Shown: in pieces, positions 1 through 64,000 of the stretch | Layout of the letters: each line of letters begins with the position of its first letter | Position numbering within the stretch: the first letter of the stretch is position 1 | Assembly: GCA_934097085.1 (NCBI GenBank) | Contig: CAKONK010000002.1 | Coordinates: 8,496 to 72,495, forward strand | Length of the DNA: 64,000 bases | Direction: 5' to 3' | Source: an uncultured Bacilli bacterium | Lineage (GTDB): Bacteria; Bacillota_I; Bacilli_A; RF39; UBA660 | Notes under the pieces: generated by a model | Database searches by the model: none | Told to the model about the DNA's origin: nothing | The model's input: the letters and a program-made list of their open reading frames with translations, nothing else | Program-made: the position numbers and the translations under genes

Positions 1-1922
1 AATATATTGAAGAACTGAGTTCTTAATATTGTTTCATCGGAATCAACAAGGCTATGAATATCCAAAACAATAAAGTCGGATGAATTATCCACATTAATAC
101 TTGAATGACCATTAAAGATCCTTGCATCTGCTCCAATTGTAGATTTTTTTAACATTGAAGAAATTTTTTCTAACGACTCAATAACATTTCGTGCCTCTTT
201 ATTTGCTTTCGCTTGTTTTAATGTCTCAACTACCTTATTATATAAATCTTGCATTATAGGGTAGTCATCACTTGATAATTTTGATAAGTCAGTATCAAAA
301 TCAATATTTTTATCTTTATATACTTCTATAAGTATTTCTTCAATTTTGGTTAACTCATAAGCAGTTAGATCCTGTAGATAATACTTTATAAAAGTTCTAA
401 ACGTTTGAAAATGTCTTGATAAATCATTATTAAAATTCTTTTTATCTTCATCAGAGTCATCAGCACCTTTTCTAACTTCAAGTGGATTAATTATTCCATG
501 TGAACCTGTTCCACAATCAATCCATGTACCATTAATATTTTCACATAAATCCTTATACTCTCGTTCAGGATCTATAACAATTACTTTAGATCCACGACAC
601 CAATTACCTCGAATAAGTTTTTTTATTAAAGTAGACTTACCAGAACCTGATTTACCAATAATTACTGCATTTGAATTATTTCTTTTACTAGTTCTTTTCC
701 ATAAGTCAAAGAATAAAAGACTGCCAAGAGAATCAGTTCCAATCATCATAGCATCGCCATCATCTTGCAACGTTTGAAAGATAAAAGGGAAAGATGAGGC
801 AGTAGTCATCATAGGAATTGGAAGTCCGAATTCTTTTTCTAAATCTCTATACAATGTAGGTAAACACATTTTTAATGATCGTTCTTGCTCAAACATTAAA
901 TCAGTGCCACCCATACCATAAGCAGAAAGAGTAGTTTTTAATTCTTTTTTTGCTCTTTCCATATTTTCCTTCGAATCACCATAGCATAAAAAATTGACCG
1001 TCAACAATGAAAACTTTTCATGTTCACGATCAATTCTATTCACTAATTGAACATAATCGTCTAACTGGTTATTTAATACAACCTCATCATTATAATTATT
1101 TGTGTTCATTAATTTTGATTTTACTTCTGACATACTTTTTTTCAAAGTATTGCTTATATCAAATGCATCCATAGGAGAGATTGTCATAACCATACGAGTA
1201 TGGTTAACGTTAGCAACTGCACCTAACCATGCAACACCAACAATAGATGGGTATGTTCGAAGTGTAACAACACTTACATAAGCATCACCTAGAATTATAT
1301 CCTTTTCATTGATTTTTAAGCCGTTTGGGGCGATTTTCTCTTTAAATGAGCGAGTTATACCTGTAGCATCTTTTTTGAAAATGTCGAGCGATGTAACAGG
1401 ATTTAAAATAATATATAATAAATCTCGCCACTCTTCACTAGAAACTCTTTCACTATATAATCCAATAGAAATAAATTCCTGAATTAAATCATTTAGCTTC
1501 TGGTTAATTAATTGCTCATTTGTTGCATCTTCTTCCATAATTAAATAAAATTCTCGATTTACAACCCATTTTTTATTATTTAAATCTTGGACAAAATTAT
1601 AATCTTCCTCTAGTAATTTTATTTTGCTTTTATTAGTTTCAGATTTAATTTTAGAACCTAGTAAGTTTAAATTATCATCAAGATTAATAGGTTTATCTAC
1701 ACTAAAAATTTTAACAGGGTAGTCAATTGAATTTAAAACCTTTTTAAGTTCTGCAACTTTGATTTTTTGTTCTTCATCAAATAATAAATGTAAATTGATA
1801 GATCCGATTTTGATTCCACCAACAATTCTATTATTATCCAAATAAACTAGGTTATTCCAAACATCTTGAAATGGAATAAAATCTGATATATTTTTGGGAA
1901 GTTTACTTTTCTTATTAATCAG
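1..1922 (-). CDS. VirB4/TcpF-family conjugative type IV secretion ATPase (partial; C-terminus runs off the window start)
   Basis: The minus-strand frame is open from about 1922 to the window edge. It is absent from the ORF track because no stop lies in the window. My translation starts INKKSKLPKNISDFIPFQDVWNNLVYLDNNRIVGGIKIGSINLHLLFDEEQKIKV and contains the Walker A IIGKSGSGKSTLIKKL (about 636-690). A strong RBS AGGGAGGGA lies at 1929-1937. The start codon appears non-canonical (CTG or ATT) and is uncertain. Confidence 0.8.
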   Translation of the reverse strand, partial: MINKKSKLPKNISDFIPFQDVWNNLVYLDNNRIVGGIKIGSINLHLLFDEEQKIKVAELKKVLNSIDYPVKIFSVDKPINLDDNLNLLGSKIKSETNKSKIKLLEEDYNFVQDLNNKKWVVNREFYLIMEEDATNEQLINQKLNDLIQEFISIGLYSERVSSEEWRDLLYIILNPVTSLDIFKKDATGITRSFKEKIAPNGLKINEKDIILGDAYVSVVTLRTYPSIVGVAWLGAVANVNHTRMVMTISPMDAFDISNTLKKSMSEVKSKLMNTNNYNDEVVLNNQLDDYVQLVNRIDREHEKFSLLTVNFLCYGDSKENMERAKKELKTTLSAYGMGGTDLMFEQERSLKMCLPTLYRDLEKEFGLPIPMMTTASSFPFIFQTLQDDGDAMMIGTDSLGSLLFFDLWKRTSKRNNSNAVIIGKSGSGKSTLIKKLIRGNWCRGSKVIVIDPEREYKDLCENINGTWIDCGTGSHGIINPLEVRKGADDSDEDKKNFNNDLSRHFQTFRTFIKYYLQDLTAYELTKIEEILIEVYKDKNIDFDTDLSKLSSDDYPIMQDLYNKVVETLKQAKANKEARNVIESLEKISSMLKKSTIGADARIFNGHSSINVDNSSDFIVLDIHSLVDSDETILRTQFFNI

Positions 1923-2142
1923 TTAAATCCCTCCCTATATTTAACATTATTTTTGTTATTTCCTCTGAATATATATTATTTTTAATATTATTCTTTCTTA
2001 TCTCATTTAATCTATTATCCATATTAATTAATAATCTGATATAATTAGACATTGTCATTTTATTTTTATAAGCATTTCTTTTTAAAGCTTGTTTTTCTTT
2101 TTTATTTAGTCTTAACGTTAAATGAGTGTTATATAGTTTCAA
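1915..2142 (-). CDS. Small ribbon-helix-helix-like protein (MobC/CopG-like pattern)
   Basis: 75 aa. The pattern LTLRLNKKEKQALKRNAYKNKMTMSNYIRLLI fits a beta-strand plus two helices, as in RHH DNA-binding proteins. It lies directly upstream of the VirB4-like gene. Confidence 0.4.
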   Translation of the reverse strand: MKLYNTHLTLRLNKKEKQALKRNAYKNKMTMSNYIRLLINMDNRLNEIRKNNIKNNIYSEEITKIMLNIGRDLTD

Positions 2143-2157
2143 TCTATTATTTATATT

Positions 2158-2439
2158 TCAATCCTCCTTATAAGAAATAGTTTCTAAATGCTCTAATACA
2201 CCTGAATAATCATAAGAACGAAGTATACCATTATTAAGTAAAGCAACAGGAATTAATTTATAATCATAACATAGAGTTCCATCAATTTGTTTTAATATTC
2301 TTGATTTTTTCAAGGCTTTTAAAATTCCGTTATCTTTTACATCAGGATCTAAAAAAACATGACCTTTATCTAAATAAGCATCACTTAAATCTGCCGTCAC
2401 TTCAATCTCTTGATTTTTATTTGAGATTGTTAATTTCAT
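2158..2439 (-). CDS. Hypothetical protein (conjugative-element gene)
   Basis: 93-aa ORF, co-oriented and tightly spaced with its neighbours. No motif recognised. Confidence 0.4.
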   Translation of the reverse strand: MKLTISNKNQEIEVTADLSDAYLDKGHVFLDPDVKDNGILKALKKSRILKQIDGTLCYDYKLIPVALLNNGILRSYDYSGVLEHLETISYKED

Positions 2440-2526
2440 CCTTTTACTTTCATAAGTCGAAACATTAACAAACCATAGTGTATTATTATATTTTAATTTT
2501 TTTCTTTTATCTATAATTTATCCTCC

Positions 2527-3057
2527 TTATATATGAACATCAAATATATATCCATATTTTTCTTTAGTTTCTTTAATTAACTCAATCATTTTATTTTCAT
2601 CTTTATATAAATTTGATAACTTATAAGCAACCTCATCTGCAATTCTTATATCATTGGTATAAACACAAAACATACCATTTTCTGAATCATAATTTAACTT
2701 ATTATTTAGTGAACTTGATGATTTTTCTAAATACTCAAAAAAGGCATCGTTATAGCAATGACCATCTCCATAAGGTATATTACTCTTAATTTCATTAACC
2801 CAGTCATAACAATAATCACTTTGATCTAATAAAACTGAAAAATTCTCATCTTTAAAACTGATTATTTTAAAAGGACTTATTTGTTTATTAAACCAAGATT
2901 CAAATTTCTTATATTCTTTTTCCTTATATAATACATCAGACAAAAATAATTCTGAATCTAGATTTTTATTTACTTCATTAAGATAATCACCAATTGCATC
3001 ATAACGAGTTGCTCCCATATCTTTTCTGATTTCCTCATATTCTTGCAAAATACTCAT
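2527..3057 (-). CDS. Hypothetical acidic protein (conjugative-element gene)
   Basis: 176-aa ORF rich in D/E/Y. Its start overlaps the stop of a small upstream ORF (ATGA). No motif recognised. Confidence 0.45.
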   Translation of the reverse strand: MSILQEYEEIRKDMGATRYDAIGDYLNEVNKNLDSELFLSDVLYKEKEYKKFESWFNKQISPFKIISFKDENFSVLLDQSDYCYDWVNEIKSNIPYGDGHCYNDAFFEYLEKSSSSLNNKLNYDSENGMFCVYTNDIRIADEVAYKLSNLYKDENKMIELIKETKEKYGYIFDVHI

Positions 3058-3173
3058 TTTTTATCCCTCCATTTTTCTTCTTCTCGTGAACATTCACCTG
3101 ATACTATACACGAGCATACTGCAAATAAAAAAAAGAATAGTAAAAATACTATTCCTAAAATCTTTTCTAACAT
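3054..3173 (-). CDS. Unlisted 39-aa small membrane peptide
   Basis: My translation is MLEKILGIVFLLFFFLFAVCSCIVSGECSREEEKWRDKK. An RBS (TTGGAGGTAAA) precedes the ATG at 3173. The stop overlaps the next gene's ATG (ATGA), which suggests translational coupling. It falls below the ORF-track length cutoff. Confidence 0.35.
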   Translation of the reverse strand: MLEKILGIVFLLFFFLFAVCSCIVSGECSREEEKWRDKK

Positions 3174-3233
3174 TTTACCTCCAACAAAAAAACGACATAT
3201 TAGTCGTTAATTATCATATTATATAAATTTCTT

Positions 3234-3836
3234 TTATACTATTCCATTAAATATTGTACACTTACCATTACTATTAAAAGTTGCATTTAAAGATTTACCT
3301 TCAGAGTTAACCCAAGTATATTTATTTGAGAATGTAGTGACGTTATATAATGTACCTTCAACACCACCTACAATTTCTACAAACTCTTCATAAGTTAAAC
3401 CATCACTAGAATTTATTTTTTCTTTCAATTTATCTACTTTAGAAAAATCAACCTTATCATTTTTTATCATTTCATTTGGAAACTCTGATGAAATTTGAGC
3501 AGTAACCTTTCCTTTAAATTCATCTAATCTTACAGTTATAGAAGTATCATCTGTTAATTCCCATTCATATTTCTTATAAGTTGATACTGCTCCCTCTTTG
3601 CTTTGATCAACCAATTTACCTTCAAAGCCAATTATTTCATTAACTTTTTCATATGTAGTATCAGAACTTAATTTTTTAATGCATTCAAATACATCACAAT
3701 TCCCTTTGGATTTCTGAACTGTTTCATTTTTAGTTTTATCATTTGTTTTACTATCAGTTGTTTTTTGATTTCCACACCCAGTTAATCCAACAATTAAAAT
3801 ACCTGCTAAAATTACACTTAATATTCTCTTTCTCAT
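3234..3836 (-). CDS. Lipoprotein (signal peptide plus lipobox)
   Basis: The N-terminus MRKRILSVILAGILIVGLTGCGN is a classic lipoprotein signal with an LTGC lipobox. Confidence 0.7.
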   Translation of the reverse strand: MRKRILSVILAGILIVGLTGCGNQKTTDSKTNDKTKNETVQKSKGNCDVFECIKKLSSDTTYEKVNEIIGFEGKLVDQSKEGAVSTYKKYEWELTDDTSITVRLDEFKGKVTAQISSEFPNEMIKNDKVDFSKVDKLKEKINSSDGLTYEEFVEIVGGVEGTLYNVTTFSNKYTWVNSEGKSLNATFNSNGKCTIFNGIV

Positions 3837-3933
3837 TTTTTCACTCCTTCATAAAATACACGTTTATTATACCTTATGAAATTATTAATGTCAATGTATG
3901 CAATTTATATTAAATTAAATTGAAATTAATAAT

Positions 3934-4215
3934 TTATTTTACTTTATAACACCTTTGTCTTTTTTTAAATATTAAAAATTTTTTTAAAATAGATAATGCT
4001 GTACTCCCATTTGGTAAAGGAAGTAATAATAAAAACATTAATAGTGGTGGAATACAAAAAAAGATTACTTTTAATTTATATTGTGTAATAAAGAAAGAAA
4101 AAAGATAACCAATACCAAATGAAATCGCAATCGCAATACATTCAAGTATTCCAAATCCTTTAAATATTTCTTTTTTAGTTTTTATATTTTTAGGAATTAG
4201 ATACATCAATACCAC
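3934..4215 (-). CDS. PrgI/TcpE-like small membrane protein (VirB3-like T4SS component)
   Basis: 93 aa with an N-terminal IPKNIKTKKEIFKGF motif, two TM segments and a basic C-terminal tail. This architecture and its position next to the polytopic membrane protein are typical of Gram-positive T4SS clusters. Confidence 0.55.
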   Translation of the reverse strand: MVLMYLIPKNIKTKKEIFKGFGILECIAIAISFGIGYLFSFFITQYKLKVIFFCIPPLLMFLLLLPLPNGSTALSILKKFLIFKKRQRCYKVK

Positions 4216-5510
4216 TTCCTATCAAAATTACTATTTGCCTCAAGACCTGAATTACTCATATACTGATTTCTAATAGGATTATATTTCATACTAAAAGGAT
4301 TCATATAAGGATTTGAATTATTAAATGATGTGCTAGGTTTCTTTTTCATGTTTTCATTTGTATATTTTTTTATTAATTGATTGGCACCATAATTATTATG
4401 TTGAGCCATTTTTTCTTTAACATTAGCCATCTGTTCCTTTGTTAAATTACCACTACGACCATTAAACATATTTGAAATACCTCCTGCGATTTTACTACCA
4501 CCAGATCTAATGACATTTGCACCCATACCGAGAGCAGACATAGTTCCTGCCTTAGCAATTCCTAATCCTGCATTTATACCAGTACCTACTGCCATAAGAG
4601 ATTGAATATCACCAAATGCTGACATCATACCTGATTGTTGCCCAAGTAATGAACTAATCAGCGTCGGTGTGCTTATTATAAACAATAAAGCACCTATAAT
4701 TAAAAAGATACCTGTAAGAGTTCCATTATCCTTTATTGCAGAACCAAACATGTTAAGCAATAACCCAATACATATAAATTGAACAATTGTAATTAAAAAA
4801 TATCCCATTGTACTTTTAGTCCATGTTTCAAATGCTTTAGATTGATTATTTGTTAAACTGGTACAACAAAAAGGTCCAACTATTTTCATCAGTGCAATTT
4901 CCATCACTCGTTTTGCCATTTGAATTGCAACAAAGAAGAGTAAAAAGACTGTCACAACGGAAAGAATTATTAACATAATAAAATTAAGTGAATATTTATA
5001 ACAATCACCAATACCTGCAAAACCACCTTCAGTAGAATTGATTTTTATTTTTTTCCAATTATTAATCAAATATTCTTTATCCGTTTGTTTCATTTCATCA
5101 TCATATGATGTAGCTCTAATTAAAGCTTTAGATATGGTTCCTTCAGCTCCATTGGATTTATCCATACCTGATACGGTTATTACTGCATTAGTTGCTTTTG
5201 TAGAAAAATCATAACCAAATTGAAATAAAGGATTAATTAAAAACATCATAACTATCGCTAATATGACCCCACGATAAATTGTAAGTGGGCTACCTCTACC
5301 ATCATTTTTTACGATATAATTCATAACGAGTTCTATAACTACTTTAAGAATTAACCATGAACAGGCAACAATTAATGCACCACCAAATATTTTATTTACA
5401 TAATCATTATCAAAAAATTTATAACGCCAAATTTTATTGATTATATCAAAAAATCCATCTAGAAACCAAAGAATACCTTTGGCAATACTCCAAAGTGCAT
5501 TTCTAAACAC
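4206..5510 (-). CDS. Polytopic membrane protein, VirB6-like role inferred
   Basis: 434 aa with multiple hydrophobic segments and a Gly/Ala/Ser/Met-rich region near the C-terminus (SLLGQQSGMMSAFGD ... GINAGLGIAKAGTMSALGMG), followed by an Asn-rich tail. The role is assigned from size, topology and position only. Confidence 0.45.
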   Translation of the reverse strand: MFRNALWSIAKGILWFLDGFFDIINKIWRYKFFDNDYVNKIFGGALIVACSWLILKVVIELVMNYIVKNDGRGSPLTIYRGVILAIVMMFLINPLFQFGYDFSTKATNAVITVSGMDKSNGAEGTISKALIRATSYDDEMKQTDKEYLINNWKKIKINSTEGGFAGIGDCYKYSLNFIMLIILSVVTVFLLFFVAIQMAKRVMEIALMKIVGPFCCTSLTNNQSKAFETWTKSTMGYFLITIVQFICIGLLLNMFGSAIKDNGTLTGIFLIIGALLFIISTPTLISSLLGQQSGMMSAFGDIQSLMAVGTGINAGLGIAKAGTMSALGMGANVIRSGGSKIAGGISNMFNGRSGNLTKEQMANVKEKMAQHNNYGANQLIKKYTNENMKKKPSTSFNNSNPYMNPFSMKYNPIRNQYMSNSGLEANSNFDRKWY

Positions 5511-5570
5511 GTCTAAATACCATTTTTGTTCTACTTGACTAACTGCTAATATTTGTATTAAAATTCCTCC

Positions 5571-6236
5571 TTAATAGTTTTCTTGATTAATTAACTCAGA
5601 GATAACAATAATTTGTTTATTAGTGTTATGCCTACAAGTAATCATAGTAAGAGTAGTTTTGTCTAAATCTCTTGTAATAAGTGCTGTACCATTTTTTTCT
5701 ATATCATAAATATTAGTCACTTTATATGTATATTTAATTCCACCATAGTATATATATGAAATATCTCCAATTACTAATTTATCTAAATTTTTAAAATATG
5801 AAACTCTGCCTGATCCCGAATGACCTGCAAGAATGAAGTTTCCTTTAGAAATATTAGGCATATCAGATCCTTTTAATATTTCAACATTACGATTAACATT
5901 GTTATAATATTTTTCCTGTGATAAACCTCTTTTAATATTTATCTTAGGAATTTCTAATACTGCAATATAATTATAATTAGTTTTACTTATGTTTTTGTTT
6001 TCAACTTCAACAAATTTATTTTCCTGTGGAATATCTTCAACAACTTGTTCTTCTTCAAAAAATTCTTGTACATTATCTTTTTCAATTCTTTTTAAATTAT
6101 AATCTGAATAGATGTGGTATCCAATTATAAATAATCCAATTAAAATAAGAAAAGAGCCAATTACTAAAATTTGACTCTTGAAATCTTTATTCTTATTTTT
6201 TTCTTTTTTTATCATAAATAATAAATCCAACACCAC
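5571..6236 (-). CDS. Sortase-family transpeptidase
   Basis: N-terminal TM anchor, the motif ILAGHSGSG, and the catalytic-Cys motif TLTMITCRH (TLxTC). It lies immediately downstream of, and overlapping, the adhesin gene that carries a cell-wall sorting signal. Confidence 0.8.
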   Translation of the reverse strand: MVLDLLFMIKKEKNKNKDFKSQILVIGSFLILIGLFIIGYHIYSDYNLKRIEKDNVQEFFEEEQVVEDIPQENKFVEVENKNISKTNYNYIAVLEIPKINIKRGLSQEKYYNNVNRNVEILKGSDMPNISKGNFILAGHSGSGRVSYFKNLDKLVIGDISYIYYGGIKYTYKVTNIYDIEKNGTALITRDLDKTTLTMITCRHNTNKQIIVISELINQENY

Positions 6237-8691
6237 CAGTAATAAATACTAAACCAATAATATCAATTATATGAGAATCATTAACTCCTGTGTTAGGAAC
6301 TTCTATAACTTCATCTTTCATTATTGCTTTAACAATTTTACCATCTTCTGATATTTCAAACCACATCTTATCAGGATTTATTTTATAACCTTCAGGTGCT
6401 TGTTTTTCTATGATGTAATATTTACCAAGTGGTAGTTCATTAATAATAATTTTACCATTTGAATCAGTTCTACCAACATATACTAATTCATCATTTTCAG
6501 TATAAATTTCAATCAAAGTATTTGGTAATGTTTTATCATTTGAAAAATCTGATTTAGTAAATTCTAGAGTCCCTTTTGGAAGATGATTTTTTAATAAAGT
6601 TGTATAGTTTATAATTTTTGTATACTGATCTTTATACTTTAATTCAAAAGTATATTTAGTCTTGTCCAATATATGATTATTTATTGTTTCTATCTCTTGT
6701 AAATAATACTTACCTAAAAACAAATTTTCAACTTTAGCATATCCATTTTCATCTGTAATTAAGATTTTTATTAAAGTATCTTTCTTATATTTTAAATTAC
6801 CTAAAGAATCATAAATATCCTCATTAGCATATAATCCTATTTTTACATCCTTAAGATTAATTTCAGTATAAACATAACCTTTATTAGTTAATTCTACTTT
6901 TTCTCCAGTTTTAGTTAGTTCTAGGCTACCTTTAACTGCTTTGTTTTCAAATTTAACTTCATATAAAATTCCAAATTCGTCATCATTTACTAATTTAGAA
7001 TTTTCATCGATTGTAAATTCAACTGAATTTTTATTCCATAAATATCCATCTATTTTTTGATCTACTTCTTCTAAGAAATAAGTTCCACTTTCCAGTGGAT
7101 ATGGAGTAATTAATATCCCATTTTCATCAGTTTCAAAAACATCAATTGTTTTTGCACTAGGGTATGTTATTGTTTGTTTAACATATTTTTTAGTTTTTGC
7201 ATTAATAATTTTGAATTTAATACCTGATCTTTTTATAACATCACCAGTATCTTTATCTATTTTTATAACTTTAAGTCTTGCAGTTATTTCTGCATTTGCA
7301 ATTACTTTTTTTACAATTCCACCATCTTCTTTTACTTCAATGGTAAAATCTTTTGCTTTTTCATAACCCTTAGTTGAAGTCAATTGTTTTACAACATATT
7401 TACCATAAGGTAATGTTATATCAAAACTGCCTTGTGCATCAGTTATTAATGTTTTAACTAATTCATTTTTATTGTTGTATATTCCAAATTTTACACCAAT
7501 TTCAGGAGTCATAATCCCTGTCTTATTATCTGCATATACTTTTATAAATTGAAATGTTCTTTTTATTACATCTTCAAAAACTTGAACTTCAGGATGTAAT
7601 TGATCAAGAGTTACATCAAAGTAATATTTATTTGGATCTAATTTATACCCATTTGAAGCTTTTTCTTCTAATAAATAATATCTTCCCAATGATGGTAGAT
7701 AATCACTTTTAGTAGTACCATCATCATTTGTTGTAATAGTTCCTACTTTTGTACCATCTTCTTTATAAATACCATATATTGCTCCTTTTAATGTAGCTTC
7801 ACCTTGAGCTTTATTATTTTTAGTTTCAGAGTCTGTTTTGTGAATTTTTACATCTCCACCAAATACAGTTACTTTTTTTACAATTCTAATAGGATCAATG
7901 TCTCCTCTTTTAATTACATTTTGTGAACTAGTAGCATAATAAAGTTCTATTGGGCTTCCATATCTATTACCTGATTTTGTAAGTGTAATTGTTAATTGTC
8001 CAACATTAGTTGCTGTTAAAGATAGGTTATTACCATTAATCGTTGCACTACCATTATCTACATTAGATATTTGATAATTATTTAATACACCATTTGAATC
8101 ATTTATATTAATATTTTGTCCAACTACCATTGTATCTGGAAAATTAGTAAAATTTGGCGTTGTATTATGATTATTAACTAAATCCATTATAGAATTCATT
8201 TGTCCTGCTAAAATACTATCATTTCTATTTCCTTTTAGTGTATCAGTAAAAAAACTATCAACATTTGGATCTGCTAATTTCCATATTAGCATTTGTGCTG
8301 CTAAATAATATGTATCATCAGTATGATCATGTGTTGCATCTTTATACCCATATCCATAATAGGCAATTTTTGAAATCTTATTCCATGTATCTAAAGGTAT
8401 ATTAGCTACGGCTTGTATATCCTCTGTGGTTACCTCATAAGTTGCATCTGAATTAATTTTCGTCATCGGTTGCACACAATAAACAAAATGTCCATCGCTA
8501 GTTCTAACAATAAATTGTCCTTTAAACCACATTTTGCTTTCTCCTCGTGTATGCATAACATAAAATGGACCTCCAACATAAGGTCCTGCTTTTATTTGTC
8601 CTTCATAAGTACGAGCATCTACTTTATTTATCCCTAAAAATGCTCCCACAATTGTTATAACAAATAATAATATTTTACTTAATTTATTCAT
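6193..8691 (-). CDS. Sortase-anchored surface adhesin: putative thioester domain plus about 5 SpaA/Cna-B-type repeats
   Basis: Signal peptide MNKLSKILLFVITIVGAFLG. FVYCVQP and LAAQMLIWKL resemble the Cys and Gln motifs of thioester (TQxA-type) adhesin domains. Repeated modules are of the type GAIYGIYKEDGTKVGTITTNDDGTTKSDYLPSLGRYYLLEEKASNGYKLD. The C-terminus has EVPNTG, a hydrophobic segment and KKRKK (sorting signal). Confidence 0.8.
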   Translation of the reverse strand: MNKLSKILLFVITIVGAFLGINKVDARTYEGQIKAGPYVGGPFYVMHTRGESKMWFKGQFIVRTSDGHFVYCVQPMTKINSDATYEVTTEDIQAVANIPLDTWNKISKIAYYGYGYKDATHDHTDDTYYLAAQMLIWKLADPNVDSFFTDTLKGNRNDSILAGQMNSIMDLVNNHNTTPNFTNFPDTMVVGQNININDSNGVLNNYQISNVDNGSATINGNNLSLTATNVGQLTITLTKSGNRYGSPIELYYATSSQNVIKRGDIDPIRIVKKVTVFGGDVKIHKTDSETKNNKAQGEATLKGAIYGIYKEDGTKVGTITTNDDGTTKSDYLPSLGRYYLLEEKASNGYKLDPNKYYFDVTLDQLHPEVQVFEDVIKRTFQFIKVYADNKTGIMTPEIGVKFGIYNNKNELVKTLITDAQGSFDITLPYGKYVVKQLTSTKGYEKAKDFTIEVKEDGGIVKKVIANAEITARLKVIKIDKDTGDVIKRSGIKFKIINAKTKKYVKQTITYPSAKTIDVFETDENGILITPYPLESGTYFLEEVDQKIDGYLWNKNSVEFTIDENSKLVNDDEFGILYEVKFENKAVKGSLELTKTGEKVELTNKGYVYTEINLKDVKIGLYANEDIYDSLGNLKYKKDTLIKILITDENGYAKVENLFLGKYYLQEIETINNHILDKTKYTFELKYKDQYTKIINYTTLLKNHLPKGTLEFTKSDFSNDKTLPNTLIEIYTENDELVYVGRTDSNGKIIINELPLGKYYIIEKQAPEGYKINPDKMWFEISEDGKIVKAIMKDEVIEVPNTGVNDSHIIDIIGLVFITGGVGFIIYDKKRKK

Positions 8692-8739
8692 TTATACATT
8701 CCTCCCATCAAAAAAAGACTTCTAAAAAGTCTTTTAGTA

Positions 8740-9333
8740 TTAATTAAGTTTCTCAGTATGAAACATCCATCCTAGATTTTTGCCTGATGCACTTGAAACC
8801 GTAGAGCAATGATACAATTCTTCACCATTTAAATATGGTTTATAAGATTCTCCATAATTAGCACACTCTTCATATGTTGAAAAATCTACACGTTCCCAAC
8901 TATATAATGGTTTATTATAATATTGATCTTCTGTGATTCCAAGAATATCCCACGGATTATTTGCTTTAACATTATTATTCGATTCTTCCTTTTGTTCTTC
9001 TTGTTGAACAGGTGGTTGAGTTATTTCGGAAGTTGTTGTTTTCTGGTTATTTTTGTTTTCGTTTGACTGAATATTTGATTTGTTTGAATTATTAGTTTTG
9101 GTCTCTTTTGATTCATTGTTTTTTGAAGTAGTATCGTCATTATTCACATCATCTTTTTTATCAACATTTTCATCTTTGATTTTTACTTCATCTTTAACAG
9201 CTTTTTTATTCTCAGAATTCTTTTTTTCTACAACAGATGGATTATTTTTATTTTTTGAATCATATTTATTATGGAAATTATACAAAAATAAACCTATTAT
9301 AAAAATAATACTAATGATTAATAAACCAATCAA
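8740..9333 (-). CDS. Membrane-anchored protein with an N/K/E-rich low-complexity linker and a Cys-containing C-terminal domain
   Basis: 197 aa with an N-terminal TM (MIGLLIISIIFIIGLFLY), a long low-complexity region and a C-terminal globular part. Function unknown. Confidence 0.45.
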   Translation of the reverse strand: MIGLLIISIIFIIGLFLYNFHNKYDSKNKNNPSVVEKKNSENKKAVKDEVKIKDENVDKKDDVNNDDTTSKNNESKETKTNNSNKSNIQSNENKNNQKTTTSEITQPPVQQEEQKEESNNNVKANNPWDILGITEDQYYNKPLYSWERVDFSTYEECANYGESYKPYLNGEELYHCSTVSSASGKNLGWMFHTEKLN

Positions 9334-9412
9334 TAATCCAATAATTTTCTTTTTGATAAGATCACCTTCTTTTTAGGAGATATTAACTCTTATTTTAATA
9401 TATGTCAAATTT

Positions 9413-9706
9413 TTATTTATAAAGATATTGTTTTAAATAATCTAAATCATTTATTAAATCAATTAGATTACATCTTAACTCTATGTTTTTTATATGTTTA
9501 TTTTTTTTATCATCAAAGTATTTTGCTAGAGTTTCAACATAATAAATACTTCGAATCTTATTTTTTATTTGATTTTTTGCTAACTCCACATTTTTTACTT
9601 CATCAAAGCAGTGGAAGTAATCTAGCATATCATAAATTCGATTAACTAAATTATGACTTTTTACGAATGAATGCCAAGTTTTCTTTTTCATATATTTTTT
9701 ATACAT
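9413..9706 (-). CDS. Hypothetical protein
   Basis: 97-aa ORF overlapping the upstream ORF's end. No motif recognised. Confidence 0.35.
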   Translation of the reverse strand: MYKKYMKKKTWHSFVKSHNLVNRIYDMLDYFHCFDEVKNVELAKNQIKNKIRSIYYVETLAKYFDDKKNKHIKNIELRCNLIDLINDLDYLKQYLYK

Positions 9707-10104
9707 AGCACGTTTCTTACATCAAAATCTTGTAAGTCAACAATTTCAAAATCTGAATCATCAAAAGATACAGCATCATAAAAATCAATATCATCATTAT
9801 CAATTAAAATACTAATTGCATTTCTAATATTGTTCTTATCAATTATTCCATATCTTTCAACAAAATTATAATTAACTAATAAATGTAATCTATAAAGCAT
9901 ATCCTGTATTTTCATTAAAATATAATCACGATTTGAACCATATTCCATCTCATAATTTTTAGTGAAACCATCATATAAACTTTTGTTAATTTTTCTATCA
10001 TCAAGTAAATACTTTAATGTATCAATATTTTTAATATCTTTACCTTCAATTTTACCCTCTGTTAAAATTTCATTTATTGTTTTTTTAAAATCTTTTTGAT
10101 TCAT
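9688..10104 (-). CDS. Hypothetical protein with an acidic C-terminus
   Basis: 138-aa ORF whose start abuts the stop of the 79-aa membrane protein gene. The C-terminal stretch is D/E/F-rich. Confidence 0.4.
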   Translation of the reverse strand: MNQKDFKKTINEILTEGKIEGKDIKNIDTLKYLLDDRKINKSLYDGFTKNYEMEYGSNRDYILMKIQDMLYRLHLLVNYNFVERYGIIDKNNIRNAISILIDNDDIDFYDAVSFDDSDFEIVDLQDFDVRNVLCIKNI

Positions 10105-10343
10105 TATTTAAAATATCCTAAAATCCATGATACGAATTGAGTTGTGACAAGTGCAGATACACCTGCAATTATTGTAGTTTTTATTTTTCGATCATAACTT
10201 GCTTTTTGATTATCATCACTTGATGCCATTTTAAGAGCGTAGTCTTTGGCGACAAAAAAAGCTGTTCCACCAATCACGAACAACCTTAAATATCCCATAG
10301 CGTCATTTATTAATTTTAAAACATCCTGTAATATGCTTTCCAT
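10104..10343 (-). CDS. Small two-TM membrane protein (Maff2/VirB2-like candidate)
   Basis: 79 aa with two hydrophobic helices flanking a short polar loop. Size and context resemble the small pilin-like or Maff2-type proteins of Firmicute conjugative elements. This is a weak assignment. Confidence 0.3.
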   Translation of the reverse strand: MESILQDVLKLINDAMGYLRLFVIGGTAFFVAKDYALKMASSDDNQKASYDRKIKTTIIAGVSALVTTQFVSWILGYFK

Positions 10344-10466
10344 TAGTATATAGCTCCTAGCAATAGTTTTGCATTTTTGTTATAATATGAGTAGTCGAAT
10401 AAAATGAGTGCTTTGTTTTTTCGACTTTTTTTATACAATAATTTGTTTATAAAAAAATCCCTCCCA

Positions 10467-11210
10467 TTATGTGTTCTCATTATCGTATTCAAATTGTAAT
10501 TTTAGTTGAATTCCTTTTTGAATTCTTTTTTTTATAACTTCACAATATTTGTCAGTAAGTTCAATTCCGATCCATCTTCGATTTAGAACTTCACATGCTA
10601 AAAGGGTAGACCCACTTCCACTTGTGAAATCCAAAACTAGGTCACCTCGTTTAGAATAGGTAGATACAATATATTCCATCAAAACAATTGGCTTTTGTGT
10701 GGGATGATATAAATCAGTTTCTCTTGCAAATTGAATAACATTTCTTGGAAAATTAGCTTCCTCTTGGGTATAACTAACTTTTTCATCACTTTTTTTATCA
10801 CCTAAATAATTTATAGGTTTTGTTGTGACTTTAAGATTAACTGGAATAATACCTTGTGGAAAATATCTCATTGGTGGTTTAGCAGATGCAACAGCACCAC
10901 ATTTCGAAAATATCATAATATCTTCATAACATCTTAATGGTTGATATTTAGCATTTTGAAATCCTGTTACTTGTGTTTTTATCCATTTCCAATCATAACG
11001 ATAGAATTTAGGATTACTCATCCTCAAACTACTACTAAATGGCTCATTGCCAAAAAGGACAATAGCACCATCATCTTTAATCAATTTGGAAAGCTTATCC
11101 CACATTTGATCAAATGGAATAATTTGATCCCATGAATATGATGTTACAGCATATGGCGGATCCGTTATAATTGCATCAACTTTAATTCCTTGTTCAATAA
11201 GATAATCCAT
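10467..11210 (-). CDS. DNA methyltransferase, N6-adenine/N4-cytosine (DPPY) class, orphan
   Basis: IITDPPYAV catalytic motif near the N-terminus and a C-terminal AdoMet motif DLVLDFTSGSGST. No adjacent nuclease is visible. The reading frame stays open upstream to 11291 and encodes conserved-looking ...GKLYKGDCLKV but has no in-frame start (see finding). Confidence 0.85.
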   Translation of the reverse strand: MDYLIEQGIKVDAIITDPPYAVTSYSWDQIIPFDQMWDKLSKLIKDDGAIVLFGNEPFSSSLRMSNPKFYRYDWKWIKTQVTGFQNAKYQPLRCYEDIMIFSKCGAVASAKPPMRYFPQGIIPVNLKVTTKPINYLGDKKSDEKVSYTQEEANFPRNVIQFARETDLYHPTQKPIVLMEYIVSTYSKRGDLVLDFTSGSGSTLLACEVLNRRWIGIELTDKYCEVIKKRIQKGIQLKLQFEYDNENT

Positions 11211-11345
11211 AACTTTTAAACAATCACCCTTATATAATTTACCTAATCTTGTAGAGTAGTATGGATTACAAGTTTCTAAATTTTCACCTCCTTATCTTAT
11301 AAATTTAGTTTTTTTATAACGAGATCCCTATAAACTCGTTATTAT

Positions 11346-11840
11346 TTATTTAATTAAATCAACAAATTTATCTAAACCACTTTTTAAACAAAATTTAATA
11401 ATTGCACTTTTCCTAACTTGTGTAATATGTTTTGAATATGTTTTATATTTTCCAATTATTTCTTGATCCGTTAATCTATCAACAAATGTTGCATCAAAAA
11501 TATCTTTTTCATCTTTATTTAAAGTAGAGTAAGCAGAGAAATAGCAGTTTAAAAAATTACTCATTTTTTCTTCATCTTTCATATTTTTAATTATAATGCT
11601 CTCAATTTTAGAATTAGTATTTCTTTGAGAAGAACCATATTTTTCCCCATAAGATGCAATTGACGATGAATTATAATTATACCCACACTCTAATGTAAGT
11701 AAAAAATTTTCTACAATATCAAGTGTTATAAAAATTAATTCTTTAAATTTTTCAATGGGATACTGATTAGCAACATAATCGTTTAAAAAGTCAGTTCTTC
11801 TTTTTCTCATAATTTCTTCCTCCAAACAAAAAGAGAGCAA
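11346..11840 (-). CDS. Sigma-70 region-4-like / ArpU-like transcriptional regulator
   Basis: The C-terminal RLTDQEIIGKYKTYSKHITQVRKSAIIKF resembles the HTH of small sigma-like regulators of phages and conjugative transposons. The probable true start is MRKRRTDF. Confidence 0.45.
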   Translation of the reverse strand: MLSFCLEEEIMRKRRTDFLNDYVANQYPIEKFKELIFITLDIVENFLLTLECGYNYNSSSIASYGEKYGSSQRNTNSKIESIIIKNMKDEEKMSNFLNCYFSAYSTLNKDEKDIFDATFVDRLTDQEIIGKYKTYSKHITQVRKSAIIKFCLKSGLDKFVDLIK

Positions 11841-12198
11841 AGACTATTAACAAGTCAGTTTGCTCTCTTGTAATTATTACTGCTATTATTAAAAAAAGGG
11901 GAGAAGGTTCTTTGTTGATTTTCATCAGTATAATAATCTCTATGATAATTAATCCAACCCATATTATTCAATCCCCCAAAGTATTACGATATAAGACCGT
12001 TTTTAAATACTTGTTGACTATAATAGCATTCGGTATTTTTTAAGTCAATTCCCAATTTGTGGAATAAATGAAAAAAGGATTTTTTTCATCCTTCTTCATA
12101 ATTATGACTTATTATAATCATTTTATCCCTTGACTTTATAAAAATCAAACACTTTATATGATAAATTATAAACTCTTTATAAACTCCTTTTACTTTGT

Positions 12199-12471
12199 TT
12201 AGCCTTGATTTACATAGTCTTTCGAGGTTTCATATACTAATATATCATCTATTTTGCAATCTAAAATATAACAAAATTTTGCAAGTATTTCTGAAGTAAA
12301 AGCATAATTGTCACCATAATAATATTTTTTCACTATTTCATATTTAACATTTGCTAATTTACTCATAGTACTTATTGATATATGTTTCTTATCCATTAAA
12401 ACATTTAATTTAATTTTTACATTTCCAAAATCAGTTTCATAATCAATCTCCTTAATATTCACAATAGCCAT
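12199..12471 (-). CDS. XRE-family helix-turn-helix regulator
   Basis: ISISTMSKLANVKYEIVKKYYYGD...LAKFCYILDCKIDDILVY matches the Cro/C1-type HTH pattern. Confidence 0.65.
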   Translation of the reverse strand: MAIVNIKEIDYETDFGNVKIKLNVLMDKKHISISTMSKLANVKYEIVKKYYYGDNYAFTSEILAKFCYILDCKIDDILVYETSKDYVNQG

Positions 12472-12621
12472 CCTTTCTTGAACAAAAAAAGAGTAGTATC
12501 ACCAAAGCCAAGGATAATACTACTCCCAAAATAATTTTTACTACTATATAATTATAACACAAAAATCGACATTTAAATTATCAAAAATAACTACTCATTT
12601 AAAAGTAGTTATTATATAGTT

Positions 12622-13029
12622 CTACTGAAGAACTTTAAATAAATATTCTAAGAAGTCATTTATATTCAAGAAGTTTATTTTATCAAGATATTTCAAAAAT
12701 AATAAATGTATATCTTTTTTTGTAGATGATTTATTTAATGTTATTTCTAATAATTCTTCTTCTTTATTTATATATAATTTAAGAAAATAATACTTATTCA
12801 TTTCATAATCAAGTTTATTTCCATAATTTTTTTTCTTTTCAGGAATGGATTTTTCGTAAGTTAATAGATTTATAATATAAGGATGTTTTTCTATTTGTTT
12901 ATAATCAATAGCATAATCACTTATATTTGATTTAGAACCTTTAGTATCCAATACAAAATTATTTATATTAAAATCATTTTTTTTATTTCTAATTATATCT
13001 TTTAATCTTTCAAATTTATCCATAAACAA
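12622..13029 (-). CDS. Hypothetical protein
   Basis: 135-aa ORF. No motif recognised. Confidence 0.35.
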   Translation of the reverse strand: MFMDKFERLKDIIRNKKNDFNINNFVLDTKGSKSNISDYAIDYKQIEKHPYIINLLTYEKSIPEKKKNYGNKLDYEMNKYYFLKLYINKEEELLEITLNKSSTKKDIHLLFLKYLDKINFLNINDFLEYLFKVLQ

Positions 13030-13073
13030 CCACCTGCAAAAACATTATAACACATAACATACATTATATAATA

Positions 13074-13337
13074 CTATTTGTGATTTTTTTCTATTTTATC
13101 AATATCATCCTTATTATATATAAACTGCTGTATAAGTTTTGTATTTTCAATATCTACATTAGGATGTTTGTCTTCACCTTCAACATATTTAACTAAGTGC
13201 CTAGACAATTTTTCAATATCCTTTTCAATATCAGCTGGAAAACAACAACTATATTTCATGTCGATAGCATCAATTAATTGTAATGTTACAAATAATCCTT
13301 CTTCAACTTCATGATTCTCATAAACATATTTACTCAA
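13074..13337 (-). CDS. Hypothetical protein (TTG start)
   Basis: 87-aa ORF. RBS AGGTGA lies 6 nt upstream of the TTG start. No motif recognised. Confidence 0.4.
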   Translation of the reverse strand: MSKYVYENHEVEEGLFVTLQLIDAIDMKYSCCFPADIEKDIEKLSRHLVKYVEGEDKHPNVDIENTKLIQQFIYNKDDIDKIEKNHK

Positions 13338-13429
13338 CTAAAATCACCTCGTTTGAGATGTTAACTCTCATGAAAAAATTAATCAAGTCAGTTTGCAAAA
13401 AAAATTAATTATGTGTATAATGGTCTCAA

Positions 13430-13467
13430 TAGAAAATAAAAATACTAGTAAGATTTCTTACTAGTAT
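13430..13467 (-). terminator. Rho-independent terminator downstream of tRNA-Trp
   Basis: Perfect 11-bp stem (ATACTAGTAAG at 13442-13452 paired with CTTACTAGTAT at 13457-13467) with a 4-nt loop, followed on the minus strand by TTTTTATTTT. A second, smaller hairpin lies at 13477-13494. Confidence 0.6.
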
Positions 13468-13501
13468 ATATATATAAATCGTTTAAAAACGATTGATTTT
13501 C

Positions 13502-13575
13502 TGGCAGGGGTAGAAGGATTTGAACCCTCGCGAATGGTTTTGGAGACCATCATACTACCACTATATTATACCCCT
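13502..13575 (-). tRNA. trnW: tRNA-Trp (anticodon CCA), complete, CCA end encoded
   Basis: The reverse complement is AGGGGTATAATATAGTGGTAGTATGATGGTCTCCAAAACCATTCGCGAGGGTTCAAATCCTTCTACCCCTGCCA. It folds as a cloverleaf with anticodon stem ATGGT/ACCAT, loop CTCCAAA and T-loop TTCAAAT. Confidence 0.9.
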
Positions 13576-13770
13576 ATAAATGCTCAATTAAGAGCAAACA
13601 ATTTATATTATAAAATGATATATTATTATCATTTATAAACTAATTTAATTCGAAATGATATGTTTCAAATTTATACTTATGCCACCAAAAGTGCCACCAG
13701 TTCAAAACATAACATTTGATAAACCCAGTAGTTATAAGGTAAAATCAGTCTTTTTAACTTTTATAACAAA

Positions 13771-13810
13771 GGTTTTGGAGACTCCTATGCTACCATTATA
13801 CCACGCCCCT
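13771..13810 (-). pseudogene. Truncated tRNA-Trp: 5' half only, ending in the anticodon loop
   Basis: The reverse complement is AGGGGCGTGGTATAATGGTAGCATAGGAGTCTCCAAAACC, followed by non-tRNA sequence. It shares only GTCTCCAAAACC with the complete tRNA-Trp at 13502-13575. It retains a near-consensus promoter. Confidence 0.75.
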
Positions 13811-13821
13811 ACGGCAAAAAC

Positions 13822-13850
13822 ATTATATCATAGTTAAACGCCGTAATCAA
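13822..13850 (-). promoter_or_regulatory. Sigma-A-type promoter in front of the truncated tRNA-Trp 5' half
   Basis: On the minus strand: TTGATT (13850-13845), a 17-nt spacer, then TGATATAAT (extended -10; TATAAT at 13827-13822). It ends 11 nt before the tRNA 5' end. Confidence 0.65.
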
Positions 13851-13887
13851 GCCAAAAATCGTGCATATAATTAAAGTGTACACCTAC

Positions 13888-13916
13888 TAGACAAAATTTT
13901 GTAGGTTTGATATAAT
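13888..13916 (+). promoter_or_regulatory. Sigma-A-type promoter (extended -10) driving the long leader/ncRNA
   Basis: TAGACA (13888-13893), a 17-nt spacer, then TGATATAAT (TATAAT at 13911-13916). Confidence 0.65.
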
Positions 13917-13921
13917 ATTTA

Positions 13922-14400
13922 TGTGGTGCATTATGCTAGTCACAATCACTATTTGAAGATGGGGCTAAAAATCCATTAATTGATACAATTGCACTTTATA
14001 TATTTGCTGCTTCTGCCCAAGTTGGGGTGAATATGTAATTTAAAATTATAGGGAAATCATAATGGCATATGACTAACCCCCTGTAGTTGAGCAAAAAAGA
14101 AAAGTTATTCATGTCGTGCGTGGTTATTAGGGATTTAACGAATAATAATGTTGATGAAATCTTAACTGCAAAAGCGAATAAGAATAGTTTAGATGTGTCA
14201 GGGAAAACCTCTAGCGTGTTATTTATTATAAAGATTGAAGTGCGGACTATGTGGCAATCGAGTCATTAGTTAGGCAACTACTAATTATTTTCTTTAAAGA
14301 GAAATCGCCTAAGGGTAACCAAGGGAGAGAAAATAGAGAAATTCAACTCGACCAAAGCCGTAAGATTAATTTATAATAAACCATAACATTTTTAATAACT
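13922..14400 (+). ncRNA. Candidate structured RNA or long 5' leader; its 5' part has c-di-AMP (ydaO-type) riboswitch-like motifs
   Basis: Roughly 480 nt between a strong promoter and the ORF at 14416. G+C is clearly higher than in neighbouring intergenic DNA. There is no convincing ORF or RBS. The motifs TTGGGGTGAAT (14022-14032), AGGGAAA (14050-14056) and GACTAACCCC (14071-14080) resemble conserved ydaO-motif segments. A cell-wall hydrolase gene lies downstream, which is a known ydaO association. Confidence 0.35.
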
Positions 14401-14415
14401 TTATAGGAGGGTTAT

Positions 14416-14931
14416 ATGAAAAAAAATAACTGGGTATATAAAGTTTTTTTATGGACTTTTATATTATCCACCATCTTCAGTTTCTCAACAAATTATTTAT
14501 CAAGTCATGCTAGCATAATAGTAATGATACTTATAATTTTACTTGTTATAGCAATTGGTATAATATTTGATATGATTGGAGCAAGCTGTCTTACTAGTAA
14601 AGAATCAACATTTCACTCAATGAGTGCAAAAAAAATTAAAGGTGCTAAAGAAACAATTAAACTTATTAAAAACAATGTTAAAATATCTAGTATATGTAAT
14701 GATATTGTCGGCGATATATGTGGTATTGTTTCCGGTGGACTTGGGGCTGTCTTAGCAATCTCAATTGCAAATGTAACTAAAGTTGATAAGTCTTTAATAA
14801 GTGTTATAACTGTGGCTTTAATTTCTTCGCTTACTATCGGAGGAAAAGCAATATTTAAAACAGTTGCTATTAAAAACAGTGATAAAATAATTTATAGTGT
14901 TGGAAAATTGTTAAGTTTTTTTAAGAAATAA
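14416..14931 (+). CDS. Integral membrane protein (about 4 TM), function unknown
   Basis: 171 aa. RBS AGGAGGG lies upstream. The protein has hydrophobic segments and a central amphipathic KIKGAKETIKLIKNN region. Confidence 0.6.
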   Translation: MKKNNWVYKVFLWTFILSTIFSFSTNYLSSHASIIVMILIILLVIAIGIIFDMIGASCLTSKESTFHSMSAKKIKGAKETIKLIKNNVKISSICNDIVGDICGIVSGGLGAVLAISIANVTKVDKSLISVITVALISSLTIGGKAIFKTVAIKNSDKIIYSVGKLLSFFKK

Positions 14932-14971
14932 CAATTTTCTTTTTTTATGCATATATTATAGCGGTGATATA

Positions 14972-15394
14972 ATGATAATTTCATATAATTCAAAAGAACT
15001 TGATTTACTTGCAAGAATAATGCGTGCGGAAGCATTAAATGAAGGGGAACTAGGAATGCTAATGGTTGGAAATGTTGTAGTAAATAGAGTTTTAGCAAAC
15101 TGTTTAACTTTTAAAAATATTAATAGTGTTTATAATGCAATTTATCAAAAAAATCAATTTGTGGGAACTACAAGTTCTTTATTCGAAGCAGCTGCGACTA
15201 CAATGGAAAAAAATCTAGCAAAAAGAATTTTAAATGGTGAGTATTATTATCCCGCAACAAACGCATTATGGTTTTATGCTCCGAAAAAAGGTGATTCTTG
15301 TAAAAATACTTGGTATACTCAAAACCTATCTGGAAGATATAAAAACCATTGTTTTTATAAACCGGATCCCGGAGTTTGTAAGGAAATCCATTAA
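14972..15394 (+). CDS. cwlJ: CwlJ/SleB-family spore cortex-lytic cell-wall hydrolase (Hydrolase_2 domain)
   Basis: 140 aa. LDLLARIMRAEALNEGELGMLMVGNVVVNRV...NQFVG...LWFYAP...WY...HCFYKP closely follows the CwlJ pattern (B. subtilis CwlJ is about 142 aa). Confidence 0.8.
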   Translation: MIISYNSKELDLLARIMRAEALNEGELGMLMVGNVVVNRVLANCLTFKNINSVYNAIYQKNQFVGTTSSLFEAAATTMEKNLAKRILNGEYYYPATNALWFYAPKKGDSCKNTWYTQNLSGRYKNHCFYKPDPGVCKEIH

Positions 15395-15406
15395 AAAAAG
15401 GCTAGC

Positions 15407-17503
15407 TTAACTAACCTTTAATTCATCATTGACATAATCAACATTAACTATCGTATTAGGTTTGATTTCATTATTTATAAGTTTTTTAGCAATTAATGTT
15501 TCTAGTTTATTATTAACAAGTCTTTTAAGTGGTCTTGCTCCATAATATTCATCATAACCATTATCTATGAAATAATTTTTAGCATTATCAGTAAGATTAA
15601 TTTTTACATTAATATCAATTAATCTTTTTTCAATTTCTTCGATAATCTTATCAAGAATTTCCTTTAAATCAGATTTTGACAATTTGTTGAAAATAATTAT
15701 TTCATCAAGTCTATTTAAAAATTCTGGTTTAAAATATTTTGGAAGTTCTGAAGTAACTTTATCTTCTTCACCATTAATTATATATTCACTTCCAACATTT
15801 GAGGTCATTATAATTATTGTATTTTTAAAATCCACTGTACGACCGTTAGAATCAGTAAGTCTACCTTCATCAAGAATTTGTAATAATAAATTTAGTACAT
15901 CTGGATGGGCTTTTTCAATTTCATCAAAAAGCACTATTGAATAAGGATTTCTTCTTACTTTTTCTGTAAGTTGTCCACCTTCTTCATAACCGACATAACC
16001 TGGAGCTGCACCTATAAGTCTTGATACAGAGTATTTTTCCATATATTCACTCATATCTATTCTTACCATATGATGTTCATCATCAAATAGTTCATATGCA
16101 AGACTTCTTGCAACTTCAGTTTTACCTACTCCTGTTGGACCTAAAAACATAAATGAACCAATGGGTCTATTAGGATCTTTGATACCACTTCTTGATCGAA
16201 TAATTGCATCGGATACAAGTTTTAAAGCATTATCTTGACCTTTAACTCTTTTTCTTAAATTATCCTCAAGGTTAAGAATTTTTTCTTTTTCACTACTCAT
16301 AAGTTTAGAAATAGGAATATTTGTCCATTTACTAATTACATTTGCAATATCTTCATTTGTAACAGTATCAGATAAAATACCCTCTTTACCCTTTTTAGAA
16401 AGATCATCAAGTTTAATTTTAAGTTCTGGTAATATACCATTTTTTATCCTTGCGGCTGTTTCTAAATCATAATTATTTTCGGCTTGTTCAAGTTCAAATG
16501 TATATTTAGATATGTCAGACTTAACTTTTTTAATATCTTCGTTGATTGATTTTTCCTCTTTCCATTTAGAACTCAATTCTTGTTCTTTACCTTTTAAATC
16601 GTAAAGCTCTTCATCTATCTTTTCAAGTCTTTTTATAGAAAGTTCATCTTTTTCTTTTTTTAATGCTTCTTTTTCAACTTGTAATGTTAATATTTTTCTA
16701 GTTATTTCATCAAGAGCTGTTGGAACACTATCCATTTGGACTCTTATTGTAGCACAGGCTTCATCAACAAGGTCTATTGCTTTATCAGGTAAAAATCTAT
16801 CTGTAATATACCTATTTGATAAAGTTGCCGCACTTACTAAGGCTTTATCTTGAATTGTAACTCCGTGATATATTTCAAATCTTTCTTTTAAACCACGAAG
16901 GATTGTAATTGTGTCCTCAACAGTTGGTTCAGATACGGTTACTTTTTGAAATCTTCTTTCAAGTGCACCATCTTTTTCAATATACATACGATATTCATTT
17001 AAAGTAGTGGCACCAATTACATGGATTTCTCCACGTGCAAGCATAGGTTTTAAGATGTTTCCTGTATCCATTGCACCTTCAGTTGCACCAGTTCCAACAA
17101 TTAAATGAATTTCATCAATAAACATTATTAAATTGCCTTCGCTTTTCTTAACTTCATCTAAAACCTTTTTAAGTCTTTCCTCAAATTCACCACGGTATTT
17201 AGCACCAGCAATTAATGAGGCCATATTAAGTTCCCAAATAGTTTTATTTTTTAAACTTTCTGGAACATCACCTTTAACAATTCTTTGAGCAAGTCCTTCG
17301 ACTATAGCTGTCTTACCTACACCTGGTTCACCAATTAAGACTGGATTATTCTTAGTTTTTCTAGAAAGTATTCTAGTTATACTTCTTATTTCTTCATCTC
17401 GTCCTATAATTGGATCAATTTTACGATTTTTAACGTCGTCATTTATATTACGTCCATATTTTTCAAGAACATTTTCATTTTCTTCATTATTTTGATTAAA
17501 CAT
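15407..17503 (-). CDS. clpB: ClpB disaggregase (AAA+ chaperone) lacking the N-terminal domain
   Basis: 698 aa. It starts at the ...[11 protein letters not shown]...[47 protein letters not shown] segment. It has two Walker A motifs ([16 protein letters not shown]) and a long coiled-coil M-domain between NBD1 and NBD2. Confidence 0.92.
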
Positions 17504-17530
17504 AATTCATTCCTCCTTTTTACGTATATT

Positions 17531-17572
17531 ATTATACTAAAAATATTAGCACTTGTCAATTGCTAGTGCTAA
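17531..17572 (-). promoter_or_regulatory. CIRCE operator (HrcA site) overlapping a consensus promoter upstream of clpB
   Basis: TTAGCACTT-N9-TAGTGCTAA at 17546-17572, compared with the CIRCE consensus TTAGCACTC-N9-GAGTGCTAA. On the minus strand, TTGACA (17559-17554) lies inside the CIRCE spacer, followed by a 17-nt spacer and TATAAT (17536-17531). Confidence 0.8.
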
Positions 17573-17616
17573 TTATATTATACACACAATATAAAAAAAT
17601 ATGAATTATTTTAAAC

Positions 17617-18395
17617 TCATATTTTTAGCTTTTGACCTATTTGTAATACATTTGTGGAAAGATTATTCTTTTTTTTAATACTATCAACTGTAGTATTATA
17701 TTTTCTTGCTATTGCCCATAGTGAATCGCCCTTTTGAACTGTATATATTACCTGAGACGATGGAACAATTAACTCCTGACCTATACTTAAAATATTGCTT
17801 TTTAAATTATTTAAGAATTTTAAATTATCTACTGTTGTTTCGTACATATTTGCAATTTTATATAATGTGTCGCCTTTTTGAACTTTATAAATATTTTGAT
17901 TATCTAGATTAACACTACTACCCTTTATTTTTAATCTTTGACCAATTGATAATAAATTTGATTTTAAGTTATTAATAGATTTAAGATCATTAACTGTCGT
18001 ATTATATTTTTTTGCTATACTCCATAGAGAATCGCCTTTTTGAACTATATAATAATCATTTTCTTCATTTGAACCCTTTAATGAATAAGGAACTCCAATA
18101 TAATTTGCAAGAGCCTTAACTACTGCTTCCGCCAAATCTTCCCAATTATTTTTAATAAGATTTACATCATCACCAGTACTATCTAAAAATCCATACTCTA
18201 CAATTAAAGTTTCATTATTAGGGGTATCCCTAAGTAAATAATAATAATCTTTTGAAGGATTACTTGGAAGTCTTCTTTGATAATATTTTCTAACATTTTG
18301 GCCTGATGATTCTAGTTCTTTTGCAATTAATTTAGATAGTGCATCACTATTACGAAGTGCATATATTACTTCGGCACCGTCGCCACCTGGTGAGT
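17617..18395 (-). pseudogene. C-terminal fragment of a split N-acetylmuramoyl-L-alanine amidase (second half of the Amidase_3 domain plus 3 LysM repeats)
   Basis: The frame is open from just after the TAA at 18396-18398. My translation is LNSPGGDGAEVIYALRNSDALSKLIAKELESSGQNVRKYYQRRLPSNPSKDYYYLLRDTPNNETLIVEYGFLDSTGDDVNLIKNNWEDLAEAVVKAL..., followed by three YxVQKGDSLWxIAKKYNTTV LysM repeats. No start codon or N-terminal half is present here. Confidence 0.85.
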
Positions 18396-18408
18396 TTAGT
18401 TACCACTG
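18380..18408. repeat. Left junction (att): 9-bp core TCGCCACCT plus terminal inverted repeat
   Basis: The core is at 18380-18388. GAGTTTAGTTACCACT at 18392-18407 matches 14 of 16 positions of the reverse complement of 26873-26888. Confidence 0.8.
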
Positions 18409-18989
18409 TTAATTAATTTATTTTTTGTTCCAGCTGTAGCAATCGTATAAGCTAAATATACCATTATAATTTGATATAAAATAATATTTACTATAACATT
18501 TATTATAGTTGGTATTTTACACCCTATAAACCCAAATAAACCAGCTAACGCTAAACAAAATATTCCACTCCAAAAATTAGTCCAAGTTCTTTTACCTTTT
18601 GATTTATCCTTTGTGAAAGGCAATATAATTCCTACTAGTACAAACATCCATGCACTAGATATAAATTTTATATTATTATTTTTATTAGAATCTTCAGTGA
18701 TAAAAATATTGTTTAAATAATTATTTTCTTTATCAGATATTTCCTCCAATATAGAATTGTATTCGTCCTTTAATTTATCATTTTTATCTAATTTTTCTTC
18801 TTCTATATTAGTTATCTTTTCTAATATTTCTATCCTATTAGAAACCCTTTTATAATACAGCAAATTAGCATCAATAATTGGATAAAATACAATTAATAGC
18901 AAAATTACAAGAATAAATATCCAAGCAATACGTTTATAATTTTTTGAATTTTTTAATACACCTAATAAAATCTCCTTCATTAAATTCAC
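18396..18989 (-). CDS. Membrane protein (N-terminal TM, coiled-coil, 3 C-terminal TM), unknown function
   Basis: 197-aa ORF and the last gene before the left junction. Its stop, TAA at 18396-18398, is what closes the amidase frame. Confidence 0.5.
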   Translation of the reverse strand: MNLMKEILLGVLKNSKNYKRIAWIFILVILLLIVFYPIIDANLLYYKRVSNRIEILEKITNIEEEKLDKNDKLKDEYNSILEEISDKENNYLNNIFITEDSNKNNNIKFISSAWMFVLVGIILPFTKDKSKGKRTWTNFWSGIFCLALAGLFGFIGCKIPTIINVIVNIILYQIIMVYLAYTIATAGTKNKLINSGN

Positions 18990-19021
18990 ATCCTTTAATT
19001 ATAAAATAGTCTTTTTCATAG

Positions 19022-19741
19022 TTACCATAACCAAGGTTGCTCAAAACAATCATAAGCATCATCTGGGGATACAGCCTGTCTAAGTTCTTTATATGATATT
19101 GCATATGGTGGATATACATTATTTTTTTCATAAAAGAAAGGTTGTTCCCAATAATTATGATTTTGATCTTCAAACAAAAATGCTAATGTAGAACTCAAAA
19201 GTGTATAAGGTTGCCTATTTTTTTCAAAATAAACTCTTATTTTAACACTTTCATCTACCCTTATTTTTTTATCATAACAATAACTATACCATACGCTTTC
19301 GTTATCAACTAAATTATCTAATAATTCATAATCACATAATATAATGCCTCTTTTATTTGTTGAAATTATATCTAAACAATCAATATCGCTTTTTCCGATA
19401 TTCTTTATAACAATATCTTTATAGTCATGATTATCTTTATTTTTTATACTTTTGGGATAAACTATTTTATATTTCTTTCCTTCATTATATTTAACATCGA
19501 AAGTTCCAATAAAGATTTCCATATCTATATTAAATTTACACGTAGTATTTTCAATAAACAATTCTGGCTTATTTTCAAATTGCTTTTGTCTTTCTTGCCT
19601 TTCAATTTCTTTTTTTCTTTGTTTTTCTTCCTTTTTATTAAAATACATCGTAGAAATAAAATTTAATATCCAACCAACAACAATACCTATTAAAGTAGCT
19701 AAAAAACTATTACTGTTTATATAGTCAAACAAAGATTTCAT
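19022..19741 (-). CDS. Membrane-anchored protein (N-terminal TM plus charged helix plus unknown globular domain)
   Basis: 239-aa ORF directly downstream of the recombinase gene. No motif recognised. Confidence 0.5.
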   Translation of the reverse strand: MKSLFDYINSNSFLATLIGIVVGWILNFISTMYFNKKEEKQRKKEIERQERQKQFENKPELFIENTTCKFNIDMEIFIGTFDVKYNEGKKYKIVYPKSIKNKDNHDYKDIVIKNIGKSDIDCLDIISTNKRGIILCDYELLDNLVDNESVWYSYCYDKKIRVDESVKIRVYFEKNRQPYTLLSSTLAFLFEDQNHNYWEQPFFYEKNNVYPPYAISYKELRQAVSPDDAYDCFEQPWLW

Positions 19742-19780
19742 AATATCATCTCCTTGACTATATATTATATCATTAAAAAT

Positions 19781-21436
19781 TTATTTTTTACCATTTTTTC
19801 CATAAGGATTTCTAATTAAATACCTATTTTCATACATAAAATTAATTTCTGGTATTACATCATATTTAAATATAATATTTATGTTTCTATTTTCATCAAT
19901 TACTATCTTATCTATTAAAGTATTTATTAGCTCTTTTTTAGTTTTTTTTAAATCTAATAGTTCTTTTATTTTCTTGGTATAATCTGGCATTATATTTGCT
20001 TTATTCTTTATGTTTTTCTTTTTTATTTTTTCTTCTTCAATTATATTATTAATCTTTTTTAATTTAGTTTCTGATTCAACAGATAATTCTTTATATAATT
20101 CTGTCGAAATTATATTATTACATCTATCACTGTATAAAGTAGATAATTTATTCATAATTTGTTCTTTTTCTTTTAATAAATCATTTATTTTTTTATCTAT
20201 ATCTTCTGTTTCTTTATAAACATTTTTTTGTACTTCTTTATTTAATTCTCCTATATCTAGTTCTTTTATAAATTTTGATACTGAATTATTAAATTGCTCT
20301 AATATTTGTTCTTCTAAATAATCATAAGGATAAAAGTGTGAACTACATCTTCCTCTTTTTGGATCTCTAGAATATCTATTACAATTAATAGACCAATAAT
20401 TAAGTTTCTTTCTATAATAAACAGATAATCTATTACCACACTCTTTACAAAATATTTTTCCTTCTAAAATTCTTTTTGGTCTTTCTGTTTTTAAACTATA
20501 ATTTCTAGTTTTTCTTTTTCCTAAAGAATTAACATATTTAAAAGTTTCTTTATCTACTAATGGTTCATGAGTATCTTCAACTATTACCCATAAACTTTCA
20601 TCTAAAGTTATTTTCTTCTTTGATTTATAATTTACTTTTGTTTGAGTATGTTGAACCATATCTCCAGTATAAATTCTATTACTTAAAATTTTCTTTACTG
20701 TTGATATATTCCAACTATCTCTATCAATCAATCTAGAAGAATAATTTGTTTTCTTATATCCTGCCGGTGTGGGTACATTCATATTATTTAATCTTGTTGC
20801 TATTTCTGTTGGTCCTATTCCTTCTGCTCTCCACTTAAATATATTTTTTACAATTGGTGCAGTTTCTGGATTAGGTATTAAATGTCCTTTATCCAAAGGA
20901 TCTCTCATATATCCATAACTAGGCCCACTTCCTATAAATTTACCATTCTTTCTTTTATCATTTAATACATTTCTTATCTTAATAGAATTTTGTTTACTAT
21001 AATAATCATTACAAGCAATTATAAATGTTGAAGAATCATTACTAGCTTGATTTTTAAAACTATCATATGATTCTAATATTGATATAAATCTTATATTATT
21101 TTCAGGAAAAAATGTTTCAATATAATATCCTGTCATAACATGATCTCTACCAAATCTAGATAAATCTTTAACTACTACACAATTTATCTTTTTTTGTTTT
21201 ATATCCTCTAACATTTTTTGAAATCCTGGTCTATCAAAATTAGTACCAGAATATCCATCGTCTACATATTCTCCACATAGAATAAAATTATTATTTTTAA
21301 CATAACTTCTTAGTAATTCTTTTTGATTAATAACACTTTCACTATCAGATTCATATTTTTTATCTTTATCTTCTTGAGATAATCTTATATAGATTCCAGC
21401 ATTGAAATCTATTTCAGTTAAGTAAGTATTATACAT
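19781..21436 (-). CDS. Large serine recombinase (resolvase catalytic domain, recombinase domain, zinc ribbon, coiled-coil)
   Basis: AGIYIRLSQEDKD (catalytic Ser context), DDGYSGTNFDRPGFQKML, VVVKDLSRFGRD, the zinc-ribbon cysteines CKECGNRL...CNRYSRDPKRGRCSSH, and a long K/E-rich coiled-coil C-terminal region. Total 551 aa. Confidence 0.92.
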   Translation of the reverse strand: MYNTYLTEIDFNAGIYIRLSQEDKDKKYESDSESVINQKELLRSYVKNNNFILCGEYVDDGYSGTNFDRPGFQKMLEDIKQKKINCVVVKDLSRFGRDHVMTGYYIETFFPENNIRFISILESYDSFKNQASNDSSTFIIACNDYYSKQNSIKIRNVLNDKRKNGKFIGSGPSYGYMRDPLDKGHLIPNPETAPIVKNIFKWRAEGIGPTEIATRLNNMNVPTPAGYKKTNYSSRLIDRDSWNISTVKKILSNRIYTGDMVQHTQTKVNYKSKKKITLDESLWVIVEDTHEPLVDKETFKYVNSLGKRKTRNYSLKTERPKRILEGKIFCKECGNRLSVYYRKKLNYWSINCNRYSRDPKRGRCSSHFYPYDYLEEQILEQFNNSVSKFIKELDIGELNKEVQKNVYKETEDIDKKINDLLKEKEQIMNKLSTLYSDRCNNIISTELYKELSVESETKLKKINNIIEEEKIKKKNIKNKANIMPDYTKKIKELLDLKKTKKELINTLIDKIVIDENRNINIIFKYDVIPEINFMYENRYLIRNPYGKNGKK

Positions 21437-21701
21437 TCAATCCTCCAATCTTCTTACTTGACTGAGTATTAAGACAATTTAATAATACCGCATTATAAAA
21501 AAAATTACAGCGCATTATTTTCTTTTTCTATCTCTTCGATAAGATATTTTAAAATAAGATCTTTAAAAGTTATATTATTTTCATTCATAACAACACCTAC
21601 TTAAAGTTATGTTGTTTTTAGTTGTTTTATTATTATTTAAATTCATTTTATCCCCCTTTTATTCAATAAAAAATCCCTATATTATTTTTATATAAGGATT
21701 A

Positions 21702-21908
21702 TTATTCATTTATAACTGAATCAATATTTTTTATAATATATTCCATTAATAAAGTTTCCATTATAGATTGTATTGTAATTTTTTTATTTTCTAAAACTCT
21801 TTTAAGAGCCATTTTTGTATGATCATCAATTCTAAATTTAACTTGATTATTCTTTGCTAAAGCCATTTTTTCACTCTCCTTTCTAAAAATTGGTACTATT
21901 GTATGCAC
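21702..21908 (-). CDS. Small ribbon-helix-helix-like DNA-binding protein (candidate element regulator)
   Basis: The probable start is at MALAKNNQVKFRIDDHTKMALKRVLENKKITIQSIMETLLMEYI, a beta-strand plus two helices. RBS AGGAGAG lies upstream. A terminator hairpin lies just downstream (about 21665-21700). Confidence 0.4.
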   Translation of the reverse strand: MHTIVPIFRKESEKMALAKNNQVKFRIDDHTKMALKRVLENKKITIQSIMETLLMEYIIKNIDSVINE

Positions 21909-21974
21909 ATTAAATTTTTAAACACTATTTTAGGAAAAGGATTTTGATAAAGCAGGATAAACCTGTTTACAAAC

Positions 21975-21993
21975 AACTCACCAGTGGTGAGTT
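21975..21993. repeat. Perfect 19-bp palindrome built from two copies of the element-end (att arm) motif
   Basis: The palindrome is AACTCACCA-G-TGGTGAGTT. TGGTGAGTTT (21985-21994) is identical to 18388-18397 at the left junction. The half-site AAACTCACC corresponds to the right-end arm AAACTC(GC)CACC (26883-26894). Confidence 0.7.
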
Positions 21994-22049
21994 TTACCTT
22001 ATTTTATAAGCATTTATAAAATTAAGTAGTGTTTACACTTTTCATATTT

Positions 22050-22109
22050 GTTATACAATTGTATACTTTTGATTCCTTATATTATAAGGGGCGTTATACA
22101 ACTGTACAC
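22050..22109. promoter_or_regulatory. Two 17-bp operator-like repeats
   Basis: GTTATACAATTGTATAC (22050-22066; the core TATACAATTGTATA is a perfect palindrome) and GTTATACAACTGTACAC (22093-22109), with starts 43 bp apart. Further TTGTAT-containing repeats are AAATGTTGTAT at 22331-22341 and 22354-22364. Confidence 0.5.
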
Positions 22110-22504
22110 ATTTTTTAAAATAACTAACTATGTTTTTTGGTACTAAAAATATAAAATTATAATTAAAACTTAGTACCAAACTTTTTATATTGAATTTAAA
22201 GGGGGATTTTAGAATATGAAAAAAGCATTGACCTTTTCTGTAAGGCCAATGCTATAAATACATATAATTGCATTATTATTTCATATTCTACTATATTGTA
22301 TCACATGATTGTCGAAAATCAATTAGTAATAAATGTTGTATTAATCTTGAGAAAAATGTTGTATAAAATCTCTATAAAACCTTATAAATACTGCATTTAT
22401 ATAAATAGATACTTTAATAGATTCTATGTTATTGACAGGTATATGTAATTTTTAATTACTAAATTTTTACCAAAATAATACTGGAACTATAACAATTTTT
22501 TATA

Positions 22505-22897
22505 TTATTTATAATTCCATATTCCCAACTGGCCTTTTACTTTTATTGGAGTAATGGGTTTCACATCTTCCAAAACCCTTGCATATCTTCCAACTTCATA
22601 ATGACCTGCAATAAAATTATTTTTGTTTTTTTCTTTCTCTTTTTTTATAAACTATTCTGTCATATAAATACAATCAACTAAATTACACTTACATATTATA
22701 TGTCCATAATTAAGTTCATCTTCATTATATAGTTCAGATAATCCTTTTCTTTCTTTTACTTCTTTTCTTATTTTTGCAACTCCAGCTTGTATGTATAATT
22801 CTCCACGATAATTAGTTTTCCAACTTCTTGTTTCAATATATTTAACTTTATTTTTTATCAATGTAGCAAAGGGTTCTTTAATTGTTAATACTTTCAT
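22505..22897 (-). pseudogene. ASCH-domain protein gene interrupted by one in-frame TAG
   Basis: The track ORF (81 aa) ends ...CIYMTE at a TAG. The same frame continues FIKKEKEKNKNNFIAGHYEVGRYARVLEDVKPITPIKVKGQLGIWNYK and then TAA (22505-22507). This is the expected ASCH C-terminus. TAG is a genuine stop elsewhere in the window (for example at the end of rplB). Confidence 0.65.
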
Positions 22898-22914
22898 AAA
22901 CTATATTACTCATT

Positions 22915-24054
22915 TTAATCTAAAACTGCTTGTTTTAAGTCTGAAGCCAATTTATTCATAGAGTCATTTAATTTATCAATATCATGCTTTGACATAAAAT
23001 ATTCTTCACCATCATTACTACTTCTATCTAAAATATCAAATGTAATTCTATAAACATGATCACTTAATAAATTATTGTTTTGCCACATACAATCTTTTTT
23101 AGCTTTAATATAAAAATTATTTTTATTAATCTTTAATATATCAATATCTTCTGGTGATGAAACATAAAAACCTGTTGTTCTTACTTTTTTACTATTTTTA
23201 TATGTAATACCTTCTTCATCTACCTTTTCATACCAGTTAGAATTAAAATAATATAATCCATTTTCATTTTTGATACAATAATCCAGCAAATTACCACGAT
23301 ACGCATCTTTTAAAGCATTATTAGTTTGATATTCTTCACATGCTTTTATATATTCAATGCTAACACGTGACTCACATTTAACAGCCTTTTTCATAAAATC
23401 TTCTGCTGTCGTAACTACTAACAATTTTACAGAACCTAATGTTTTATCTGATAACTCAACTTTATGAGGTTGCGCTATATTACCTTCATCGTTTGAAATT
23501 ATAAATATTTTATCATCCATATGTAAATCTAAGAAAATCTGTTTTGAAAATAACGCTTTATTTAATAGTGGTATTAAGTAATCTACTCTAAAATTTGCCT
23601 CAGCCATTACTAAGTATTTTTGATCATAACCTTGATTTCTTAAAGAAATCATATATTGATTTTTTTTGAATGTCTTAACCTCTATTTGTGGTCTTTTTTC
23701 TATTGGAAACCAGTGATTATCAAACTTTACGAATGGAATAGCTCTCTTTTTATATTTTATTCCAATAACATCTGGAGCAATCCCCGCAGTTTTAGGATTA
23801 TAATCATAATAATCAGTAATTACTTCAACTTTTTCACCTTTAAAAACTTGAGGTAAAATAATTTTATTAAATAAAACACTTTCTGGAATTATATTTATCC
23901 ATCTATCAAAAATTCCACCCATATAATCTGCTTTAGATGTTAAAGCACCTTGCATAGGTCTATCACCTTGCATTTGTGTTAAATTAGCAATAAAATATAC
24001 TGCCTTTTTAGCATCATTAATACTTATTTTTACTTCATTCATACTAACCTCCAA
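22915..24054 (-). CDS. Candidate type II restriction endonuclease (PD-(D/E)xK-like motif)
   Basis: 379 aa, starting 3 nt after the C5-methyltransferase stop. IAPDVIGIKY ... QIEVKTFKK fits PD...ExK. No other family is recognised. Confidence 0.5.
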   Translation of the reverse strand: MEVSMNEVKISINDAKKAVYFIANLTQMQGDRPMQGALTSKADYMGGIFDRWINIIPESVLFNKIILPQVFKGEKVEVITDYYDYNPKTAGIAPDVIGIKYKKRAIPFVKFDNHWFPIEKRPQIEVKTFKKNQYMISLRNQGYDQKYLVMAEANFRVDYLIPLLNKALFSKQIFLDLHMDDKIFIISNDEGNIAQPHKVELSDKTLGSVKLLVVTTAEDFMKKAVKCESRVSIEYIKACEEYQTNNALKDAYRGNLLDYCIKNENGLYYFNSNWYEKVDEEGITYKNSKKVRTTGFYVSSPEDIDILKINKNNFYIKAKKDCMWQNNNLLSDHVYRITFDILDRSSNDGEEYFMSKHDIDKLNDSMNKLASDLKQAVLD

Positions 24055-24056
24055 AA

Positions 24057-25217
24057 TTATTCAGACATATCTGATTTTTCTAATAGTTCTAACAAGTCAG
24101 TAGCAAGCATTTGTATTACTGGAACAGAAACTGCATTTCCTGCTTGTTTATATAGTTGAGAATCGGGATATGGCCTTCCATTTATAACCGTAGGTAATTT
24201 GTATCCATTATCAATAGGAAAGCCCTGTAATTTAAAAGTTTCTTTTGGTGTTAACTTTCTGATACCATCATTTACTTTTATCAAAGGCACATTATGACCA
24301 CCAGTACCCATATTTGCTGTAAGTGTGGGGCAAACACCACTTTGGTTTTTTCTTACATACATACCTCTTCTACATTGATAAAATTCGTACATTTCATCAA
24401 TTTGTGTATTTAAATTTATTTTTTCTTTTTTATTAGATTTTTCAAATTCTTCATCTGACATAAAATAGTTTGGATATTTTTCTTTTGTATAATAATACTT
24501 AGTTGCATTTTCTTTTGTCAAATTATAATCAATAACCTTTTTTATATCTTTAATTCTTGATGCTTTATCTTTCTTCTTTATCCTACTTTCAATATCCTTA
24601 AATATTTCAAAATTTTTTATATCATTTTCATTTAATAATCCTATAATGTATATTCTTTCTCTATTTTGTGGTACATCAGTATAGTCCATAGTATTTAATA
24701 CTTTTTCAAAAACTGTATATCCACAATCTTCTAGTTTTTGTTTTATATGTACATAAGTTTTTTTATTATCATGAGCCTGCAAATTTTTCACATTTTCAAG
24801 AAATAATACACGTGGCTTATGAAATTTTTCACCCAGTTGTTCAATTAAATCTATAATATTTAAAAATAAATTTCCTCTATCATCTTCAAACCCTTTGCGC
24901 TCACCAGCAATACTGAATGCTTGACAAGGAAAACCACCATTCAAAATATCTATCGGTTCACTTAATATTTTATCATGTAATTTTTGATAATATTTTTGTT
25001 GTGCTTTATCTGTTGCTTGTTCTGGATGAAGTACTAATTTTATATCACCTTCTAGTAATTGATGTGAAAAATTAGTTCTATATGTTTCACATGCATATTC
25101 ATCTATTTCATTTGCCCAAAGCAATTTATATTTAGATTTTTTCGTCTTTGCATTTTTAAAACCTAAGCATATTCCACCAACGCCTGCAAATAAACTTCCA
25201 ACCTTATATTCAACCAT
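24057..25217 (-). CDS. dcm: DNA (cytosine-5)-methyltransferase
   Basis: The canonical C5-MTase motifs are present: I GSLFAGVGG, IV GGFPCQAFSIAG, VI FLENVKNL, VIII QNRERIYIIG, X AGNAVSVPV. Confidence 0.92.
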   Translation of the reverse strand: MVEYKVGSLFAGVGGICLGFKNAKTKKSKYKLLWANEIDEYACETYRTNFSHQLLEGDIKLVLHPEQATDKAQQKYYQKLHDKILSEPIDILNGGFPCQAFSIAGERKGFEDDRGNLFLNIIDLIEQLGEKFHKPRVLFLENVKNLQAHDNKKTYVHIKQKLEDCGYTVFEKVLNTMDYTDVPQNRERIYIIGLLNENDIKNFEIFKDIESRIKKKDKASRIKDIKKVIDYNLTKENATKYYYTKEKYPNYFMSDEEFEKSNKKEKINLNTQIDEMYEFYQCRRGMYVRKNQSGVCPTLTANMGTGGHNVPLIKVNDGIRKLTPKETFKLQGFPIDNGYKLPTVINGRPYPDSQLYKQAGNAVSVPVIQMLATDLLELLEKSDMSE

Positions 25218-25359
25218 ATGTACCTCCTTTCTAATTTTTATGTGTTAATATAATTATAACATAAAAACTAACTATTTTTTCTCTAATGTGATTTTTATAT
25301 TCAAAAATCATAAAAAAAGAAAGAAATCAATCTTCCTTTTTTCATATAATACTTATAAT

Positions 25360-26124
25360 TTAGAATATAGTATTACATTTTAAAATAATTTCTTCAGCTT
25401 TTAACATCCCTTTGGGAGAAATTGTACATTTCTCATTATCATATTCTATATATTTTTCATTATGCATTTGTTTTAATAACTTCTTAAATGTAGTTTTATT
25501 AGAATATTCTACATTTTTTATAAGTTCATCAACCACCATAGTATCATTAATATAAAGAATAATAAGAATTTTATCACAACATTTCATATTATTATCTAAT
25601 ATCCTAAATTTATCTTCAACACACCAAAGCAAATCAATCTCTTTATTAATTATTGAATCTATATTTTTTTGACATTCGGTCATATCTTCTTTTGAGAAAA
25701 CCCTATATAATTCTGCCAAAATCCATTTTGCACTTGATAATAATAAATTGGCATCCATTTTATTAGGAATAATATCGTTTTTGTGAATTGCTCCTCTTTT
25801 ATTTCTAATACAATACATAGCATATAATACCCTAGGAATTATTACTCTAATATTTTCTTCTACATTTTGAACATTTTCCCATTTAATTAAAATTGTTTCA
25901 TTAAAATTATTCAATTTATTTTTTAATGGTGTATAACTACCCGTTATCATATATTCAATAATTCTGTAAACAGTTTCATTAAATTGTCCCATTTCATTAA
26001 TAAAATACTGCCAATTTCCTTTAGAATATTCCTTTAAGCCTTTACAATAAGAATCAAATAATCCATTTGATAAATCGAGTGGAATTTCATTATCAAAAGT
26101 GTTCTTTATATTAGATACATTCAT
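25360..26124 (-). CDS. Unknown protein with a HEPN-like RNxxxxxH motif and a C-terminal winged-helix-like region
   Basis: 254 aa. CIRNKRGAIHKND resembles the Rx4-6H motif of HEPN/Abi_C-type domains. The C-terminal ...LIKNVEYSNKTTFKKLLKQMHNEKYIEYDNEKCTISPKGML looks like a wHTH. Its start lies 2 nt after the upstream gene's stop. Confidence 0.4.
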   Translation of the reverse strand: MNVSNIKNTFDNEIPLDLSNGLFDSYCKGLKEYSKGNWQYFINEMGQFNETVYRIIEYMITGSYTPLKNKLNNFNETILIKWENVQNVEENIRVIIPRVLYAMYCIRNKRGAIHKNDIIPNKMDANLLLSSAKWILAELYRVFSKEDMTECQKNIDSIINKEIDLLWCVEDKFRILDNNMKCCDKILIILYINDTMVVDELIKNVEYSNKTTFKKLLKQMHNEKYIEYDNEKCTISPKGMLKAEEIILKCNTIF

Positions 26125-26125
26125 A

Positions 26126-26716
26126 TTAAACAGATTTGCAATATTCTATAAGCATATTTTGGGCTAAAGAAAATTTAGAAGCCATTAAAATGATTTTGTT
26201 ACTTTCATATTTTAACCACTCGCAATTTTTATAAGATCTTGTAGCATTATTTGAAGAAATATTTAATTGTTTTAATACAGCAATGACATCTTTTTGCATT
26301 ACATCTCCTAAATTAGCGCTTTTTTTCCATAAAGCTAAAATTGTCCCTACTATTACTACATCAGGCAGTGCTCTTTTATTTGCAAACTGTTTTTTATAAT
26401 TTTCCCAAGTTTTCATATCTAAATGAATAAATGGTGTTTCCATAGTCGGATTAAGAGCATCTTTAATTAAATCCACTTCTATATCAATTTCTTTCGCAAA
26501 TTTTTCAACCGGAGATAAAATAGCCTTGCTCTCGTTATCTTTATTTTCGCTTTTATTTATAGCATTCAAAGGTTGAGAGTCATTGCACTTAATACTACTT
26601 AATACACTTTGCCATAATATTAAATTATTACTAGTTGCCACGACCTTATCATCTACATATAAAACTGTTTTAAAAATAGGCTCGTTTTCATTCATTTCTA
26701 TACACCTCCCTAACAT
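26126..26716 (-). CDS. Unknown protein, first gene of the two-gene cassette
   Basis: 196-aa ORF. The likely true start is MNENEPIF, with RBS GGGAGGTG. No motif recognised. Confidence 0.45.
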   Translation of the reverse strand: MLGRCIEMNENEPIFKTVLYVDDKVVATSNNLILWQSVLSSIKCNDSQPLNAINKSENKDNESKAILSPVEKFAKEIDIEVDLIKDALNPTMETPFIHLDMKTWENYKKQFANKRALPDVVIVGTILALWKKSANLGDVMQKDVIAVLKQLNISSNNATRSYKNCEWLKYESNKIILMASKFSLAQNMLIEYCKSV

Positions 26717-26740
26717 TTTAAAATAAACGATTGCAACTAT

Positions 26741-26794
26741 ATTATTACATAGTAAAAGTTTTTTGTCAACCTTAAAGGTTATTTTTGTAACCTT
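26741..26794 (-). promoter_or_regulatory. Promoter with overlapping AACCTT/AAGGTT inverted-repeat operator
   Basis: On the minus strand, TTGACA (26769-26764) is followed after a 16-17-nt spacer by TAATAAT. Half-sites are AACCTT (26768-26773), AAGGTTA (26775-26781) and TAACCTT (26788-26794). Confidence 0.5.
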
Positions 26795-26861
26795 TTTTGT
26801 TTATTTTTTAAACATTAGCGTTGGTTTTGCGCTTTTATAATTTTAATATCCTAATACCCAA

Positions 26862-27161
26862 TCAAATTATGTAATGGTAAGTAAACTCGCCACCTCCTGC
26901 ATTTAGGTGATTAGATAAAACAATTACATCGTTACCTTTACCAAAGAAACTTTGTGCTCTTTTTGGTCTAGAAGTTTGATCTAAAAGTTCATCTGATGTC
27001 CTTGTCATTGCATTTTCTATTCCTAATTCATCCAATCGTTTTTTTATATAGTTACTAATTTTTAATGTATATTCTTTTTCTAAAATTCCATTACCTGAAG
27101 AGCCACCATCAACACCGCCGTGTCCCGCATCAATTACCACCTTTTTAGCCATATTTATCAC
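26862..27161 (-). pseudogene. N-terminal fragment of the split N-acetylmuramoyl-L-alanine amidase (first half of Amidase_3)
   Basis: MAKKVVIDAGHGGVDGGSSGNGILEKEYTLKISNYIKKRLDELGIENAMTRTSDE...VIVLSNHLNAGGG, followed by 7 element-derived codons (EFTYHYII) and TGA. Confidence 0.85.
26872..26895. repeat. Right junction (att): terminal inverted repeat plus 9-bp core TCGCCACCT
   Basis: The core is at 26887-26895. The reverse complement of 26873-26888 is GAGTTTACTTACCATT. Confidence 0.8.
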
Positions 27162-27268
27162 ATCCTATAGTAATTTATGCAAAAGATAAAAAAAAGACTA
27201 TAAAAGCCCTAAATTCATAAAAAAACATTGTTATACATTTTTTATAAAAAAGTATTTATCGATATAAA

Positions 27269-28096
27269 TTATTTTTTATCATATTTATCAAGAAACGAAA
27301 TGTATTTTCCATCTTTCTTTGTACCTAAAATACAATTTAAATTAATATTATTCATCGAAGTAAATATATTGCTATCAATATTAGAATTTATTTTACGAAG
27401 ATTATTTACTAAATTTTTCATTTCTTTTCGTTTACTAGTTCCATCATCAACAATGCTACAGTTTTCAGTAAATCTACATGCACAATTAATAAATGTTAAT
27501 TCATTATAATTTTTCCATGCAAGCACCGCTGACTCCTTTACTAAATATAATGGTCTTATTAATTCTAATCCCTCAAAATTATCTGAATGAAGCTTAGGCA
27601 TCATAGTTTTAATTTCACTACCATAAAACATTGAAAGAAGTGTTGTTTCAATTACATCATCAAAATGATGGCCTAAGGCAATTTTATTACAACCTAATTC
27701 CTTTGCTTTACTGTATAAATAACCCCTTCGCATTCTAGCACACAGATAACATGGATTACCTTCCACTTTAGCGGTTACATCAAAAATATTAGTTTCAAAT
27801 ATTTCTATTGGAACATTTAGTAATTTAGCATTTTTTTCTATTAATTCTCTATTAATTTTATTATAACCGGGATCCATTACAACATAATGGGCTGTAAATG
27901 GGAATTTCCCGTGTTTAATTAACTCTTGAATACATTTTGCTAGTAAAAAAGAATCTTTTCCACCACTTATACAAACCATAATATTATCATTTTCCTTAAT
28001 AAGTTCATAATCAGATATAGCCTTAATAAATTTACTCCATATATCTTTTCTAAATTTTTTTATAATACTTCTTTCTATTTCAACATATTTTTCCAT
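27269..28096 (-). CDS. PP-loop ATPase, TtcA-like tRNA thiolation enzyme family
   Basis: PP-loop motif VCISGGKDSFLLA and cysteine motifs PCYLCARMRRG and NCACRF. 275 aa. Confidence 0.6.
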   Translation of the reverse strand: MEKYVEIERSIIKKFRKDIWSKFIKAISDYELIKENDNIMVCISGGKDSFLLAKCIQELIKHGKFPFTAHYVVMDPGYNKINRELIEKNAKLLNVPIEIFETNIFDVTAKVEGNPCYLCARMRRGYLYSKAKELGCNKIALGHHFDDVIETTLLSMFYGSEIKTMMPKLHSDNFEGLELIRPLYLVKESAVLAWKNYNELTFINCACRFTENCSIVDDGTSKRKEMKNLVNNLRKINSNIDSNIFTSMNNINLNCILGTKKDGKYISFLDKYDKK

Positions 28097-28147
28097 AATA
28101 CCACCAACTCATATATATTATAAAAAAATAGTAATTCTTGTCAATCA

Positions 28148-28825
28148 CTATTTTCTAAATTTCTTAATCCTTTCATATATAAATTCAATTTTATTTATCT
28201 CTTTTTCTGTATGATAATGACCACAGTACCATTTATCATAACCAATACATTCCTCGATTTTATCTAAAAATAATTCCATAGAATTATCAACTTTACTTTG
28301 ATCCACAAAAGGAAGAAACATTTCTCTAGGGATGTATTTATATGGACAAGTGTGAGAAAGAACTATATCAAATTTATTATTATTAACATTTTCATAAATA
28401 TTTCTCATTTCTTCTTTCGTAAGTTGTTCGGACTTAAACCATGGATAATCATATACTAATCGCATATTTTTATCAACTGAATATGCACCACCAATAACTA
28501 AAACTTTCATTTTATCAATAGTATAGACCTCACTAGATTTTGCAAATATTAAATTTGGGTATTTATCTTCAACATAGGCGACACCTTCAAAAAAATTAAT
28601 TTGTTTATATGTTTTAATATTTTCTGCTCTTTCTTCATGATTACCATTTATACAAAAAAATATTAATCCGAGTTTATTAAGTCTTTCTTTAACTACATCA
28701 TCAAAGTGATTTAAAAAATAATTAATACCTGCATCACCAAGAATAATAAGAATATCTCCCTTTTGATAATTAAAATTATCTAATCTTGAAAATTCTCTAT
28801 GAGTATCACCAGTTATATAGATCAT
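28148..28825 (-). CDS. Calcineurin-like metallophosphoesterase
   Basis: The motifs GDTH, ILGDAG, GNHE and GHYH appear in the expected order. Confidence 0.7.
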   Translation of the reverse strand: MIYITGDTHREFSRLDNFNYQKGDILIILGDAGINYFLNHFDDVVKERLNKLGLIFFCINGNHEERAENIKTYKQINFFEGVAYVEDKYPNLIFAKSSEVYTIDKMKVLVIGGAYSVDKNMRLVYDYPWFKSEQLTKEEMRNIYENVNNNKFDIVLSHTCPYKYIPREMFLPFVDQSKVDNSMELFLDKIEECIGYDKWYCGHYHTEKEINKIEFIYERIKKFRK

Positions 28826-28866
28826 AAATCCTCCTTACAAAAATTTTATCATAAAAAAACTGTCTT

Positions 28867-29451
28867 TTAAACAGTTCTTGCATCTTTCTTTTCACGAATA
28901 TTTTTGTCAAATAAATATGTATGAGCTAAATTTAAATCTTTATTTGATTCATTTGCTAAAGTATAACCATATGTTGTAATTGCATTTATATATGGCATAT
29001 CCATTTGAGGTACTTCAAATGTTAAAACCTCAATTTCTGGACTAAATGCTTTCATATATTTTTCTAAATAATTTATTAGTGTACTATATATAGAAAATTT
29101 AGTTTGTTCATCTAAAGCTTCGGATAACACTATCTCACCAACAATTGCATTATTTGCATTACCCCCAGCACATAAATTTAATCTTGAATAACCAATGTTT
29201 TGATAATTCTTATTATATATTGACAAAAACCTAATATTTTCTTCATTAAAAATTGAAAACATAACTGAAATAGTTCTTTTATAATTCTCATCAATTAATA
29301 ATAATGAATTTGTATAATTTCCCTTTGCTATTTGCTTTTTTGTATTTCTGCCTAAAATATCTTTACCAAAATTGTTCTCGAAAAATGTGTAATATTTTAT
29401 CATTACATCTTGATAATTTTCTTTATTAGGTTTTCCCCACTTATAATACAT
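28867..29451 (-). CDS. Hypothetical protein
   Basis: 194-aa ORF. No motif recognised. Confidence 0.4.
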   Translation of the reverse strand: MYYKWGKPNKENYQDVMIKYYTFFENNFGKDILGRNTKKQIAKGNYTNSLLLIDENYKRTISVMFSIFNEENIRFLSIYNKNYQNIGYSRLNLCAGGNANNAIVGEIVLSEALDEQTKFSIYSTLINYLEKYMKAFSPEIEVLTFEVPQMDMPYINAITTYGYTLANESNKDLNLAHTYLFDKNIREKKDARTV

Positions 29452-29493
29452 ATTTCCCCCTTATATATTTAAAATTTTAAAAATTATTTTAAT

Positions 29494-29567
29494 TGGAGGA
29501 ACCGACCAGATTCGAACTGGTGCTCAGGGTGTTGCAGACCCACGCCTTACCACTTGGCTACGGTTCC
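29494..29567 (-). tRNA. trnC: tRNA-Cys (anticodon GCA)
   Basis: The reverse complement is GGAACCGTAGCCAAGTGGTAAGGCGTGGGTCTGCAACACCCTGAGCACCAGTTCGAATCTGGTCGGTTCCTCCA. It has a short D-stem, anticodon loop CTGCAAC, T-arm ACCAG/CTGGT and discriminator U, as expected for tRNA-Cys. Confidence 0.88.
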
Positions 29568-29626
29568 ATAATACATAATATGCTTCCTTTCAAGCAATAT
29601 TATTGTATTATATTTTTTTATTAATG

Positions 29627-31243
29627 TCAACTTTTTAAATTAATTATGTATTTTTGATTTCTAATTGTTACTATAGCTTGAATTACACTAGCATCAACTA
29701 CTTTTTTATCGACTTCAAAGGCAATAAAATCTTTCTGATAATCTGGCGTAACATTTATCGCATCTGAATAGACTTTATCATCAACTCTATATTGAACTGT
29801 CATAAAGTCATTTGCAAATTTTCTTGGTAAAGTATTACTTTTAGGATAAATTTGATTTTCATCCGGATTATAATTAATATGTAATGTCAATATATAATTT
29901 CCATGTCTAGTAGAAGTAAATGGGGCTACAATAACATTATCATAAACATTACATTCTTCTTTAAAACACTTTTCGAATGTATAAAAGTATGTTTTATTTA
30001 TTTCGTAACTTTGAACTTTTAAATTAGTTTTTCCTAAGTATGTATCATCAAAAATTAATTTTTGACCCAATGCATAATTTCCATTCAATTTTAAATCACT
30101 AATTTTTTTAGTTCTTATATTTACATAAATATGTTTTGTTGTATATCCTTTTTTATTATTTACAGTACCATTATATATATCAAGCTTACTACCCTTATTT
30201 TTATCCTTAGTAGGTACTTCATATACTAAAGCAAAAGTTCTATCTGTTTTATGAGAAAATTCACTAATAACATTTTCTGGTGCAAAGTCAATAAAGTATG
30301 AACTCTTACTTAAATTAGGCTTAACTAAATTACTTCCTATAGCTAAATTAAACTGATTAAAATCAATTTTTTTTGTTATACCAGAATTATTTTTTAAATT
30401 CACTTTTAAAACTACATAATAATATCCCTCTTTTATAACATTACCATTATAATCCAAGTTACTAACCATTGCATCTTCGATAATTAATTGCATACCATTA
30501 TATGTAAAAGTTTTATTCATGCCATAACGCTGATCGTAATTTATATTTCTATTTTTTATTAAAATAATAATTAAAATTACTGCAAGAATTCCAAGACATA
30601 TTGTTACAAATAATTTATTTTCTTTTAAATAATATACAAACTCCCTTAATGATCTTCTTACTTTTCTTTTATATTTATAACTATTAAGATTAATGTTAAC
30701 TTCTATTTCCTCTGAATCAGCAAAATCATAATTCATTTCTCTTAAATCGGACCTGAAGTTAAATTTTTTAATATCAAAACCAATTGCTCTTATTAAAGAA
30801 AAAATCAAAAAAATAACTTGTAATGATGTAATAACAATTGAAAAATCTCTAATACCTCTTGAAAGCCTTGCACTTAAAAGTTCTTCACTAAGTCCAGATA
30901 AAACACCTCTTATATAAAATAAACATATAAGTAAAAATGTATAATATAGAATCATAAACAAATATAATTTTGTTGGTTTATTTTTATGTCTAAGAAGATA
31001 ATATATTGAAATAGCTAAAGCAAGTATAAGAATTATCCCAATAAATACTAAGCTTGAAGTATAAACATTTTCTAGTCCAATAAGTACACTTGATTTATAA
31101 TTATTTTTTATATAATCAATAAAAAATTTTACAATTAGAATACTTCTATATAATATAAATCCAACCAAAAAAGATAAAACTAAATGTATAATTCTAAATC
31201 TTTTAATTAAAAATGCATAAGGTTTTTTTAGTATCACTTTCAA
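29627..31243 (-). CDS. Large membrane protein (about 6 N-terminal TM plus an extracytoplasmic beta-rich domain), unknown function
   Basis: 538-aa ORF with a hydrophobic N-terminal third and one further TM near residue 210. Confidence 0.5.
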   Translation of the reverse strand: MKVILKKPYAFLIKRFRIIHLVLSFLVGFILYRSILIVKFFIDYIKNNYKSSVLIGLENVYTSSLVFIGIILILALAISIYYLLRHKNKPTKLYLFMILYYTFLLICLFYIRGVLSGLSEELLSARLSRGIRDFSIVITSLQVIFLIFSLIRAIGFDIKKFNFRSDLREMNYDFADSEEIEVNINLNSYKYKRKVRRSLREFVYYLKENKLFVTICLGILAVILIIILIKNRNINYDQRYGMNKTFTYNGMQLIIEDAMVSNLDYNGNVIKEGYYYVVLKVNLKNNSGITKKIDFNQFNLAIGSNLVKPNLSKSSYFIDFAPENVISEFSHKTDRTFALVYEVPTKDKNKGSKLDIYNGTVNNKKGYTTKHIYVNIRTKKISDLKLNGNYALGQKLIFDDTYLGKTNLKVQSYEINKTYFYTFEKCFKEECNVYDNVIVAPFTSTRHGNYILTLHINYNPDENQIYPKSNTLPRKFANDFMTVQYRVDDKVYSDAINVTPDYQKDFIAFEVDKKVVDASVIQAIVTIRNQKYIINLKS

Positions 31244-31294
31244 TCACCCTATAATAATAATATCACAAAATAAAAATGGTGCAAAGACCATTTG

Positions 31295-31747
31295 TTATTT
31301 TCTTTTAGAAACCAGTATTTGACCTGACAATAAATAAATTGTTTCATTTTCTTTAACAACCTCTTGAATACTTTTTTTAAATATATTAGAAACACTATTT
31401 AATGTATCTCCTTCAGCAGTAACATAATAGCTATAACCTGATACAGGAAGCATTATCACTTGGTTTGGATAAATATAATCATCTAAATTTAAACCATTAA
31501 TTGCCGCTAATAAATTTGGATTTATATTATACTTTCTACTTATACCATAAAGTGAATCACCTTTATTTATAGTATATGTATCAAAATATTTTTCTTTATT
31601 TTTTGGAACTATTAAATCCATTCCCTCTCGTAAAGTTTCATCATAACTCAAATTATTTAAATCTACTAGAAACTCTTTATTTGTACGAAACATTTTAGCA
31701 ATGTCATCAATACTATCATTTGATTTTACACGATATTTTTCAAACAT
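31295..31747 (-). CDS. LysM-repeat protein (3 LysM motifs)
   Basis: YRVKSNDSIDDIAKMF..., YTINKGDSLYGISRKYNINPNLLAAINGL and YYVTAEGDTLNSVSNIF. Confidence 0.7.
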   Translation of the reverse strand: MFEKYRVKSNDSIDDIAKMFRTNKEFLVDLNNLSYDETLREGMDLIVPKNKEKYFDTYTINKGDSLYGISRKYNINPNLLAAINGLNLDDYIYPNQVIMLPVSGYSYYVTAEGDTLNSVSNIFKKSIQEVVKENETIYLLSGQILVSKRK

Positions 31748-31790
31748 TTTATCAACCCCTATAGTAAAATATGTTTTATTTTAAAAAGTG

Positions 31791-32831
31791 TTATTTAAAA
31801 ATATATATATAGTCATTATTGAATTTCCATTCACTATAGGTCATTAATTTTGTAATTTTATCTTTATTTGCATAATAAAGTGTATCATTGCTTATAAAAT
31901 AACATTCGTTATCATCTGAATATACTATATTTGACACCTTAAAAGAAGTAACATTTATCTTATTAATTGGTGTAACATATATAAGTTTATTGTCATTTAA
32001 TTCAAAATAAAAATCCTTGTCCTCTTTAAACGAAACATTTCCTTTATTAAGTTTATTAACGCTTATTTTTTCAAACTTATTATTGTTTAAAATTTCATAT
32101 TTATTTTTATAAATAGTATTTTTCAAAGGATTGATTCTATATTCCATTTTGTTTTGCATATCATATAGGTAAATAAACTTTTTATATGTGCCTAAAAAAT
32201 AACTATTAAAATAAACTTCTTCGTCTAAAGAGACCTCTTTTACTTTATTATTTTTAGTATTTATTAAATAAAATTTATTAAATTTGTACTTGCTATTATA
32301 ATCTGCAATTAAAAGATAATCCTTAAATGGTGTACATAAATCTATATTATAAATATCATTATCAAATAGTTTTATTTCTTTTTTATCTTTTGAATTGATG
32401 TTGATAAACTGTGAATAATTCCATATATAAAAGTTAGCATTTATATTATATACATTAATATTATCAAAAGTAAATTTCTTTTTATCCTCAGGAATAGTAA
32501 TATAATATGATGTATAATAGTTATCATTCTCTTTATTAATATAAAAACTTTTTAAATTATTATTTGTTACATTGATTATGTTATCCTTTTGTTTAATACT
32601 TTTAATTTGTTTATGATTTTGATAATATTTATCACTAACAGCATATAAATATTCTATATTATTTTTATTAATTTTAAATATATAAAGTTTTTTCTTATTA
32701 TTAAATGTTTGAATTATATTATAACCTTTTATAGTATATTTAAGTTCATAACTTTTTGGAATAAAATAAAATATTGTAAAAGAAAGAAAAATTAATAAAA
32801 AGGAAAAAATTAGTAATCTTAACTTTTTCAT
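31791..32831 (-). CDS. Hypothetical N-terminally anchored protein (N/K/Y-rich)
   Basis: 346-aa ORF with a signal/anchor MKKLRLLIFSFLLIFLSFTIFYF. Confidence 0.45.
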   Translation of the reverse strand: MKKLRLLIFSFLLIFLSFTIFYFIPKSYELKYTIKGYNIIQTFNNKKKLYIFKINKNNIEYLYAVSDKYYQNHKQIKSIKQKDNIINVTNNNLKSFYINKENDNYYTSYYITIPEDKKKFTFDNINVYNINANFYIWNYSQFININSKDKKEIKLFDNDIYNIDLCTPFKDYLLIADYNSKYKFNKFYLINTKNNKVKEVSLDEEVYFNSYFLGTYKKFIYLYDMQNKMEYRINPLKNTIYKNKYEILNNNKFEKISVNKLNKGNVSFKEDKDFYFELNDNKLIYVTPINKINVTSFKVSNIVYSDDNECYFISNDTLYYANKDKITKLMTYSEWKFNNDYIYIFK

Positions 32832-33265
32832 ACAGTTCTATCTTTATATTTTAATTTTTCTTTCATCATAAACTGAGATATATTAGTTTCAATATCATCT
32901 AAAGAACTTTTAGATAAATTTGATATTGTTACAACCTCTTTTACAGTATCAATTGTGATTTTTCCAAAAAATAAACCTTTATATATTCGCATATCATTAT
33001 ATAAATCCGGAGTAATCTGTGTGTAAATGCTTCCAAAAACAACTCTTTTTTGACCTATTAAAAGTCTTTTATTAGTTAAAACAATTACACAAGATGTGAA
33101 TAAATCATACCATTTTTCATTTTTTTGACCACAAAAAGCATATAAAACATATTCATCAGGGTTAATATAACCTTCGATAACTTCACTATGCTTTTTTAAT
33201 CTCCAGGCAACTGTACCAGGAAATTTATTTTTAAATTCTAATACTTTTTCATAAACATTATTCAT
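32828..33265 (-). CDS. Bacterial PH-domain-like protein (YokE-like pattern)
   Basis: ...VIVLTNKRLLIGQKRVVFGS...GLFFGKITIDTVKEVVTISNL follows the typical bacterial PH pattern. This is a weak assignment. Confidence 0.4.
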   Translation of the reverse strand: MNNVYEKVLEFKNKFPGTVAWRLKKHSEVIEGYINPDEYVLYAFCGQKNEKWYDLFTSCVIVLTNKRLLIGQKRVVFGSIYTQITPDLYNDMRIYKGLFFGKITIDTVKEVVTISNLSKSSLDDIETNISQFMMKEKLKYKDRTV

Positions 33266-33266
33266 T

Positions 33267-33896
33267 TTATACTCCTTTTATAAACTCAACTTTAGTGTGA
33301 GATAATTTTTCGTGAATTGCTGTATCTTTATTAATCATAAATAATATATCGATATATGAATAAATTGTTGCGATAATAGAAATAATTAAATAACTATAAA
33401 AATATACTTTACCCTTTAATAATATTACACATAACAATGTTAAAAAATTTGATAATGTTGTATATAAAATTATATTTGTAAATATAGGATAGAACAATAC
33501 TCTTATAAGAAGGGAACAAAAAGTTAGTTTTCCTTTATCACTAGAAAGTTTAATTTTACATATTTTTTTACCAATTGTTTGTCCATCAAACAGCAAAGGA
33601 AACAAAGTAAAATATAAAATTGTAACAACTATTTCAATTATAGAATAACTTATTGAGTAATAAGATAAATCATGCATAATTTCTAAATATTCTGGTGATT
33701 TTAATGTATCATAATCTATAGTTGTGTTTTCCGTAAAATTTTCTTCATAAAACCCAGTATATTTTTCATAAGCTTTATCATATTTCTTTTTATATGGATT
33801 TAATACATTTATTTGACTTAATAATGTAACAAGTATTAATACAATAAATATATCAATTATATAAGCACTTATTCTTTTTATTTTAATATCTTTCAT
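33267..33896 (-). CDS. RDD-family-like membrane protein
   Basis: N-terminal KRISAYIIDIFIVLILV and a later GQTIGKKICKIKL motif are typical of RDD-domain proteins. 209 aa with several TM segments. Confidence 0.5.
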   Translation of the reverse strand: MKDIKIKRISAYIIDIFIVLILVTLLSQINVLNPYKKKYDKAYEKYTGFYEENFTENTTIDYDTLKSPEYLEIMHDLSYYSISYSIIEIVVTILYFTLFPLLFDGQTIGKKICKIKLSSDKGKLTFCSLLIRVLFYPIFTNIILYTTLSNFLTLLCVILLKGKVYFYSYLIISIIATIYSYIDILFMINKDTAIHEKLSHTKVEFIKGV

Positions 33897-33935
33897 TTTT
33901 CCTCCATAAATAAGAAAAGAAACTATTACTAGTTT

Positions 33936-35033
33936 CTAATATGTTTTTGAATTAGATCCTAATGTAACAGTGGTTTTAAGAGTTTTACCTTTTCTAATAT
34001 AAGTGATTTCAACTTTATCACCTACACCATAATTATACAAGTAATATCTTAAATATGCAACACTTGTTACTTCGTCATCATTAATCTTAACAATGATATC
34101 ATCATTTTCTAGACCTGCTTTAGCCGCTGGAGAACCTTTTTCTGTAGATACAACAATTACACCCTTTGTGATTTTATATTCCTTTAAAAGGGATGAATAT
34201 TCAGGATAATAATAAGCATCTGCAACATTAACCATTGATACACCTAAATAAGGTTGAGATATCTTTTCTTTATTTTCAAGTTTTTCAGCATAACTTAATG
34301 CTACCTCAATTGGAATAGCAAATCCCATGCCTTCAACAGATTCTGCGACTAGTTTTAATGAGGTAATTCCAACAACTTGTCCGTTTGCATTGCAAAGTGG
34401 TCCACCACTATTACCAGAGTTTATCGCCGCATCAGTTTGTAATACTTTCATAACATAATCACCATTATTATTAAGTTTTACTTCAACCATTCTATCTTTT
34501 CCAGATATAATACCTCTTGTAACAGTCCAAGAATAAACACTATCAAGTGGAGCTCCTACAGCAAATGATGTATCTCCAACTCTCAAATCTTCACTTTTAC
34601 CAATTTCAGCTACCGATATAATATCGTTTTTTTTAACTTTTAAAACAGCAATATCAGATAAAGCATCAGCACCAATTATCTCAGTACTAATAACTTTTCC
34701 ATCAGTGAATGTTACATTAACAGCATTTCCACCTTCGATAACATGATTGTTTGTTAAAATATAAGCATCATTGTTATTTACTTTATAAACAAATCCAGTT
34801 CCACTTGAAATAATTTTTTCATCAGCATAGGTTGCCACAACTACAACTGCATCATAGACTTTTTCAACAGCCTCTGCAATTCCATTATCGGTTATCGTTA
34901 CATTCTTTTCTACTTTAGTTAAATTTGTATGAAGTATAGTTGGGTATTTATAAATAACTCCATACATAAGTAAACATCCTAGAAAAAATACTATTATATA
35001 TACTATTTTATTATTTTTTTCTTTTCTTATCAT
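33936..35033 (-). CDS. htrA: HtrA/DegP-family serine protease with a PDZ domain
   Basis: N-terminal TM. The catalytic triad context is TNNHV, DIAVLKV and GNSGGPL. The C-terminal PDZ-like region is GSPAAKAGLENDDIIVKIND. Confidence 0.88.
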   Translation of the reverse strand: MIRKEKNNKIVYIIVFFLGCLLMYGVIYKYPTILHTNLTKVEKNVTITDNGIAEAVEKVYDAVVVVATYADEKIISSGTGFVYKVNNNDAYILTNNHVIEGGNAVNVTFTDGKVISTEIIGADALSDIAVLKVKKNDIISVAEIGKSEDLRVGDTSFAVGAPLDSVYSWTVTRGIISGKDRMVEVKLNNNGDYVMKVLQTDAAINSGNSGGPLCNANGQVVGITSLKLVAESVEGMGFAIPIEVALSYAEKLENKEKISQPYLGVSMVNVADAYYYPEYSSLLKEYKITKGVIVVSTEKGSPAAKAGLENDDIIVKINDDEVTSVAYLRYYLYNYGVGDKVEITYIRKGKTLKTTVTLGSNSKTY

Positions 35034-35035
35034 AA

Positions 35036-35965
35036 TTAATCCATCCTCTCAATCTCTTTATAATTTATTGGGAACCCCATTGCATCTAATACTTTATCAA
35101 CATCAATTGAATGAAGTTTTCCAGATAAAATATCTAGTTCATAATCTATTTCTTTTATAAATAAATTAAAATCATCCGCATTTAAAATTCTTTTTAAAAT
35201 AATAATTAGAGCAAATAAATCATTTTTACCATAAATGTATTCTCCATCCATTTTAGGAATATTTAAAAGTTTATGATATACTGTATTGTTTATAACTATC
35301 TGCGTTTTATTATTATAACAAATATCTTCGTGTGCACATAGATTTCGATAATTAGCAAGTATTGGTAAATAACTTTGGAAACTATCAATGTCTATATTAA
35401 ATATATCCGCAATTTCTCTTTTATCTTCATTTTGAAGTACTGTATAAAGTTCACCAACTATTCCAAATGATAATACTTTAACAACAACCCAAAGCGGTAT
35501 ATAACCATAATTATCAATGAAATGACTTGTTGCTGAATGTTGTTTACCATTTATACTAATTTGTCTTTTCATTTTATGAATTAAATCATTAATTTGTCTA
35601 GTTTTAGTATTATCGTGAACAAAGTTATTTTTATTCAAATAATTTTTTTCTTTATAGCCGTGATTCTTACTCATAACATAGGCCATTATGCTTTTTAAGT
35701 TATTTTCAAATACTAAAATATTCTTAAATAAAATATTTCTTAACTGTCTATCAAAAATAAACATTGCATATAGTTCCTCAAAAGTGGTACCTTTATTAAA
35801 TATACGGTCAGAATATGACTTAACAAATAAAAATCTATACCCTGTCACAAAGAAATAATTTTCTCTAAGAAGTATTGATTTAGCCTTTTCAATATCATTT
35901 ATAGTAAGACCTTTATCAATTAAAATATTTATCTGTTCATCTAATGTTTTAAATGTTTTCTCCAC
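35036..35965 (-). CDS. Abi_2-family (AbiD/AbiF-like) abortive-infection protein with a HEPN motif
   Basis: N-terminal LDEQINILIDKGLTI...LLRENYFFVTGYRF and the C-terminal RNLCAHE (Rx4H) motif are characteristic of AbiD/F. Its stop lies 2 nt before the htrA start. Confidence 0.75.
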   Translation of the reverse strand: MEKTFKTLDEQINILIDKGLTINDIEKAKSILLRENYFFVTGYRFLFVKSYSDRIFNKGTTFEELYAMFIFDRQLRNILFKNILVFENNLKSIMAYVMSKNHGYKEKNYLNKNNFVHDNTKTRQINDLIHKMKRQISINGKQHSATSHFIDNYGYIPLWVVVKVLSFGIVGELYTVLQNEDKREIADIFNIDIDSFQSYLPILANYRNLCAHEDICYNNKTQIVINNTVYHKLLNIPKMDGEYIYGKNDLFALIIILKRILNADDFNLFIKEIDYELDILSGKLHSIDVDKVLDAMGFPINYKEIERMD

Positions 35966-36038
35966 TATATCACCTTTTTACTATATAGATAATTATATCA
36001 CATAATAGCATTTTTACCACCTATTTTACAAAAATAAA

Positions 36039-36689
36039 TTAAGAAAAATATTTAATTACACCTTTAGATATTAAATCCGCTACCCTTTTTTGGTATTCAT
36101 TTGTAACAAGTTTTTGTCTTTCTTCATAATTTGATAAAAATCCACATTCTATTAATAAACCATTAACTTTTAACTTTGAATACATATATGTGTCTTTTGG
36201 AATAGTTTTAATTTTACGATTACTACTTAAACCTTTATTTAAAACATCTTGCATAATATTTGCAAAATAAATATTTTTACCATTATAAAACACCTGCGGT
36301 CCATAGTATTTAAAGTCACTTAAATAATTTAAATGAATACTTAAATAAATATCTGCTTTAGAATTATTTATTAAGTTTATTCGATTATCAAAATCACTTT
36401 TCTTTCGATATATTGCATTCGGAGTTGATAAATCATAGTCACCATCTCTTGTCATAAAAATAGTGGCTCCATAACTTTCTAATTTTTCTTTTAAATAAAG
36501 GCTTATATTTAAATTAATATCTTTTTCTAGGATATTTCCATAGGAAGTACCAGGATCCAAAAATCCGTGACCAGGATCAATTACTATAACTCTTCCCACT
36601 AAAAAAAGATTGTCTTTCCCAAAAACCGATGATAAAAGAAAAATAGATATTATAAAAATTATTAATGAGTAATAAATATATTTTTTCAT
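36039..36689 (-). CDS. cwlD: Germination-specific N-acetylmuramoyl-L-alanine amidase CwlD
   Basis: N-terminal TM, then VIVIDPGHGFLDPG, EKDINLNISLYLKEKLE, SIHLN and LIECGFLSN. The size (216 aa) and the position near rpsI match cwlD synteny in Bacilli. Confidence 0.8.
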   Translation of the reverse strand: MKKYIYYSLIIFIISIFLLSSVFGKDNLFLVGRVIVIDPGHGFLDPGTSYGNILEKDINLNISLYLKEKLESYGATIFMTRDGDYDLSTPNAIYRKKSDFDNRINLINNSKADIYLSIHLNYLSDFKYYGPQVFYNGKNIYFANIMQDVLNKGLSSNRKIKTIPKDTYMYSKLKVNGLLIECGFLSNYEERQKLVTNEYQKRVADLISKGVIKYFS

Positions 36690-36711
36690 ATCAAATTATA
36701 TGTTTTATTAA

Positions 36712-37299
36712 TTATTTTAAATTCAAAACTTCATAAATTATTTTTCTTATTTCAACAATTCTTTTTTCCATAAACTCTGGATGAGTTTTAAACCAATAAA
36801 TATTTAATGGAGATGGATGAGGTAAAACAATTGCCATTTTATTATTCAAAGTATTATTTTTAAATACTAAATCATCAAAATTTTCATTAGGAAAAAATGT
36901 TTTAGCAGCTTTTGCTCCGATAATTATATATAATTTATTATTAACATATTGAATTTCCTTTTTTACCCACTTTTCATAACATATTTTAGGAGGATTTTTA
37001 TCATTACCATTTGCATTTTTTCCTGGGTAACAATGTGCAAGGGATGTAATATAAAAATTATCGGGATTATAAAACATGTCATCACTAATTTCATACCATT
37101 TATATTTTAACCTGTTGCCACTTTGATCTGTAAACGGTTTAAGAGAATTATTAACACTCGCGGACGGTGCTTGACTTATTTGCATTATTTTTGAATTTTC
37201 ATTTCCCCAGAAAACTGGGTTTGGTTTAAACCCAAATTTTTCTTTACAAATATCACAATTCTTTAAATTATTAACAAAATTAAAAAAATTATCATTCAT
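36712..37299 (-). CDS. Uracil-DNA glycosylase superfamily protein
   Basis: The motifs ISQAPSAS (GQxPG-like motif region) and VLPHPSPLN are typical of the UDG superfamily. 195 aa. Confidence 0.55.
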   Translation of the reverse strand: MNDNFFNFVNNLKNCDICKEKFGFKPNPVFWGNENSKIMQISQAPSASVNNSLKPFTDQSGNRLKYKWYEISDDMFYNPDNFYITSLAHCYPGKNANGNDKNPPKICYEKWVKKEIQYVNNKLYIIIGAKAAKTFFPNENFDDLVFKNNTLNNKMAIVLPHPSPLNIYWFKTHPEFMEKRIVEIRKIIYEVLNLK

Positions 37300-37313
37300 T
37301 TTATTGCCTCCAT

Positions 37314-37380
37314 AAAAAAATGCCTAAGGTGCAACGTACTTACTATACGCTTAGCATTGAGCTGCGAGCCCTAGGTCTTA
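37314..37380 (-). terminator. Long imperfect hairpin plus T-run (terminator after the DUF3800 gene)
   Basis: On the minus strand: GACCTAGGGCTCGCAGC...GTTGCACCTTAGGC followed by ATTTTTTTA. Confidence 0.5.
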
Positions 37381-37411
37381 AAGATATATTACCATAATAT
37401 TATTTTTTCTG

Positions 37412-38116
37412 TCAATCATCAATTTTCTTAATTCTACCAAATACTTTTCTTCCGGGGAATAAACTTACTCTATATTTACTTTTGTTAAGTCCTTTAATAA
37501 CTGTAGAAACCCTTTTATTATTTGCATAATAGTTATAAAAAGTATTAACTATCAAATCTGCAAGTTGAATGCCAAAGTTAGTTTTAGAGTCATAATAGCC
37601 GACACTAAAAACATAATTATTTAAGCAAAATTCAGTATTCAAATAATTCTCTAAATTTTTTAGATCTCCTACTCTTACATTACGATTATCACACAGTAAT
37701 TTAATTTCAATTTGCTCGTCAGTATAATTTTTAAGAAGTGGAAAAATAATATCTGAAAATATTAATTTTACAGCATAATTATAAAAAATATTTGAATCCA
37801 CTATACCTTTTTGCATTTTTTCTTTATCAAACACTTTTGAAAAGCCATAAAAACCAGGTATGTTTTCCATACTCGAAAAAATTAGTTGTTTTTCATTTGT
37901 TAAATAGTCATAAGATTTTATTTCTTTATTAATCTTTATATTTCTTTCCTCTTTTACAAGTTTATTAATTTTTTTATATATAGATGTTATTTTAAGTCGG
38001 TACTTCTCAAAAGTAAAATATCCACCGACAGCAAAGTATTTTGTATTACTATTTTTATGAATTGAACCACTTTCATCTAAATATATGTATAATCTCATGG
38101 TGCCACCTCTACACAA
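37412..38116 (-). CDS. DUF3800-family protein
   Basis: MRLYIYLDESGS near the N-terminus and GIQLADLIVNT near the C-terminus are the two signature motifs of DUF3800. Confidence 0.65.
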   Translation of the reverse strand: MCRGGTMRLYIYLDESGSIHKNSNTKYFAVGGYFTFEKYRLKITSIYKKINKLVKEERNIKINKEIKSYDYLTNEKQLIFSSMENIPGFYGFSKVFDKEKMQKGIVDSNIFYNYAVKLIFSDIIFPLLKNYTDEQIEIKLLCDNRNVRVGDLKNLENYLNTEFCLNNYVFSVGYYDSKTNFGIQLADLIVNTFYNYYANNKRVSTVIKGLNKSKYRVSLFPGRKVFGRIKKIDD

Positions 38117-38190
38117 GATAATACTAAATAAATTAAATATTGTCTATATGCAAATATAAAAAAACCCCAAATTGGGGTAAGAAAATATTT

Positions 38191-38610
38191 TTAACGTTTA
38201 CTAAATTGTGGAGCTCTACGAGCTTTTTTAAGACCATATTTCTTTCTTTCTTTAACACGAGGATCTCTCGTGATAAATCCAGCATTTTTTAAAATATGTC
38301 TATAACTATCTTCTCTAGTTTGGTCAGTATTTTCATCAAATTTAAGAAGTGCTCTTGTAATTCCTAAACGAATTGCACCAGTTTGTCCTGAAAACCCACC
38401 GCCAGATACTTTAACATCGATATCAAATCTATTTAAATTATCAGTTAGAACAAGTGGTTGAGTTAAGTCCATAACAAGTGTTTCATAAGGCATATAGTCA
38501 TGAACATCTACACCATTAACTGTAATATTACCAGTTCCACCAACTAAAGTTACTTTTGCTACACTACTTTTTCTTCTACCTGTAGCATTCCAAGTTTGTT
38601 TTTTTGCCAT
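38191..38610 (-). CDS. rpsI: 30S ribosomal protein S9
   Basis: GRRKSSVA..., [19 protein letters not shown] and the C-terminal [12 protein letters not shown]. Confidence 0.95.
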
Positions 38611-38622
38611 AATTTCCTCCTA

Positions 38623-39051
38623 TTATATTTCCATTTCGATTGGTTTTTGAGCACTATGTTTGTGATCAGCATCAGCATAAACAAATAGTTTTTTACCCAT
38701 TTTTCTACCAAGTCTATTATGAGGAAGCATACCTTTTACAGCTCTTTCCATCATTTCTTCTGGATAGTTTTCAATCATAACTTTTGCAGTTCTTTCTCTT
38801 AATCCTCCTGGATATCCAGAGTGATTATAATATTTCTTATCAGTTAATTTATTACCAGTTAAATTTACTTTACTAGCATTAACGATAATAACATAATCTC
38901 CACAGTCAACATATGGAGTATATGTAACTTTATGCTTGCCTCTTAAGATATGAGCAGCCTTAGTAGCAACTCTACCTAAGTTTTTTCCTTCAGCATCAAT
39001 TACATACCATTTTCTTTCAATATTTTCTTTTGTTTGTAAAAATGATTTCAT
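38623..39051 (-). CDS. rplM: 50S ribosomal protein L13
   Basis: [31 protein letters not shown] prefer the internal Met (MKSFLQTK) over the track start at 39099. Confidence 0.93.
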
Positions 39052-39136
39052 AATTTTCTTCTTTCCCTTCATTTTAATTAACCAATTTAATCTTCCCACA
39101 ACTAAAAAGGTCTCTTAAATAAATGTACCGATTATG

Positions 39137-39165
39137 ATTATATGGTAAAAGTAGTAAATTGTCAA
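39137..39165 (-). promoter_or_regulatory. Consensus sigma-A promoter of rplM-rpsI
   Basis: On the minus strand: TTGACA (39165-39160), a 17-nt spacer, then TATAAT (39142-39137). Confidence 0.7.
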
Positions 39166-39202
39166 GGAAAATATGCTGGTAACATTTGTTTTTACTGTAT
39201 TT

Positions 39203-39919
39203 TTAATACCAAACTTTATACAAGTATAATCCCTCGGGTGGTGCAGTAGGAAGTGACTTAACTTCTACAGTATCAAGCATCCTTAAAAGTTCTTCCTTAC
39301 TAGAGTTATATTTACCGACCTCCAATAAGGCACCCATTAAATTTCTAATCATATAACGATAAAAACCAGTACCAATAAAATGAACTTCAATTTTATTATC
39401 AAATTTCTTAACAAAGTTAATTTCATAAATAGTTGTTACAGTTTTATCATTAGTACCTGATATAAAATTATTAAAATCGTGTGTTCCTAAAAATACTTTT
39501 GAGGCATCCTTCATAAGGGCAAAATCAAGTTTTTGTCTAGGTTGAAAATAATAGTAATTTAATGAACTTTTGAAAGGTCCTATATTAATTTTATAAATAT
39601 ATTCTTTCTTTTTAACTGATAATCTTGCATGAAAATCATCACTAACATTAGAAACTGATTTAACAACAATATCTGGATTTAAAAGTAAATTAAGTTTATG
39701 TTTTAAACCTTTGATATCATTTTTTACATCAAAGTGAGCAACCTGACCCACTGCGTGAACTCCAGCATCAGTTCTTCCTGAGGCTTTAATTTCTATATTA
39801 TCCTCGAATATTTTTGACAAAGCCTGCTCAATTGTTTTTTGAACTGTTCTTGTGTCTTTTTGTCTTTGCAAACCATTAAACTTTGAACCATCATAACTAA
39901 ATATTATTTTTTTTCTCAT
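39203..39919 (-). CDS. truA: tRNA pseudouridine(38-40) synthase TruA
   Basis: YDGSKFNGLQRQ, the catalytic GRTDAGVHA and a C-terminal PPEGLYL. Confidence 0.9.
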   Translation of the reverse strand: MRKKIIFSYDGSKFNGLQRQKDTRTVQKTIEQALSKIFEDNIEIKASGRTDAGVHAVGQVAHFDVKNDIKGLKHKLNLLLNPDIVVKSVSNVSDDFHARLSVKKKEYIYKINIGPFKSSLNYYYFQPRQKLDFALMKDASKVFLGTHDFNNFISGTNDKTVTTIYEINFVKKFDNKIEVHFIGTGFYRYMIRNLMGALLEVGKYNSSKEELLRMLDTVEVKSLPTAPPEGLYLYKVWY

Positions 39920-40826
39920 TATTTACCACACTATCCTTATGTCTTTTTACAAGAGCTGCTATTTTAATAAAATGATGATTAACACCTGATTTTCCAATAT
40001 TATAACCATATTCAACATTAGCAATTTGTGCAATTTCCGCTAAAGAACTTTCTGGGTACTTTTTACGGATTTCACAAATAATTTTTGTATTATCATCAAG
40101 AAGACTTAACAAATCATTATCTATAATATAATTAATTTCATTTAACTGTTTAAGTCCCGTTTGAATAGTTTTTGTTTGATTAGAAAGTTCACAATTATTT
40201 AATCTATTAACCATATTTTTATGATCACGATATATTCTTATATCTTCGAAGAAAAACAAACTTTCTGTGGCCTTAAACATTTTTAAAATGTCTGATATGT
40301 TATCACCATTTTTTACATAAACAACAAACTTGTAACCTCTTTTTATAATTTTTGAATTAATTTTAAAATACTTTAAAAGATTATCTATCTCTTTAGCAAG
40401 TTTTTCATTTTTACATATATACTCTAAATGATACCTACTTGTCTGGGGATTTGTAACATTTCCAATTGCTAAAAATGCTCCCTCCAAGAAAGCAATCTTT
40501 TCTTCATCACTTTCTAAAGTTATCTTTTCATTAACATTAAGTACTTTTTTAATATAATCAATATTTTCATTTATTGTAAGTATATATATTTGTTTAACTC
40601 TAAATCTATTTTGATTTCTAACTGTAATATTCGCAGAAATATTAAATACTGTTTTAATATCTTTGTATATCTTTCTAGCAACGGACGCATTTTCTAAAGT
40701 AATAATAATTTGCTTCGAAGTTATTTTAGAGTTACATCTTACAAATGCTGAAAGCTCACTACAAGCATCTACACTTGAGTAAACATTTTTAGATATTTCA
40801 TCTTTTAAACTTGTATTGAATGTCAT
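39897..40826 (-). CDS. whiA: DNA-binding protein WhiA
   Basis: 309 aa. The N-terminus FNTSLKDEISK..., LAGLIDADG-like middle region and C-terminal HTH (SLAEIAQIANVEYGYNIGKSGVNHHF) fit WhiA. It follows yvcK, as in other Bacillota. Confidence 0.85.
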   Translation of the reverse strand: MTFNTSLKDEISKNVYSSVDACSELSAFVRCNSKITSKQIIITLENASVARKIYKDIKTVFNISANITVRNQNRFRVKQIYILTINENIDYIKKVLNVNEKITLESDEEKIAFLEGAFLAIGNVTNPQTSRYHLEYICKNEKLAKEIDNLLKYFKINSKIIKRGYKFVVYVKNGDNISDILKMFKATESLFFFEDIRIYRDHKNMVNRLNNCELSNQTKTIQTGLKQLNEINYIIDNDLLSLLDDNTKIICEIRKKYPESSLAEIAQIANVEYGYNIGKSGVNHHFIKIAALVKRHKDSVVNNEKKNNI

Positions 40827-41779
40827 TATTTTCCATCCATTAAATATGAAAATATTAAGTATGCAGTTTTTAGTGAATCATGACGATAATAACCATTTTC
40901 AATAACATATAAAGTATCCTTAATTATTTGAACATTCATATCTTCCAATGTATCTACATCTAAAATTACTGGATCTTTTTGCTCACTTGTAGCATATTTT
41001 TTTGAAAGTGTACTGCTCATAGGTTTATCATTAGCAAGAACTAAATTAACATTACCCTTACCCAAGTAGTTTTCTAAAACTTTTATATGGTCAGATACTT
41101 TAAATCCATCAGTTTCACCAGGTTGAGTAAATAAATTACAAATATACATTTTTTTTGCTTTTGAATGATTAATAGCCTTTACTAAATCTTTGTTGATAAG
41201 ATGGGGAATTATGCTCGTATATAAACTTCCCGAAGAAAAGATAATTAAATCAGCTTTATTTACAGCATCAAAAACTTTAGGATTAACAGTAATATCTTTA
41301 TCATAAGTAATCTTTATAACTTTTTCTTTTGCTTTAGTAATTTGCTCCTCGCCAAAAACTTTTTTACCAGACTCTGTAATACCCACCAAATTAACAGAAT
41401 CTTCGGTTAAAGGTAATATTTTTCCATTAGTTATATCAAGAATCTTTTCTAAAATAGGAAGACTACTTGCAAAGTCTCCTTTTAAATCTAAAAGAGCAGT
41501 TAATAATAGATTTTTTATTGAATGATTACCTAATGTTTTAGATTTAGTGAATCTATAATTAAGTAGATTTTCAACATCACTATCAATATTTGCCATTGAA
41601 AGCATTACTTTAGTAATATCTCCGACTGCAGGAATATTCATTTCTTTACGAAGCCTTCCTGTACTTTTACCATTATCAGATACAGAAACTACTGCAGTAA
41701 TATCAAGTGGAAATAGTTTTAAACCCTTTAAAAGTTGTGAAAGTCCACTTCCTCCACCAAAAATAACTATTTTTTTCAT
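40826..41779 (-). CDS. yvcK: YvcK/CofD-like gluconeogenesis and cell-shape factor
   Basis: KIVIFGGGSGLSQLLKGLK N-terminus and VSVSDNGKSTGRLR. Confidence 0.85.
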   Translation of the reverse strand: MKKIVIFGGGSGLSQLLKGLKLFPLDITAVVSVSDNGKSTGRLRKEMNIPAVGDITKVMLSMANIDSDVENLLNYRFTKSKTLGNHSIKNLLLTALLDLKGDFASSLPILEKILDITNGKILPLTEDSVNLVGITESGKKVFGEEQITKAKEKVIKITYDKDITVNPKVFDAVNKADLIIFSSGSLYTSIIPHLINKDLVKAINHSKAKKMYICNLFTQPGETDGFKVSDHIKVLENYLGKGNVNLVLANDKPMSSTLSKKYATSEQKDPVILDVDTLEDMNVQIIKDTLYVIENGYYRHDSLKTAYLIFSYLMDGK

Positions 41780-42894
41780 TTAACCCTCCTATTTATAATT
41801 TTATTCAAAATATTTGTTTTAACTCTCATTGCTCCAACAGGACAAAATTCCTGACAACAATAACACTTTATACATTTTTCCCTATCAATAACTGGATATC
41901 CTTTTTCCATTGTTATTGCCTCTTTAGGACAAATATTTTTACATTTTTGACATTTTATACAACTATTTTTATCACAATATGGTTTGTTTTCAAATACTTT
42001 TGACATTATATTTCCAACTAAACTATGATTATAAAACTTAATATCAATAGCATTTTCAATTAATTCAAAATTTTTTGTTGAAAACTTGTTAATATCTTCA
42101 TTTAAAATAATTTCATTATGATTAAATAATCCTCTTTTTTCACTTTGAACTATTGTATTAACAGAATTTGGATTCAAATTTATAACTTTAGCACATATAT
42201 AATCTAAAGCATATGGATTAATACTAGCAATTATAGCCCCAATCTTTTTAGGATTTCCCATCGTAGGACCATTACCATCCATACCAATTACAGCATCAAC
42301 AATATTTAAATCAAATTTGAAATATTCGTTTATATCAATTAACATATTGGCAAAATCATCGTGATTTGGAAATCTATAATGATATTCTGACTTTGTAAGC
42401 CCAGGAATAGTTCCATACAAGTTTTTTACTGAAGCACTCATTTTCATCATTGCGTGTGTTTTTAATTTACAAAAATTTATTTTAAAATCAAAATCATCAA
42501 TATAACTTGTATAATCAAAGTTTTTTAAAAATAATGCTTTATTATTCGAAGTATTTTTAATATTAAAATTATAATTTAGTTCAGCACCTGTTTCATTCAT
42601 TTTAGTAATTTTATAAATATGATCTAAATGTGACTTATTATATTGTCCTCCGGGACTATCTCCAATTACAACTTTTGCTCCTTTATTTTTTAAGAAATCC
42701 ACTAAAAAAGATAAAAGTAAATAATTAGTTGTAGCACCTTTTTCCGGAGGTAAAGCTGACACTAAATTTGCTTTAATTAAAACTTTTGATTTAGAATTAA
42801 TTTTATTTAGACACTCAAAATTACTAAGAATACTTAAAAGTGCATTCTTAGAATTTTCATAGTCAGTACATTTTGTTATAAATACTTTTTCCAT
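41776..42894 (-). CDS. DUF362-domain protein with a C-terminal 2x[4Fe-4S] ferredoxin module
   Basis: CIKCQKCKNICP and CIKCYCCQEFCP motifs, preceded by a DUF362-like body (LIKANL..., GDSPGG). Confidence 0.6.
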   Translation of the reverse strand: MEKVFITKCTDYENSKNALLSILSNFECLNKINSKSKVLIKANLVSALPPEKGATTNYLLLSFLVDFLKNKGAKVVIGDSPGGQYNKSHLDHIYKITKMNETGAELNYNFNIKNTSNNKALFLKNFDYTSYIDDFDFKINFCKLKTHAMMKMSASVKNLYGTIPGLTKSEYHYRFPNHDDFANMLIDINEYFKFDLNIVDAVIGMDGNGPTMGNPKKIGAIIASINPYALDYICAKVINLNPNSVNTIVQSEKRGLFNHNEIILNEDINKFSTKNFELIENAIDIKFYNHSLVGNIMSKVFENKPYCDKNSCIKCQKCKNICPKEAITMEKGYPVIDREKCIKCYCCQEFCPVGAMRVKTNILNKIINRRVK

Positions 42895-43994
42895 TAAACA
42901 TTAAACCTAAAGTAACAAATGTCACCATCTTGCATAACATATTCTTTTCCCTCAAGGCGAAGACGGCCAGCTTCTTTTACTTTAACTTCACTTCCAAATG
43001 TTTCAAGGTCCTCAAAACTCATAACTTCAGCCTTAATAAAGCCTCTCTCAAAGTCAGAGTGAATTATACCAGCACATTTTGGAGCAAGCATTCCTTTTTT
43101 AAAAGTCCACGCTCTTACTTCATCTTTTCCACAGGTAAAGAATGTTGCAAGTCCTAATAAATCATATGTTGCAAATATAAGTTTATCAAGTCCACTATTT
43201 GCAATCCCTAATTCTTTTAAATACTCATTTCTTTCTTCATCTGAAAGTGATGATAATTCTTCTTCCATTTTAGCACACATAACAATAACGCTTGAACCTT
43301 CTTTTTCAGCATACTCTTTAACCAATTTAGTATATTTATTATCGCCATTTACAACATCATCCTCTAAAACATTTGCTGCATAAATAACTTTCTTTTGTGT
43401 TATTAAATTAAATCCACTTAAAAGATTAAGTTCATCTTCATTAAACTCTAGATTTTTAACTAAAATATTTTTTTGTAAAGCATCTTTAATCCTATTTAAA
43501 AGATTTACTTCTAATGCAAGTGCTTTATCTTTTGTAGCTTGTGCTTTCTTTTCTATCTTATCAAGTCTATTTTGAACTATCTCTAAATCTGATAAAATTA
43601 ACTCTGTATTAATTATTTCTATATCTGAAATTGGATCAACCTTACCAGAAACATGTATGATTTCCGGATTATCAAAACATCTTACAACATGAACGATTGC
43701 ATCAACCTCGCGAATATGTGATAAAAACTTATTTCCTAGTCCTTCGCCACTTGAGGCACCTTTTACAAGACCTGCAATATCGATAAATTCATAACTAGTT
43801 GGTACAACACTTTTTGGTTCATACATATTAACTAGATAGTCCATTCTTTTATCTGGAACCATAACAATACCAACATTTGGTTCAATCGTAGCAAATGGAT
43901 AATTTGCCGCAATAATATTTTTCTTTGTAATAGCATTAAATAAAGTTGATTTTCCTACATTTGGAAGTCCAACAATTCCCGCTTTTAATGACAT
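42894..43994 (-). CDS. ychF: Ribosome-binding ATPase YchF
   Basis: GIVGLPNVGKSTLFNA, DIAGLVKGAS and the C-terminal TGS-like ...YVMQDGDICYFRFNV. Confidence 0.93.
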   Translation of the reverse strand: MSLKAGIVGLPNVGKSTLFNAITKKNIIAANYPFATIEPNVGIVMVPDKRMDYLVNMYEPKSVVPTSYEFIDIAGLVKGASSGEGLGNKFLSHIREVDAIVHVVRCFDNPEIIHVSGKVDPISDIEIINTELILSDLEIVQNRLDKIEKKAQATKDKALALEVNLLNRIKDALQKNILVKNLEFNEDELNLLSGFNLITQKKVIYAANVLEDDVVNGDNKYTKLVKEYAEKEGSSVIVMCAKMEEELSSLSDEERNEYLKELGIANSGLDKLIFATYDLLGLATFFTCGKDEVRAWTFKKGMLAPKCAGIIHSDFERGFIKAEVMSFEDLETFGSEVKVKEAGRLRLEGKEYVMQDGDICYFRFNV

Positions 43995-44008
43995 ATTAAT
44001 CCCCCATT

Positions 44009-45547
44009 CTAAATAAATACAAATCCGTTAACACCTAAAGGTATATTAATTAAATACCATAAAATAATTAGAGCAACGAATGTAAATGCTGTTACCGCAC
44101 TATATGGTAACATAAATCTAATTGAATCAATTATACTTAATTCATTTTTACCTTGTGAACCTCTTTCAAGGTACGCTAAATATATAATATAATAAGCAAA
44201 TACAGGTGTTATTCCAATACTTACACATTCTCCAAGTCTAAATATAAGTTGAGTAAACTGGGCAGACATACCAGCATTTAAAAATGTAGGTACAACTGAT
44301 GATGACATTATTGCCCATTTATTCGTAGATCCTGGGACAAATATTGTTGCTATAATTGAGCATACAAATAATAAGAATACTAAAGCAAGTCCTGTAAAAT
44401 TTGAGGTAACAATAAGATTTGTAAGACCCGCAACAACGACATTTCCAATATTTGAATATTTAAAAATACTTATTAATGTTGAACCAACAAAAATATATAC
44501 TAGAGTTTTACCTATACCATTTAAACTGTATCCTAAAGCATCAACAAAATCTCTTGAATTTTTAATTTTTTTAGCAACAATACCATAAACTAATCCCATT
44601 ATTATAAATAAAATTGTTATTATAAATACAAAACCATTTGAGAAAAATGAATTAGTTCCAAATAGTTTATCAATATATAAACTTTCACGATAATTTAAGA
44701 AATTTCCTGATAAAGGAAGTCCAGGTATAATATTATAAATTATTATAATTAAATAAATAATACTAGCAAAAATTGAAAGAATTAAACCTTTAAGTTCAAT
44801 TTTTGTTGGATTAAATTCCATTTCTAAATCATCAATAAATTCATATTTAGGTAACTTTTTAGCAACAACATTTTCTGTAACATAAGTTAATGCTATTGAT
44901 AAAATTAAAATTGATACAGTCATAAATAGTATTAAAGAAAATGTATTAAATGTAAAATTACTATCAAGCATCTTTACACTCATTGTTGTAAGATTTGCAA
45001 GCGAGGAATCAATACTTGTGAAAAATATTGATAATCCATAGCCACAAGTTAAGGCGGCATATGATGAAATAACACCTATATTAGGATTTCTTTTACCATA
45101 TTTAAATATTAATCCAGAAAGAGGAATAATAGCTAGAAATGGTATATCTCCCATAATACTTGATATTAAACATATTAATATAATAATAAAAGTTATTGTT
45201 CTTTTTTTTGTTTTCCTAGTAAGAAGCCCTAAAGCAGTTTGTAAAAAACCACTTTTTTCCATTACTCCTATACCAATAAGCATTATAATTAAATTAGATA
45301 AAACTTTATAATTTGCAAAATTTGCAACTGTATTAGCAAAAATATATTTAAGTCCATGTAAAGAAAACATATTAATTATAGATTCTGTTGTTGTAATATA
45401 TTCTCCTCTTGAGGAATTAATTGTTGTATAAGAAAAAGAAAAATTAAATATAGATAAAAGTAAACTTAACACAATTACTCCAAAAATTATTATAAGTATA
45501 CTCATAACTGGATGTAATTTAACTTTATTTCTAATCTTCCTTTTCAT
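44009..45547 (-). CDS. AbgT-family transporter (p-aminobenzoyl-glutamate transporter family)
   Basis: 512 aa and polytopic. The N-terminal KLHPVMSILIIIF resembles the AbgT N-terminal signature. Assigned from size and topology. Confidence 0.5.
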   Translation of the reverse strand: MKRKIRNKVKLHPVMSILIIIFGVIVLSLLLSIFNFSFSYTTINSSRGEYITTTESIINMFSLHGLKYIFANTVANFANYKVLSNLIIMLIGIGVMEKSGFLQTALGLLTRKTKKRTITFIIILICLISSIMGDIPFLAIIPLSGLIFKYGKRNPNIGVISSYAALTCGYGLSIFFTSIDSSLANLTTMSVKMLDSNFTFNTFSLILFMTVSILILSIALTYVTENVVAKKLPKYEFIDDLEMEFNPTKIELKGLILSIFASIIYLIIIIYNIIPGLPLSGNFLNYRESLYIDKLFGTNSFFSNGFVFIITILFIIMGLVYGIVAKKIKNSRDFVDALGYSLNGIGKTLVYIFVGSTLISIFKYSNIGNVVVAGLTNLIVTSNFTGLALVFLLFVCSIIATIFVPGSTNKWAIMSSSVVPTFLNAGMSAQFTQLIFRLGECVSIGITPVFAYYIIYLAYLERGSQGKNELSIIDSIRFMLPYSAVTAFTFVALIILWYLINIPLGVNGFVFI

Positions 45548-45734
45548 TTTTAATCACCTTTTTTAATTTCTTATAAAAATCTAGACGATCAAGCATTATT
45601 TCTCGTCCACAATTTTTACATTTGATTTTTACATCAGCACCAATTCTAGTTACAACCCATAAATTTGCTTTACATGCATGAGGTTTTTTCATTATAACTT
45701 CATCATTTAAACTAAATTCTTGCTTCATAAACAT
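45531..45734 (-). CDS. DUF951-family small protein (YyzM-like)
   Basis: KKPHACKANLWVVTRIGADVKIKCKNCGREIMLDR. Its position between ychF and parB matches other Bacillota. Confidence 0.7.
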   Translation of the reverse strand: MFMKQEFSLNDEVIMKKPHACKANLWVVTRIGADVKIKCKNCGREIMLDRLDFYKKLKKVIKNEKED

Positions 45735-45739
45735 CCTTT

Positions 45740-46615
45740 CTAATCATTAAAGTTTATATTTAAAATCTCCATTATTCTATTTAAATCTTGCATTGAGTTA
45801 TATGATATTTCAATTTTTTTATTAGATATCCTAACTTTATTACCAATTGTATCACTAAATGCATCTTCATACATTCTAAATTTTTCATTTTTTTCTTTAA
45901 TGACTTTCTTATCATCTTTTTTAGATAATAATTTTTCAACATCACGAACATTTAAATTTTCTTTAATAATTTTATTTGCTAAATTAATAACTTTTTCTTC
46001 ATCATCAATTTTACTTAAACATCTTGCGTGTGACATTGAAAGTTTTCCATTTTTAACAAGTTCTTGAACACTTTTTGGTAAATTTAAAAGACCTAAAAGG
46101 TTAGTAATATAACTTCTGCTTTTACCAAATTTTTTTGAAAATTCTTCTTGAGTCATATCTTTAACTTGTAAGATATTTGAAATAGAAATTGCTGTATCTA
46201 CTGGATTTAAATCCTCTCTTTGAATATTTTCAAGAAGAGCAATTTCCATCATTTCTTCATCAGTAAAATCTTTTATTATTGCTGGCACTGTAGTAAGACC
46301 CGCTATTTTAGAGGCTTTGCATCTTCTTTCACCAGCAACAATTTCATAACCTTTAACACTTTTCTTTAATATAACTGGTTCAACTACACCATATACTTTA
46401 ATTGAATCAGCAAGTTCATTTAAAGCCTCTTCATCAAAGAATTTTCTTGGTTGATAAGGGTTTGGTCTAATTTGTGAAAGTTCAATCTCAGTAGCATTAT
46501 TTCTTTCCTCTTTAACAATTGTGTCCTCCAAAGTATCAATTGTAAATGATGAATTAGAAAATAATTCCTCTAATCCTTTACCTAAAGCTTTTTTCTTAGT
46601 TTCCATCTCTTTCAA
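45740..46615 (-). CDS. parB: Chromosome partitioning protein ParB/Spo0J
   Basis: IRPNPYQPRK, ParB box VAGERRCKASKIAG, and an HTH (TQEEFSKKFGKSRSYITN). Confidence 0.92.
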   Translation of the reverse strand: MKEMETKKKALGKGLEELFSNSSFTIDTLEDTIVKEERNNATEIELSQIRPNPYQPRKFFDEEALNELADSIKVYGVVEPVILKKSVKGYEIVAGERRCKASKIAGLTTVPAIIKDFTDEEMMEIALLENIQREDLNPVDTAISISNILQVKDMTQEEFSKKFGKSRSYITNLLGLLNLPKSVQELVKNGKLSMSHARCLSKIDDEEKVINLANKIIKENLNVRDVEKLLSKKDDKKVIKEKNEKFRMYEDAFSDTIGNKVRISNKKIEISYNSMQDLNRIMEILNINFND

Positions 46616-47381
46616 TCACCTCTTTCGCTAAATTATGATATGCTTCAGCACCACGACTTTCTGGATCGTATTCATTAATTGGTTTTCCATGACTTGGAGC
46701 CTCAACTAGTCTAACAAGTCTAGGAATAATTGTATTAAATACTTTATCTTTAAAATATTTTCTTATTTCTTCGATAACCTCAAGTCCTATATTTGTTCTA
46801 CCATCAAGCATAGTAAGTAGAACACCCTCAATACGAAGTTCAGGATTCATTGAATTTTGAACCATTATTATAGAGTTTAATAACTGGGTAATACCCTCTA
46901 AAGCATAGAACTCACATTGAACTGGTATAATAACAGCATCACTTGCTACAAGAGCATTCATTGTGGAAAGTCCTAAAGATGGTTGACAATCAATTATTAT
47001 ATAATCAAAATTATCTTTAATAGTTTCTAATGCATTTCTTAATTGATTATTTCTTTGAAAAGTATTATCAGAAAACATCTTTTTAACAAATTCAACATCA
47101 ATTCCCGCTAAATTTAATGTTGATGGAATAATGCTTAAATTTTTAAATTTTGTTTTATATATAGCCTTTTTAATTTCACATAAACCAGTTATAGTTTCAT
47201 AAATATCATGCTCAAAATCAGTGGTATTAAAACCAAGACCAGTTGTAGCATTACTTTGCGGATCCATGTCAATAAGAAGGGTTTTTTTCCCACATTGTCC
47301 TAAAGCTGCTGCTAAATTTATACTTGTTGTAGTCTTACCTACACCACCTTTTTGATTAACTAATGATATTACTCTTGCCAT
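46596..47381 (-). CDS. parA: Chromosome partitioning ATPase ParA/Soj
   Basis: Deviant Walker A NQKGGVGKTTTSINLA and DMDPQSNAT. Confidence 0.92.
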   Translation of the reverse strand: MARVISLVNQKGGVGKTTTSINLAAALGQCGKKTLLIDMDPQSNATTGLGFNTTDFEHDIYETITGLCEIKKAIYKTKFKNLSIIPSTLNLAGIDVEFVKKMFSDNTFQRNNQLRNALETIKDNFDYIIIDCQPSLGLSTMNALVASDAVIIPVQCEFYALEGITQLLNSIIMVQNSMNPELRIEGVLLTMLDGRTNIGLEVIEEIRKYFKDKVFNTIIPRLVRLVEAPSHGKPINEYDPESRGAEAYHNLAKEVIERDGN

Positions 47382-47495
47382 ATTAACACTTCCTAACTGC
47401 TACTATATATTTTAACATATAATAAGTAAATATTGAATAAAAAAAGATAAAGTTTTACAAAGAAAATTTATGAATTAAAAAAAGTATAGAAAATT

Positions 47496-47834
47496 CTATA
47501 CTAATTCTAATTTTACCTCTAAAGCATCATCACCACGACGTTCATTTAATTTAATAATTCTTGTATATCCACCAGCACGGTTTTCATATCTTTTTGCTAA
47601 ATCATTAAATACTTTTTGAACAACTTCGTTATCATTATGTAAAAATGCTAAAGCTTTTCTTCTTGCAACAAGTGAACCATCTTTTCCGTAAGTAATCATT
47701 TTATCAACAAATTTTCTTACTTCTTTTGCACGAGATTCAGTTGTAACAATACTTTCATGCATAATAACATCTTTAGTAAGTCCAGCTAAAATGCTTCTTC
47801 TAATTTTATTATTTCTTCCTAATTTACGATACAT
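47496..47834 (-). CDS. rplQ: 50S ribosomal protein L17
   Basis: MYRKLGRNNKIRRSIL...TTESRAKEVRKFVDKMIT. It is the last gene of the alpha operon. Confidence 0.95.
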   Translation of the reverse strand: MYRKLGRNNKIRRSILAGLTKDVIMHESIVTTESRAKEVRKFVDKMITYGKDGSLVARRKALAFLHNDNEVVQKVFNDLAKRYENRAGGYTRIIKLNERRGDDALEVKLELV

Positions 47835-47837
47835 ATT

Positions 47838-48782
47838 CTACTCCTTAAATTGTAGTCCTAAATCAGCAACTTTGTCAATAACCTCTTTAAGAGATTTCTT
47901 TCCTAAGTTTCTAATTTTAGTAACCTCTACTTCTTTCATATTTACTAAATCTTGAAGAGTATGAATTCCATGTCTTTTTAAGCAATTAAATGCTCTAACA
48001 GAGAAGTCAACTTCTTCAATTGGTGTTTCTAATGTTTTTGCTAAATTATCAACTTGTTTTTCTTGCATAATACCAGCAATGTTACTAATACTATTTAAAT
48101 CAGCAACGATAGCAAAATGTTCTACTAATATTTTAGCAGATAAAGCCATTGCTTCTTCTGGAGTCATACTACCATTTGTAGTAACTTCAATAACAAGTTT
48201 ATCATAAGTTTCATCTTGACCAACTCTTGTATCTAATACTTCGTATTTTACAAGTTCTATTGGTGAATAATTTGAGTCTACTGGAATAACACCAACTTTA
48301 ATTTCTTTCATATTTAATTTATTTGTTTTTGCATCAACATATCCTCTACCATTTTCAATAGTAAGTTCCATATCGATTTTTCCACCTTTTACAAGGTTAC
48401 AAATAACTAAATCTGGATTAATTACATCAACATCAGCATTTTTTTCAATCATACCTGCAGTAACAGGTCCTTCAGTATCACAAGATAAATGAAGTACTTT
48501 TTGTTCCTCAGTATGATTTTTTACAACTAATTTTTTGATGTTTAATACTATTTGAGTAACATCCTCAACTATACCATCAATTTTTTGAAATTCATGCATA
48601 ACACCATCAATTTTAATTGATGTTACACTACTTCCAGGTAAACTAGATAGTAATACCCTTCTTAATGCATTTCCAATAGTTGTACCAAAACCTCTTTCAA
48701 GTGGTTCTAGTTCAAATTTACCATAATTACTAGTTTCATTATATTCTGAAATTTTGTATTCTGGTTTTTCAAATTTTATCAT
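47838..48782 (-). CDS. rpoA: DNA-directed RNA polymerase subunit alpha
   Basis: FELEPLERGFGTTIGNALRRVLLSSLPG and the C-terminal domain SVRAFNCLKRHGIHTLQDL. Confidence 0.96.
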   Translation of the reverse strand: MIKFEKPEYKISEYNETSNYGKFELEPLERGFGTTIGNALRRVLLSSLPGSSVTSIKIDGVMHEFQKIDGIVEDVTQIVLNIKKLVVKNHTEEQKVLHLSCDTEGPVTAGMIEKNADVDVINPDLVICNLVKGGKIDMELTIENGRGYVDAKTNKLNMKEIKVGVIPVDSNYSPIELVKYEVLDTRVGQDETYDKLVIEVTTNGSMTPEEAMALSAKILVEHFAIVADLNSISNIAGIMQEKQVDNLAKTLETPIEEVDFSVRAFNCLKRHGIHTLQDLVNMKEVEVTKIRNLGKKSLKEVIDKVADLGLQFKE

Positions 48783-48799
48783 AATTACCCTCCCTTTTA

Positions 48800-49183
48800 T
48801 TAATTTCTTGGTCTTTTTGGTGGTCTACAACCATTGTGTGGAACAGGTGTTTCATCTGTTATACTAGTAATTTCAAGTCCAGCTGATTGAATACTACGAA
48901 TAGCATTTTCTCTTCCTGGTCCTAAACCTTTTACATAAACATCAACTTTTACAACACCTTGATCTTTAGCAGCATTAGCAGCAGCTTCTGCAGAAAGTCC
49001 AGCAGCAAAAGGAGTTTTCTTTTTACTACCTTTATAACCAATTCTTCCAGCAGAGGACCAACTAATTGCATTACCATTATGGTCACAAATTGTTACGATT
49101 GTGTTATTATATGTTGCATGAATATGTGCTTCTGCTTCAGTAACATTAATTTTATTTTTCTTTTTTCTTCTATTATATGCCAT
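48800..49183 (-). CDS. rpsK: 30S ribosomal protein S11
   Basis: [15 protein letters not shown]... and the C-terminal [12 protein letters not shown]. Confidence 0.96.
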
Positions 49184-49193
49184 ATTATCTCAC

Positions 49194-49568
49194 CTACTTT
49201 GAAACCTTTTTCTTATTTGCAACTACTTTTCCTCTACCTTTTCTAGTATGAGCGTTGCGGCTTGTTCTTTGACCTCTTACAGGAAGTCCTTTTTTATGTC
49301 TTATACCTTGATAAGAATTTATTTCCATTTTGTTTTTAATGTTCATTTGAACTTCTCTACGAAGATCACCTTCAGTTGTATGTTTTTCAACTTCTTTACG
49401 AAGTGCAGCAATTTCTTCCTCTGTTAAATCTTTAATTTTTTTAGTTGCTTCAACATTTGCATCTTTACAAATAGTTTTACCTAAATTTGGACCAATACCA
49501 TAGATAGCAGTAAGTCCTATCCAAGTATGTTTTTCATTAGGTAATTCAATATTTTTAATTCTCGCCAT
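49194..49568 (-). CDS. rpsM: 30S ribosomal protein S13
   Basis: MARI...[10 protein letters not shown]...[17 protein letters not shown]. Confidence 0.96.
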
Positions 49569-49576
49569 AATTTCTC

Positions 49577-49690
49577 CTATCCTTGAACTTGTTTATGTTT
49601 AGGGTTATTACAAATAACCATAACTTTTCCTTTTCTTCTAATAACTTTACATTTTTTACATATCTTTTTTACAGATGGTCTAACTTTCAT
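49577..49690 (-). CDS. rpmJ: 50S ribosomal protein L36 (not in the ORF track; 37 aa)
   Basis: My translation is [46 protein letters not shown] lies upstream. It sits between infA and rpsM, as expected. Confidence 0.93.
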
Positions 49691-49699
49691 AATATCCTC

Positions 49700-49924
49700 C
49701 TATCTTTTATTCCATGTAATTATCCCACGTGTTAAATCATAAGGTGAAAGTTCTACTGTAACGGTATCACCCGGTAAGATACGAATCATATTAATACGCA
49801 TTTTACCAGAAACGTAGGCTTTTACAGTATGTCCATTAGATAGTTCTACTAAATAGTCACTACCTTTTAAGACTTCAATAACTTTCCCTTCCACTTCTAT
49901 TTTATCATTTTTCTTATTAGCCAT
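49700..49924 (-). CDS. infA: Translation initiation factor IF-1
   Basis: [11 protein letters not shown]...[38 protein letters not shown]. Confidence 0.95.
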
Positions 49925-49934
49925 ATTATTTTTC

Positions 49935-50678
49935 TCACTCTCCCGTTAAAATTTCATATCCATCTTTAGTAACTACAATTGTGTGTTCAAAATGCGCACT
50001 AGGCATTCCATCTTCAGTTTTAACTGTCCAATCATTATCATCTAAGTAAACATGTCTTTTACCTAAATTAAGCATTGGTTCAATACAAATTGTCATACCT
50101 TCTTTTAAGATAACATTTGTTTTTGTATAAAAGTTTGGCACATCTGGATCTTCATGCATTGAAGTTCCAATTCCGTGACCCACTAATTCTTCGACTACTG
50201 AAAGCCCATTTTTATGAGCATAATCTTCAATAGTTTTTCCTATTAGTGATAAAGGAGTTCCAGCTTTTACAACACTTAATCCTTTATATAAAGCATTTTT
50301 AGTATTTTCAACTAAACTTCTTACATCATCAGATACATTTCCAATAATATAAGTTCTAGCACTATCACTTTCATATCCTTTGAATCTAACAGTTAAATCA
50401 ACTTTTAATATATCACCATTTTTAAGTTTTCGATTATCTGGAATACCATGAACTACTTCATCGTTTAAAGATAAACAAACACTTTTTGGGAAACCTTCAT
50501 AATTTAGTTCCGAAGGAATTGCGCCATTTTTACGAATAAATGCATCAACAATATCATTTAACTCGTTAAGTGATATACCTATTTTAAGATGTTTTTTTAT
50601 TTCCTCATGAGCTAGAAAGTTGATATGACCACTTTCTTTCATAAGTTCAATTTCTCGTTTACTTTTAATATTAATCAC
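49935..50678 (-). CDS. map: Methionine aminopeptidase type I
   Basis: [32 protein letters not shown] and the FEHTIVVT motifs. Confidence 0.93.
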
Positions 50679-51318
50679 TTAAAATCTCCATTAATCTGTC
50701 TTTTAAATTTAAATCTTTGTTATTAACATCAATTTCCACTAATTTATTTAAATCTTTGTAATACTCTATTATAGGTAAAGTATTTTGAACATAAGTATCA
50801 AAACGAACTTTAAAACTTTCTTCATTATCGTCTCCTCTGACAGTAAGTGGAGTTTTACAATCATCACATATGCCTTCTTCTTTTGGTTTAAAACCATCAA
50901 AGAAAATGTTATAACTTCTTCCACACTTTTCACAAGTTACTCTTCCAAGAGTACGTTTTAAAGCAAGTTCTTTATCAATATTTAAATAAATAACAACATA
51001 ATTACTAATATTTAATTTATCAAATAAAATACTTAAATTTTTTGCTTGATTAATTGTTCTAGGAAATCCATCTAAAATAAATGGTTTATCTAATTTAGAT
51101 AGTGTTTCTTCGATTAATTTAATCATATAATCATCACTAACAAGTTTGCCAGCATCGATTATCTTTTTTATTTCTTTTCCGAGGCTACTTTGAGAAGCAA
51201 TTTCACTTCTTAAAATAGCCCCAGTAGAAATATGTTTACAATCATAAGTATTTTTAAGTATGTCGCTACAAGTACCTTTACCTGCAGCAGGCGGTGCTAA
51301 AAATATTATGTTTTTCAT
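50671..51318 (-). CDS. adk: Adenylate kinase (zinc-lid type)
   Basis: P-loop LAPPAAGKGT (the usual glycines are replaced), DGFPRT, and lid cysteines CEKCGRSYN...CDDCKTP. Confidence 0.93.
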   Translation of the reverse strand: MKNIIFLAPPAAGKGTCSDILKNTYDCKHISTGAILRSEIASQSSLGKEIKKIIDAGKLVSDDYMIKLIEETLSKLDKPFILDGFPRTINQAKNLSILFDKLNISNYVVIYLNIDKELALKRTLGRVTCEKCGRSYNIFFDGFKPKEEGICDDCKTPLTVRGDDNEESFKVRFDTYVQNTLPIIEYYKDLNKLVEIDVNNKDLNLKDRLMEILSD

Positions 51319-52577
51319 CTTAATCTCTTTCTCTTAGAAGAATAACTTCTACTAACAAGACTACTTTCTAATTGTTTATAAGTTTCAATTGCTACACCTA
51401 CAACAATTAATATACCAGTTCCACCAATTGTTACATATGATGGAAGTGAAGTAAGTTTTGAAAGTAATATAGGCATTCCTGCTAAGATGACTAGGAATAG
51501 TGCTCCCACTAGTGTTAATTTAGATAGTGAATTACTAATATATTTAGAAGTATCACTACCAGGTCTAATACCAGGAATATAACCACCATTCTCATTTAAA
51601 TTTTTACTCATTTCATCTGGATTCATTACAAGGAATGTATAGAAGTAAGCAAATACTACTATTAAAACCAAGTATAATATAAATCCAGTAGTAGAAGTGT
51701 ACATAATATATTTATTTACAAAATCTATTGCACTTTGTTTACCAATTAAGGTAACAATTGTTGCTGGAATAGTTGTAACTATTGAAGCAAATATTACTGG
51801 AATAACACTTGCAGAATTTATTTTTAATGGTAAATAGTTTGTTTGTGCACCATATGCTGAAGATGTTCTATTAGAATATTGAATTGGTATTCTTCTTTCA
51901 GCAAGTTGAACCCAAATAATTCCAACGATAACAATAACATACACAAGTACAAATAAACTAAATAATATAATTCCAACAGTTTTTGAAAAACTTCCCATTA
52001 CAAGTGAAGCAAATGCTCCCCTAAAAATATTAGGCATACTTTGAATAATACCAGCCATTATAAGCATTGATTGTCCATTACCAATACCTTTATTAGTAAT
52101 TTGATCACCCATCCACATACAGAAAGATGTACCAGCAACCATAACTAATGTAGTTTTAATAATTTCCATAGCATTTAACCCTTTCATATAGAAAGCAGTT
52201 AAAGCATAAGCTTGTAAAAAGGCAATAAATATTCCTAAATATCTTGTAATTTTGTTAATCTTTTGTCTTCCAGTATAACCTTGATCTTTAAGATCTTTAA
52301 AGTAAGGTACAATATCCATTTGTAAAATTTCAGTAATAATTGAGGCAGTAATATAAGGGGAAACGCCTAGAGCAAATATTGAAAAATTTGATAGACCTCC
52401 ACCACTCATTACGTTGAATATTTCTAGAAAACCTAGTTCTTCATATACTGCTGATGCCCAAGGAATTGTTATAGTTGTACCTAAACAAAATATTCCTAAA
52501 CACATCATTGTAAAATAGATTTTTTTTCTTAAGTCTTTATTACTTTTATTAAAAAATCCTGAAAAACCACGAAACAT
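51315..52577 (-). CDS. secY: Preprotein translocase subunit SecY
   Basis: 420 aa with 10 TM. FALGVSPYITASIITEILQ and GIGNGQSMLIMAGI. Confidence 0.95.
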   Translation of the reverse strand: MFRGFSGFFNKSNKDLRKKIYFTMMCLGIFCLGTTITIPWASAVYEELGFLEIFNVMSGGGLSNFSIFALGVSPYITASIITEILQMDIVPYFKDLKDQGYTGRQKINKITRYLGIFIAFLQAYALTAFYMKGLNAMEIIKTTLVMVAGTSFCMWMGDQITNKGIGNGQSMLIMAGIIQSMPNIFRGAFASLVMGSFSKTVGIILFSLFVLVYVIVIVGIIWVQLAERRIPIQYSNRTSSAYGAQTNYLPLKINSASVIPVIFASIVTTIPATIVTLIGKQSAIDFVNKYIMYTSTTGFILYLVLIVVFAYFYTFLVMNPDEMSKNLNENGGYIPGIRPGSDTSKYISNSLSKLTLVGALFLVILAGMPILLSKLTSLPSYVTIGGTGILIVVGVAIETYKQLESSLVSRSYSSKRKRLR

Positions 52578-52578
52578 T

Positions 52579-53022
52579 CTAAATCACCTCAGCTTTACCA
52601 CCAGCATCATTAATTTTAGTAACGGCAGCACTAGTGAAACGATTAGCTTTAATAGTTAATTTTTTCTCTAAAGTACCATTTCCTAAAACTTTAACTCCAT
52701 TTAATCCCTTTTTAAGAATTCTTCTTTCAAATAATACTTCAGGAGTAACAACATCACCATCATTAAAGTATCTATTTAAATCAGATAAATTAATTGTTGC
52801 AAATCTGTTAGCAAAATTTGCATTGTTAAATCCTCTTTTAGGAATTCTTCTATAAAGTGGAGATTGTCCACCTTGGAACCAAGGTTTAATTGAAGCACCA
52901 CTTCTAGATTTTTGTCCATTCTCTCCACGAGTTGAAGTTTTACCCATTCCACTTCCTGGGCCTCTACCAACTCTTTTTCTAGCTTTCATTTCGCTAGTCT
53001 TTGGTAAATTTTCTAATCTCAT
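52579..53022 (-). CDS. rplO: 50S ribosomal protein L15
   Basis: RKRVGRGPGSGMGKTSTRGENGQKSRSG. Confidence 0.95.
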   Translation of the reverse strand: MRLENLPKTSEMKARKRVGRGPGSGMGKTSTRGENGQKSRSGASIKPWFQGGQSPLYRRIPKRGFNNANFANRFATINLSDLNRYFNDGDVVTPEVLFERRILKKGLNGVKVLGNGTLEKKLTIKANRFTSAAVTKINDAGGKAEVI

Positions 53023-53525
53023 TATAATTCCTCAACTTTCTTTGATCTAAGTTCAGCAATATGTTCCTTAGTTCTTTGCATTGTAAGCGCACCTAAAGTA
53101 GCTTTTGCAACATTAACTTGAGTATTACTTCCTAAAGATTTAGCAACGATGTCTTTAACACCAGCAAGTTCAAGAACTGCTCTTGCTGCTCCACCAGCAA
53201 TAATTCCACGACCTTCTTTAGCAGGTTTTAATAAAACTACTGCTCTACCAACTTTATAAGTTGCTTCATGAGGTATTGTTCTATTATCAACAAGGGAAAT
53301 TTTTACAACATTTTTATTAGCGGCTTGTAATGCTTTTTTAATTGCTTCAGGAACTTCATTTGCTTTACCAGTTCCAATACCAATTAAACCTTTACGATTA
53401 CCAACAGCTACAGTTGCAGAAAATCTAAAATGTCTTCCACCTTGAGTAACTTTTGTTACTCTTCCTATATTAATAACTTTTTCTTCTAATAAATTATTTT
53501 TTTGTTTATCAAAATCTTTTGCCAT
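53022..53525 (-). CDS. rpsE: 30S ribosomal protein S5
   Basis: INIGRVTKVTQGGRHFRFSATVAVGNRKGLIGIGTGKANEVPEAIKKA. Confidence 0.96.
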   Translation of the reverse strand: MAKDFDKQKNNLLEEKVINIGRVTKVTQGGRHFRFSATVAVGNRKGLIGIGTGKANEVPEAIKKALQAANKNVVKISLVDNRTIPHEATYKVGRAVVLLKPAKEGRGIIAGGAARAVLELAGVKDIVAKSLGSNTQVNVAKATLGALTMQRTKEHIAELRSKKVEEL

Positions 53526-53534
53526 AATGCCTCC

Positions 53535-53888
53535 TTAAAACTCTAATCCAGCTTCTCTTGCTGCATCAGCTAAAGCTGCTACTCTTCCATGATATAAGAA
53601 TCCACCACGGTCAAATACTACTTTATTAATTTTTGCTTTTTTACATTTTGCAGCAATATCTTTTCCTACAGCAGAAGCTGCTTCAATATTACCACCATTT
53701 TTAATTTTAAGTTCAAGAGTTGATGAGCTAACTAAAGTTTCACCTTTTGTGTCATCAATAACTTGAGCATAAATAGCTTTATTAGATCTAAATACATTTA
53801 GTCTAGGTACTTCAGTTGTTCCAGAAATACTTTTTCTAACTCTTGTATGTCTTCTTAATCTAGCTTCTCTTTTTTCTTTACTATTCAT
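53535..53888 (-). CDS. rplR: 50S ribosomal protein L18
   Basis: [15 protein letters not shown]...[19 protein letters not shown]...[26 protein letters not shown]. Confidence 0.96.
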
Positions 53889-53902
53889 AACATTTTACTC
53901 CT

Positions 53903-54442
53903 TTACTTAGCCGCTTTCTTTCCTTCTTTACGACGGATATGTTCGCCTTTATAACGTATTCCTTTACCTTTATAAGGTTCTGGTTCACGAATTTTACGAA
54001 TATTTGCCGCAAATTCAGAAACTTTTTGTTTATCAAATCCACTAATAGAAAGTTCTGTATTAGATGGACATGTAACTGTTATACCACTTGGAACTACAAC
54101 ATCAATTGTATGTGAATATCCAGCAGATACAACAATTTTATTTCCTGATACACTGAAACGGTATCCTACACCAACAGCCTCTAAATCTTTTGTATAACCA
54201 GTACTAACACCAATTAACATATTATTAATATTTGAGTTTGTTGTTCCTGAAAGAATATTTGCTTCTTTAGTATCTTTAACTTTTTCAGTAGTAATTTCAT
54301 TACCTTCAATAACTACTTTAACTAAAGAACTAACAGGAAGAGTTAATTCTCCTTTAGCTCCTTTTACAGTAACAATACCATCATTAAATGAAACTGTTAC
54401 ACCTTCAGGGATAGTTAGTTTTCTATTACCAATTCTACTCAT
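53903..54442 (-). CDS. rplF: 50S ribosomal protein L6
   Basis: MSRIGNRKLTIPEGVTV...EPYKGKGIRYKGEHIRRKEGK. Confidence 0.96.
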   Translation of the reverse strand: MSRIGNRKLTIPEGVTVSFNDGIVTVKGAKGELTLPVSSLVKVVIEGNEITTEKVKDTKEANILSGTTNSNINNMLIGVSTGYTKDLEAVGVGYRFSVSGNKIVVSAGYSHTIDVVVPSGITVTCPSNTELSISGFDKQKVSEFAANIRKIREPEPYKGKGIRYKGEHIRRKEGKKAAK

Positions 54443-54449
54443 AGACTAC

Positions 54450-54848
54450 TTACCAAATATAGGCAAGTACTTCACCTCCTAACCCTTTTTCTCTAGCTTC
54501 TTTATCAGTCATTAAGCCTTGAGAAGTAGATATAATTGCAATTCCTAAACCATTTAATACTCTAGGAAGTTTATCAGCTTGAGCATAAACTCTTAAACCT
54601 GATTTACTAATTCTTTTTAATCCAGTAATAACTCTTTCTTTTTTATTTCCATATTTTAAAGTTAAAGTCATTTTATCACCGTTACTATTTTTTGTATATT
54701 TGTAATCAGCAATATAACCTTCATTTTTAAGAATTTCAGCAATACCTTTAGTCATTTTAGTTCCTTCAACTTCAACTTCAGTGTATCTCATTTGATTTGC
54801 ATTTCTTATTCTTGTTAGCATATCTGCTATTTTATCTTGTACAAACAT
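54450..54848 (-). CDS. rpsH: 30S ribosomal protein S8
   Basis: [14 protein letters not shown]... and the C-terminal [11 protein letters not shown]. Confidence 0.96.
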
Positions 54849-54863
54849 TATTATATCTCCTTT

Positions 54864-55049
54864 CTACCAACTAGACTTCTTAACGCCTGGAATTTGTCCT
54901 TTATTAGCAAGTTCTCTGAAGCAAATACGACATAATCCAAATTTTCTTAGTACACCGTGAGGTCTACCACATCTTTTGCATCTAGTATAAGCTCTAACTT
55001 GAAATTTAGGTTTACGATTATTTTTTACAATCATACTTGTTTTTGCCAT
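54864..55049 (-). CDS. rpsN: 30S ribosomal protein S14, short zinc-binding (type Z) form
   Basis: 61 aa with [23 protein letters not shown]. Confidence 0.95.
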
Positions 55050-55061
55050 ATTTTACTCTCC

Positions 55062-55601
55062 TTATCCTCTAAAAGGCATTCCAAATGCTTTTAGTAATGA
55101 ACGTGCTTCATCATTAGATTTTGCAGTTGTTACAATAACAATATCCATTCCTCTAACTTTTAAAACATCGTCATAATTTATTTCAGGGAATATAAGTTGT
55201 TCTTTAACTCCCATAGTAAAGTTTCCTTTACCATCAAAACTTTTTGGTGATACACCTCTAAAATCTCTAACACGAGGAAGTGCAATCTTAATTAATTTTT
55301 CTAAGAAAGCATACATATTTTCACCACGAAGAGTTACTTTAACACCAATAGGTTGTCCCTCTCTTAATTTAAAACCAGCAATTGATTTATGAGCTTTAGT
55401 AACTACAGGTTTTTGACCAGCAATTAAAGTTAAATCTTTTACTGCAGCATCAATGAATTTAGAATCATTAGCGCCTTCACCAACACCCATATTAATTACG
55501 ATTTTAGTGATTCTAGGAACTTGCATTACAGTAGTATAATTATATTCCTTCATTAAACTATTTTTAATTTCTTTTTCATATAAAGTTTTAAAATTACTCA
55601 T
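55062..55601 (-). CDS. rplE: 50S ribosomal protein L5
   Basis: [16 protein letters not shown]...[22 protein letters not shown]. Confidence 0.96.
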
Positions 55602-55608
55602 AATTCAC

Positions 55609-55917
55609 CTACTTTGCTTCCTTTTTGCTAGTAGTTTTCTTTTTTGAAGTTTCTTTTTTTGCTTCAGATTTAACTACTTTAGCTTTTTCTTCTTTATTAT
55701 TGTTTATAACTTTTACATTAGATACATGAATAGGTGCTTCAATATCAAATATTCCACCTTTGTCTTCAGTAGTTCTAGGTTTAGAATGTTTCTTAACCAT
55801 ATTTAAGCCTTCAACAACAACTTTATCTAATTTTTTATAAGTTTTAATTACTTTGCCTTCTTTACCTTTATCTTTTCCAGCAATAACTAATACTTTATCT
55901 CCTACTTTAACTTTCAT
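55609..55917 (-). CDS. rplX: 50S ribosomal protein L24 (with a Lys-rich C-terminal extension)
   Basis: [22 protein letters not shown]...[13 protein letters not shown]. Confidence 0.94.
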
Positions 55918-55925
55918 ATATCCTC

Positions 55926-56294
55926 CTATAAAACCTCAGGTGCAAGTGATACAATTTTGTGATATTCTTTTTCACGAAGTTCTCTAGCAACTGGGCCTAA
56001 AACTCTTGTACCGATTGGAGTTTTATCATCTTTGATTAATACGCAAGCGTTATCATCAAATTTAATATAACTTCCATCTTTTCTTCTAACACCTTGAACA
56101 GTTCTTACTATAACTGCTTTTACAACTTTACCTTCTTTTACAGGACTATTAGGTATAGCTTTTTTAACAGTACCAACGATTACATCACCGATATTAGCAC
56201 TTTTAACTTTACTTCCACCCATAACACGGATAACTAAAAGTTCTCTTGCACCAGAGTTATCAGCAACTTTTAATCTACTTTCTTGCATTACCAT
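55926..56294 (-). CDS. rplN: 50S ribosomal protein L14
   Basis: [25 protein letters not shown]... Confidence 0.96.
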
Positions 56295-56305
56295 AATATT
56301 ACCTC

Positions 56306-56563
56306 CTATAAAATTACAGCTTTTTCAATAACTTTAACTAATTCATATCTTTTAGTTTTTGATAAAGGTCTAGTCATTGAAATTCTAACTGTATCTCCTA
56401 CTTTTGCTTCATTCTTTTCATCATGAGCAGCATATTTTTTAGAATATTTAACTCTTTTACCATATAATGGATGTGTTTTATAAGTTTCTACTAAAACAGT
56501 AATTGTTTTATCGTTTTTATCACTAACAACTTTACCAATTAATTCTTGTTTTGCTTTTTCCAT
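56306..56563 (-). CDS. rpsQ: 30S ribosomal protein S17
   Basis: [40 protein letters not shown]. Confidence 0.95.
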
Positions 56564-56772
56564 TATTTTTCACCATCCATTTCTCTTTCTGTTAATACAG
56601 TTTTAAGTCTTGCAATTTCTTTACGAAGTTGTCTTAAAACTACAGGTTTTTCTAAAGTTCCAGAAGATTGAGCTAATCTATTTTTAAATAGTTCTTCTTT
56701 ATCTTCTACGATCTTCTTTTTAATATCTTCATTACTTAATTTTCTTATTTCATTAATTTCCAAGAGTTTCAC
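56563..56772 (-). CDS. rpmC: 50S ribosomal protein L29
   Basis: 69 aa. ...[33 protein letters not shown]. Confidence 0.92.
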
Positions 56773-57178
56773 TCTCCTTCATAACAAATTTAGTTTTGAT
56801 TGAAAGCTTATGAGAAGCAAGCCTTAAAGCTTCTCTAGCAATTTCTTCAGAAACATCACTAATTTCAAACATGATCTTTCCTTGTTTTACAACTGCTACC
56901 CATTCTTCAACGTTACCTTTACCTTTACCTTGTCTAGTTTCTAGAGGTTTTCTAGTTCTTGGCATATGTGGGAATATATTAATATATACTTTACCACCAC
57001 GTTTCATATAACGAGTCATTGCAATACGTGCAGCTTCAATTTGTCTAGCAGAAATCCATCCGCCTTCCATAGCCATAAGGCCAAATTCACCATTATTTAG
57101 GGTAAGATTTCCTTTTGCTTTGCCTTCATAACTTAGTCTATGACTTTTACGATATTTAGTTCTTTTTGGCATTAACAT
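56753..57178 (-). CDS. rplP: 50S ribosomal protein L16
   Basis: [14 protein letters not shown]...[28 protein letters not shown]. Confidence 0.96.
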
Positions 57179-57833
57179 CTTTCATCTCTCCCTTCTTAAC
57201 ATTTCTAGTTTTAAGTATTTCATCTTTATAAATCCATACTTTAACTCCGATTTTTCCGTAGATTGTATTTGCTTCACTTGTAGCATAATCTACATCAGCT
57301 CTAATTGTATGTAAAGGTACTGTACCTTCAGTGTAGCCTTCAGTTCTAGCCATTTCAGCTCCACCAAGTCTTCCTGATACTGCAGTTTTAATACCTTTAG
57401 CACCAGCTTTCATTGTATTTCTGATAGCTCTTTTTTGAACACTTCTAAAAGGTGCACGAGCTTCAATTTGCATTGCTATATTATCTGCAACAAGTTGAGC
57501 ATTTAAATCAGGGTTCTTTTCTTCAACTATATTAATATAAATTTCTTCATTAACAAGTTTAGAAATTTTCTTTCTAAGTTTTTCAATATCTTCTCCACCA
57601 CGGCCAATTATAACACCAGGTCTTGCAGTATAAATTGTAAGTTCTACTTTATTTTTTCTTCTTTCAATTACTACTTTAGATATAGAAGCACTTTTAAGAT
57701 TTTTTTCAATATATTCTCTTATTTTGATATCGTTAATTAATTTAGTTGAGTAATCTTTTTCAGCATACCAACGAGAATCCCAATCTTTATTAACACCAAT
57801 ACGATATCCTATAGGATTAACTTTTTGTCCCAT
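57156..57833 (-). CDS. rpsC: 30S ribosomal protein S3
   Basis: [24 protein letters not shown]...[12 protein letters not shown]. Confidence 0.96.
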
Positions 57834-57835
57834 AA

Positions 57836-58180
57836 TTATTTAGCCTCCTTATTATCAGTAACATAAATTACAATATGACTTGTTCTTTTATCATGTCTAT
57901 CAACATTTCCTCTTGAAGCAAATTGAATTCTTTTGTAGATTGGTCCTGGATTAATAAAACATTTACTAATAACTAAATCATTTTCATTTGCACCATTATT
58001 ATTTACTGCATTTGCAACTGCTGAGTTTAAAACTTTTAATATCATTTTACTAGCTTTAGTATTAGTATTTTCAAGAATTCCTCTTGCAGTTTCAACATCT
58101 TTTCCACGAATTAAATCCATAGTCATTCTTGCAAGTCTAGGTTTAATCATTGCAGTATTATGTTTTGCATAAGTTTCCAT
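57836..58180 (-). CDS. rplV: 50S ribosomal protein L22
   Basis: [20 protein letters not shown]...[16 protein letters not shown]. Confidence 0.95.
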
Positions 58181-58188
58181 GTTACCTC

Positions 58189-58452
58189 CTATTTATTTCC
58201 AGCATGGCCAGTAAATTTACGAGTTTGTGAAAATTCTCCTAATTTATGACCTACCATTTCTTCAGTAATATAAACAGGTATAAAATCTTTACCATTATGA
58301 ACTGCAATTGTATGTCCTACAAATTCAGGATAAATAGTACTTCTTCTTGACCAAGTTTTTACTACTGATTTTTTATTTTCTTCATTTAATTTATTAATTT
58401 TTTTCATAATGCTATCATCAACGAAAGCACCTTTTTTTAAACTTCTTGCCAT
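58189..58452 (-). CDS. rpsS: 30S ribosomal protein S19
   Basis: [12 protein letters not shown]...[23 protein letters not shown]...[13 protein letters not shown]. Confidence 0.96.
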
Positions 58453-58461
58453 TATTCCTCC

Positions 58462-59292
58462 CTATTTAGTCTTCCTACTTATAATAAGTTTACTAGATGC
58501 CTTTTTAGGTTTTCTAGTTTTAACACCAAGAGCAGGTTTACCCCAAGGAGTCATTGGACTCTTTCTACCAATTGGAGCACGTCCTTCTCCACCACCATGT
58601 GGGTGATCGTTAGGGTTCATTACAGAACCACGGTTTGTAGGTCTAATTCCAAGATATCTAGTTCTACCAGCTTTACCAATATTAACTAGGTTAGCATCTT
58701 CATTACCGACCTCGCCAATTGTTGCTATACATCTATCAAGAACTTTTCTTGTTTCTCCAGATTGAAGTCTAAGAAGAACATATTTATCTTCTCTACCAAG
58801 AATTTGAGCAGATGCACCAGCACTACGACAAATTTCAGCACCTTTACCAGGTTTAAGTTCTATACAATGAACAAGTGTACCTACTGGAATATTTTTAAGT
58901 GGTAATGCATTACCTACTTTAATATCAGCATTTTCACCATTTTCAATAATAGCGCCTACTTTTAAATCTTTTGGAGCAATAATATATCTTTTTTCTCCAT
59001 CTTTATAATTAATTAAAGCAATATTTGCTGTTCTATTTGGATCATATTCAATAGTTGCAACTCTACCTGTAACACCAATTTTATTTCTTTTAAAATCAAT
59101 TACACGATATTTTCTTTTAGCTCCACCACCGATATGTCTAACAGTCATTTTACCTTGATTATTTCTACCACCAGTTTTTTTAACTTTACCAAGTAATCCT
59201 TTAGTAGGAGTTTTTGTTGTAATTTCTTCATTAACAAGAGTACTCATGCCTCTTCTACCATTTGTAACTGGTTTATAATGTCTTATAGCCAT
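58462..59292 (-). CDS. rplB: 50S ribosomal protein L2
   Basis: ...[19 protein letters not shown]...[19 protein letters not shown]. It ends with a TAG stop. Confidence 0.97.
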
Positions 59293-59307
59293 AATTTCTC
59301 CTTTCTA

Positions 59308-59583
59308 CTAAAGTTCTATAGAAGAACCATCTTTTAATGTTACCATTGCTTTTTTGTAAGTTTTTGTTCTTCCTTGATACTTTCCAACTCTTCTTTTTTT
59401 AGATTTAGTGTTTAGAGTATTAACACTTTTAACTTCTACTTTAAAAGCATCTTCAATAGCTTTTTTAATTTCAGTTTTAGTAGCATCTTTAGCAACTTTA
59501 AATGTATAAACATTTTCACTTCTTAATGTCATACTTTTTTCAGTAACTACTGGTGCAATTATAATTTCAGAATAATGTCTCAT
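59308..59583 (-). CDS. rplW: 50S ribosomal protein L23
   Basis: IIAPVVTEKSM...FKVAKDATKTEIKKAIEDAFKVEV. Confidence 0.95.
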   Translation of the reverse strand: MRHYSEIIIAPVVTEKSMTLRSENVYTFKVAKDATKTEIKKAIEDAFKVEVKSVNTLNTKSKKRRVGKYQGRTKTYKKAMVTLKDGSSIEL

Positions 59584-60206
59584 TATTTAAGTGCCTCCTC
59601 TACCATTTTAATACTTGCTTCATCAAATACAATGTAATCAGCATTTAGAATATCATAAACATTGATTTCATCTGGAAATAATACAAGTACATTATTTAAA
59701 TTTCTTGTTGCCATATATAAGTTTTCTGCTTCTTCACTAGCAACAAATAATACTTTTCCATCAAGTTTTAAATTATTTAATAATTCAACACCTGTTTTTG
59801 TTTTAAAATTATCTAATTTTAGGTTATCAATAACCATTAATTTCTTTTCATTTAATTTACTAACTAAAGCGCTCTTTAATGCTAGAACTCTTTCTTTACG
59901 ATTAATTTTAAATGAATAATCTCTTGGAGTAGGTCCAAATACGATTCCACCTTTTCTCCATTGAGCAGCACGAATAGATCCTTGTCTTGCTCTACCAGTA
60001 CCTTTTTGTTTCCATGGTTTTCTTCCACCACCTGATACTTCACTTCTTGTTTTTACTTTTGCAGTACCTTGTCTTGAAGCATTAAGTTGAAGTCTAACCA
60101 TTTTTTTCATAGCAAGTTCATTAACTTCAATTCCAAAAACTTCAGAATTTAAAGTAATATCACTAACTTTTTCGCCTTTTAAATTATTAATACTTAACTT
60201 TGTCAT
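59583..60206 (-). CDS. rplD: 50S ribosomal protein L4
   Basis: ...SEVSGGGRKPWKQKGTGRARQGSIRAAQWRKGGIVFGP. Confidence 0.96.
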   Translation of the reverse strand: MTKLSINNLKGEKVSDITLNSEVFGIEVNELAMKKMVRLQLNASRQGTAKVKTRSEVSGGGRKPWKQKGTGRARQGSIRAAQWRKGGIVFGPTPRDYSFKINRKERVLALKSALVSKLNEKKLMVIDNLKLDNFKTKTGVELLNNLKLDGKVLFVASEEAENLYMATRNLNNVLVLFPDEINVYDILNADYIVFDEASIKMVEEALK

Positions 60207-60226
60207 TTTTATCCTCCTTTAAAAGA

Positions 60227-60961
60227 CTACTTGTCTTCCTTTACTTCAGTAACTGTTTCAGTTTCTACAGGAGTTACTACTTCTTCAGCATCTACTACAG
60301 ATTCTTCATAACTAATAATTTCCTTTGGATTAACTTTTTTGTTACCTTTGATTGCAGTTTTAATTAAAACAATTGAATTTTTAGCACCAGGAACATTACC
60401 ACTAATTAAAATATAATTTTCATTAGTATTTGTTTCGATGATTTCAAGGTTTTGAATTGTAACTGTTTCAACTCCCATATGTCCTGCAAGTTTTTTACCT
60501 TTTAGAACTCTTTTTGGAAGCATAGTTCCAAGTGAACCTGGTCTTCTATGATAATGTGAACCATGTCCCATAGGTCCTCTTGATTGATTGTGTCTTTTAA
60601 TAACACCAGCAAATCCTTTACCTTTTGTAGTTCCAGTTACATCAACTATTTCTCCAACAGTAAATAAATCTGCAGTAATCTCATCTCCTATATTATAAGA
60701 GCCTTCATAATCTCTTATTTCTTTTAAGAAGCGCTTAGGAGTTGTATTTGCTTTTTTTGCACTTCCGATTTCAGCCTTATTGGCTCTATTTGCTTTTTTG
60801 TCAATTGCGCCAAGTTGGATTGCGTTATAACCATCTTTTTCTGTAGTTTTAACTTGCATTACTTTATTTGGTAAAACTTCAACAACTGTAACAGGGATTA
60901 GTTTACCATCTTTAGTAAATACGCTAGTCATTCCAACTTTACGTCCTAAGATTCCTTTCAT
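60227..60961 (-). CDS. rplC: 50S ribosomal protein L3 (with an acidic C-terminal extension)
   Basis: [15 protein letters not shown]...[16 protein letters not shown]...[12 protein letters not shown]. Confidence 0.96.
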
Positions 60962-60981
60962 TTTCTCTTTCCTTCCTTTTC

Positions 60982-61290
60982 TTATAATTTAATATTGATT
61001 TGAACGCCACTTGGTAAATCTAAATGAGATAGCGCATCAACCGTTTCTTTGCTTGGGTTTTTAATATCAATAAGTCTCTTGTGAGTTCTTCTTTCAAATT
61101 GTTCACGAGAATCTTTATATTTATGAACAGCTCTTAATACTGTAAATTTTTCAATTTCAGTAGGTAGAGGTACAGGTCCAGATATTTCTCCCCCAGTTCT
61201 TTTTACTGTTTCACATATTTTTCCCGCAGCAACATCAAGTATTCTGTGGTCATATGCTTTTAAAGTAATACGAATTTCTTGTTTTGCCAT
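60982..61290 (-). CDS. rpsJ: 30S ribosomal protein S10
   Basis: [14 protein letters not shown]...[39 protein letters not shown]. Confidence 0.96.
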
Positions 61291-61423
61291 TTTTCTTTCT
61301 CCTTTCGTCTATATTAAATATAGGCTTGCTCCGTACAAATTACCCGATAAACTATAAAATATATTTACCAACTATTCCTAGTGTATCAGCAACCTCGCAC
61401 ATCACAGCAGTCATACATAGACA

Positions 61424-61453
61424 ATATTATCATAAAGTAACCTCCAAATGCAA
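61424..61453 (-). promoter_or_regulatory. Probable promoter of the S10 operon (followed by a leader of about 130 nt)
   Basis: On the minus strand: TTGCAT (61453-61448), an 18-nt spacer, then TGATAATAT (extended -10). Confidence 0.5.
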
Positions 61454-61487
61454 GTGTTTTTTGCATTTTTTTAAAAATAAATAACTT

Positions 61488-61532
61488 TTTTGAAAAAATA
61501 AAAAGGATGAAACAATAAATATATGTTTCATC
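61488..61532 (-). terminator. Rho-independent terminator after the nucleotidyltransferase-like gene
   Basis: On the minus strand: GATGAAACA, a 9-nt loop, TGTTTCATC, then CTTTTTATTTTTT. Confidence 0.65.
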
Positions 61533-61670
61533 TATTTAAATATAAGTATTATTTTAAATAAAATAGAAAAATACACTTACAAAAGGCTTTTAACATGATA
61601 AGTCCATTTTCTAGCATTTTAACGATTTTTGCACCTTTTTGTACCCACTTTTAAAAAAATACTATAATAT

Positions 61671-62198
61671 TTACCTTTTATAAATGATATCTCTATATTC
61701 TTTCTCATACTTAAGTAATTTTTCTTCTCTACCTTTTTTAATATTATTATTTGAATTAACCATCCTTAAACCATTTTTTAAAAAATCGGCAAATGTTAAT
61801 GATATCAAGGAATTATTTTTTACATCATAAAGTAATCCATCAATATTATATTGAATCGCTGAAAATAAATCTTCAGAAAGCCATAAATCTATATTTGTAC
61901 CATTATATTCAAACTTAAATCCGCCAAATCTATTTCTATCTGGATGTATTTTATAAATTTTAAATACTTCATTAATCCATTTTTCATCATTTCCAAGAAC
62001 AACAAAATCTAAGTCTTTTGGAATTTTTGCAACTAATAAATCTCTAATACCACCACCTAGTAAATAAATATTAGAATGTTTTGATATTGTATATGCAGGA
62101 TAAAAATGATTCTCAATATATCTTTGAATCCTCATTTGAAAATTTATATCACTAATAAACTCATCAGCGTTATCATTATATTTAATTTCTAGATCCAT
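61671..62198 (-). CDS. Small nucleotidyltransferase-fold protein (poly(A) polymerase/CCA-adding 'head' domain-like)
   Basis: YLLGGGIRDLLVAKIPKDLDFVV matches the GGxxRD...DxD signature. At 175 aa it has the head domain only. Confidence 0.5.
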   Translation of the reverse strand: MDLEIKYNDNADEFISDINFQMRIQRYIENHFYPAYTISKHSNIYLLGGGIRDLLVAKIPKDLDFVVLGNDEKWINEVFKIYKIHPDRNRFGGFKFEYNGTNIDLWLSEDLFSAIQYNIDGLLYDVKNNSLISLTFADFLKNGLRMVNSNNNIKKGREEKLLKYEKEYRDIIYKR

Positions 62199-62243
62199 AT
62201 ATTTTACCTCCTACATTGCTTGTTATTAAAAAAAATGAAGATA

Positions 62244-63746
62244 TTATTCTTCACTTTCAATTAATGAATAACTTGTCATTTCTGTAGGTATACTTATGTC
62301 CATATAATCAAGTATAGTTGGTGCAACATTTGTTAAATCTCCACCTTCTTTTAACTTAACTTTTTGATCATTTATTACAAAAGGAACTTTTTCATAACTA
62401 TGTGTTGTACATGGAGTACCATCATCATAAAGCATAGTATCTGCATTACCATGATCCGCTAAAAGAATTACTGTATAAAAATTATCTTCAGCAACTTGTA
62501 ATATTTTACTAAAGCAAATATCAAGTGCCATACAAGCTTTTGTTGTGGCTTCCATATTTCCAGTATGACCTACCATATCTGGGTTTGCAAAATTAACTAA
62601 AATAAAGTCATAATCATCCTCTATTGCACTAATAACTTTTTTTGTTACACTTACAGCACTCATTTCTGGTTTTAAATCATATGTAGCAACATCTGGAGAC
62701 GGAATATGGAATTTATCAACACCTTCGAGTTTTCCTTCATAACCTTCATCAAAAAAATATGTAACATGAGGATATTTCTCACTTTCAGCAATTCTTGCTT
62801 GTGTCATACCAAGTTTAGATAAATAGATTCCTAAACTATTATTAATATCAGGTTCATTTATAAGTACATTTGCTTTTATAAGTTTGTCATGATTAAAGAA
62901 AGTAAACACTTCAAGATTAGGCATTAATGTAACATCAAATTCTGTAAATTTAGGATTTGTTAAAGCAAGTAATATTTGTTTGCTTCTGTCAGAGCGATAA
63001 TTCATCCATATAAGAACATCACCATCTTTTATAGTTCCTTCCCTATTAATCATCATAGGTCTTAGAAATTCATCTGTAATACCTTTATCATAACTAGACT
63101 TTAGAGCATTTTCTATATTAAGAATTTCAATACCTCTACCTTTTGTAATCAAATCATAATATATTTTAGTTCTATCGTAATTTTTATCACGATCCATTGC
63201 ATAGTATCTTCCACATATACTAGCAATACAACCTACTTTATTTTTTTGAATATTCCTTTCTATTAATGATATATAGTTATATGCCACTTTACTATCAGTA
63301 TCACGGCCATCTGTTATTAAATGAAAAAATATTTTTGTAAAACCTATTTTAATTAAATACTCATACATTTTTAAAAAATCATCAATACCAGCATGGACAT
63401 TACCATCACTAGCAAGTCCCATTAAATGAACGGTTTTAGAAGTTAAGCCTTTTAATTTTTGAATATTCACATCTTGATTTAAATATATGTTATCTAAATA
63501 ATCATCAGTTAAAACTTCTCTACTTTTAATAAGTCTGCCTGCACCAATGGTTTGATGTCCTATTTCACTATTACCAAATTGTCCATCGTGAAGCCCTACA
63601 TAATGGCCACTTGCAAAAAGTGTTGTATGAGGATTCTCATTATAAAACTTATTAAAGTTAACCATGTTTGCACTTATTATTGCATTACCATAGTCACTTT
63701 CTTTCATTCCAAATCCATCAAATATTATAGTTAAAATTTTTTTCAT
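62244..63746 (-). CDS. gpmI: 2,3-bisphosphoglycerate-independent phosphoglycerate mutase
   Basis: ILTIIFDGFGM..., NSEIGHQTIGAGR, LITDGRDT and ADHGNA. I prefer the internal start MKKILTII (63746) over the track start at 63821. Confidence 0.9.
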   Translation of the reverse strand: MKKILTIIFDGFGMKESDYGNAIISANMVNFNKFYNENPHTTLFASGHYVGLHDGQFGNSEIGHQTIGAGRLIKSREVLTDDYLDNIYLNQDVNIQKLKGLTSKTVHLMGLASDGNVHAGIDDFLKMYEYLIKIGFTKIFFHLITDGRDTDSKVAYNYISLIERNIQKNKVGCIASICGRYYAMDRDKNYDRTKIYYDLITKGRGIEILNIENALKSSYDKGITDEFLRPMMINREGTIKDGDVLIWMNYRSDRSKQILLALTNPKFTEFDVTLMPNLEVFTFFNHDKLIKANVLINEPDINNSLGIYLSKLGMTQARIAESEKYPHVTYFFDEGYEGKLEGVDKFHIPSPDVATYDLKPEMSAVSVTKKVISAIEDDYDFILVNFANPDMVGHTGNMEATTKACMALDICFSKILQVAEDNFYTVILLADHGNADTMLYDDGTPCTTHSYEKVPFVINDQKVKLKEGGDLTNVAPTILDYMDISIPTEMTSYSLIESEE

Positions 63747-63826
63747 AATCTCAATTCTTTCTAGGAAAATAATAACACATGATAAATAAAATAGCAAATA
63801 AAAAAAATGCTTATACAGCAATTTTT

Positions 63827-64000
63827 TTATCCTAGTTTACAATCCAATCGTATTCTATCAGCTATTGTTGAAATAAATTCTGAATTTGTTGGTTTGGATC
63901 TTTCAACACTTACACTAAAGCCAAATAACTCATCCATAAGATTAATGTCACCACGAGTCCAGCTTATTTCTATTGCATGTCTAATAGCCCTTTCAACTCT
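63827..64000 (-). CDS. spo0A: Sporulation master regulator Spo0A (C-terminal end only; the rest is off-window)
   Basis: My translation is [57 protein letters not shown] then stop. This closely parallels the conserved Spo0A C-terminus (..[22 protein letters not shown]..). Confidence 0.85.

Follow-up and report, generated by a model that had tools for sequence, protein, structure and literature searches.

An integrative conjugative element of uncultured gut Bacilli has probably inserted itself into the anticodon loop of the host tRNA-Trp gene (trnW), leaving trnW split and bringing its own complete tRNA-Trp as compensation. The junction lies in a stretch of 64,000 nucleotides (64 kb), referred to as the window, from a host with ~26% GC. 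This split-and-replace strategy has previously been described only for some bacteriophages, with experimental proof in 2024 for actinobacterial phages only. Here it is indicated for a conjugative element whose hosts are uncultured Bacilli from human and animal guts.

The native trnW promoter of the host (TTGATT-17-TGnTATAAT) is located at 13822-13850 on the minus strand. A promoter scan yielded 10/12 matches with the upstream TG present, and a gap of 11 nt separates its 3' end from the trnW fragment on the same strand, as the preliminary description had stated. The identical 40-bp promoter sequence also precedes intact trnW genes at element-free sites. In the window, this promoter appears to face a split gene and then the element tRNA. 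The host tRNA-Trp 5' portion (13772-13810, minus strand; tRNA positions 1-40) represents the host side of attL and spans the acceptor arm, the D arm, the 5' anticodon stem and the anticodon loop. It reads AGGGGCGTGGTATAATGGTAGCATAGGAGTCTCCAAAAC from 13810 to 13772; the half as originally called, to 13771, is AGGGGCGTGGTATAATGGTAGCATAGGAGTCTCCAAAACC. An intact 74-nt tRNA-Trp in 23 other contigs (L082-L085, L099 and others) begins with exactly this fragment (39/39), and most of these contigs (L099, L104 and others) have the 40-bp promoter sequence of the window. At attL, neither ARAGORN nor Rfam, the latter even at E<=10, recognised the half-gene as a tRNA. Despite the missing score, its identity as the trnW 5' half is regarded as beyond doubt because of the 39/39 match to intact tRNA-Trp.

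A 12-mer, GGTTTTGGAGAC, had been described as the only sequence shared by the fragment and a complete tRNA-Trp nearby. It is present at 13536-13547 and 13771-13782, the inner copy having been placed one base off at 13537-13548. The 10-mer GGTTTTGGAG occurs at only two sites in 64 kb, versus 0.1 expected by chance. As a junction sequence, the 12-mer held up in part: host/element junctions have just the 9 bp CTCCAAAAC (13780-13772) in common, and the flanking GT and C are best taken as coincidental or specific to the host of the window. This common core (13772-13780, minus strand) comprises the anticodon loop C32-A38 plus A39 and C40 and is the sole sequence common to attL, attR and intact attB. 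Judged from these junctions, strand exchange must fall inside the 9-bp core. Some metagenome contigs break exactly at the core: L009 begins at window position 13772, and L091 and L094 end in ...CTCCAAAAC. Such breaks are expected if the assembly graph forks, with one element in several hosts or with occupied and empty sites coexisting in a sample.

An AT-rich spacer of 196 bp (13576-13771, minus strand) constitutes the left end of the element and the element-side arm of attL. In L022-L030, different host 5' halves are all followed by this spacer from the same base on (CTTTGTTATAAAAGTTAAAAAG...). Directly past the core, attL continues as CTTTGTTATAAAAG..., which holds no tRNA sequence. The spacer contains a direct repeat, GGTGGCAC-TTTT-GGTGGCA (13680-13698, minus strand), with two of the four GGTGGCA copies of the 64 kb, 12 bp apart. 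L066 has the same motif in its attR arm (17350-17368) and L088 in its attL arm, and GTGGCA/TGCCAC variants occur in the arms of more distant relatives. These repeats are putative arm-type integrase-binding sites. A low-threshold Rfam scan of 13400-13900 detected no known RNA in the spacer (e.g. no group I intron), but chance-level matches only.

Exactly 195 bp from the 5' fragment (to 13771), a distance given as about 195 bp before, lies a complete tRNA-Trp(CCA) with an encoded CCA end (13502-13575, minus strand). It was confirmed by ARAGORN and by the Rfam tRNA model (RF00005; 64.2 bits versus a gathering score of 29). A terminator scan identified an intrinsic terminator 3' of this tRNA (13442-13467, minus strand), consisting of an 11-pair stem followed by the T-run TTTTATTTTC. 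Neither a terminator nor a canonical promoter was found in a scan of the window interval between the host promoter and the element tRNA. Sixteen loci with the element have the identical tRNA-Trp. Comparison of five element variants showed compensatory changes at 11 of 21 tRNA pairs and no broken pair, and the gene is considered functional-looking. All five variants have a complete tRNA of this isotype 195-237 bp from attL on the element side; it always adjoins attL and has the orientation of the host promoter. The distant variants L059, L062 and L100 have apparent promoters of their own for the tRNA, judged by eye. The tRNA-Trp of L059 (2845-2920) reads ACTCCAAAT across the anticodon loop and stem. 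The CTCCAAAAC core, target of this variant's own integrase, is therefore missing from it, which could shield the element tRNA from integrase targeting.

The window from 1 to 13771 is read as the left part of an integrative conjugative element. Its conjugation module (1-13441, minus strand) runs past the window start and was annotated with Pfam. All on the minus strand, it encodes a VirB4-like ATPase cut by the window start (1-1841), an Imm51 protein (2527-3057), a PrgI-like protein (3934-4215), a TrbL/VirB6-like protein (TrbL_4; 4206-5510), a sortase (5571-6236), a thioester/SpaA adhesin (6193-8691), an N6/N4 methylase (10467-11210), an HTH protein (12199-12471) and two small proteins (12622-13029 and 13074-13337). 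In other contigs the module extends to an M23 peptidase, a NikA-like protein, a MobL relaxase and a VirD4-type coupling protein (T4SS-DNA_transf), followed by variable cargo. Relaxase, coupling protein, VirB4-type ATPase and mating-pore proteins, the gene set of integrative conjugative elements, are thus all present, partly from the same element in other contigs. No phage structural genes were seen in the element. Searches of NCBIfam and Pfam assigned no function to the small proteins adjoining attL and the integrase, and no excisionase was identified among them. In L011-L020 (~20240-20320), a conserved stretch of ~80 bp follows the 3' end of the coupling-protein gene, ends in ...TAAATAGTAATTT and gives way to contig-specific cargo (sigma factor, HTH regulators, DUF3781, membrane proteins). 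It looks like a defined cargo-exchange point.

The element is widespread. The exact 87-aa protein encoded at 13074-13337 occurs in >5,000 data blocks of a public contig collection, and a coupling-protein search of species-representative genomes yielded 51 loci, almost every one of them in a MAG of uncultured gut Bacilli. Ten long contigs hold element DNA 98.8-99.98% identical to the window, and the identity ends at the core in all of them. Nine of the ten show CTCCAAAAC followed by the same element sequence; L021 has a variant end. Including the window, the same element stands behind at least four host trnW 5' halves (the others being AGGGGATTAGTTAAATGGTATAATAATGGT, AGGGGATTAGTTTAATGGTAAAATAGGAGT and AGGGGATTAGTTAAATGGTATAATAGGAGT) and in at least five unrelated flanking contexts. 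The host genes upstream of attL in the ten contigs encode DUF3048, a sortase, a Mn-catalase, a histidine-kinase fragment or a hydrolase, each context with its own promoter and tRNA-Trp 5' half. Constant junctions in at least five host contexts are evidence of site-specific integration and horizontal movement, as far as contigs can tell. The complete tRNA-Trp is identical in all hosts while the 5' halves differ, and so it is a property of the element, the half-genes a property of the hosts. The suggestion that the element carries a full replacement gene, not a copy of the 3' half, was borne out by this identity in all host backgrounds and by the non-tRNA sequence past the core.

Relatives without the element were predicted to carry an intact trnW beginning AGGGGCG, and they do. 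The sister genome L082 (hydrolase 91% identical) contains an intact 74-nt tRNA-Trp at the same locus, whose first 39 nt equal the window fragment. Metagenome contigs were scanned for the 3' part of the L082-type trnW, yielding 25 matches. About 16 of these have the exact promoter of the window, an intact trnW (AGGGGCG...CTCCAAAAC+TTTAGATGGGAGTTCGATTCTCTCCGCCCCTGCCA) and the host terminator, no element, and come from the same or a sister species. Another six are other species with the same tRNA. The remaining three (L100, L111, L123) show the 3' half preceded by foreign DNA, i.e. an attR on the 3' half of the window's host, formed by another element variant. The attL arm and the element tRNA are missing at the empty sites. 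Two of these, L099 and L104, are 93% identical to window positions 13769-18390, OLE RNA included.

To the right of 13850, the window encodes an OLE RNA, a small membrane protein, a SleB-like hydrolase and a ClpB-like ATPase. The OLE RNA (RF01071, 233 bits; 13907-14400, plus strand) directly abuts the host trnW promoter. The following 171-aa membrane protein (14416-14931, plus strand) gave a weak CNNM transmembrane match and no NCBIfam match. Both are missing between the hydrolase and trnW in L082 and present in L099 and L104 (93% identical). A likely second island extends from ~18400 to 29450, comprises a large serine recombinase (19781-21436), a C5 DNA methylase (24057-25217) and PP-loop and phosphoesterase genes, and ends beside an intact tRNA-Cys (29494-29567, minus strand). 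L099 and L104 lose close identity at ~18390 and match beyond it only the recombinase gene, at 69-72%. This recombinase was considered as the integrase of the element, with OLE RNA and trnW as internal cargo. The candidate was rejected because the element stops at 13771 in every host and the empty sites keep the OLE RNA and the genes to ~18390. The tRNA-Cys was likewise rejected as a second split site, the gene being intact, and no further tRNA halves were found in the 64-kb window.

The far end had been expected to carry the core, the trnW 3' half and an integrase gene. All three were seen in element relatives; the end of the window's own copy lies outside its contig, which stops ~2.3 kb past the coupling-protein gene. 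In L060, L034, L044 and L066, the far end consists of a ~530-aa tyrosine integrase (Phage_int_SAM_3 and Phage_integrase domains), an arm of 230-290 bp, CTCCAAAAC, and a tRNA-Trp 3' half with the host terminator. The displaced host 3' fragment follows the core in L034, L044, L060, L066, L092, L093 and L095-L097. Integrase P0123 is associated with one element end, ...GGGGTTTTCATATC, joined to three host 3' halves in four host contexts, and two more contigs with this type of end stop exactly at the core. ARAGORN detected no tRNA at attR of L066, L060 and L050. From relatives with the same arm repeats, the window copy is likely to possess such an integrase and attR. Its far end is predicted to show the integrase, ~230 bp and CTCCAAAAC+TTTAGATGGGAGTTCGATTCTCTCCGCCCCTGCCA+ATTAAAAAAATAGATTTAAC..., and a circular attP junction would read ...TTTTCATATC-CTCCAAAAC-CTTTGTTATAAAAG... 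No excised attP junction was present in the viral contigs searched.

Contig JAEDGC010000003.1 holds both ends, attL (L088) and attR (L066), ~31.8 kb apart. Its 5' half (AGGGGTG...GGAGT) and 3' half (...ACTTT...CACCCCTGCCA) are complementary in the acceptor and anticodon stems. In-silico excision, joining the halves at the core, produced a perfect tRNA-Trp accepted by ARAGORN and identical over the 72 nt held to the intact gene L090 of the same species. Together with the empty sites and the attR of relatives, this corroborates the earlier view that integration cut the native trnW at the anticodon loop.

The following mechanism is proposed. A tyrosine integrase would have put the element into the anticodon loop of the host tRNA-Trp gene by recombination via the 9-bp core CTCCAAAAC alone, and neither junction would contain a regenerated tRNA. 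Of the host gene, attL (13772-13850) would retain the promoter and 5' half, and attR, ~30 kb distant and immediately downstream of the integrase gene, would receive the 3' half and the terminator. The loss would be compensated by the complete tRNA-Trp 195 bp inside attL. In the integrated state, transcription from the host trnW promoter may cross the dead 5' half and the spacer to reach the element tRNA, which is possible because no terminator or canonical promoter intervenes, and RNase P would release the tRNA from the read-through transcript. All tRNA-Trp(CCA) genes seen in this analysis share an invariant core, and the parts of the host gene would need no pairing with element sequence, so that the element could enter hosts with differing tRNA-Trp stems. 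Precise excision would restore the host trnW.

A 2.9-kb derivative occupies the same trnW site in the host species of the window (flank 93% identical; L100, 6092-9017, OGMF01004127.1). It contains attL, attR, the arm repeats, an apparent promoter (by eye) and a complete tRNA-Trp (6326-6401), and lacks integrase and transfer genes. It is a relative of the L111-type element, either decayed or non-autonomous. Retention of the tRNA in this derivative provides indirect support for the tRNA being needed. If the split trnW were the only one in the genome, the host would depend on the element copy. L069 has an intact tRNA-Trp plus a second identical 3' half (9240 and 17683-17756); the second half adjoins a C-terminal integrase fragment and a truncated coupling-protein gene, and the locus looks like a rearranged, decayed element.

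Sister elements, with coupling proteins 76-83% identical, appear to use the same strategy on tRNA-Cys, as read from the far-end side. At their far end, an integrase is followed by a GTGAC-repeat arm, by CTGCAA... and by a tRNA-Cys 3' half, and a complete internal tRNA-Cys was found in L048, L050, L064 and L075. Loci of the tRNA-Cys type (CTGCAA... plus 3' half) are L048, L050, L053, L064, L075 and L076.

Several other explanations of the arrangement have been weighed. The 5' half could be an old chromosomal duplication or pseudogene relic unrelated to the element, with the complete tRNA native to the host, an alternative that the preliminary description had itself raised. The bare arrangement in the window would fit it and nothing else does. 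An intact gene is built on the exact 5' half at the empty sites, from which the complete tRNA and its spacer are absent; these two move with the element into unrelated hosts, and matching 3' halves stand at the element far ends. A relic is thereby ruled out for practical purposes. Classical restoring integration would make the tRNA at 13502-13575 an element/host hybrid born of the recombination, and crossover in the anticodon loop is indeed a class known to restore the tRNA. The complete tRNA, however, lies 195 bp off the junction, does not vary among hosts with different trnW acceptor and anticodon stems, and has element-specific sequence on both sides of its own core copy, which leaves a hybrid with hardly any probability. 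It is also very improbable that the host trnW still acts as a split gene of the Nanoarchaeum kind, with separate transcripts that join or anneal into a functional tRNA and make the element tRNA redundant. The 5' half does retain its promoter, and the split falls in the anticodon loop. The 3' half, however, follows the integrase gene and has no evident promoter, complementary leader sequences were not noticed, and bacteria are not known to trans-splice tRNA halves.

A further alternative accepts the split of trnW and regards the element tRNA-Trp as dispensable cargo, the host having another trnW and the tRNA serving codon supply or escape from an anticodon nuclease. In its favor, tRNAs on mobile elements may also counter tRNA-degrading defences (PMC10865867). 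Yet five of five trnW-targeting element variants carry exactly the tRNA-Trp isotype, and the sister elements with a tRNA-Cys 3' half at the far end carry tRNA-Cys. The 2.9-kb remnant keeps the tRNA without integrase and transfer genes, and the tRNA always sits beside attL in the orientation of the host promoter. Dispensable cargo is therefore considered unlikely, and replacement of a split trnW by the element's own tRNA-Trp is the preferred reading.

An element that restores its target must supply a 3' half pairing with the host acceptor and anticodon stems; a carrier of the whole tRNA is free of that demand. The host trnW stems differ (AGGGGAT, AGGGGCG, AGGGGTG and others), and carriage of the whole tRNA would explain one element in such hosts. 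It is conceivable, although short of probable, that a very common gut conjugative family has uncoupled its integration from the host tRNA sequence: with an invariant 9-bp core as target and a portable tRNA (Trp here, Cys in the sisters) it would enter many species, place its tRNA under the host trnW promoter and, after decay, leave the host permanently dependent on a foreign tRNA gene. If true, mobile elements would be a route for the cross-species replacement of essential tRNA genes. Elements of this kind will be overlooked or wrongly delimited by island finders that rely on a regenerated tRNA and an accompanying 3' fragment, and tRNA annotation will credit the host with a mobile-element gene. 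Integrase, 9-bp core and tRNA could serve as a portable integration tool for hard-to-engineer gut Firmicutes.

In its gene content, the element resembles the integrative conjugative elements and conjugative plasmids of Firmicutes ('CD1115 family' VirD4-like), with VirB4-like, VirB6/TrbL-like and PrgI-like proteins, an M23 peptidase, a sortase-anchored adhesin, a MobL relaxase and a coupling protein. In contrast to these, it has no close relative among 72,556 plasmids, where no DNA match was obtained and the best coupling-protein identity was 38%. The family is uncharacterised and known from metagenome assemblies only. An open-access full-text literature search revealed no conjugative element described with a split-and-replace tRNA strategy.

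Classical tRNA-targeting elements with an anticodon-loop crossover have been classified in the Islander / Williams scheme (PMC4383910). With this class the element shares the anticodon-loop crossover and, in its relatives, the tyrosine integrase and a displaced host 3' fragment at the far end. Unlike there, attP carries no 3' half, and the target is not regenerated, a whole replacement gene being supplied instead. The integrase adjoins the displaced 3' fragment, not a restored gene.

The closest parallel considered is the tRNA-dependent lysogeny of actinobacteriophages (Fionnbharth/K4, Cluster L, Gaia), shown experimentally in mycobacteriophages, with a core of 8-10 bp, no tRNA at the junctions and a required phage tRNA of the same isotype (Guerrero-Bustamante and Hatfull, mBio 2024, PMC10865867). 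Prophage Lj965 of Lactobacillus johnsonii was cited there as a possible case outside the actinobacteriophages; conjugative elements were unmentioned. Both systems combine a tyrosine integrase (here in the relatives) with a host tRNA gene overlapped by attB, a short core (9 bp here) without a functional tRNA at attL or attR, putative arm-type sites flanking the core, and a complete element-borne tRNA of the target isotype, here in five variants. They differ in that the present element has a type IV secretion system, relaxase and coupling protein and is no temperate phage, that its hosts are uncultured low-GC gut Bacilli, not Actinobacteria, and that it targets tRNA-Trp and its sisters tRNA-Cys. 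Its tRNA stands right beside attL, oriented as the host promoter, and one near-identical element occurs in several hosts with different tRNA-Trp sequences. The tRNA requirement, shown experimentally for the phages, is a prediction for the element. On the features compared, the element appears to work like tRNA-dependent lysogeny without being a strict member of that class, because its genes are conjugative and not those of a phage.

Follow-up and report, generated by a model that had tools for sequence, protein, structure and literature searches.

In Bacillus subtilis, SPbeta interrupts spsM and depends on a constitutive recombinase, SprA, with the timing of excision set by a small recombination directionality factor (RDF), SprB, on a mother-cell promoter. 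XisF, the fdxN-element recombinase of Anabaena heterocysts, is likewise a large serine recombinase (LSR), removing an element from within a gene of terminally differentiated cells. The skin elements in sigK (B. subtilis SpoIVCA; C. difficile CD1231/CD1234) are LSR elements in a mother-cell gene whose excision rebuilds the ORF while the germline retains the element, and since skin interrupts the regulator sigmaK itself, its excision gates the developmental programme; the C. difficile skin RDF is under sporulation control (PMC5025042). Finally, gin in gerE of Bacillus cereus ATCC 10987 (GirC and GirX), known from several strains, is a non-phage element with a serine recombinase that splits a late mother-cell gene, recombines within a 9-bp common core and uses a tiny unannotated RDF, GirX, of 42 aa (PMC5595907).

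Here we analysed a window of 64,000 nucleotides from an uncultured Bacilli bacterium of the RF39 lineage, in which positions 18389..26895 are an LSR element inserted in a gene for an Amidase_3 enzyme with three LysM repeats. Compared with the skin, SPbeta and gin class, the target gene, the host lineage and the defence cargo are new. While the gin target is a transcription factor, the target here is a peptidoglycan amidase, the host belongs to an uncultured gut lineage with reduced genomes, the elements, whose defence cargo is swapped, occur in hundreds of species-level genomes, and the candidate RDF is smaller (27-35 aa), excision being predicted from sequence. SPbeta is a 134-kb active phage, whereas the elements described here measure 2.9-16.8 kb and are devoid of phage structural genes. 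In contrast to skin, the interrupted gene encodes a terminal effector enzyme, so that excision would affect late lysis or wall remodelling only.

The initial annotation of this DNA had proposed an 8.5-kb LSR element splitting a LysM amidase gene, which our analysis bears out together with the main coordinates. All features of the gene and the element given below lie on the minus strand, the element genes sharing the orientation of the amidase. The 5' fragment (26862..27152) encodes residues 1-88 and an eight-codon tail, EFTYHYII, followed by a stop; the tail is encoded by the left arm of the element, and the fragment reads ...NAGGG-EFTYHYII-stop, in agreement with the earlier description of ORF 26862-27161 as a first Amidase_3 half with an unrelated tail. 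The 3' part (17617..18388) holds the second Amidase_3 half and three LysM repeats; as described before, its frame is open and a start codon is absent near the junction, the opening being at 18399 (after a TAA at 18402-18400) rather than at 18395. The 9-bp direct repeat TCGCCACCT, already noticed at both junctions, occurs in just two copies in the window, at 18380-18388 and 26887-26895, with about 0.04 copies per strand expected by composition. Joining 27161..26896 to 18388..17617 in silico gives 1038 nt in frame as predicted, the product having 345 aa if translation starts at a GTG and 342 aa if it starts at the ATG at 27152. Each fragment alone represents half of the Amidase_3 domain, and the joined product gives a single uninterrupted Pfam Amidase_3 match that runs through the junction (profile 1-173 of 174, 99 bits), followed by the three LysM repeats.

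Colinear intact homologues and an empty site in related genomes had been named as checks of this interpretation, and both were found. Uninterrupted homologues, which are abundant (90-99% identity), align with the joined product colinearly and gap-free with GGGDGAE invariant, intact alleles near-identical to each amidase half exist, and the empty site (L001) lacks the element, its matches to the two flanks in the window overlapping by 8 bp at the core. For the exact sequence of the rebuilt protein no public record was found. The insertion point lies in the codons of the conserved N-A-G-G-G-[D/E]-G-A-E motif of the Amidase_3-LysM gene.

The attachment sites follow from this geometry, attL (26866..26917) comprising the host arm, the core at 26887-26895 and the left element arm GAGTTTACTTACCATTACATAA, and attR (18358..18410) comprising the right element arm AGTGGTAACTAAACTC, the core at 18380-18388 and the host arm. 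The inverted repeats reported just inside the junctions are present, 18392-18407 matching the reverse complement of 26873-26888 at 14 of 16 positions. The arms of the proposed attP dyad are thus real, with a different centre, as the symmetry axis falls on CC/GG (18386-18387 and 26893-26894) and not on the T of CACCTGGTG. These same positions hold the predicted crossover dinucleotide GG of attR and attL, respectively; the arms are conserved across the family, and each attL and each attR has the GG. If attL and attR of the window element recombined at this central GG, precisely 8,507 bp, including one copy of the 9-bp core, would be lost and the 342-aa enzyme restored.

The 551-aa large serine recombinase that had been recognised inside the element (19781..21436) has the features of phage-type serine integrases, namely the Resolvase, Recombinase and Zn_ribbon_recom domains, all three above their Pfam cut-offs, the catalytic motif YIRLSQ (Ser20) and a full-length match to SprA, in addition to a match to the integrase family phrog_95. 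SprA of SPbeta is its closest full-length likeness, residues 15-534 aligning to SprA/YokA (PDB 9dxd) with E = 1.8e-18 at low identity. The second-best NCBIfam match is XisF (NF041201) with 78 bits, far below the family cut-off of 375 bits, and phylum and developmental programme differ. The recombinase is present in all 47 complete elements that we delimited.

Just upstream of the recombinase lies a micro-ORF of 27 aa (21505..21588; MNENNITFKDLILKYLIEEIEKENNAL), which is a candidate sporulation-timed RDF. A version of 27-35 aa is present in all elements, in every subfamily and down to minimal elements of 2.9 and 3.2 kb, and a strict motif search recovered the micro-ORF in 59 of the 84 sequences scanned first. 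Pairwise comparisons gave 1035 synonymous versus 75 nonsynonymous codon differences, pointing to strong purifying selection. A sigmaE/sigmaK-type -10 element, CATAACTT (21604..21611), is located 5 nt upstream of its ribosome-binding site (RBS; AGGTG) and is enclosed by an overlapping upstream small ORF of 21 aa (21581..21646; MNLNNNKTTKNNITLSRCCYE). Across the family, CATAAnTT stands at a fixed distance before the micro-ORF in 86/86 distinct versions, varying only at the 'n' positions of the consensus; a -35 element could not be resolved in this upstream region. The PDB search returned no relative of the micro-ORF, and purely helical RDFs have precedent (PMC12286644).

The split amidase has a putative promoter of the sigmaK/sigmaE type (27171..27198), with the -10 element CATAAATTA at 27179..27171, 5 nt upstream of the RBS; the sigmaE/sigmaK consensus and the control of CwlC and CwlH by sigmaK have been described (PMC3789822). 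Among 27 distinct upstream regions of orthologues, C-A-T-A and T7 are 100% conserved and a C at -17 is found in 70%, and AC-N16-CATAnAnTA is retained before amidases that are only 43-100% identical, the -35 position reading TC in the clade of the window and AC in most orthologues. This promoter layout (AC-N16-CATAnnnTA) also precedes CwlJ/SleB-like orthologues in 65 loci and a CwlD-like gene.

Of the sporulation genes ascribed to the window, two hold in weakened form. ORF 36039-36689, taken for cwlD, is CwlD-like, its 181.8 bits falling short of the 221.6 bits that NCBIfam requires, and ORF 14972-15394, taken for cwlJ, encodes a Hydrolase_2/SleB-type domain protein that is SleB/CwlJ-like. The assignment of spo0A was mistaken; ORF 45740-46615 encodes ParB/Noc, and neither spo0A nor sigma genes were found in the window or the collected loci. 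The split amidase itself was also considered as cwlD and rejected, with 77.4 bits against the TIGR02883 equivalog cut-off of 221.55 bits.

The wall-binding module of CwlC of B. subtilis consists of SPOR repeats, in contrast to the three to five LysM repeats of the split amidases. Otherwise the two architectures correspond, as CwlC likewise starts its Amidase_3 domain at residue ~5, lacks a signal peptide as read from sequence, carries C-terminal wall-binding repeats and has a sigmaK-type promoter, as the split amidase putatively does. CwlC takes part in mother-cell lysis under the control of sigmaK (PMC3789822, PMC6403190). Based on the missing signal peptide, the N-terminal Amidase_3 domain, the wall-binding repeats and the sigmaK/sigmaE-type promoter, the split gene may encode a CwlC-like late mother-cell autolysin.

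Relatives of the recombinase number approximately 585, of which 279 come from GTDB genomes and 306 from metagenome contigs, and their hosts are uncultured gut Bacilli (RF39-like MAGs). Wherever the flank is long enough, the amidase is in essentially all cases split at the same Gly-Gly-Gly codons, giving the same split in about 120 loci of many species; the recombinase is closely followed by the C-half, starting from the junction residue, in ~65 of 80 loci from genomes and in 71 of 83 from metagenomes and viral sequences, and most of the others have insufficient flank. Recombinase and amidase identities are scarcely correlated (Spearman 0.15), and recombinases at least 93% identical reside in amidases that are just 48-82% identical. 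Element and host phylogenies are hence decoupled, so that the elements move horizontally; the family occupies one site in many RF39-like species and mostly carries anti-phage defence cassettes.

Overall, we consider it reasonably probable (roughly 0.6) that the window element is a site-specific integrative element of the sporulation gene-intervening kind, with the following mechanism. The recombinase would be expressed from a housekeeping-type promoter, whereas the micro-ORF, with its own CATAnnnT -10 element, would act as RDF, be made in the sporulating mother cell only and there turn the recombinase towards excision, following the timing logic of SPbeta. The terminal cell would thereby regain its lysis enzyme, and the spore genome would keep the element and its defence cargo cost-free. 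The earlier proposal of an intervening element in a mother-cell gene is supported by the recurrent split, the full-length rebuilt genes, the promoter, the micro-ORF, the likeness to SprA and the defence-like cargo, and developmental excision during spore formation is accordingly a probable and well-supported inference; attP circles were looked for and none was found.

The same body of evidence could also be explained by a purely selfish integrative defence island for which the conserved motif is simply a reliable landing site, the amidase being knocked out, its loss tolerated owing to paralogues, and rare excision serving horizontal transfer without developmental timing or benefit. We regard this as unlikely, albeit as the most serious competitor. 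It would fit the horizontal mobility and the defence genes, the second intact Amidase_3-LysM paralogue nearby in four loci (L026, L051, L057 and L060) and the lack of excision products, as two pattern scans for attP found nothing and no attP junction or circular contig turned up in the assemblies of 166 loci. It would likewise fit two of the 47 split genes (L036 and L039), which look partly decayed. Yet these two are the truncated exceptions among the 27 rebuilt genes, the others being full-length ORFs with Amidase_3 and 3-5 LysM repeats, and a tolerated knockout sits poorly with both halves being intact in 45 of 47 split genes, although recent insertion may be enough to explain the latter, given how clearly mobile the elements are. 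It also leaves aside that the target promoter is of the mother-cell type common to spore-wall genes, that the -10 element of this promoter type recurs before the micro-ORF in elements as small as 2.9 kb, and that the characterised LSR elements in mother-cell genes all act as developmental switches.

A reversible switch unlinked to sporulation appears improbable, and distinctly more so than the island. Here, excision would occur stochastically or upon stress or phage attack in vegetative cells and turn the autolysin on, similar to active lysogeny, with the CATA motif belonging to a sigmaA-type or other promoter. As the -10 motif embeds TAnnnT, a sigmaA reading is possible on sequence alone, and many copies read CATATAAT, which contains TATAAT; furthermore, excision of the yin element takes place in every growth phase (PMC10747680), and sporulation of the host is a prediction for RF39 (PMC10868615). 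Against this, the CA before TAnnnT is invariant in both the amidase and the micro-ORF sets, a preference that sigmaA does not have, and most amidase promoters carry AC 16 nt upstream and no TTG. Within the window the motif is confined to the CwlJ-like, CwlD-like, LysM and amidase genes and the micro-ORF, and an amidase devoid of a signal peptide would have no obvious route to the wall of a growing cell. An assembly or binning artefact, in which a chimeric contig of this metagenome-assembled genome joins an unrelated element to the amidase, is already refuted by recurrence, since the same junctions, with the exact 96-aa product of the 5' fragment, are found on 23 independent public contigs from several cohorts, and homologous junctions with conserved att arms in more than 100 other assemblies.

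Returning to developmental excision, a broader reading that we hold more tentatively, at somewhat short of even odds, is that the family forms a lineage-wide germline/soma parking system for anti-phage defence cassettes. The minimal module would consist of the att arms, the LSR and the 27-35-aa directionality peptide under a mother-cell promoter, any defence cargo would ride in the late mother-cell lysis gene at zero fitness cost, and excision would be confined to the doomed mother cell; since the target is an invariant catalytic motif, the system could hop between species. Should this hold, the micro-ORF would encode the smallest known RDF, uncultured RF39-type gut Bacilli would for the first time have functional genomic evidence of a sigmaE/sigmaK mother-cell programme, and the mother-cell regulon would gain a recognisable promoter signature.

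The cargo had been described as defence-like rather than prophage-like, which holds for the window and family-wide. A prophage or prophage remnant was rejected, as phage structural, packaging or lysis genes were found neither in the window element nor among the best-matched families of 107 cargo clusters, and identity to phage integrases reaches 36% at most. Across the family, the cargo includes R-M, Gabija, DRT/RT-TIR, Hachiman, PARIS-like, Septu-like and AbiE-like systems. In the window element, the sole securely identified defence component is a C-5 cytosine DNA methyltransferase of a type II R-M system (24057..25217; PF00145, 258 bits; MTase_II, E = 5e-101; TIGR00675). Its partner in the proposed R-M pair, a 379-aa protein encoded directly downstream (22915..24054), is the presumed cognate restriction endonuclease; it gave no match in family searches or the PDB, and the two genes occur together in five elements.

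The HEPN character of the proposed HEPN-like pair is putative. The 254-aa protein (25360..26124) combines an N-terminal all-alpha domain, in which R107-x6-H114 is invariant, with a C-terminal winged helix (model pLDDT 89); against the PDB only the wHTH domain found matches and the all-alpha domain no fold match, and R107-x6-H114 is a putative, unproven HEPN-like motif. The pair that it forms with its 196-aa partner (26126..26716) recurs in one further element (L031). An ASCH-domain gene (22506..22897) is disrupted by a premature stop and a frame change, its counterparts in sister elements encoding 130-134 aa. Two predicted membrane proteins of 239 and 197 aa (18396..19741), between the recombinase and attR, belong to clusters (c41 and c40) found only in the window element and one other (L005), and are thus variable cargo and not core. 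A small RHH-like protein of 54 aa from its ATG (21702..21866), a probable regulator with weak RelB/RHH matches, is limited to one element subfamily (cluster c3, 9/27 elements).

The two halves of the interrupted amidase gene can be rejoined in silico into one intact enzyme. The N-terminal half is encoded by the minus-strand ORF 26862-27161, which reads MAKKVVIDAGHGG...NHLNAGGG and then runs through EFTYHYII into a stop; the C-terminal half (DGAEVIYALRN..., the remaining Amidase_3 domain and three LysM repeats) lies on the same strand in a frame that opens at 18399, not at 18395 as first annotated, extends to 17617 and has no start codon near its beginning. The window indeed contains two copies, and no more, of the 9-mer TCGCCACCT proposed to sit at both junctions (18380-18388 and 26887-26895), against approximately 0.04 per strand expected from base composition. 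Joining 27161..26896 to 18388..17617, i.e., removing the 8,507-bp element, restored the predicted ORF of 1038 nt with 0 internal stops, the product of which gives a single Pfam Amidase_3 match across the junction (profile positions 1-173 of 174), followed by three LysM domains. Aligned with uninterrupted homologues, this 342-aa protein was colinear as anticipated, gap-free at the junction and with GGGDGAE invariant. It has thousands of relatives, the best with 99% identity over 100% of the 342 residues and many more at 90%; the exact rebuilt protein was absent from the public records searched.

Inverted repeats directly inside the junctions (matching at 14 of 16 positions) and a 551-aa large serine recombinase within the element (Resolvase, Recombinase and Zn_ribbon_recom domains) were likewise recovered as initially described. 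The centre of the dyad had been placed on the T of CACCTGGTG, and is corrected here to the GG of A-GG-T, the axis of the 16-bp arms (18386-18387 and 26893-26894). This layout is the anatomy expected of serine-integrase sites, and crossover would take place at the central GG, giving the predicted junctions ..AATGCAGGAGGTGGCGACGGTGCCGAAG.. for the rebuilt empty site (attB) and ..GGTAACTAAACTCACCAGGTGGCGAGTTTACTTACC.. for the circular element (attP).

The empty site expected in relatives of the host is present on metagenome contig L001, of which 1291-1605 corresponds to window 27201..26887 and 1598-3367 to window 18387..16618, the two segments overlapping by 8 bp on the core. Moreover, the intact allele P0137 shows one difference from the window N-half within residues 1-88, and the intact allele P0001 is nearly identical to the window C-half, while the exact 96-aa truncated product was found on 23 contigs from several human cohorts and its 90% cluster comprises 130 such fragments; ERZ4561105, ERZ4560823, ERZ28615764, ERZ27287064 and ERR7737954 are among the samples with the interrupted allele. 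With intact alleles and common interrupted alleles side by side, the site is therefore polymorphic in nature. Exact-pattern scans of metagenome_contigs and viral_contigs for the predicted attP junction gave 0 matches, as did fuzzy patterns (right arm, 8-12 nt, left arm) and terminal repeats in 166 loci, among which there was also no circular contig of the element; these negatives are weak evidence, because assemblies rarely hold minor circles.

The flanks of the site vary as well. Identity to L001 steps from 90.8% on the N-terminal side (26887-27201) to 98.6% on the C-terminal side (16618-18387), a step that, on this alignment, suggests that homologous recombination had a breakpoint at the insertion or close by, in which case the element may have come in along with one of its flanks. 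Window 27202-31267 (approximately 4 kb), with a TtcA-like ATP_bind_3 gene, a metallophosphoesterase, a 194-aa ORF and a 538-aa membrane protein, is missing in L001, in which the amidase is immediately preceded by a 150-aa LysM gene, and the matching interval of a further locus, L002, holds a methylase fragment and a LlaJI-type restriction gene; the differing contents therefore mark a second variable hotspot just upstream of the amidase. In addition, a 264-aa member of the intact-amidase cluster (P0138) is a C-terminal fragment starting MPTFYDFGGG|DGAE.., unlike the right arm of the family, and this junction hints at an unrelated element family that would also use the same Gly-Gly-Gly site. Four loci (L026, L051, L057 and L060) carry a second, intact Amidase_3-LysM paralogue with the same CATAAAATT promoter, located on the other strand at a distance of a few kb, which could buffer loss of the split amidase.

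Species-representative genomes contain 279 close relatives of the recombinase (69-98% identity) and metagenome contigs 306, every one in a MAG of an uncultured gut bacterium with the label Bacilli, Tenericutes, Mycoplasma sp. or Firmicutes CAG:884. The Amidase_3 C-half lies downstream of the recombinase in about 65 of 80 genome loci and in 71 of 83 metagenome and viral loci, at a distance of 0.1-6.5 kb, on the same strand and starting at the junction residue, and an N-half ending at residue 87-88 precedes the element in loci with sufficient flank; most of the remaining loci without an amidase half simply lack flank. At one locus (L119, 3897-11410), right arm and core lead not into the C-half but into unrelated genes, one of them for a large N6-methylase-like protein, probably reflecting a second, different element stacked at the same site. 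The 47 complete elements measure 2.9-16.8 kb. Across the family, attL joins host ..AAT CAC nTn AAT GCn GGn GG.. to GAGTTyAGTTACCAyTAC..., attR joins ..AATGGTAAcTaAACTC nnn AGGTGG to GAn GGT GCT GAA, and the GG at the dyad centre is present in every attL and attR; variant arm sequences accompany more distant recombinases. Excision in silico gave a full Amidase_3 ORF with 3-5 LysM repeats in 25 of 27 rebuilt genes, the other two (L036 and L039) being truncated.

Recombinase and amidase-domain identities were almost uncorrelated (Spearman 0.15, 325 pairs): recombinases at least 93% identical were found in amidases only 48-82% identical, and near-identical amidases (L013/L042, 93%; L049/L081, 95%) host different recombinase lineages. 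The family therefore spreads horizontally and repeatedly inserts at one site, a catalytic motif with hardly any variation, and vertical inheritance of a single ancient insertion is rejected, since the divergence of the elements is not correlated with that of their hosts. The elements showed no transfer genes. A prophage origin is also rejected: in line with the initial view of the cargo as not prophage-like, PHROGs matches comprised helicases, methylases and reverse transcriptases without capsid, portal, terminase or tail families, and the nearest phage integrase shares at most 36% identity with the recombinase.

Among element ORFs of at least 45 aa, the recombinase is the sole universal one; a ribbon-helix-helix-like (RHH) ORF, with or without a 99-aa wHTH ORF, lies upstream in most elements, neither being universal, and 93% of element ORFs share the orientation of the amidase. 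Typing of 107 cluster representatives by Pfam and PADLOC matches identified R-M methylases and nucleases, Gabija GajA/GajB, defence reverse transcriptases (Drt2, RT-TIR, RT-III-A), HamA, OLD/PARIS-type ATPases, Septu-like PtuA, AbiE-like AAA_21, Fic, SocA/Panacea and Schlafen-type helicases. Of the R-M pair first assigned in the window, the C5 methylase is secure, and the adjoining 379-aa protein stands as an unverified nuclease candidate only. The 254-aa cargo protein has an all-alpha N-domain with an invariant R107-x6-H114 and a winged helix, and its assignment as HEPN is unproven; a fold search with its model recognised the wHTH domain alone, and PDB sequence searches with the 379-, 254- and 196-aa proteins and the small ORF upstream of the recombinase (micro-ORF) returned no useful match. 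The ASCH-domain gene (22506-22897) is a pseudogene, with a stop after ..CIYMTE and the rest readable in another frame, and L004, L005 and L009 keep the full gene (130-134 aa). A two-gene module (~99-116 aa and ~180-195 aa, the latter with a conserved CYLTTACM..FDDNC..LR.FRD motif) lies between recombinase and attR in L158 (2937-3781), L056 (6925-7820), L004, L013, L031, L032 and L119; present even in the minimal elements L158 and L056, it might be a maintenance/addiction module or an alternative accessory recombination factor.

The catalytic domain of the split amidase begins at residue 5 and a signal peptide is absent, as in CwlC, in which the catalytic domain lies near the N-terminus and no signal peptide is found. 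In all amidase orthologues compared (43-100% protein identity), CATAnnnT(A) stands 4-6 nt before the RBS, with C, A, T, A and T7 conserved in 100%, A5 in 89% and A8 in 78%; a C is found 17 nt upstream of CATA in 70%, mostly as AC, and the window clade has TC at this -35 position. In C. difficile and B. subtilis, the sigmaE and sigmaK -10 elements are both CATA-type, with ATA (sigmaE) versus AC (sigmaK) at -35 (PMC3789822), and the mother-cell lysis amidases CwlC and CwlH are driven by SigmaK (PMC3789822; PMC6403190). Other genes serve as internal controls: a CATAnnnT-N5-AGGTGA-ATG layout is shared by nearly all orthologues (65 loci) of the neighbouring CwlJ/SleB-like gene, whose window copy has AC-N17, and the CwlD-like gene has CATATAAT immediately before its start. 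Scanning 68 window genes for a proximal CATAnnnT returned the amidase, the micro-ORF, the CwlJ-like and CwlD-like genes, the 150-aa LysM protein and a 171-aa membrane-protein ORF adjoining the CwlJ-like gene (14416-14931), plus one site inside parA that is likely chance. The motif may alternatively be a sigmaA-type promoter, as TAnnnT is embedded in it, but its invariant CA and its restriction to a small gene set argue against that. RF39, to which the host belongs along with related hosts such as CAG-877 (RF39/UBA660 in GTDB), has been predicted to form spores using fewer genes than usual, a reduced set (PMC10868615). The spo0A gene reported for the window (45740-46615) encodes ParB/Noc instead, and no Spo0A-like ORF is found among the window translations. 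A motif search for sigma factors in ~2.5 Mb of host sequence found none, which is uninformative because only amidase neighbourhoods were covered.

The micro-ORF (window 21505-21588) is universal in the family, encodes 27-35 aa with the invariant peptide FKDLILKYLIEEI and ends 70-180 nt upstream of the recombinase; it is kept in the minimal elements of 2.9 kb (L158) and 3.2 kb (L056), which contain little beyond recombinase and the small two-gene module. Pairwise codon differences among 26 distinct DNA versions of its core were 1035 synonymous versus 75 nonsynonymous, and it is therefore translated and strongly constrained. CATAA[A/C/G]TT lies 5 nt upstream of its RBS in 86 of 86 distinct versions, variation being restricted to the 'n' positions of the consensus, and farther upstream the sequence is wholly different between subfamilies. 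An overlapping 21-aa upstream ORF changes its amino acids exactly at those variable positions; judged from these patterns, the conservation is on the DNA. The interval between micro-ORF and recombinase contains an inverted repeat and a region resembling a housekeeping-type promoter, which reads TTGCAA-N17-TATCAT in many elements; in a scan for sigma70-type promoters, the regulatory region was matched no more often than shuffled sequence. The arrangement matches that of C. difficile skin and of SPbeta, in which SprA is constitutive and SprB is made from a mother-cell promoter; among known recombination directionality factors (RDFs), GirX has 42 aa (PMC5595907) and purely helical ones are possible (PMC12286644). 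From the promoter layout, the match to SPbeta and skin, and these small or helical precedents, we infer that the micro-ORF encodes an RDF expressed in the mother cell.

Other signals were seen nearby. For the RHH gene (21702-21866), the sigmaK-like upstream motif of the window, CATACAATA, was discarded as a promoter, since sister elements do not conserve it. Also upstream of this gene, a perfect palindrome, AAAACTCACCA-C-TGGTGAGTT (~21975-22000, minus strand), resembles the attP core/arm junction (AAACTCACCAGGTGGCGAGTTT) and is kept in all elements with ORF cluster c3; it may bind the recombinase or a regulator, or merely form a terminator stem. A possible small RNA (22224-22322, minus strand) combines a TG-extended promoter-like TTGATT-16-TACAAT with, ~45-70 nt on, a strong intrinsic terminator (AGCATTGGCC..GGTCAATGCT and a T run); an 81-nt stretch folds with z = -4.0, and 8 sister elements conserve the region, which appears in them as a spurious antisense ORF cluster (c5). 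An Rfam scan of the element returned nothing credible.

In its structure, the element belongs to the skin/SPbeta/gin/yin class, to whose working it is likened, and developmentally it would belong there too. The literature searched holds no description of an amidase as the interrupted gene, and the distinctive extras are the target enzyme and the uncultured host lineage, both new, the very large size of the mobile family, the defence cargo and the candidate micro-RDF. A CwlC-like autolysin would join the short list of rearranged sporulation genes (sigK, spoVFB, spoVR, spsM, gerE and yabG), and an uncultured, reduced-genome lineage the list of hosts with developmental rearrangements. Rather than being a one-strain curiosity, the element stands for a large family that moves horizontally, exchanges its defence cargo and would link defence-island biology to mother-cell excision. 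Furthermore, orthogonal integrase parts are at hand in the compact recombinases, their conserved att sites and the candidate micro-RDF, and the common CATAnnnT layout gives a way to predict the sporulation regulon of gut bacteria of the RF39 type, which are themselves still only predicted to sporulate.

Apart from the element, window 2500-13100 has the appearance of another mobile or accessory region, with, by assignment from translations alone, a sortase (5571-6236), an 832-aa Cna-B/pilin-like surface protein with an LPxTG-type end (6193-8691), an N6/N4 DNA methylase (10467-11210), a small sigma/HTH-like ORF (11346-11840) and a 434-aa polytopic membrane protein.

What the first reader, a model, noticed from the sequence alone, without database searches (positions are those of the whole stretch)
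25360..26794. Two-gene cassette of unknown function on the element, with a HEPN-like motif and wHTH and its own operator-bearing promoter
Genes 26126..26716 (196 aa) and 25360..26124 (254 aa) are separated by 1 nt and match no family I can name.

The 254-aa protein carries CIRNKRGAIHKND. This fits the Rx4-6H catalytic signature of HEPN/Abi_C-type RNase domains. For comparison, the bona fide Abi_2 protein at 35036..35965 has RNLCAHE. Its C-terminal 70 aa or so look like a winged helix.

The pair has its own promoter, TTGACA at 26769-26764, overlapped by three AACCTT/AAGGTT half-sites (26768-26794). A hairpin and T-run separate it from the R-M operon downstream.

A tightly coupled pair of small proteins, one with a HEPN-like motif, sitting next to an R-M system on a mobile element is the typical context of toxin-antitoxin or abortive-infection defence modules. 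I cannot assign it to a described system.
Basis: inference. Interest (0 to 1): 0.7.

Follow-up and report, generated by a model that had tools for sequence, protein, structure and literature searches.

The report
Unnamed HEPN RNase toxin–partner gene pair
Two tightly coupled genes at the end of a small mobile element encode a predicted RNA-cutting toxin (a HEPN domain fused to a DNA-binding winged helix) and a winged-helix partner; the pair recurs across bacteria and archaea, often beside restriction systems, and is in none of the family libraries searched, which makes it a candidate new phage-defence or addiction module.

Summary
Both ORFs, the 1-nt gap, the RNKRGAIH motif, the C-terminal winged helix, the promoter, the three half-sites and the hairpin are all present. 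One correction: gene A most likely starts at 26695 (189 aa), not 26716.

- **B (254 aa):** it founds a large unnamed family (more than 1,600 clusters at 90% identity, Firmicutes to archaea). E50, R107, K109, R110, H114, D124, W134 and E138 are invariant in 225 homologues. AlphaFold models place Rx6H at the end of helix 3, an acidic residue in helix 2 and an insert between helices 2 and 3, as published for HEPN. Foldseek ranks HEPN proteins first, but not significantly, and no profile comparison reaches significance.
- **A:** it belongs to a fast-diverging partner superfamily (short N-terminal module, variable linker, winged-helix-like C-terminus). A partner of this superfamily abuts B in 56 of 66 genomic loci.
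- **Mobility and context:** the pair with its promoter (25328..26888) moves as a unit. It lies beside a type II R-M here, beside a type III-A retron elsewhere, and inside type I R-M operons in three genomes.
- **Reading:** a TA-like, abortive-infection or addiction HEPN module. The function is inferred, not shown.

The parts
26126..26695 (-). Gene A, the partner or putative antitoxin. It is 189 aa from the probable true start; the mechanical ORF runs to 26716. It has an N-terminal conserved segment, a variable linker and a winged-helix-like C-terminal region.
   Evidence: ORF. Homologues start at M8 and an SD precedes that ATG. The family has 201 representatives at 50% identity. hhalign to the main partner family gives E = 1.5e-4 over 169 columns.
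25360..26124 (-). Gene B, 254 aa: an N-terminal HEPN-like domain plus a C-terminal winged helix. This is the putative RNase toxin or effector.
   Evidence: ORF. Family size. AF2 pLDDT 88.5.
25645..26124 (-). HEPN-like helical domain of B (aa 1-160). Core helices are 16-35, 38-61, 90-107 and 120-143, with an insert at 62-89.
   Evidence: AF2 domain model pLDDT 90.8, pTM 0.87. Foldseek top hits are AbiV, TT1696, TM0613, AF0298, ST0689 and Csm6, none significant. The layout matches the published HEPN description.
25783..25806 (-). [quoted passage not shown]
   Evidence: Sequence. R107, K109, R110 and H114 are invariant and N108 is kept in 224 of 225 homologues.
25975..25977 (-). Codon of E50, the invariant acidic residue in helix 2 of the HEPN-like domain.
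   Evidence: The role of the helix-2 acidic residue comes from PMC3710099.
25372..25632 (-). Winged helix-turn-helix domain of B (aa about 165-251).
   Evidence: Foldseek hits to MarR, ArsR, AspA and PagR-type wHTH proteins, probability 1.0, TMt up to 0.77. PADLOC CARF3 C-terminus and a PHROG regulator. hhalign to the C-terminal domain of the main partner family gives E = 5e-5.
26741..26769 (-). Sigma-70-type promoter TTGACA-17-(TG)AATAAT.
   Evidence: The -35 and -10 elements are kept in L007 and L009-L012.
26768..26795 (.). Operator-like repeat: inverted repeat AAAGGTTA-N6-TAACCTTT plus a third AAGGTT half-site that overlaps the -35.
   Evidence: The core is kept in L007, L009 and L010 and replaced by an unrelated direct repeat in L011 and L012.
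26705..26710 (-). Shine-Dalgarno GGGAGG for the ATG at 26695.
25310..25345 (-). Hairpin with a U-run after B, an intrinsic-terminator-like site.
25328..26888 (-). The cassette as a transferable unit: element end, promoter, A and B.
   Evidence: 96.6% identity over 1565 nt to L007 and L008, where both flanks differ.
18380..26894 (.). The 8.5-kb serine-recombinase element that carries the cassette, inserted in an Amidase_3-LysM gene. The range runs from one copy of the 8-bp direct repeat to the other (18380-87 and 26887-94). Inverted terminal repeats lie at 18392-18409 and 26871-26888.
22915..25217 (-). Neighbouring type II R-M: C5 cytosine methyltransferase at 24057..25217 and a 379-aa candidate endonuclease at 22915..24054. 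This is context, not part of the pair.
   Evidence: The MTase is confirmed. The 379-aa protein matches no family.

Best explanation
A and B form a bicistronic, translationally coupled, toxin-antitoxin-like module.

- B is a HEPN-fold RNase. Its Rx6H motif (R107...H114) and E50 would form the active site, probably across a dimer as in other HEPN enzymes. It is fused to a winged helix.
- A is a partner protein with a short conserved N-terminal module, a variable and probably flexible linker, and a winged-helix-like C-terminal domain of the same type as that of B.
- In resting cells A is proposed to bind B and keep the RNase silent, while the complex represses its own promoter through the inverted repeat at the -35.
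- B would be freed when A is lost or displaced. That could happen on phage infection, on failure of the neighbouring restriction system, or on loss of the mobile element. Free B would cut cellular RNA and stop growth, giving abortive infection or post-segregational killing.

What is shown: the genes, their coupling, the conserved pairing, the invariant motif, the predicted folds, the mobility of the cassette, and the defence or mobile neighbours.

What is inferred: RNase activity, toxicity, neutralisation by A, autoregulation and the trigger.
For: - Motif: E50, P97, R107, K109, R110, H114, D124, W134 and E138 are invariant in 225 distinct homologues, and N108 is kept in 224.
- Fold: the AF2 models are confident (pLDDT 88.5 and 90.8, pTM 0.87). 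[quoted passage not shown] This is the layout published for HEPN (PMC3710099).
- Fold search: Foldseek on the N-domain ranks HEPN proteins first. These are AbiV 9bj5/9bj7, TT1696 1ufb (probability 0.90), TM0613 1o3u (TMq 0.52, TMt 0.67), AF0298, ST0689 and Csm6.
- Winged helix: the C-terminal domain matches MarR/ArsR-type wHTH structures.
- Pairing: 56 of 66 genomic loci from many phyla have an HMM-detected partner next to B, mostly overlapping it by 4-14 nt. Most of the rest have an unassigned abutting ORF.
- Partner homology: the C-terminal domain of the main partner family resembles the wHTH of B (E = 5e-5). The A of this window is a divergent branch of the partner superfamily (E = 1.5e-4).
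- A second effector: the A type of this window elsewhere precedes a different protein of about 242 aa. That protein has a wHTH and a DUF4145-like (HEPN) domain with RLGDxSAH.
- Mobility: the cassette moves as a unit between a type II R-M context and a type III-A retron context.
- R-M linkage: in L013, L014 and L016 the pair lies between hsdS and hsdR of a type I R-M operon.
- Other neighbours include AbiLi, AriA-like ATPases, resolvases and transposases.
- Regulation: the promoter with a non-random repeat cluster fits an autoregulated TA operon.
- Precedent: in the type IX retron a winged-helix protein alone neutralises a HEPN toxin (bioRxiv 10.64898/2026.07.14.738597).
Against: - No statistically significant sequence or structure match ties B to HEPN. 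There is no Pfam or PDB sequence hit. Foldseek E is 0.3 or worse. hhalign E is 0.13-0.28 against a DUF4145-like effector, HsdR DUF4145 domains and the Abi_2 protein of this window.
- The link between this window's A and the main partner family is only moderate (probability 52%), and A could not be modelled.
- Many neighbours of the pair in other genomes are housekeeping genes.
- B is essentially absent from the plasmid and phage collections.
- The operator-like repeat is shared only by close relatives.
- The motif counts are partly biased. The genomic loci were retrieved with the pattern IRNKRG..H, and the protein searches are seeded by shared 5-residue words.
- Toxicity, neutralisation and defence are untested.
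Confidence: 0.55

Rival explanations
1. A restriction-linked guard of the PrrC/RloC type. B is a latent HEPN RNase held silent by the adjacent R-M enzymes rather than by A alone, with A as adaptor or sensor. It fires when a phage inhibits restriction.
For: The pair lies next to a type II R-M in the window, L009 and L010. It is embedded between hsdS and hsdR in L013, L014 and L016. HEPN genes inside R-M operons are a described theme (PMC3710099).
Against: The same cassette (96.6% identical) occurs without any R-M next to it in L007 and L008. Most of the 54 loci surveyed have no R-M gene as immediate neighbour. In the window the pair has its own promoter and terminator. B has no ABC-ATPase domain like that of PrrC.
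Confidence: 0.15
2. A pure addiction module. The pair stabilises the serine-recombinase element by post-segregational killing and plays no part in phage defence.
For: It is the first cargo at the end of an 8.5-kb integrative element. The element end and the pair are shared with a second element-like context that carries different cargo. The operon architecture is of the type II TA kind.
Against: Most homologous pairs are not next to recombinases; Resolvase was found in 2 of 102 immediate neighbours. They are nearly absent from plasmids. Recurrent placement in R-M operons and beside a retron points to defence islands.
Confidence: 0.13
3. A non-toxic regulatory pair. Two winged-helix DNA-binding proteins control transcription or excision of the element, and the N-terminal helical domain of B is a sensor or dimerisation domain whose RNKRGxxH motif is not catalytic.
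For: Both proteins carry winged-helix-type domains. An operator-like repeat sits on the promoter. No HEPN match is significant.
Against: A plain dimerisation or sensor domain would not be expected to keep nine polar or charged residues absolutely invariant from Firmicutes to archaea, in exactly the HEPN active-site layout. The partner family also pairs with a second effector whose best Pfam hit is DUF4145/HEPN. The pair occurs in many genomes with no mobile-element genes nearby.
Confidence: 0.12

Closest known systems
Type IX retron effectors (Retron-Kva2 HEPN toxin plus WH protein; bioRxiv 10.64898/2026.07.14.738597)
   Same: A HEPN nuclease toxin is paired with a separate winged-helix protein that wraps it and can neutralise it alone. 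The outcome is abortive infection through cleavage of rRNA and tRNA.
   Different: The Kva2 HEPN lacks Rx4-6H and uses H64 and R122, whereas B has a canonical Rx6H and its own fused wHTH. The Kva2 WH protein has two alpha-beta HEPN-binding domains, which no sequence comparison detected in A. The retron needs an RT and msDNA, and the window's element has no RT. The RT next to the cassette in L007 is a complete type III-A retron with its own PRTase effector. Gene order is also reversed.
AbiV (Lactococcus HEPN RNase; PDB 9bj5, 9bj6 and 9bj7; bioRxiv 10.1101/2024.05.05.592566)
   Same: It is the best-ranked structural neighbour of the N-domain of B. It is a small HEPN RNase with Rx4-6H in a two-component antiphage system.
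   Different: The AbiV antitoxin is an RNA, making it a type III TA, whereas here the partner is a conserved protein. AbiV has no wHTH. The Foldseek match is not significant (E = 0.31, TM about 0.37), and PADLOC found no Abi model matching B.
HEPN-MNT type II/VII toxin-antitoxin systems
   Same: A two-gene operon with a HEPN RNase toxin. Solved minimal HEPN proteins of this kind (TT1696, TM0613, AF0298, ST0689) are among the best fold hits.
   Different: The partner there is a minimal nucleotidyltransferase, whereas A matches no NTase family. B is twice as long and carries a wHTH.
PrrC/RloC-type HEPN anticodon nucleases in R-M loci
   Same: A HEPN gene sits inside or beside an R-M operon. In L013, L014 and L016 the pair occupies the slot between hsdS and hsdR. 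The theme is described in PMC3710099.
   Different: PrrC and RloC are single proteins with an N-terminal ABC-ATPase, which B lacks. Here there is an obligate second protein. The R-M linkage is facultative.
DUF4145-type HEPN domains (PF13643)
   Same: The motif has the same shape: hIR(K/N)xG(N)xxxH in the HsdR DUF4145 domains against IRNKRGxxH in B. The alternative effector that follows this window's type of A has DUF4145 as its only or best Pfam hit.
   Different: B itself gives no DUF4145 hit. hhalign is not significant (E = 0.13-0.28).

Membership tests
HEPN superfamily | Four-helix up-and-down core, often with an insert between helices 2 and 3 | tested here: met
   The AF2 domain model (pLDDT 90.8, pTM 0.87) has helices at 16-35, 38-61, 90-107 and 120-143 and an insert at 62-89. 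The criterion comes from PMC3710099. This is a prediction, not an experimental structure.
HEPN superfamily | [quoted passage not shown] | tested here: met
   R107 is the last residue of helix 90-107 and H114 lies in the loop. R and H are invariant, and N108 is kept in 224 of 225 homologues.
HEPN superfamily | Conserved acidic residue in helix 2 | tested here: met
   E50 lies in helix 38-61 and is invariant in 225 of 225 homologues.
HEPN superfamily | Significant sequence or profile similarity to a recognised HEPN family | tested here: not met
   There is no Pfam, NCBIfam or PADLOC hit. Abi_C reaches E = 0.1 in 2 of 27 members. The PDB profile search finds nothing relevant. hhalign E is 0.13-0.28 against a DUF4145-like effector, HsdR DUF4145 domains and Abi_2.
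HEPN superfamily | Significant structural similarity to solved HEPN domains | tested here: inconclusive
   HEPN proteins dominate the top of the Foldseek list and have the highest probabilities (1ufb 0.90, 1o3u 0.84 with TMt 0.67). All E-values are 0.3 or worse.
HEPN superfamily | Metal-independent RNase activity that depends on R and H | not testable with these tools
   This needs biochemistry.
Type II toxin-antitoxin module | Two small, adjacent, co-oriented and translationally coupled genes that are conserved as a pair | tested here: met
   The gap is 1 nt here. Overlaps of 4-14 nt occur in most of the 66 loci, and a partner is detected in 56 of 66.
Type II toxin-antitoxin module | Autoregulated promoter with an operator bound by the antitoxin or the complex | tested here: inconclusive
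   A non-random inverted repeat overlaps the -35. It is kept in close relatives only. Binding was not tested.
Type II toxin-antitoxin module | The toxin arrests growth and the antitoxin neutralises it by direct binding | not testable with these tools
   This needs expression and interaction assays.
HEPN-MNT TA | The partner is a minimal nucleotidyltransferase | tested here: not met
   A and the main partner family match no NTase or any other family.
Type IX retron (HEPN + WH + RT + ncRNA) | A retron RT and msr/msd in the same operon | tested here: not met
   The Pfam-scanned ORFs of the 18380..26894 element include no RT. RVT_1 is not among the recurrent neighbour families. The RT beside L007 is of type III-A and has its own PRTase.
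PrrC/RloC anticodon nucleases | An N-terminal ABC-ATPase fused to HEPN | tested here: not met
   B has no ATPase domain.
Abi_2 (AbiD/AbiF) and other named Abi or PADLOC systems | A match to the family model | tested here: not met
   PADLOC and Pfam give no Abi or defence model for A, B or the main partner family. The true Abi_2 protein of this window scores 142 bits by contrast.

The most novel reading that the evidence does not exclude
The pair represents a widespread, undescribed class of defence module built from interchangeable parts. One part is a fast-evolving winged-helix partner superfamily (A, sometimes duplicated as A-B-A'). The other is either of two unrelated-looking HEPN effectors, HEPN-wHTH (B) or wHTH-DUF4145-like (B2). 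The matching winged helices would sense invader nucleic acid, or the state of a neighbouring restriction system, and release the RNase. This would be a protein-only counterpart of the retron IX HEPN-WH effector pair.
Probability: 0.3. Interest if true: 0.7.

Novelty: new variant of a known kind. Interest (0 to 1): 0.55.

Why it matters
HEPN RNases are recurrent executioners in TA, Abi, CRISPR and retron immunity. This family has more than 1,600 sequence clusters, and its members carry no functional name or Pfam domain in the hit lists returned. It spans bacteria and archaea and repeatedly sits in R-M operons and next to other defence systems.

If it is confirmed, it would add a new protein-neutralised HEPN system with a distinctive double-winged-helix logic. 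It would also show modular swapping between partner and effector families, and it would give annotation to thousands of hypothetical genes.

The compact 1.56-kb cassette carries its own promoter, so it can be tested directly.

Tried and rejected
- Family libraries gave nothing for A, B, the main partner family or the downstream paralogue A' (Pfam, NCBIfam, PADLOC, PHROGs).
- A PDB sequence-profile search gave only chance hits.
- Foldseek with the full-length model returned only winged-helix proteins, so the N-domain had to be modelled on its own.
- Foldseek against viral structures found nothing.
- phmmer and a profile of the main partner family did not link this window's A to that family. Only after enlarging the A family through the representative search did hhalign give a moderate link.
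- hhalign of the N-domain of B against the DUF4145-like effector, HsdR DUF4145 domains and Abi_2 was not significant.
- A retron-effector reading was rejected. The cassette's homology starts after the RT gene, and that RT is a complete type III-A retron.
- An Rfam scan of the element found no RNA family.
- Base composition does not mark the element.
- B is absent from the phage collection and has one partial hit in plasmids, a Natronomonas hypothetical protein.
- Two literature searches and four papers did not reveal a description of this pair.
Full report
**1. The observation**

A is 26126..26716(-), 196 aa. B is 25360..26124(-), 254 aa. A single base separates them. Neither matches any Pfam, NCBIfam, PADLOC or PHROGs family. 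The only signals are weak winged-helix hits to residues 184-243 of B.

The other features also hold:
- The promoter TTGACA-17-AATAAT, with an upstream TG, at 26769..26741 is the best sigma-70-like site in the region, matching 11 of 12 positions.
- The three AACCTT/AAGGTT half-sites are real. Two of them form the 8-nt inverted repeat AAAGGTTA-N6-TAACCTTT.
- A cluster of three such sites within 27 bp occurs once in the window. It appeared in 1 of 300 Markov simulations.
- A 15-bp A/U-rich hairpin that ends in a U-run follows B (z = -3.7).

One correction is needed. All homologues of A start at the position of M8, and a GGGAGG Shine-Dalgarno sequence precedes that ATG. A therefore most likely starts at 26695 and is 189 aa long.

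**2. What B is**

B founds a large, unnamed family. A single-sequence search found 96 clusters. A profile of the N-terminal domain found 1,636 clusters at 90% identity. The listed members are about 250 aa long, have no Pfam domain, and are called hypothetical wherever a source gives a name. A scan of one genome per species found 66 loci. They come from Firmicutes, Proteobacteria, Bacteroidota, Chloroflexota, Acidobacteriota, Cyanobacteria, Saccharibacteria and archaea.

In 225 distinct homologues, E50, P97, R107, K109, R110, H114, D124, W134 and E138 never vary, and N108 varies once. There is a caveat. The genomic loci were retrieved with the pattern IRNKRG..H, and the protein searches are seeded by shared words. 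This inflates the conservation of the motif, but much less that of the distant positions such as E50, D124, W134 and E138.

AlphaFold2 models are confident: pLDDT 88.5 for the whole protein, and pLDDT 90.8 with pTM 0.87 for residues 1-163. The C-terminal 90 residues form a winged helix, with MarR, ArsR, AspA and PagR-type proteins as hits at probability 1.0.

The N-terminal domain has long helices at 16-35, 38-61, 90-107 and 120-143, with an insert at 62-89. The reference analysis of HEPN (PMC3710099) states three things. [quoted passage not shown] A conserved acidic residue, when present, is in helix 2. Inserts are common between helices 2 and 3. B fits all three: R107 ends helix 3, H114 is in the loop, and E50 is in helix 2.

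Foldseek with the domain model ranks HEPN proteins first. These are AbiV 9bj5/9bj7, TT1696 1ufb at probability 0.90, TM0613 1o3u at TMq 0.52 and TMt 0.67, AF0298, ST0689 and Csm6. No E-value is better than 0.3.

Profile comparisons with a DUF4145-like effector, HsdR DUF4145 domains and this window's Abi_2 protein align the motifs but are not significant, with E = 0.13-0.28. I therefore rate the HEPN assignment at about 0.75. It is based on topology and an invariant active-site-like constellation, not on a significant match.

**3. What A is, and whether the pair is real**

In the 66 loci, an ORF of 140-220 aa abuts or overlaps the start of B in about 55. Thirty-nine of these form one family. 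That family has a conserved N-terminal segment (..IRINL..gEfEIsGSEeFV..), a variable linker and a C-terminal domain. The C-terminal domain resembles the winged helix of B itself (hhalign E = 5e-5 over 84 columns).

A paralogue of this partner, A', lies directly downstream of B in 17 loci, giving A-B-A' or B-A' arrangements (hhalign E = 2.5e-13). With HMMs, 56 of 66 loci have a detected partner next to B, and most of the rest have an unassigned abutting ORF. The pairing is therefore conserved across phyla.

This window's A belongs to a different sequence family, which an exhaustive search showed to be large: 201 representatives at 50% identity. Its link to the main partner family is collinear over the whole protein but only moderately supported (hhalign E = 1.5e-4, probability 52%). 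Smaller profiles gave nothing.

Elsewhere this window-type A precedes a different protein of about 242 aa in 4 of 6 members looked up. That protein has an N-terminal winged helix and a C-terminal domain with RLGDxSAH, which is an Rx6H. Its only or best Pfam hit is DUF4145, a HEPN family, at E = 0.012-0.018, below the curated cut-off. Partner and effector families thus appear to be exchangeable, and both effector types carry an Rx6H.

**4. Context and mobility**

The pair lies at the end of an 8.5-kb insertion that splits an Amidase_3-LysM gene. The evidence is as follows:
- An 8-bp direct repeat GGTGGCGA lies at both junctions.
- Inverted terminal repeats GAGTTTA(G/C)TTACCA lie just inside them.
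- A large serine recombinase is encoded at 19781..21436.
- Joining the flanks restores a 345-aa ORF that aligns with the intact paralogue across the junction.

The other cargo is a C5 methyltransferase and a 379-aa candidate endonuclease.

The stretch 25328..26888 comprises the element end, the promoter, A and B. It is 96.6% identical to L007 and L008. There the flanks are different, and the upstream neighbour is a complete type III-A retron (PRTase plus RT) in an island that also holds SLFN-helicase, MazG-like and DUF3800 genes. In L013, L014 and L016 the pair sits between hsdS and hsdR of a type I R-M operon.

Among 102 immediate neighbours in 54 loci there are type I R-M subunits, AbiLi, AriA-like ATPases, resolvases and transposases. 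There are also many housekeeping genes. B is absent from the phage collection and nearly absent from plasmids.

**5. The most likely mechanism**

I propose a protein-neutralised HEPN toxin module. A holds the B RNase inactive, and the complex represses its own promoter. Loss or displacement of A frees B, which cuts cellular RNA and arrests growth. The trigger could be infection, failure of restriction, or loss of the element. Only the anatomy and the conservation are shown here; the activity, the neutralisation and the trigger are inferred.

The nearest experimental analogue is the type IX retron. There a winged-helix protein wraps a HEPN toxin and can neutralise it alone. That system needs an RT and msDNA, and its HEPN lacks Rx4-6H. 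AbiV is the nearest fold neighbour, but its antitoxin is an RNA. HEPN-MNT systems use a nucleotidyltransferase partner, which A is not. PrrC and RloC share the placement inside R-M operons but are ATPase fusions.

Three rivals remain open:
- an R-M-dependent guard;
- an addiction-only module for the element;
- a non-toxic regulator pair.

**6. Verdict**

The pair is best filed as a new variant of a known kind: a HEPN-based TA or Abi module with an unnamed HEPN-wHTH effector family and an unnamed winged-helix partner superfamily. Interest is moderate at 0.55. Finding another HEPN module is not surprising in principle. This one is widespread, unannotated, compact and directly testable, and its partner and effector families appear to be swapped in a modular way.

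Noticed in passing
window 18380..26894 (flanks 17617..18387 and 26887..27161): An 8.5-kb element with a large serine recombinase (19781..21436) splits an Amidase_3-LysM cell-wall hydrolase gene. It has 8-bp direct repeats GGTGGCGA and inverted ends GAGTTTA(G/C)TTACCA. Joining the flanks restores a 345-aa ORF.
   Followed up: yes
L007 6805..9206 and L008: A complete type III-A retron (PRTase-CE plus RT) lies directly upstream of the 96.6%-identical copy of the cassette. It sits in an island with SLFN-type helicase, MazG-like and DUF3800 genes.
   Followed up: partly
L013 2413..10069, L014 2709..10275, L016 765..8115: The A-B pair is embedded between hsdS and hsdR of type I R-M operons. The HsdR proteins carry their own N-terminal DUF4145 (HEPN) domain.
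   Followed up: partly
e.g. L036 6768..7292, L063 2004..2522, L068 853..1377: A paralogue of the partner (A') lies directly downstream of B in 17 loci. Some loci have A-B-A' and some only B-A'.
   Followed up: partly
L075 4001..5347, L078 2322..3707, L081 725..1778: This window's type of A precedes a different protein of about 242 aa. That protein has an N-terminal wHTH and a C-terminal DUF4145-like domain with RLGDxSAH, which points to modular exchange of effectors.
   Followed up: partly
L073 4318..4740 and 5920..6417: The B gene is split into two pieces about 1.2 kb apart in a Gammaproteobacteria MAG, possibly by an insertion.
   Followed up: no
window 35036..35965: A genuine Abi_2 (AbiD/F-like) protein (Pfam 142 bits) with RNLCAH at residue 207. 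It lies next to an intact Amidase_3 paralogue (36039..36689) and an HtrA-like protease.
   Followed up: partly
window 22652..22897: An 81-aa ASCH-domain ORF downstream of the candidate endonuclease. It covers profile positions 1-56 of 103, so it may be truncated.
   Followed up: no
window 22915..24054: The 379-aa protein beside the C5 methyltransferase matches no family in Pfam, NCBIfam, PADLOC or PHROGs. Its reading as the cognate restriction endonuclease rests on position only.
   Followed up: no
P0330, P0235, P0308 (homologues of A): Some members of the A family are fused to one or two extra C-terminal winged-helix-like repeats (307-438 aa).
   Followed up: no
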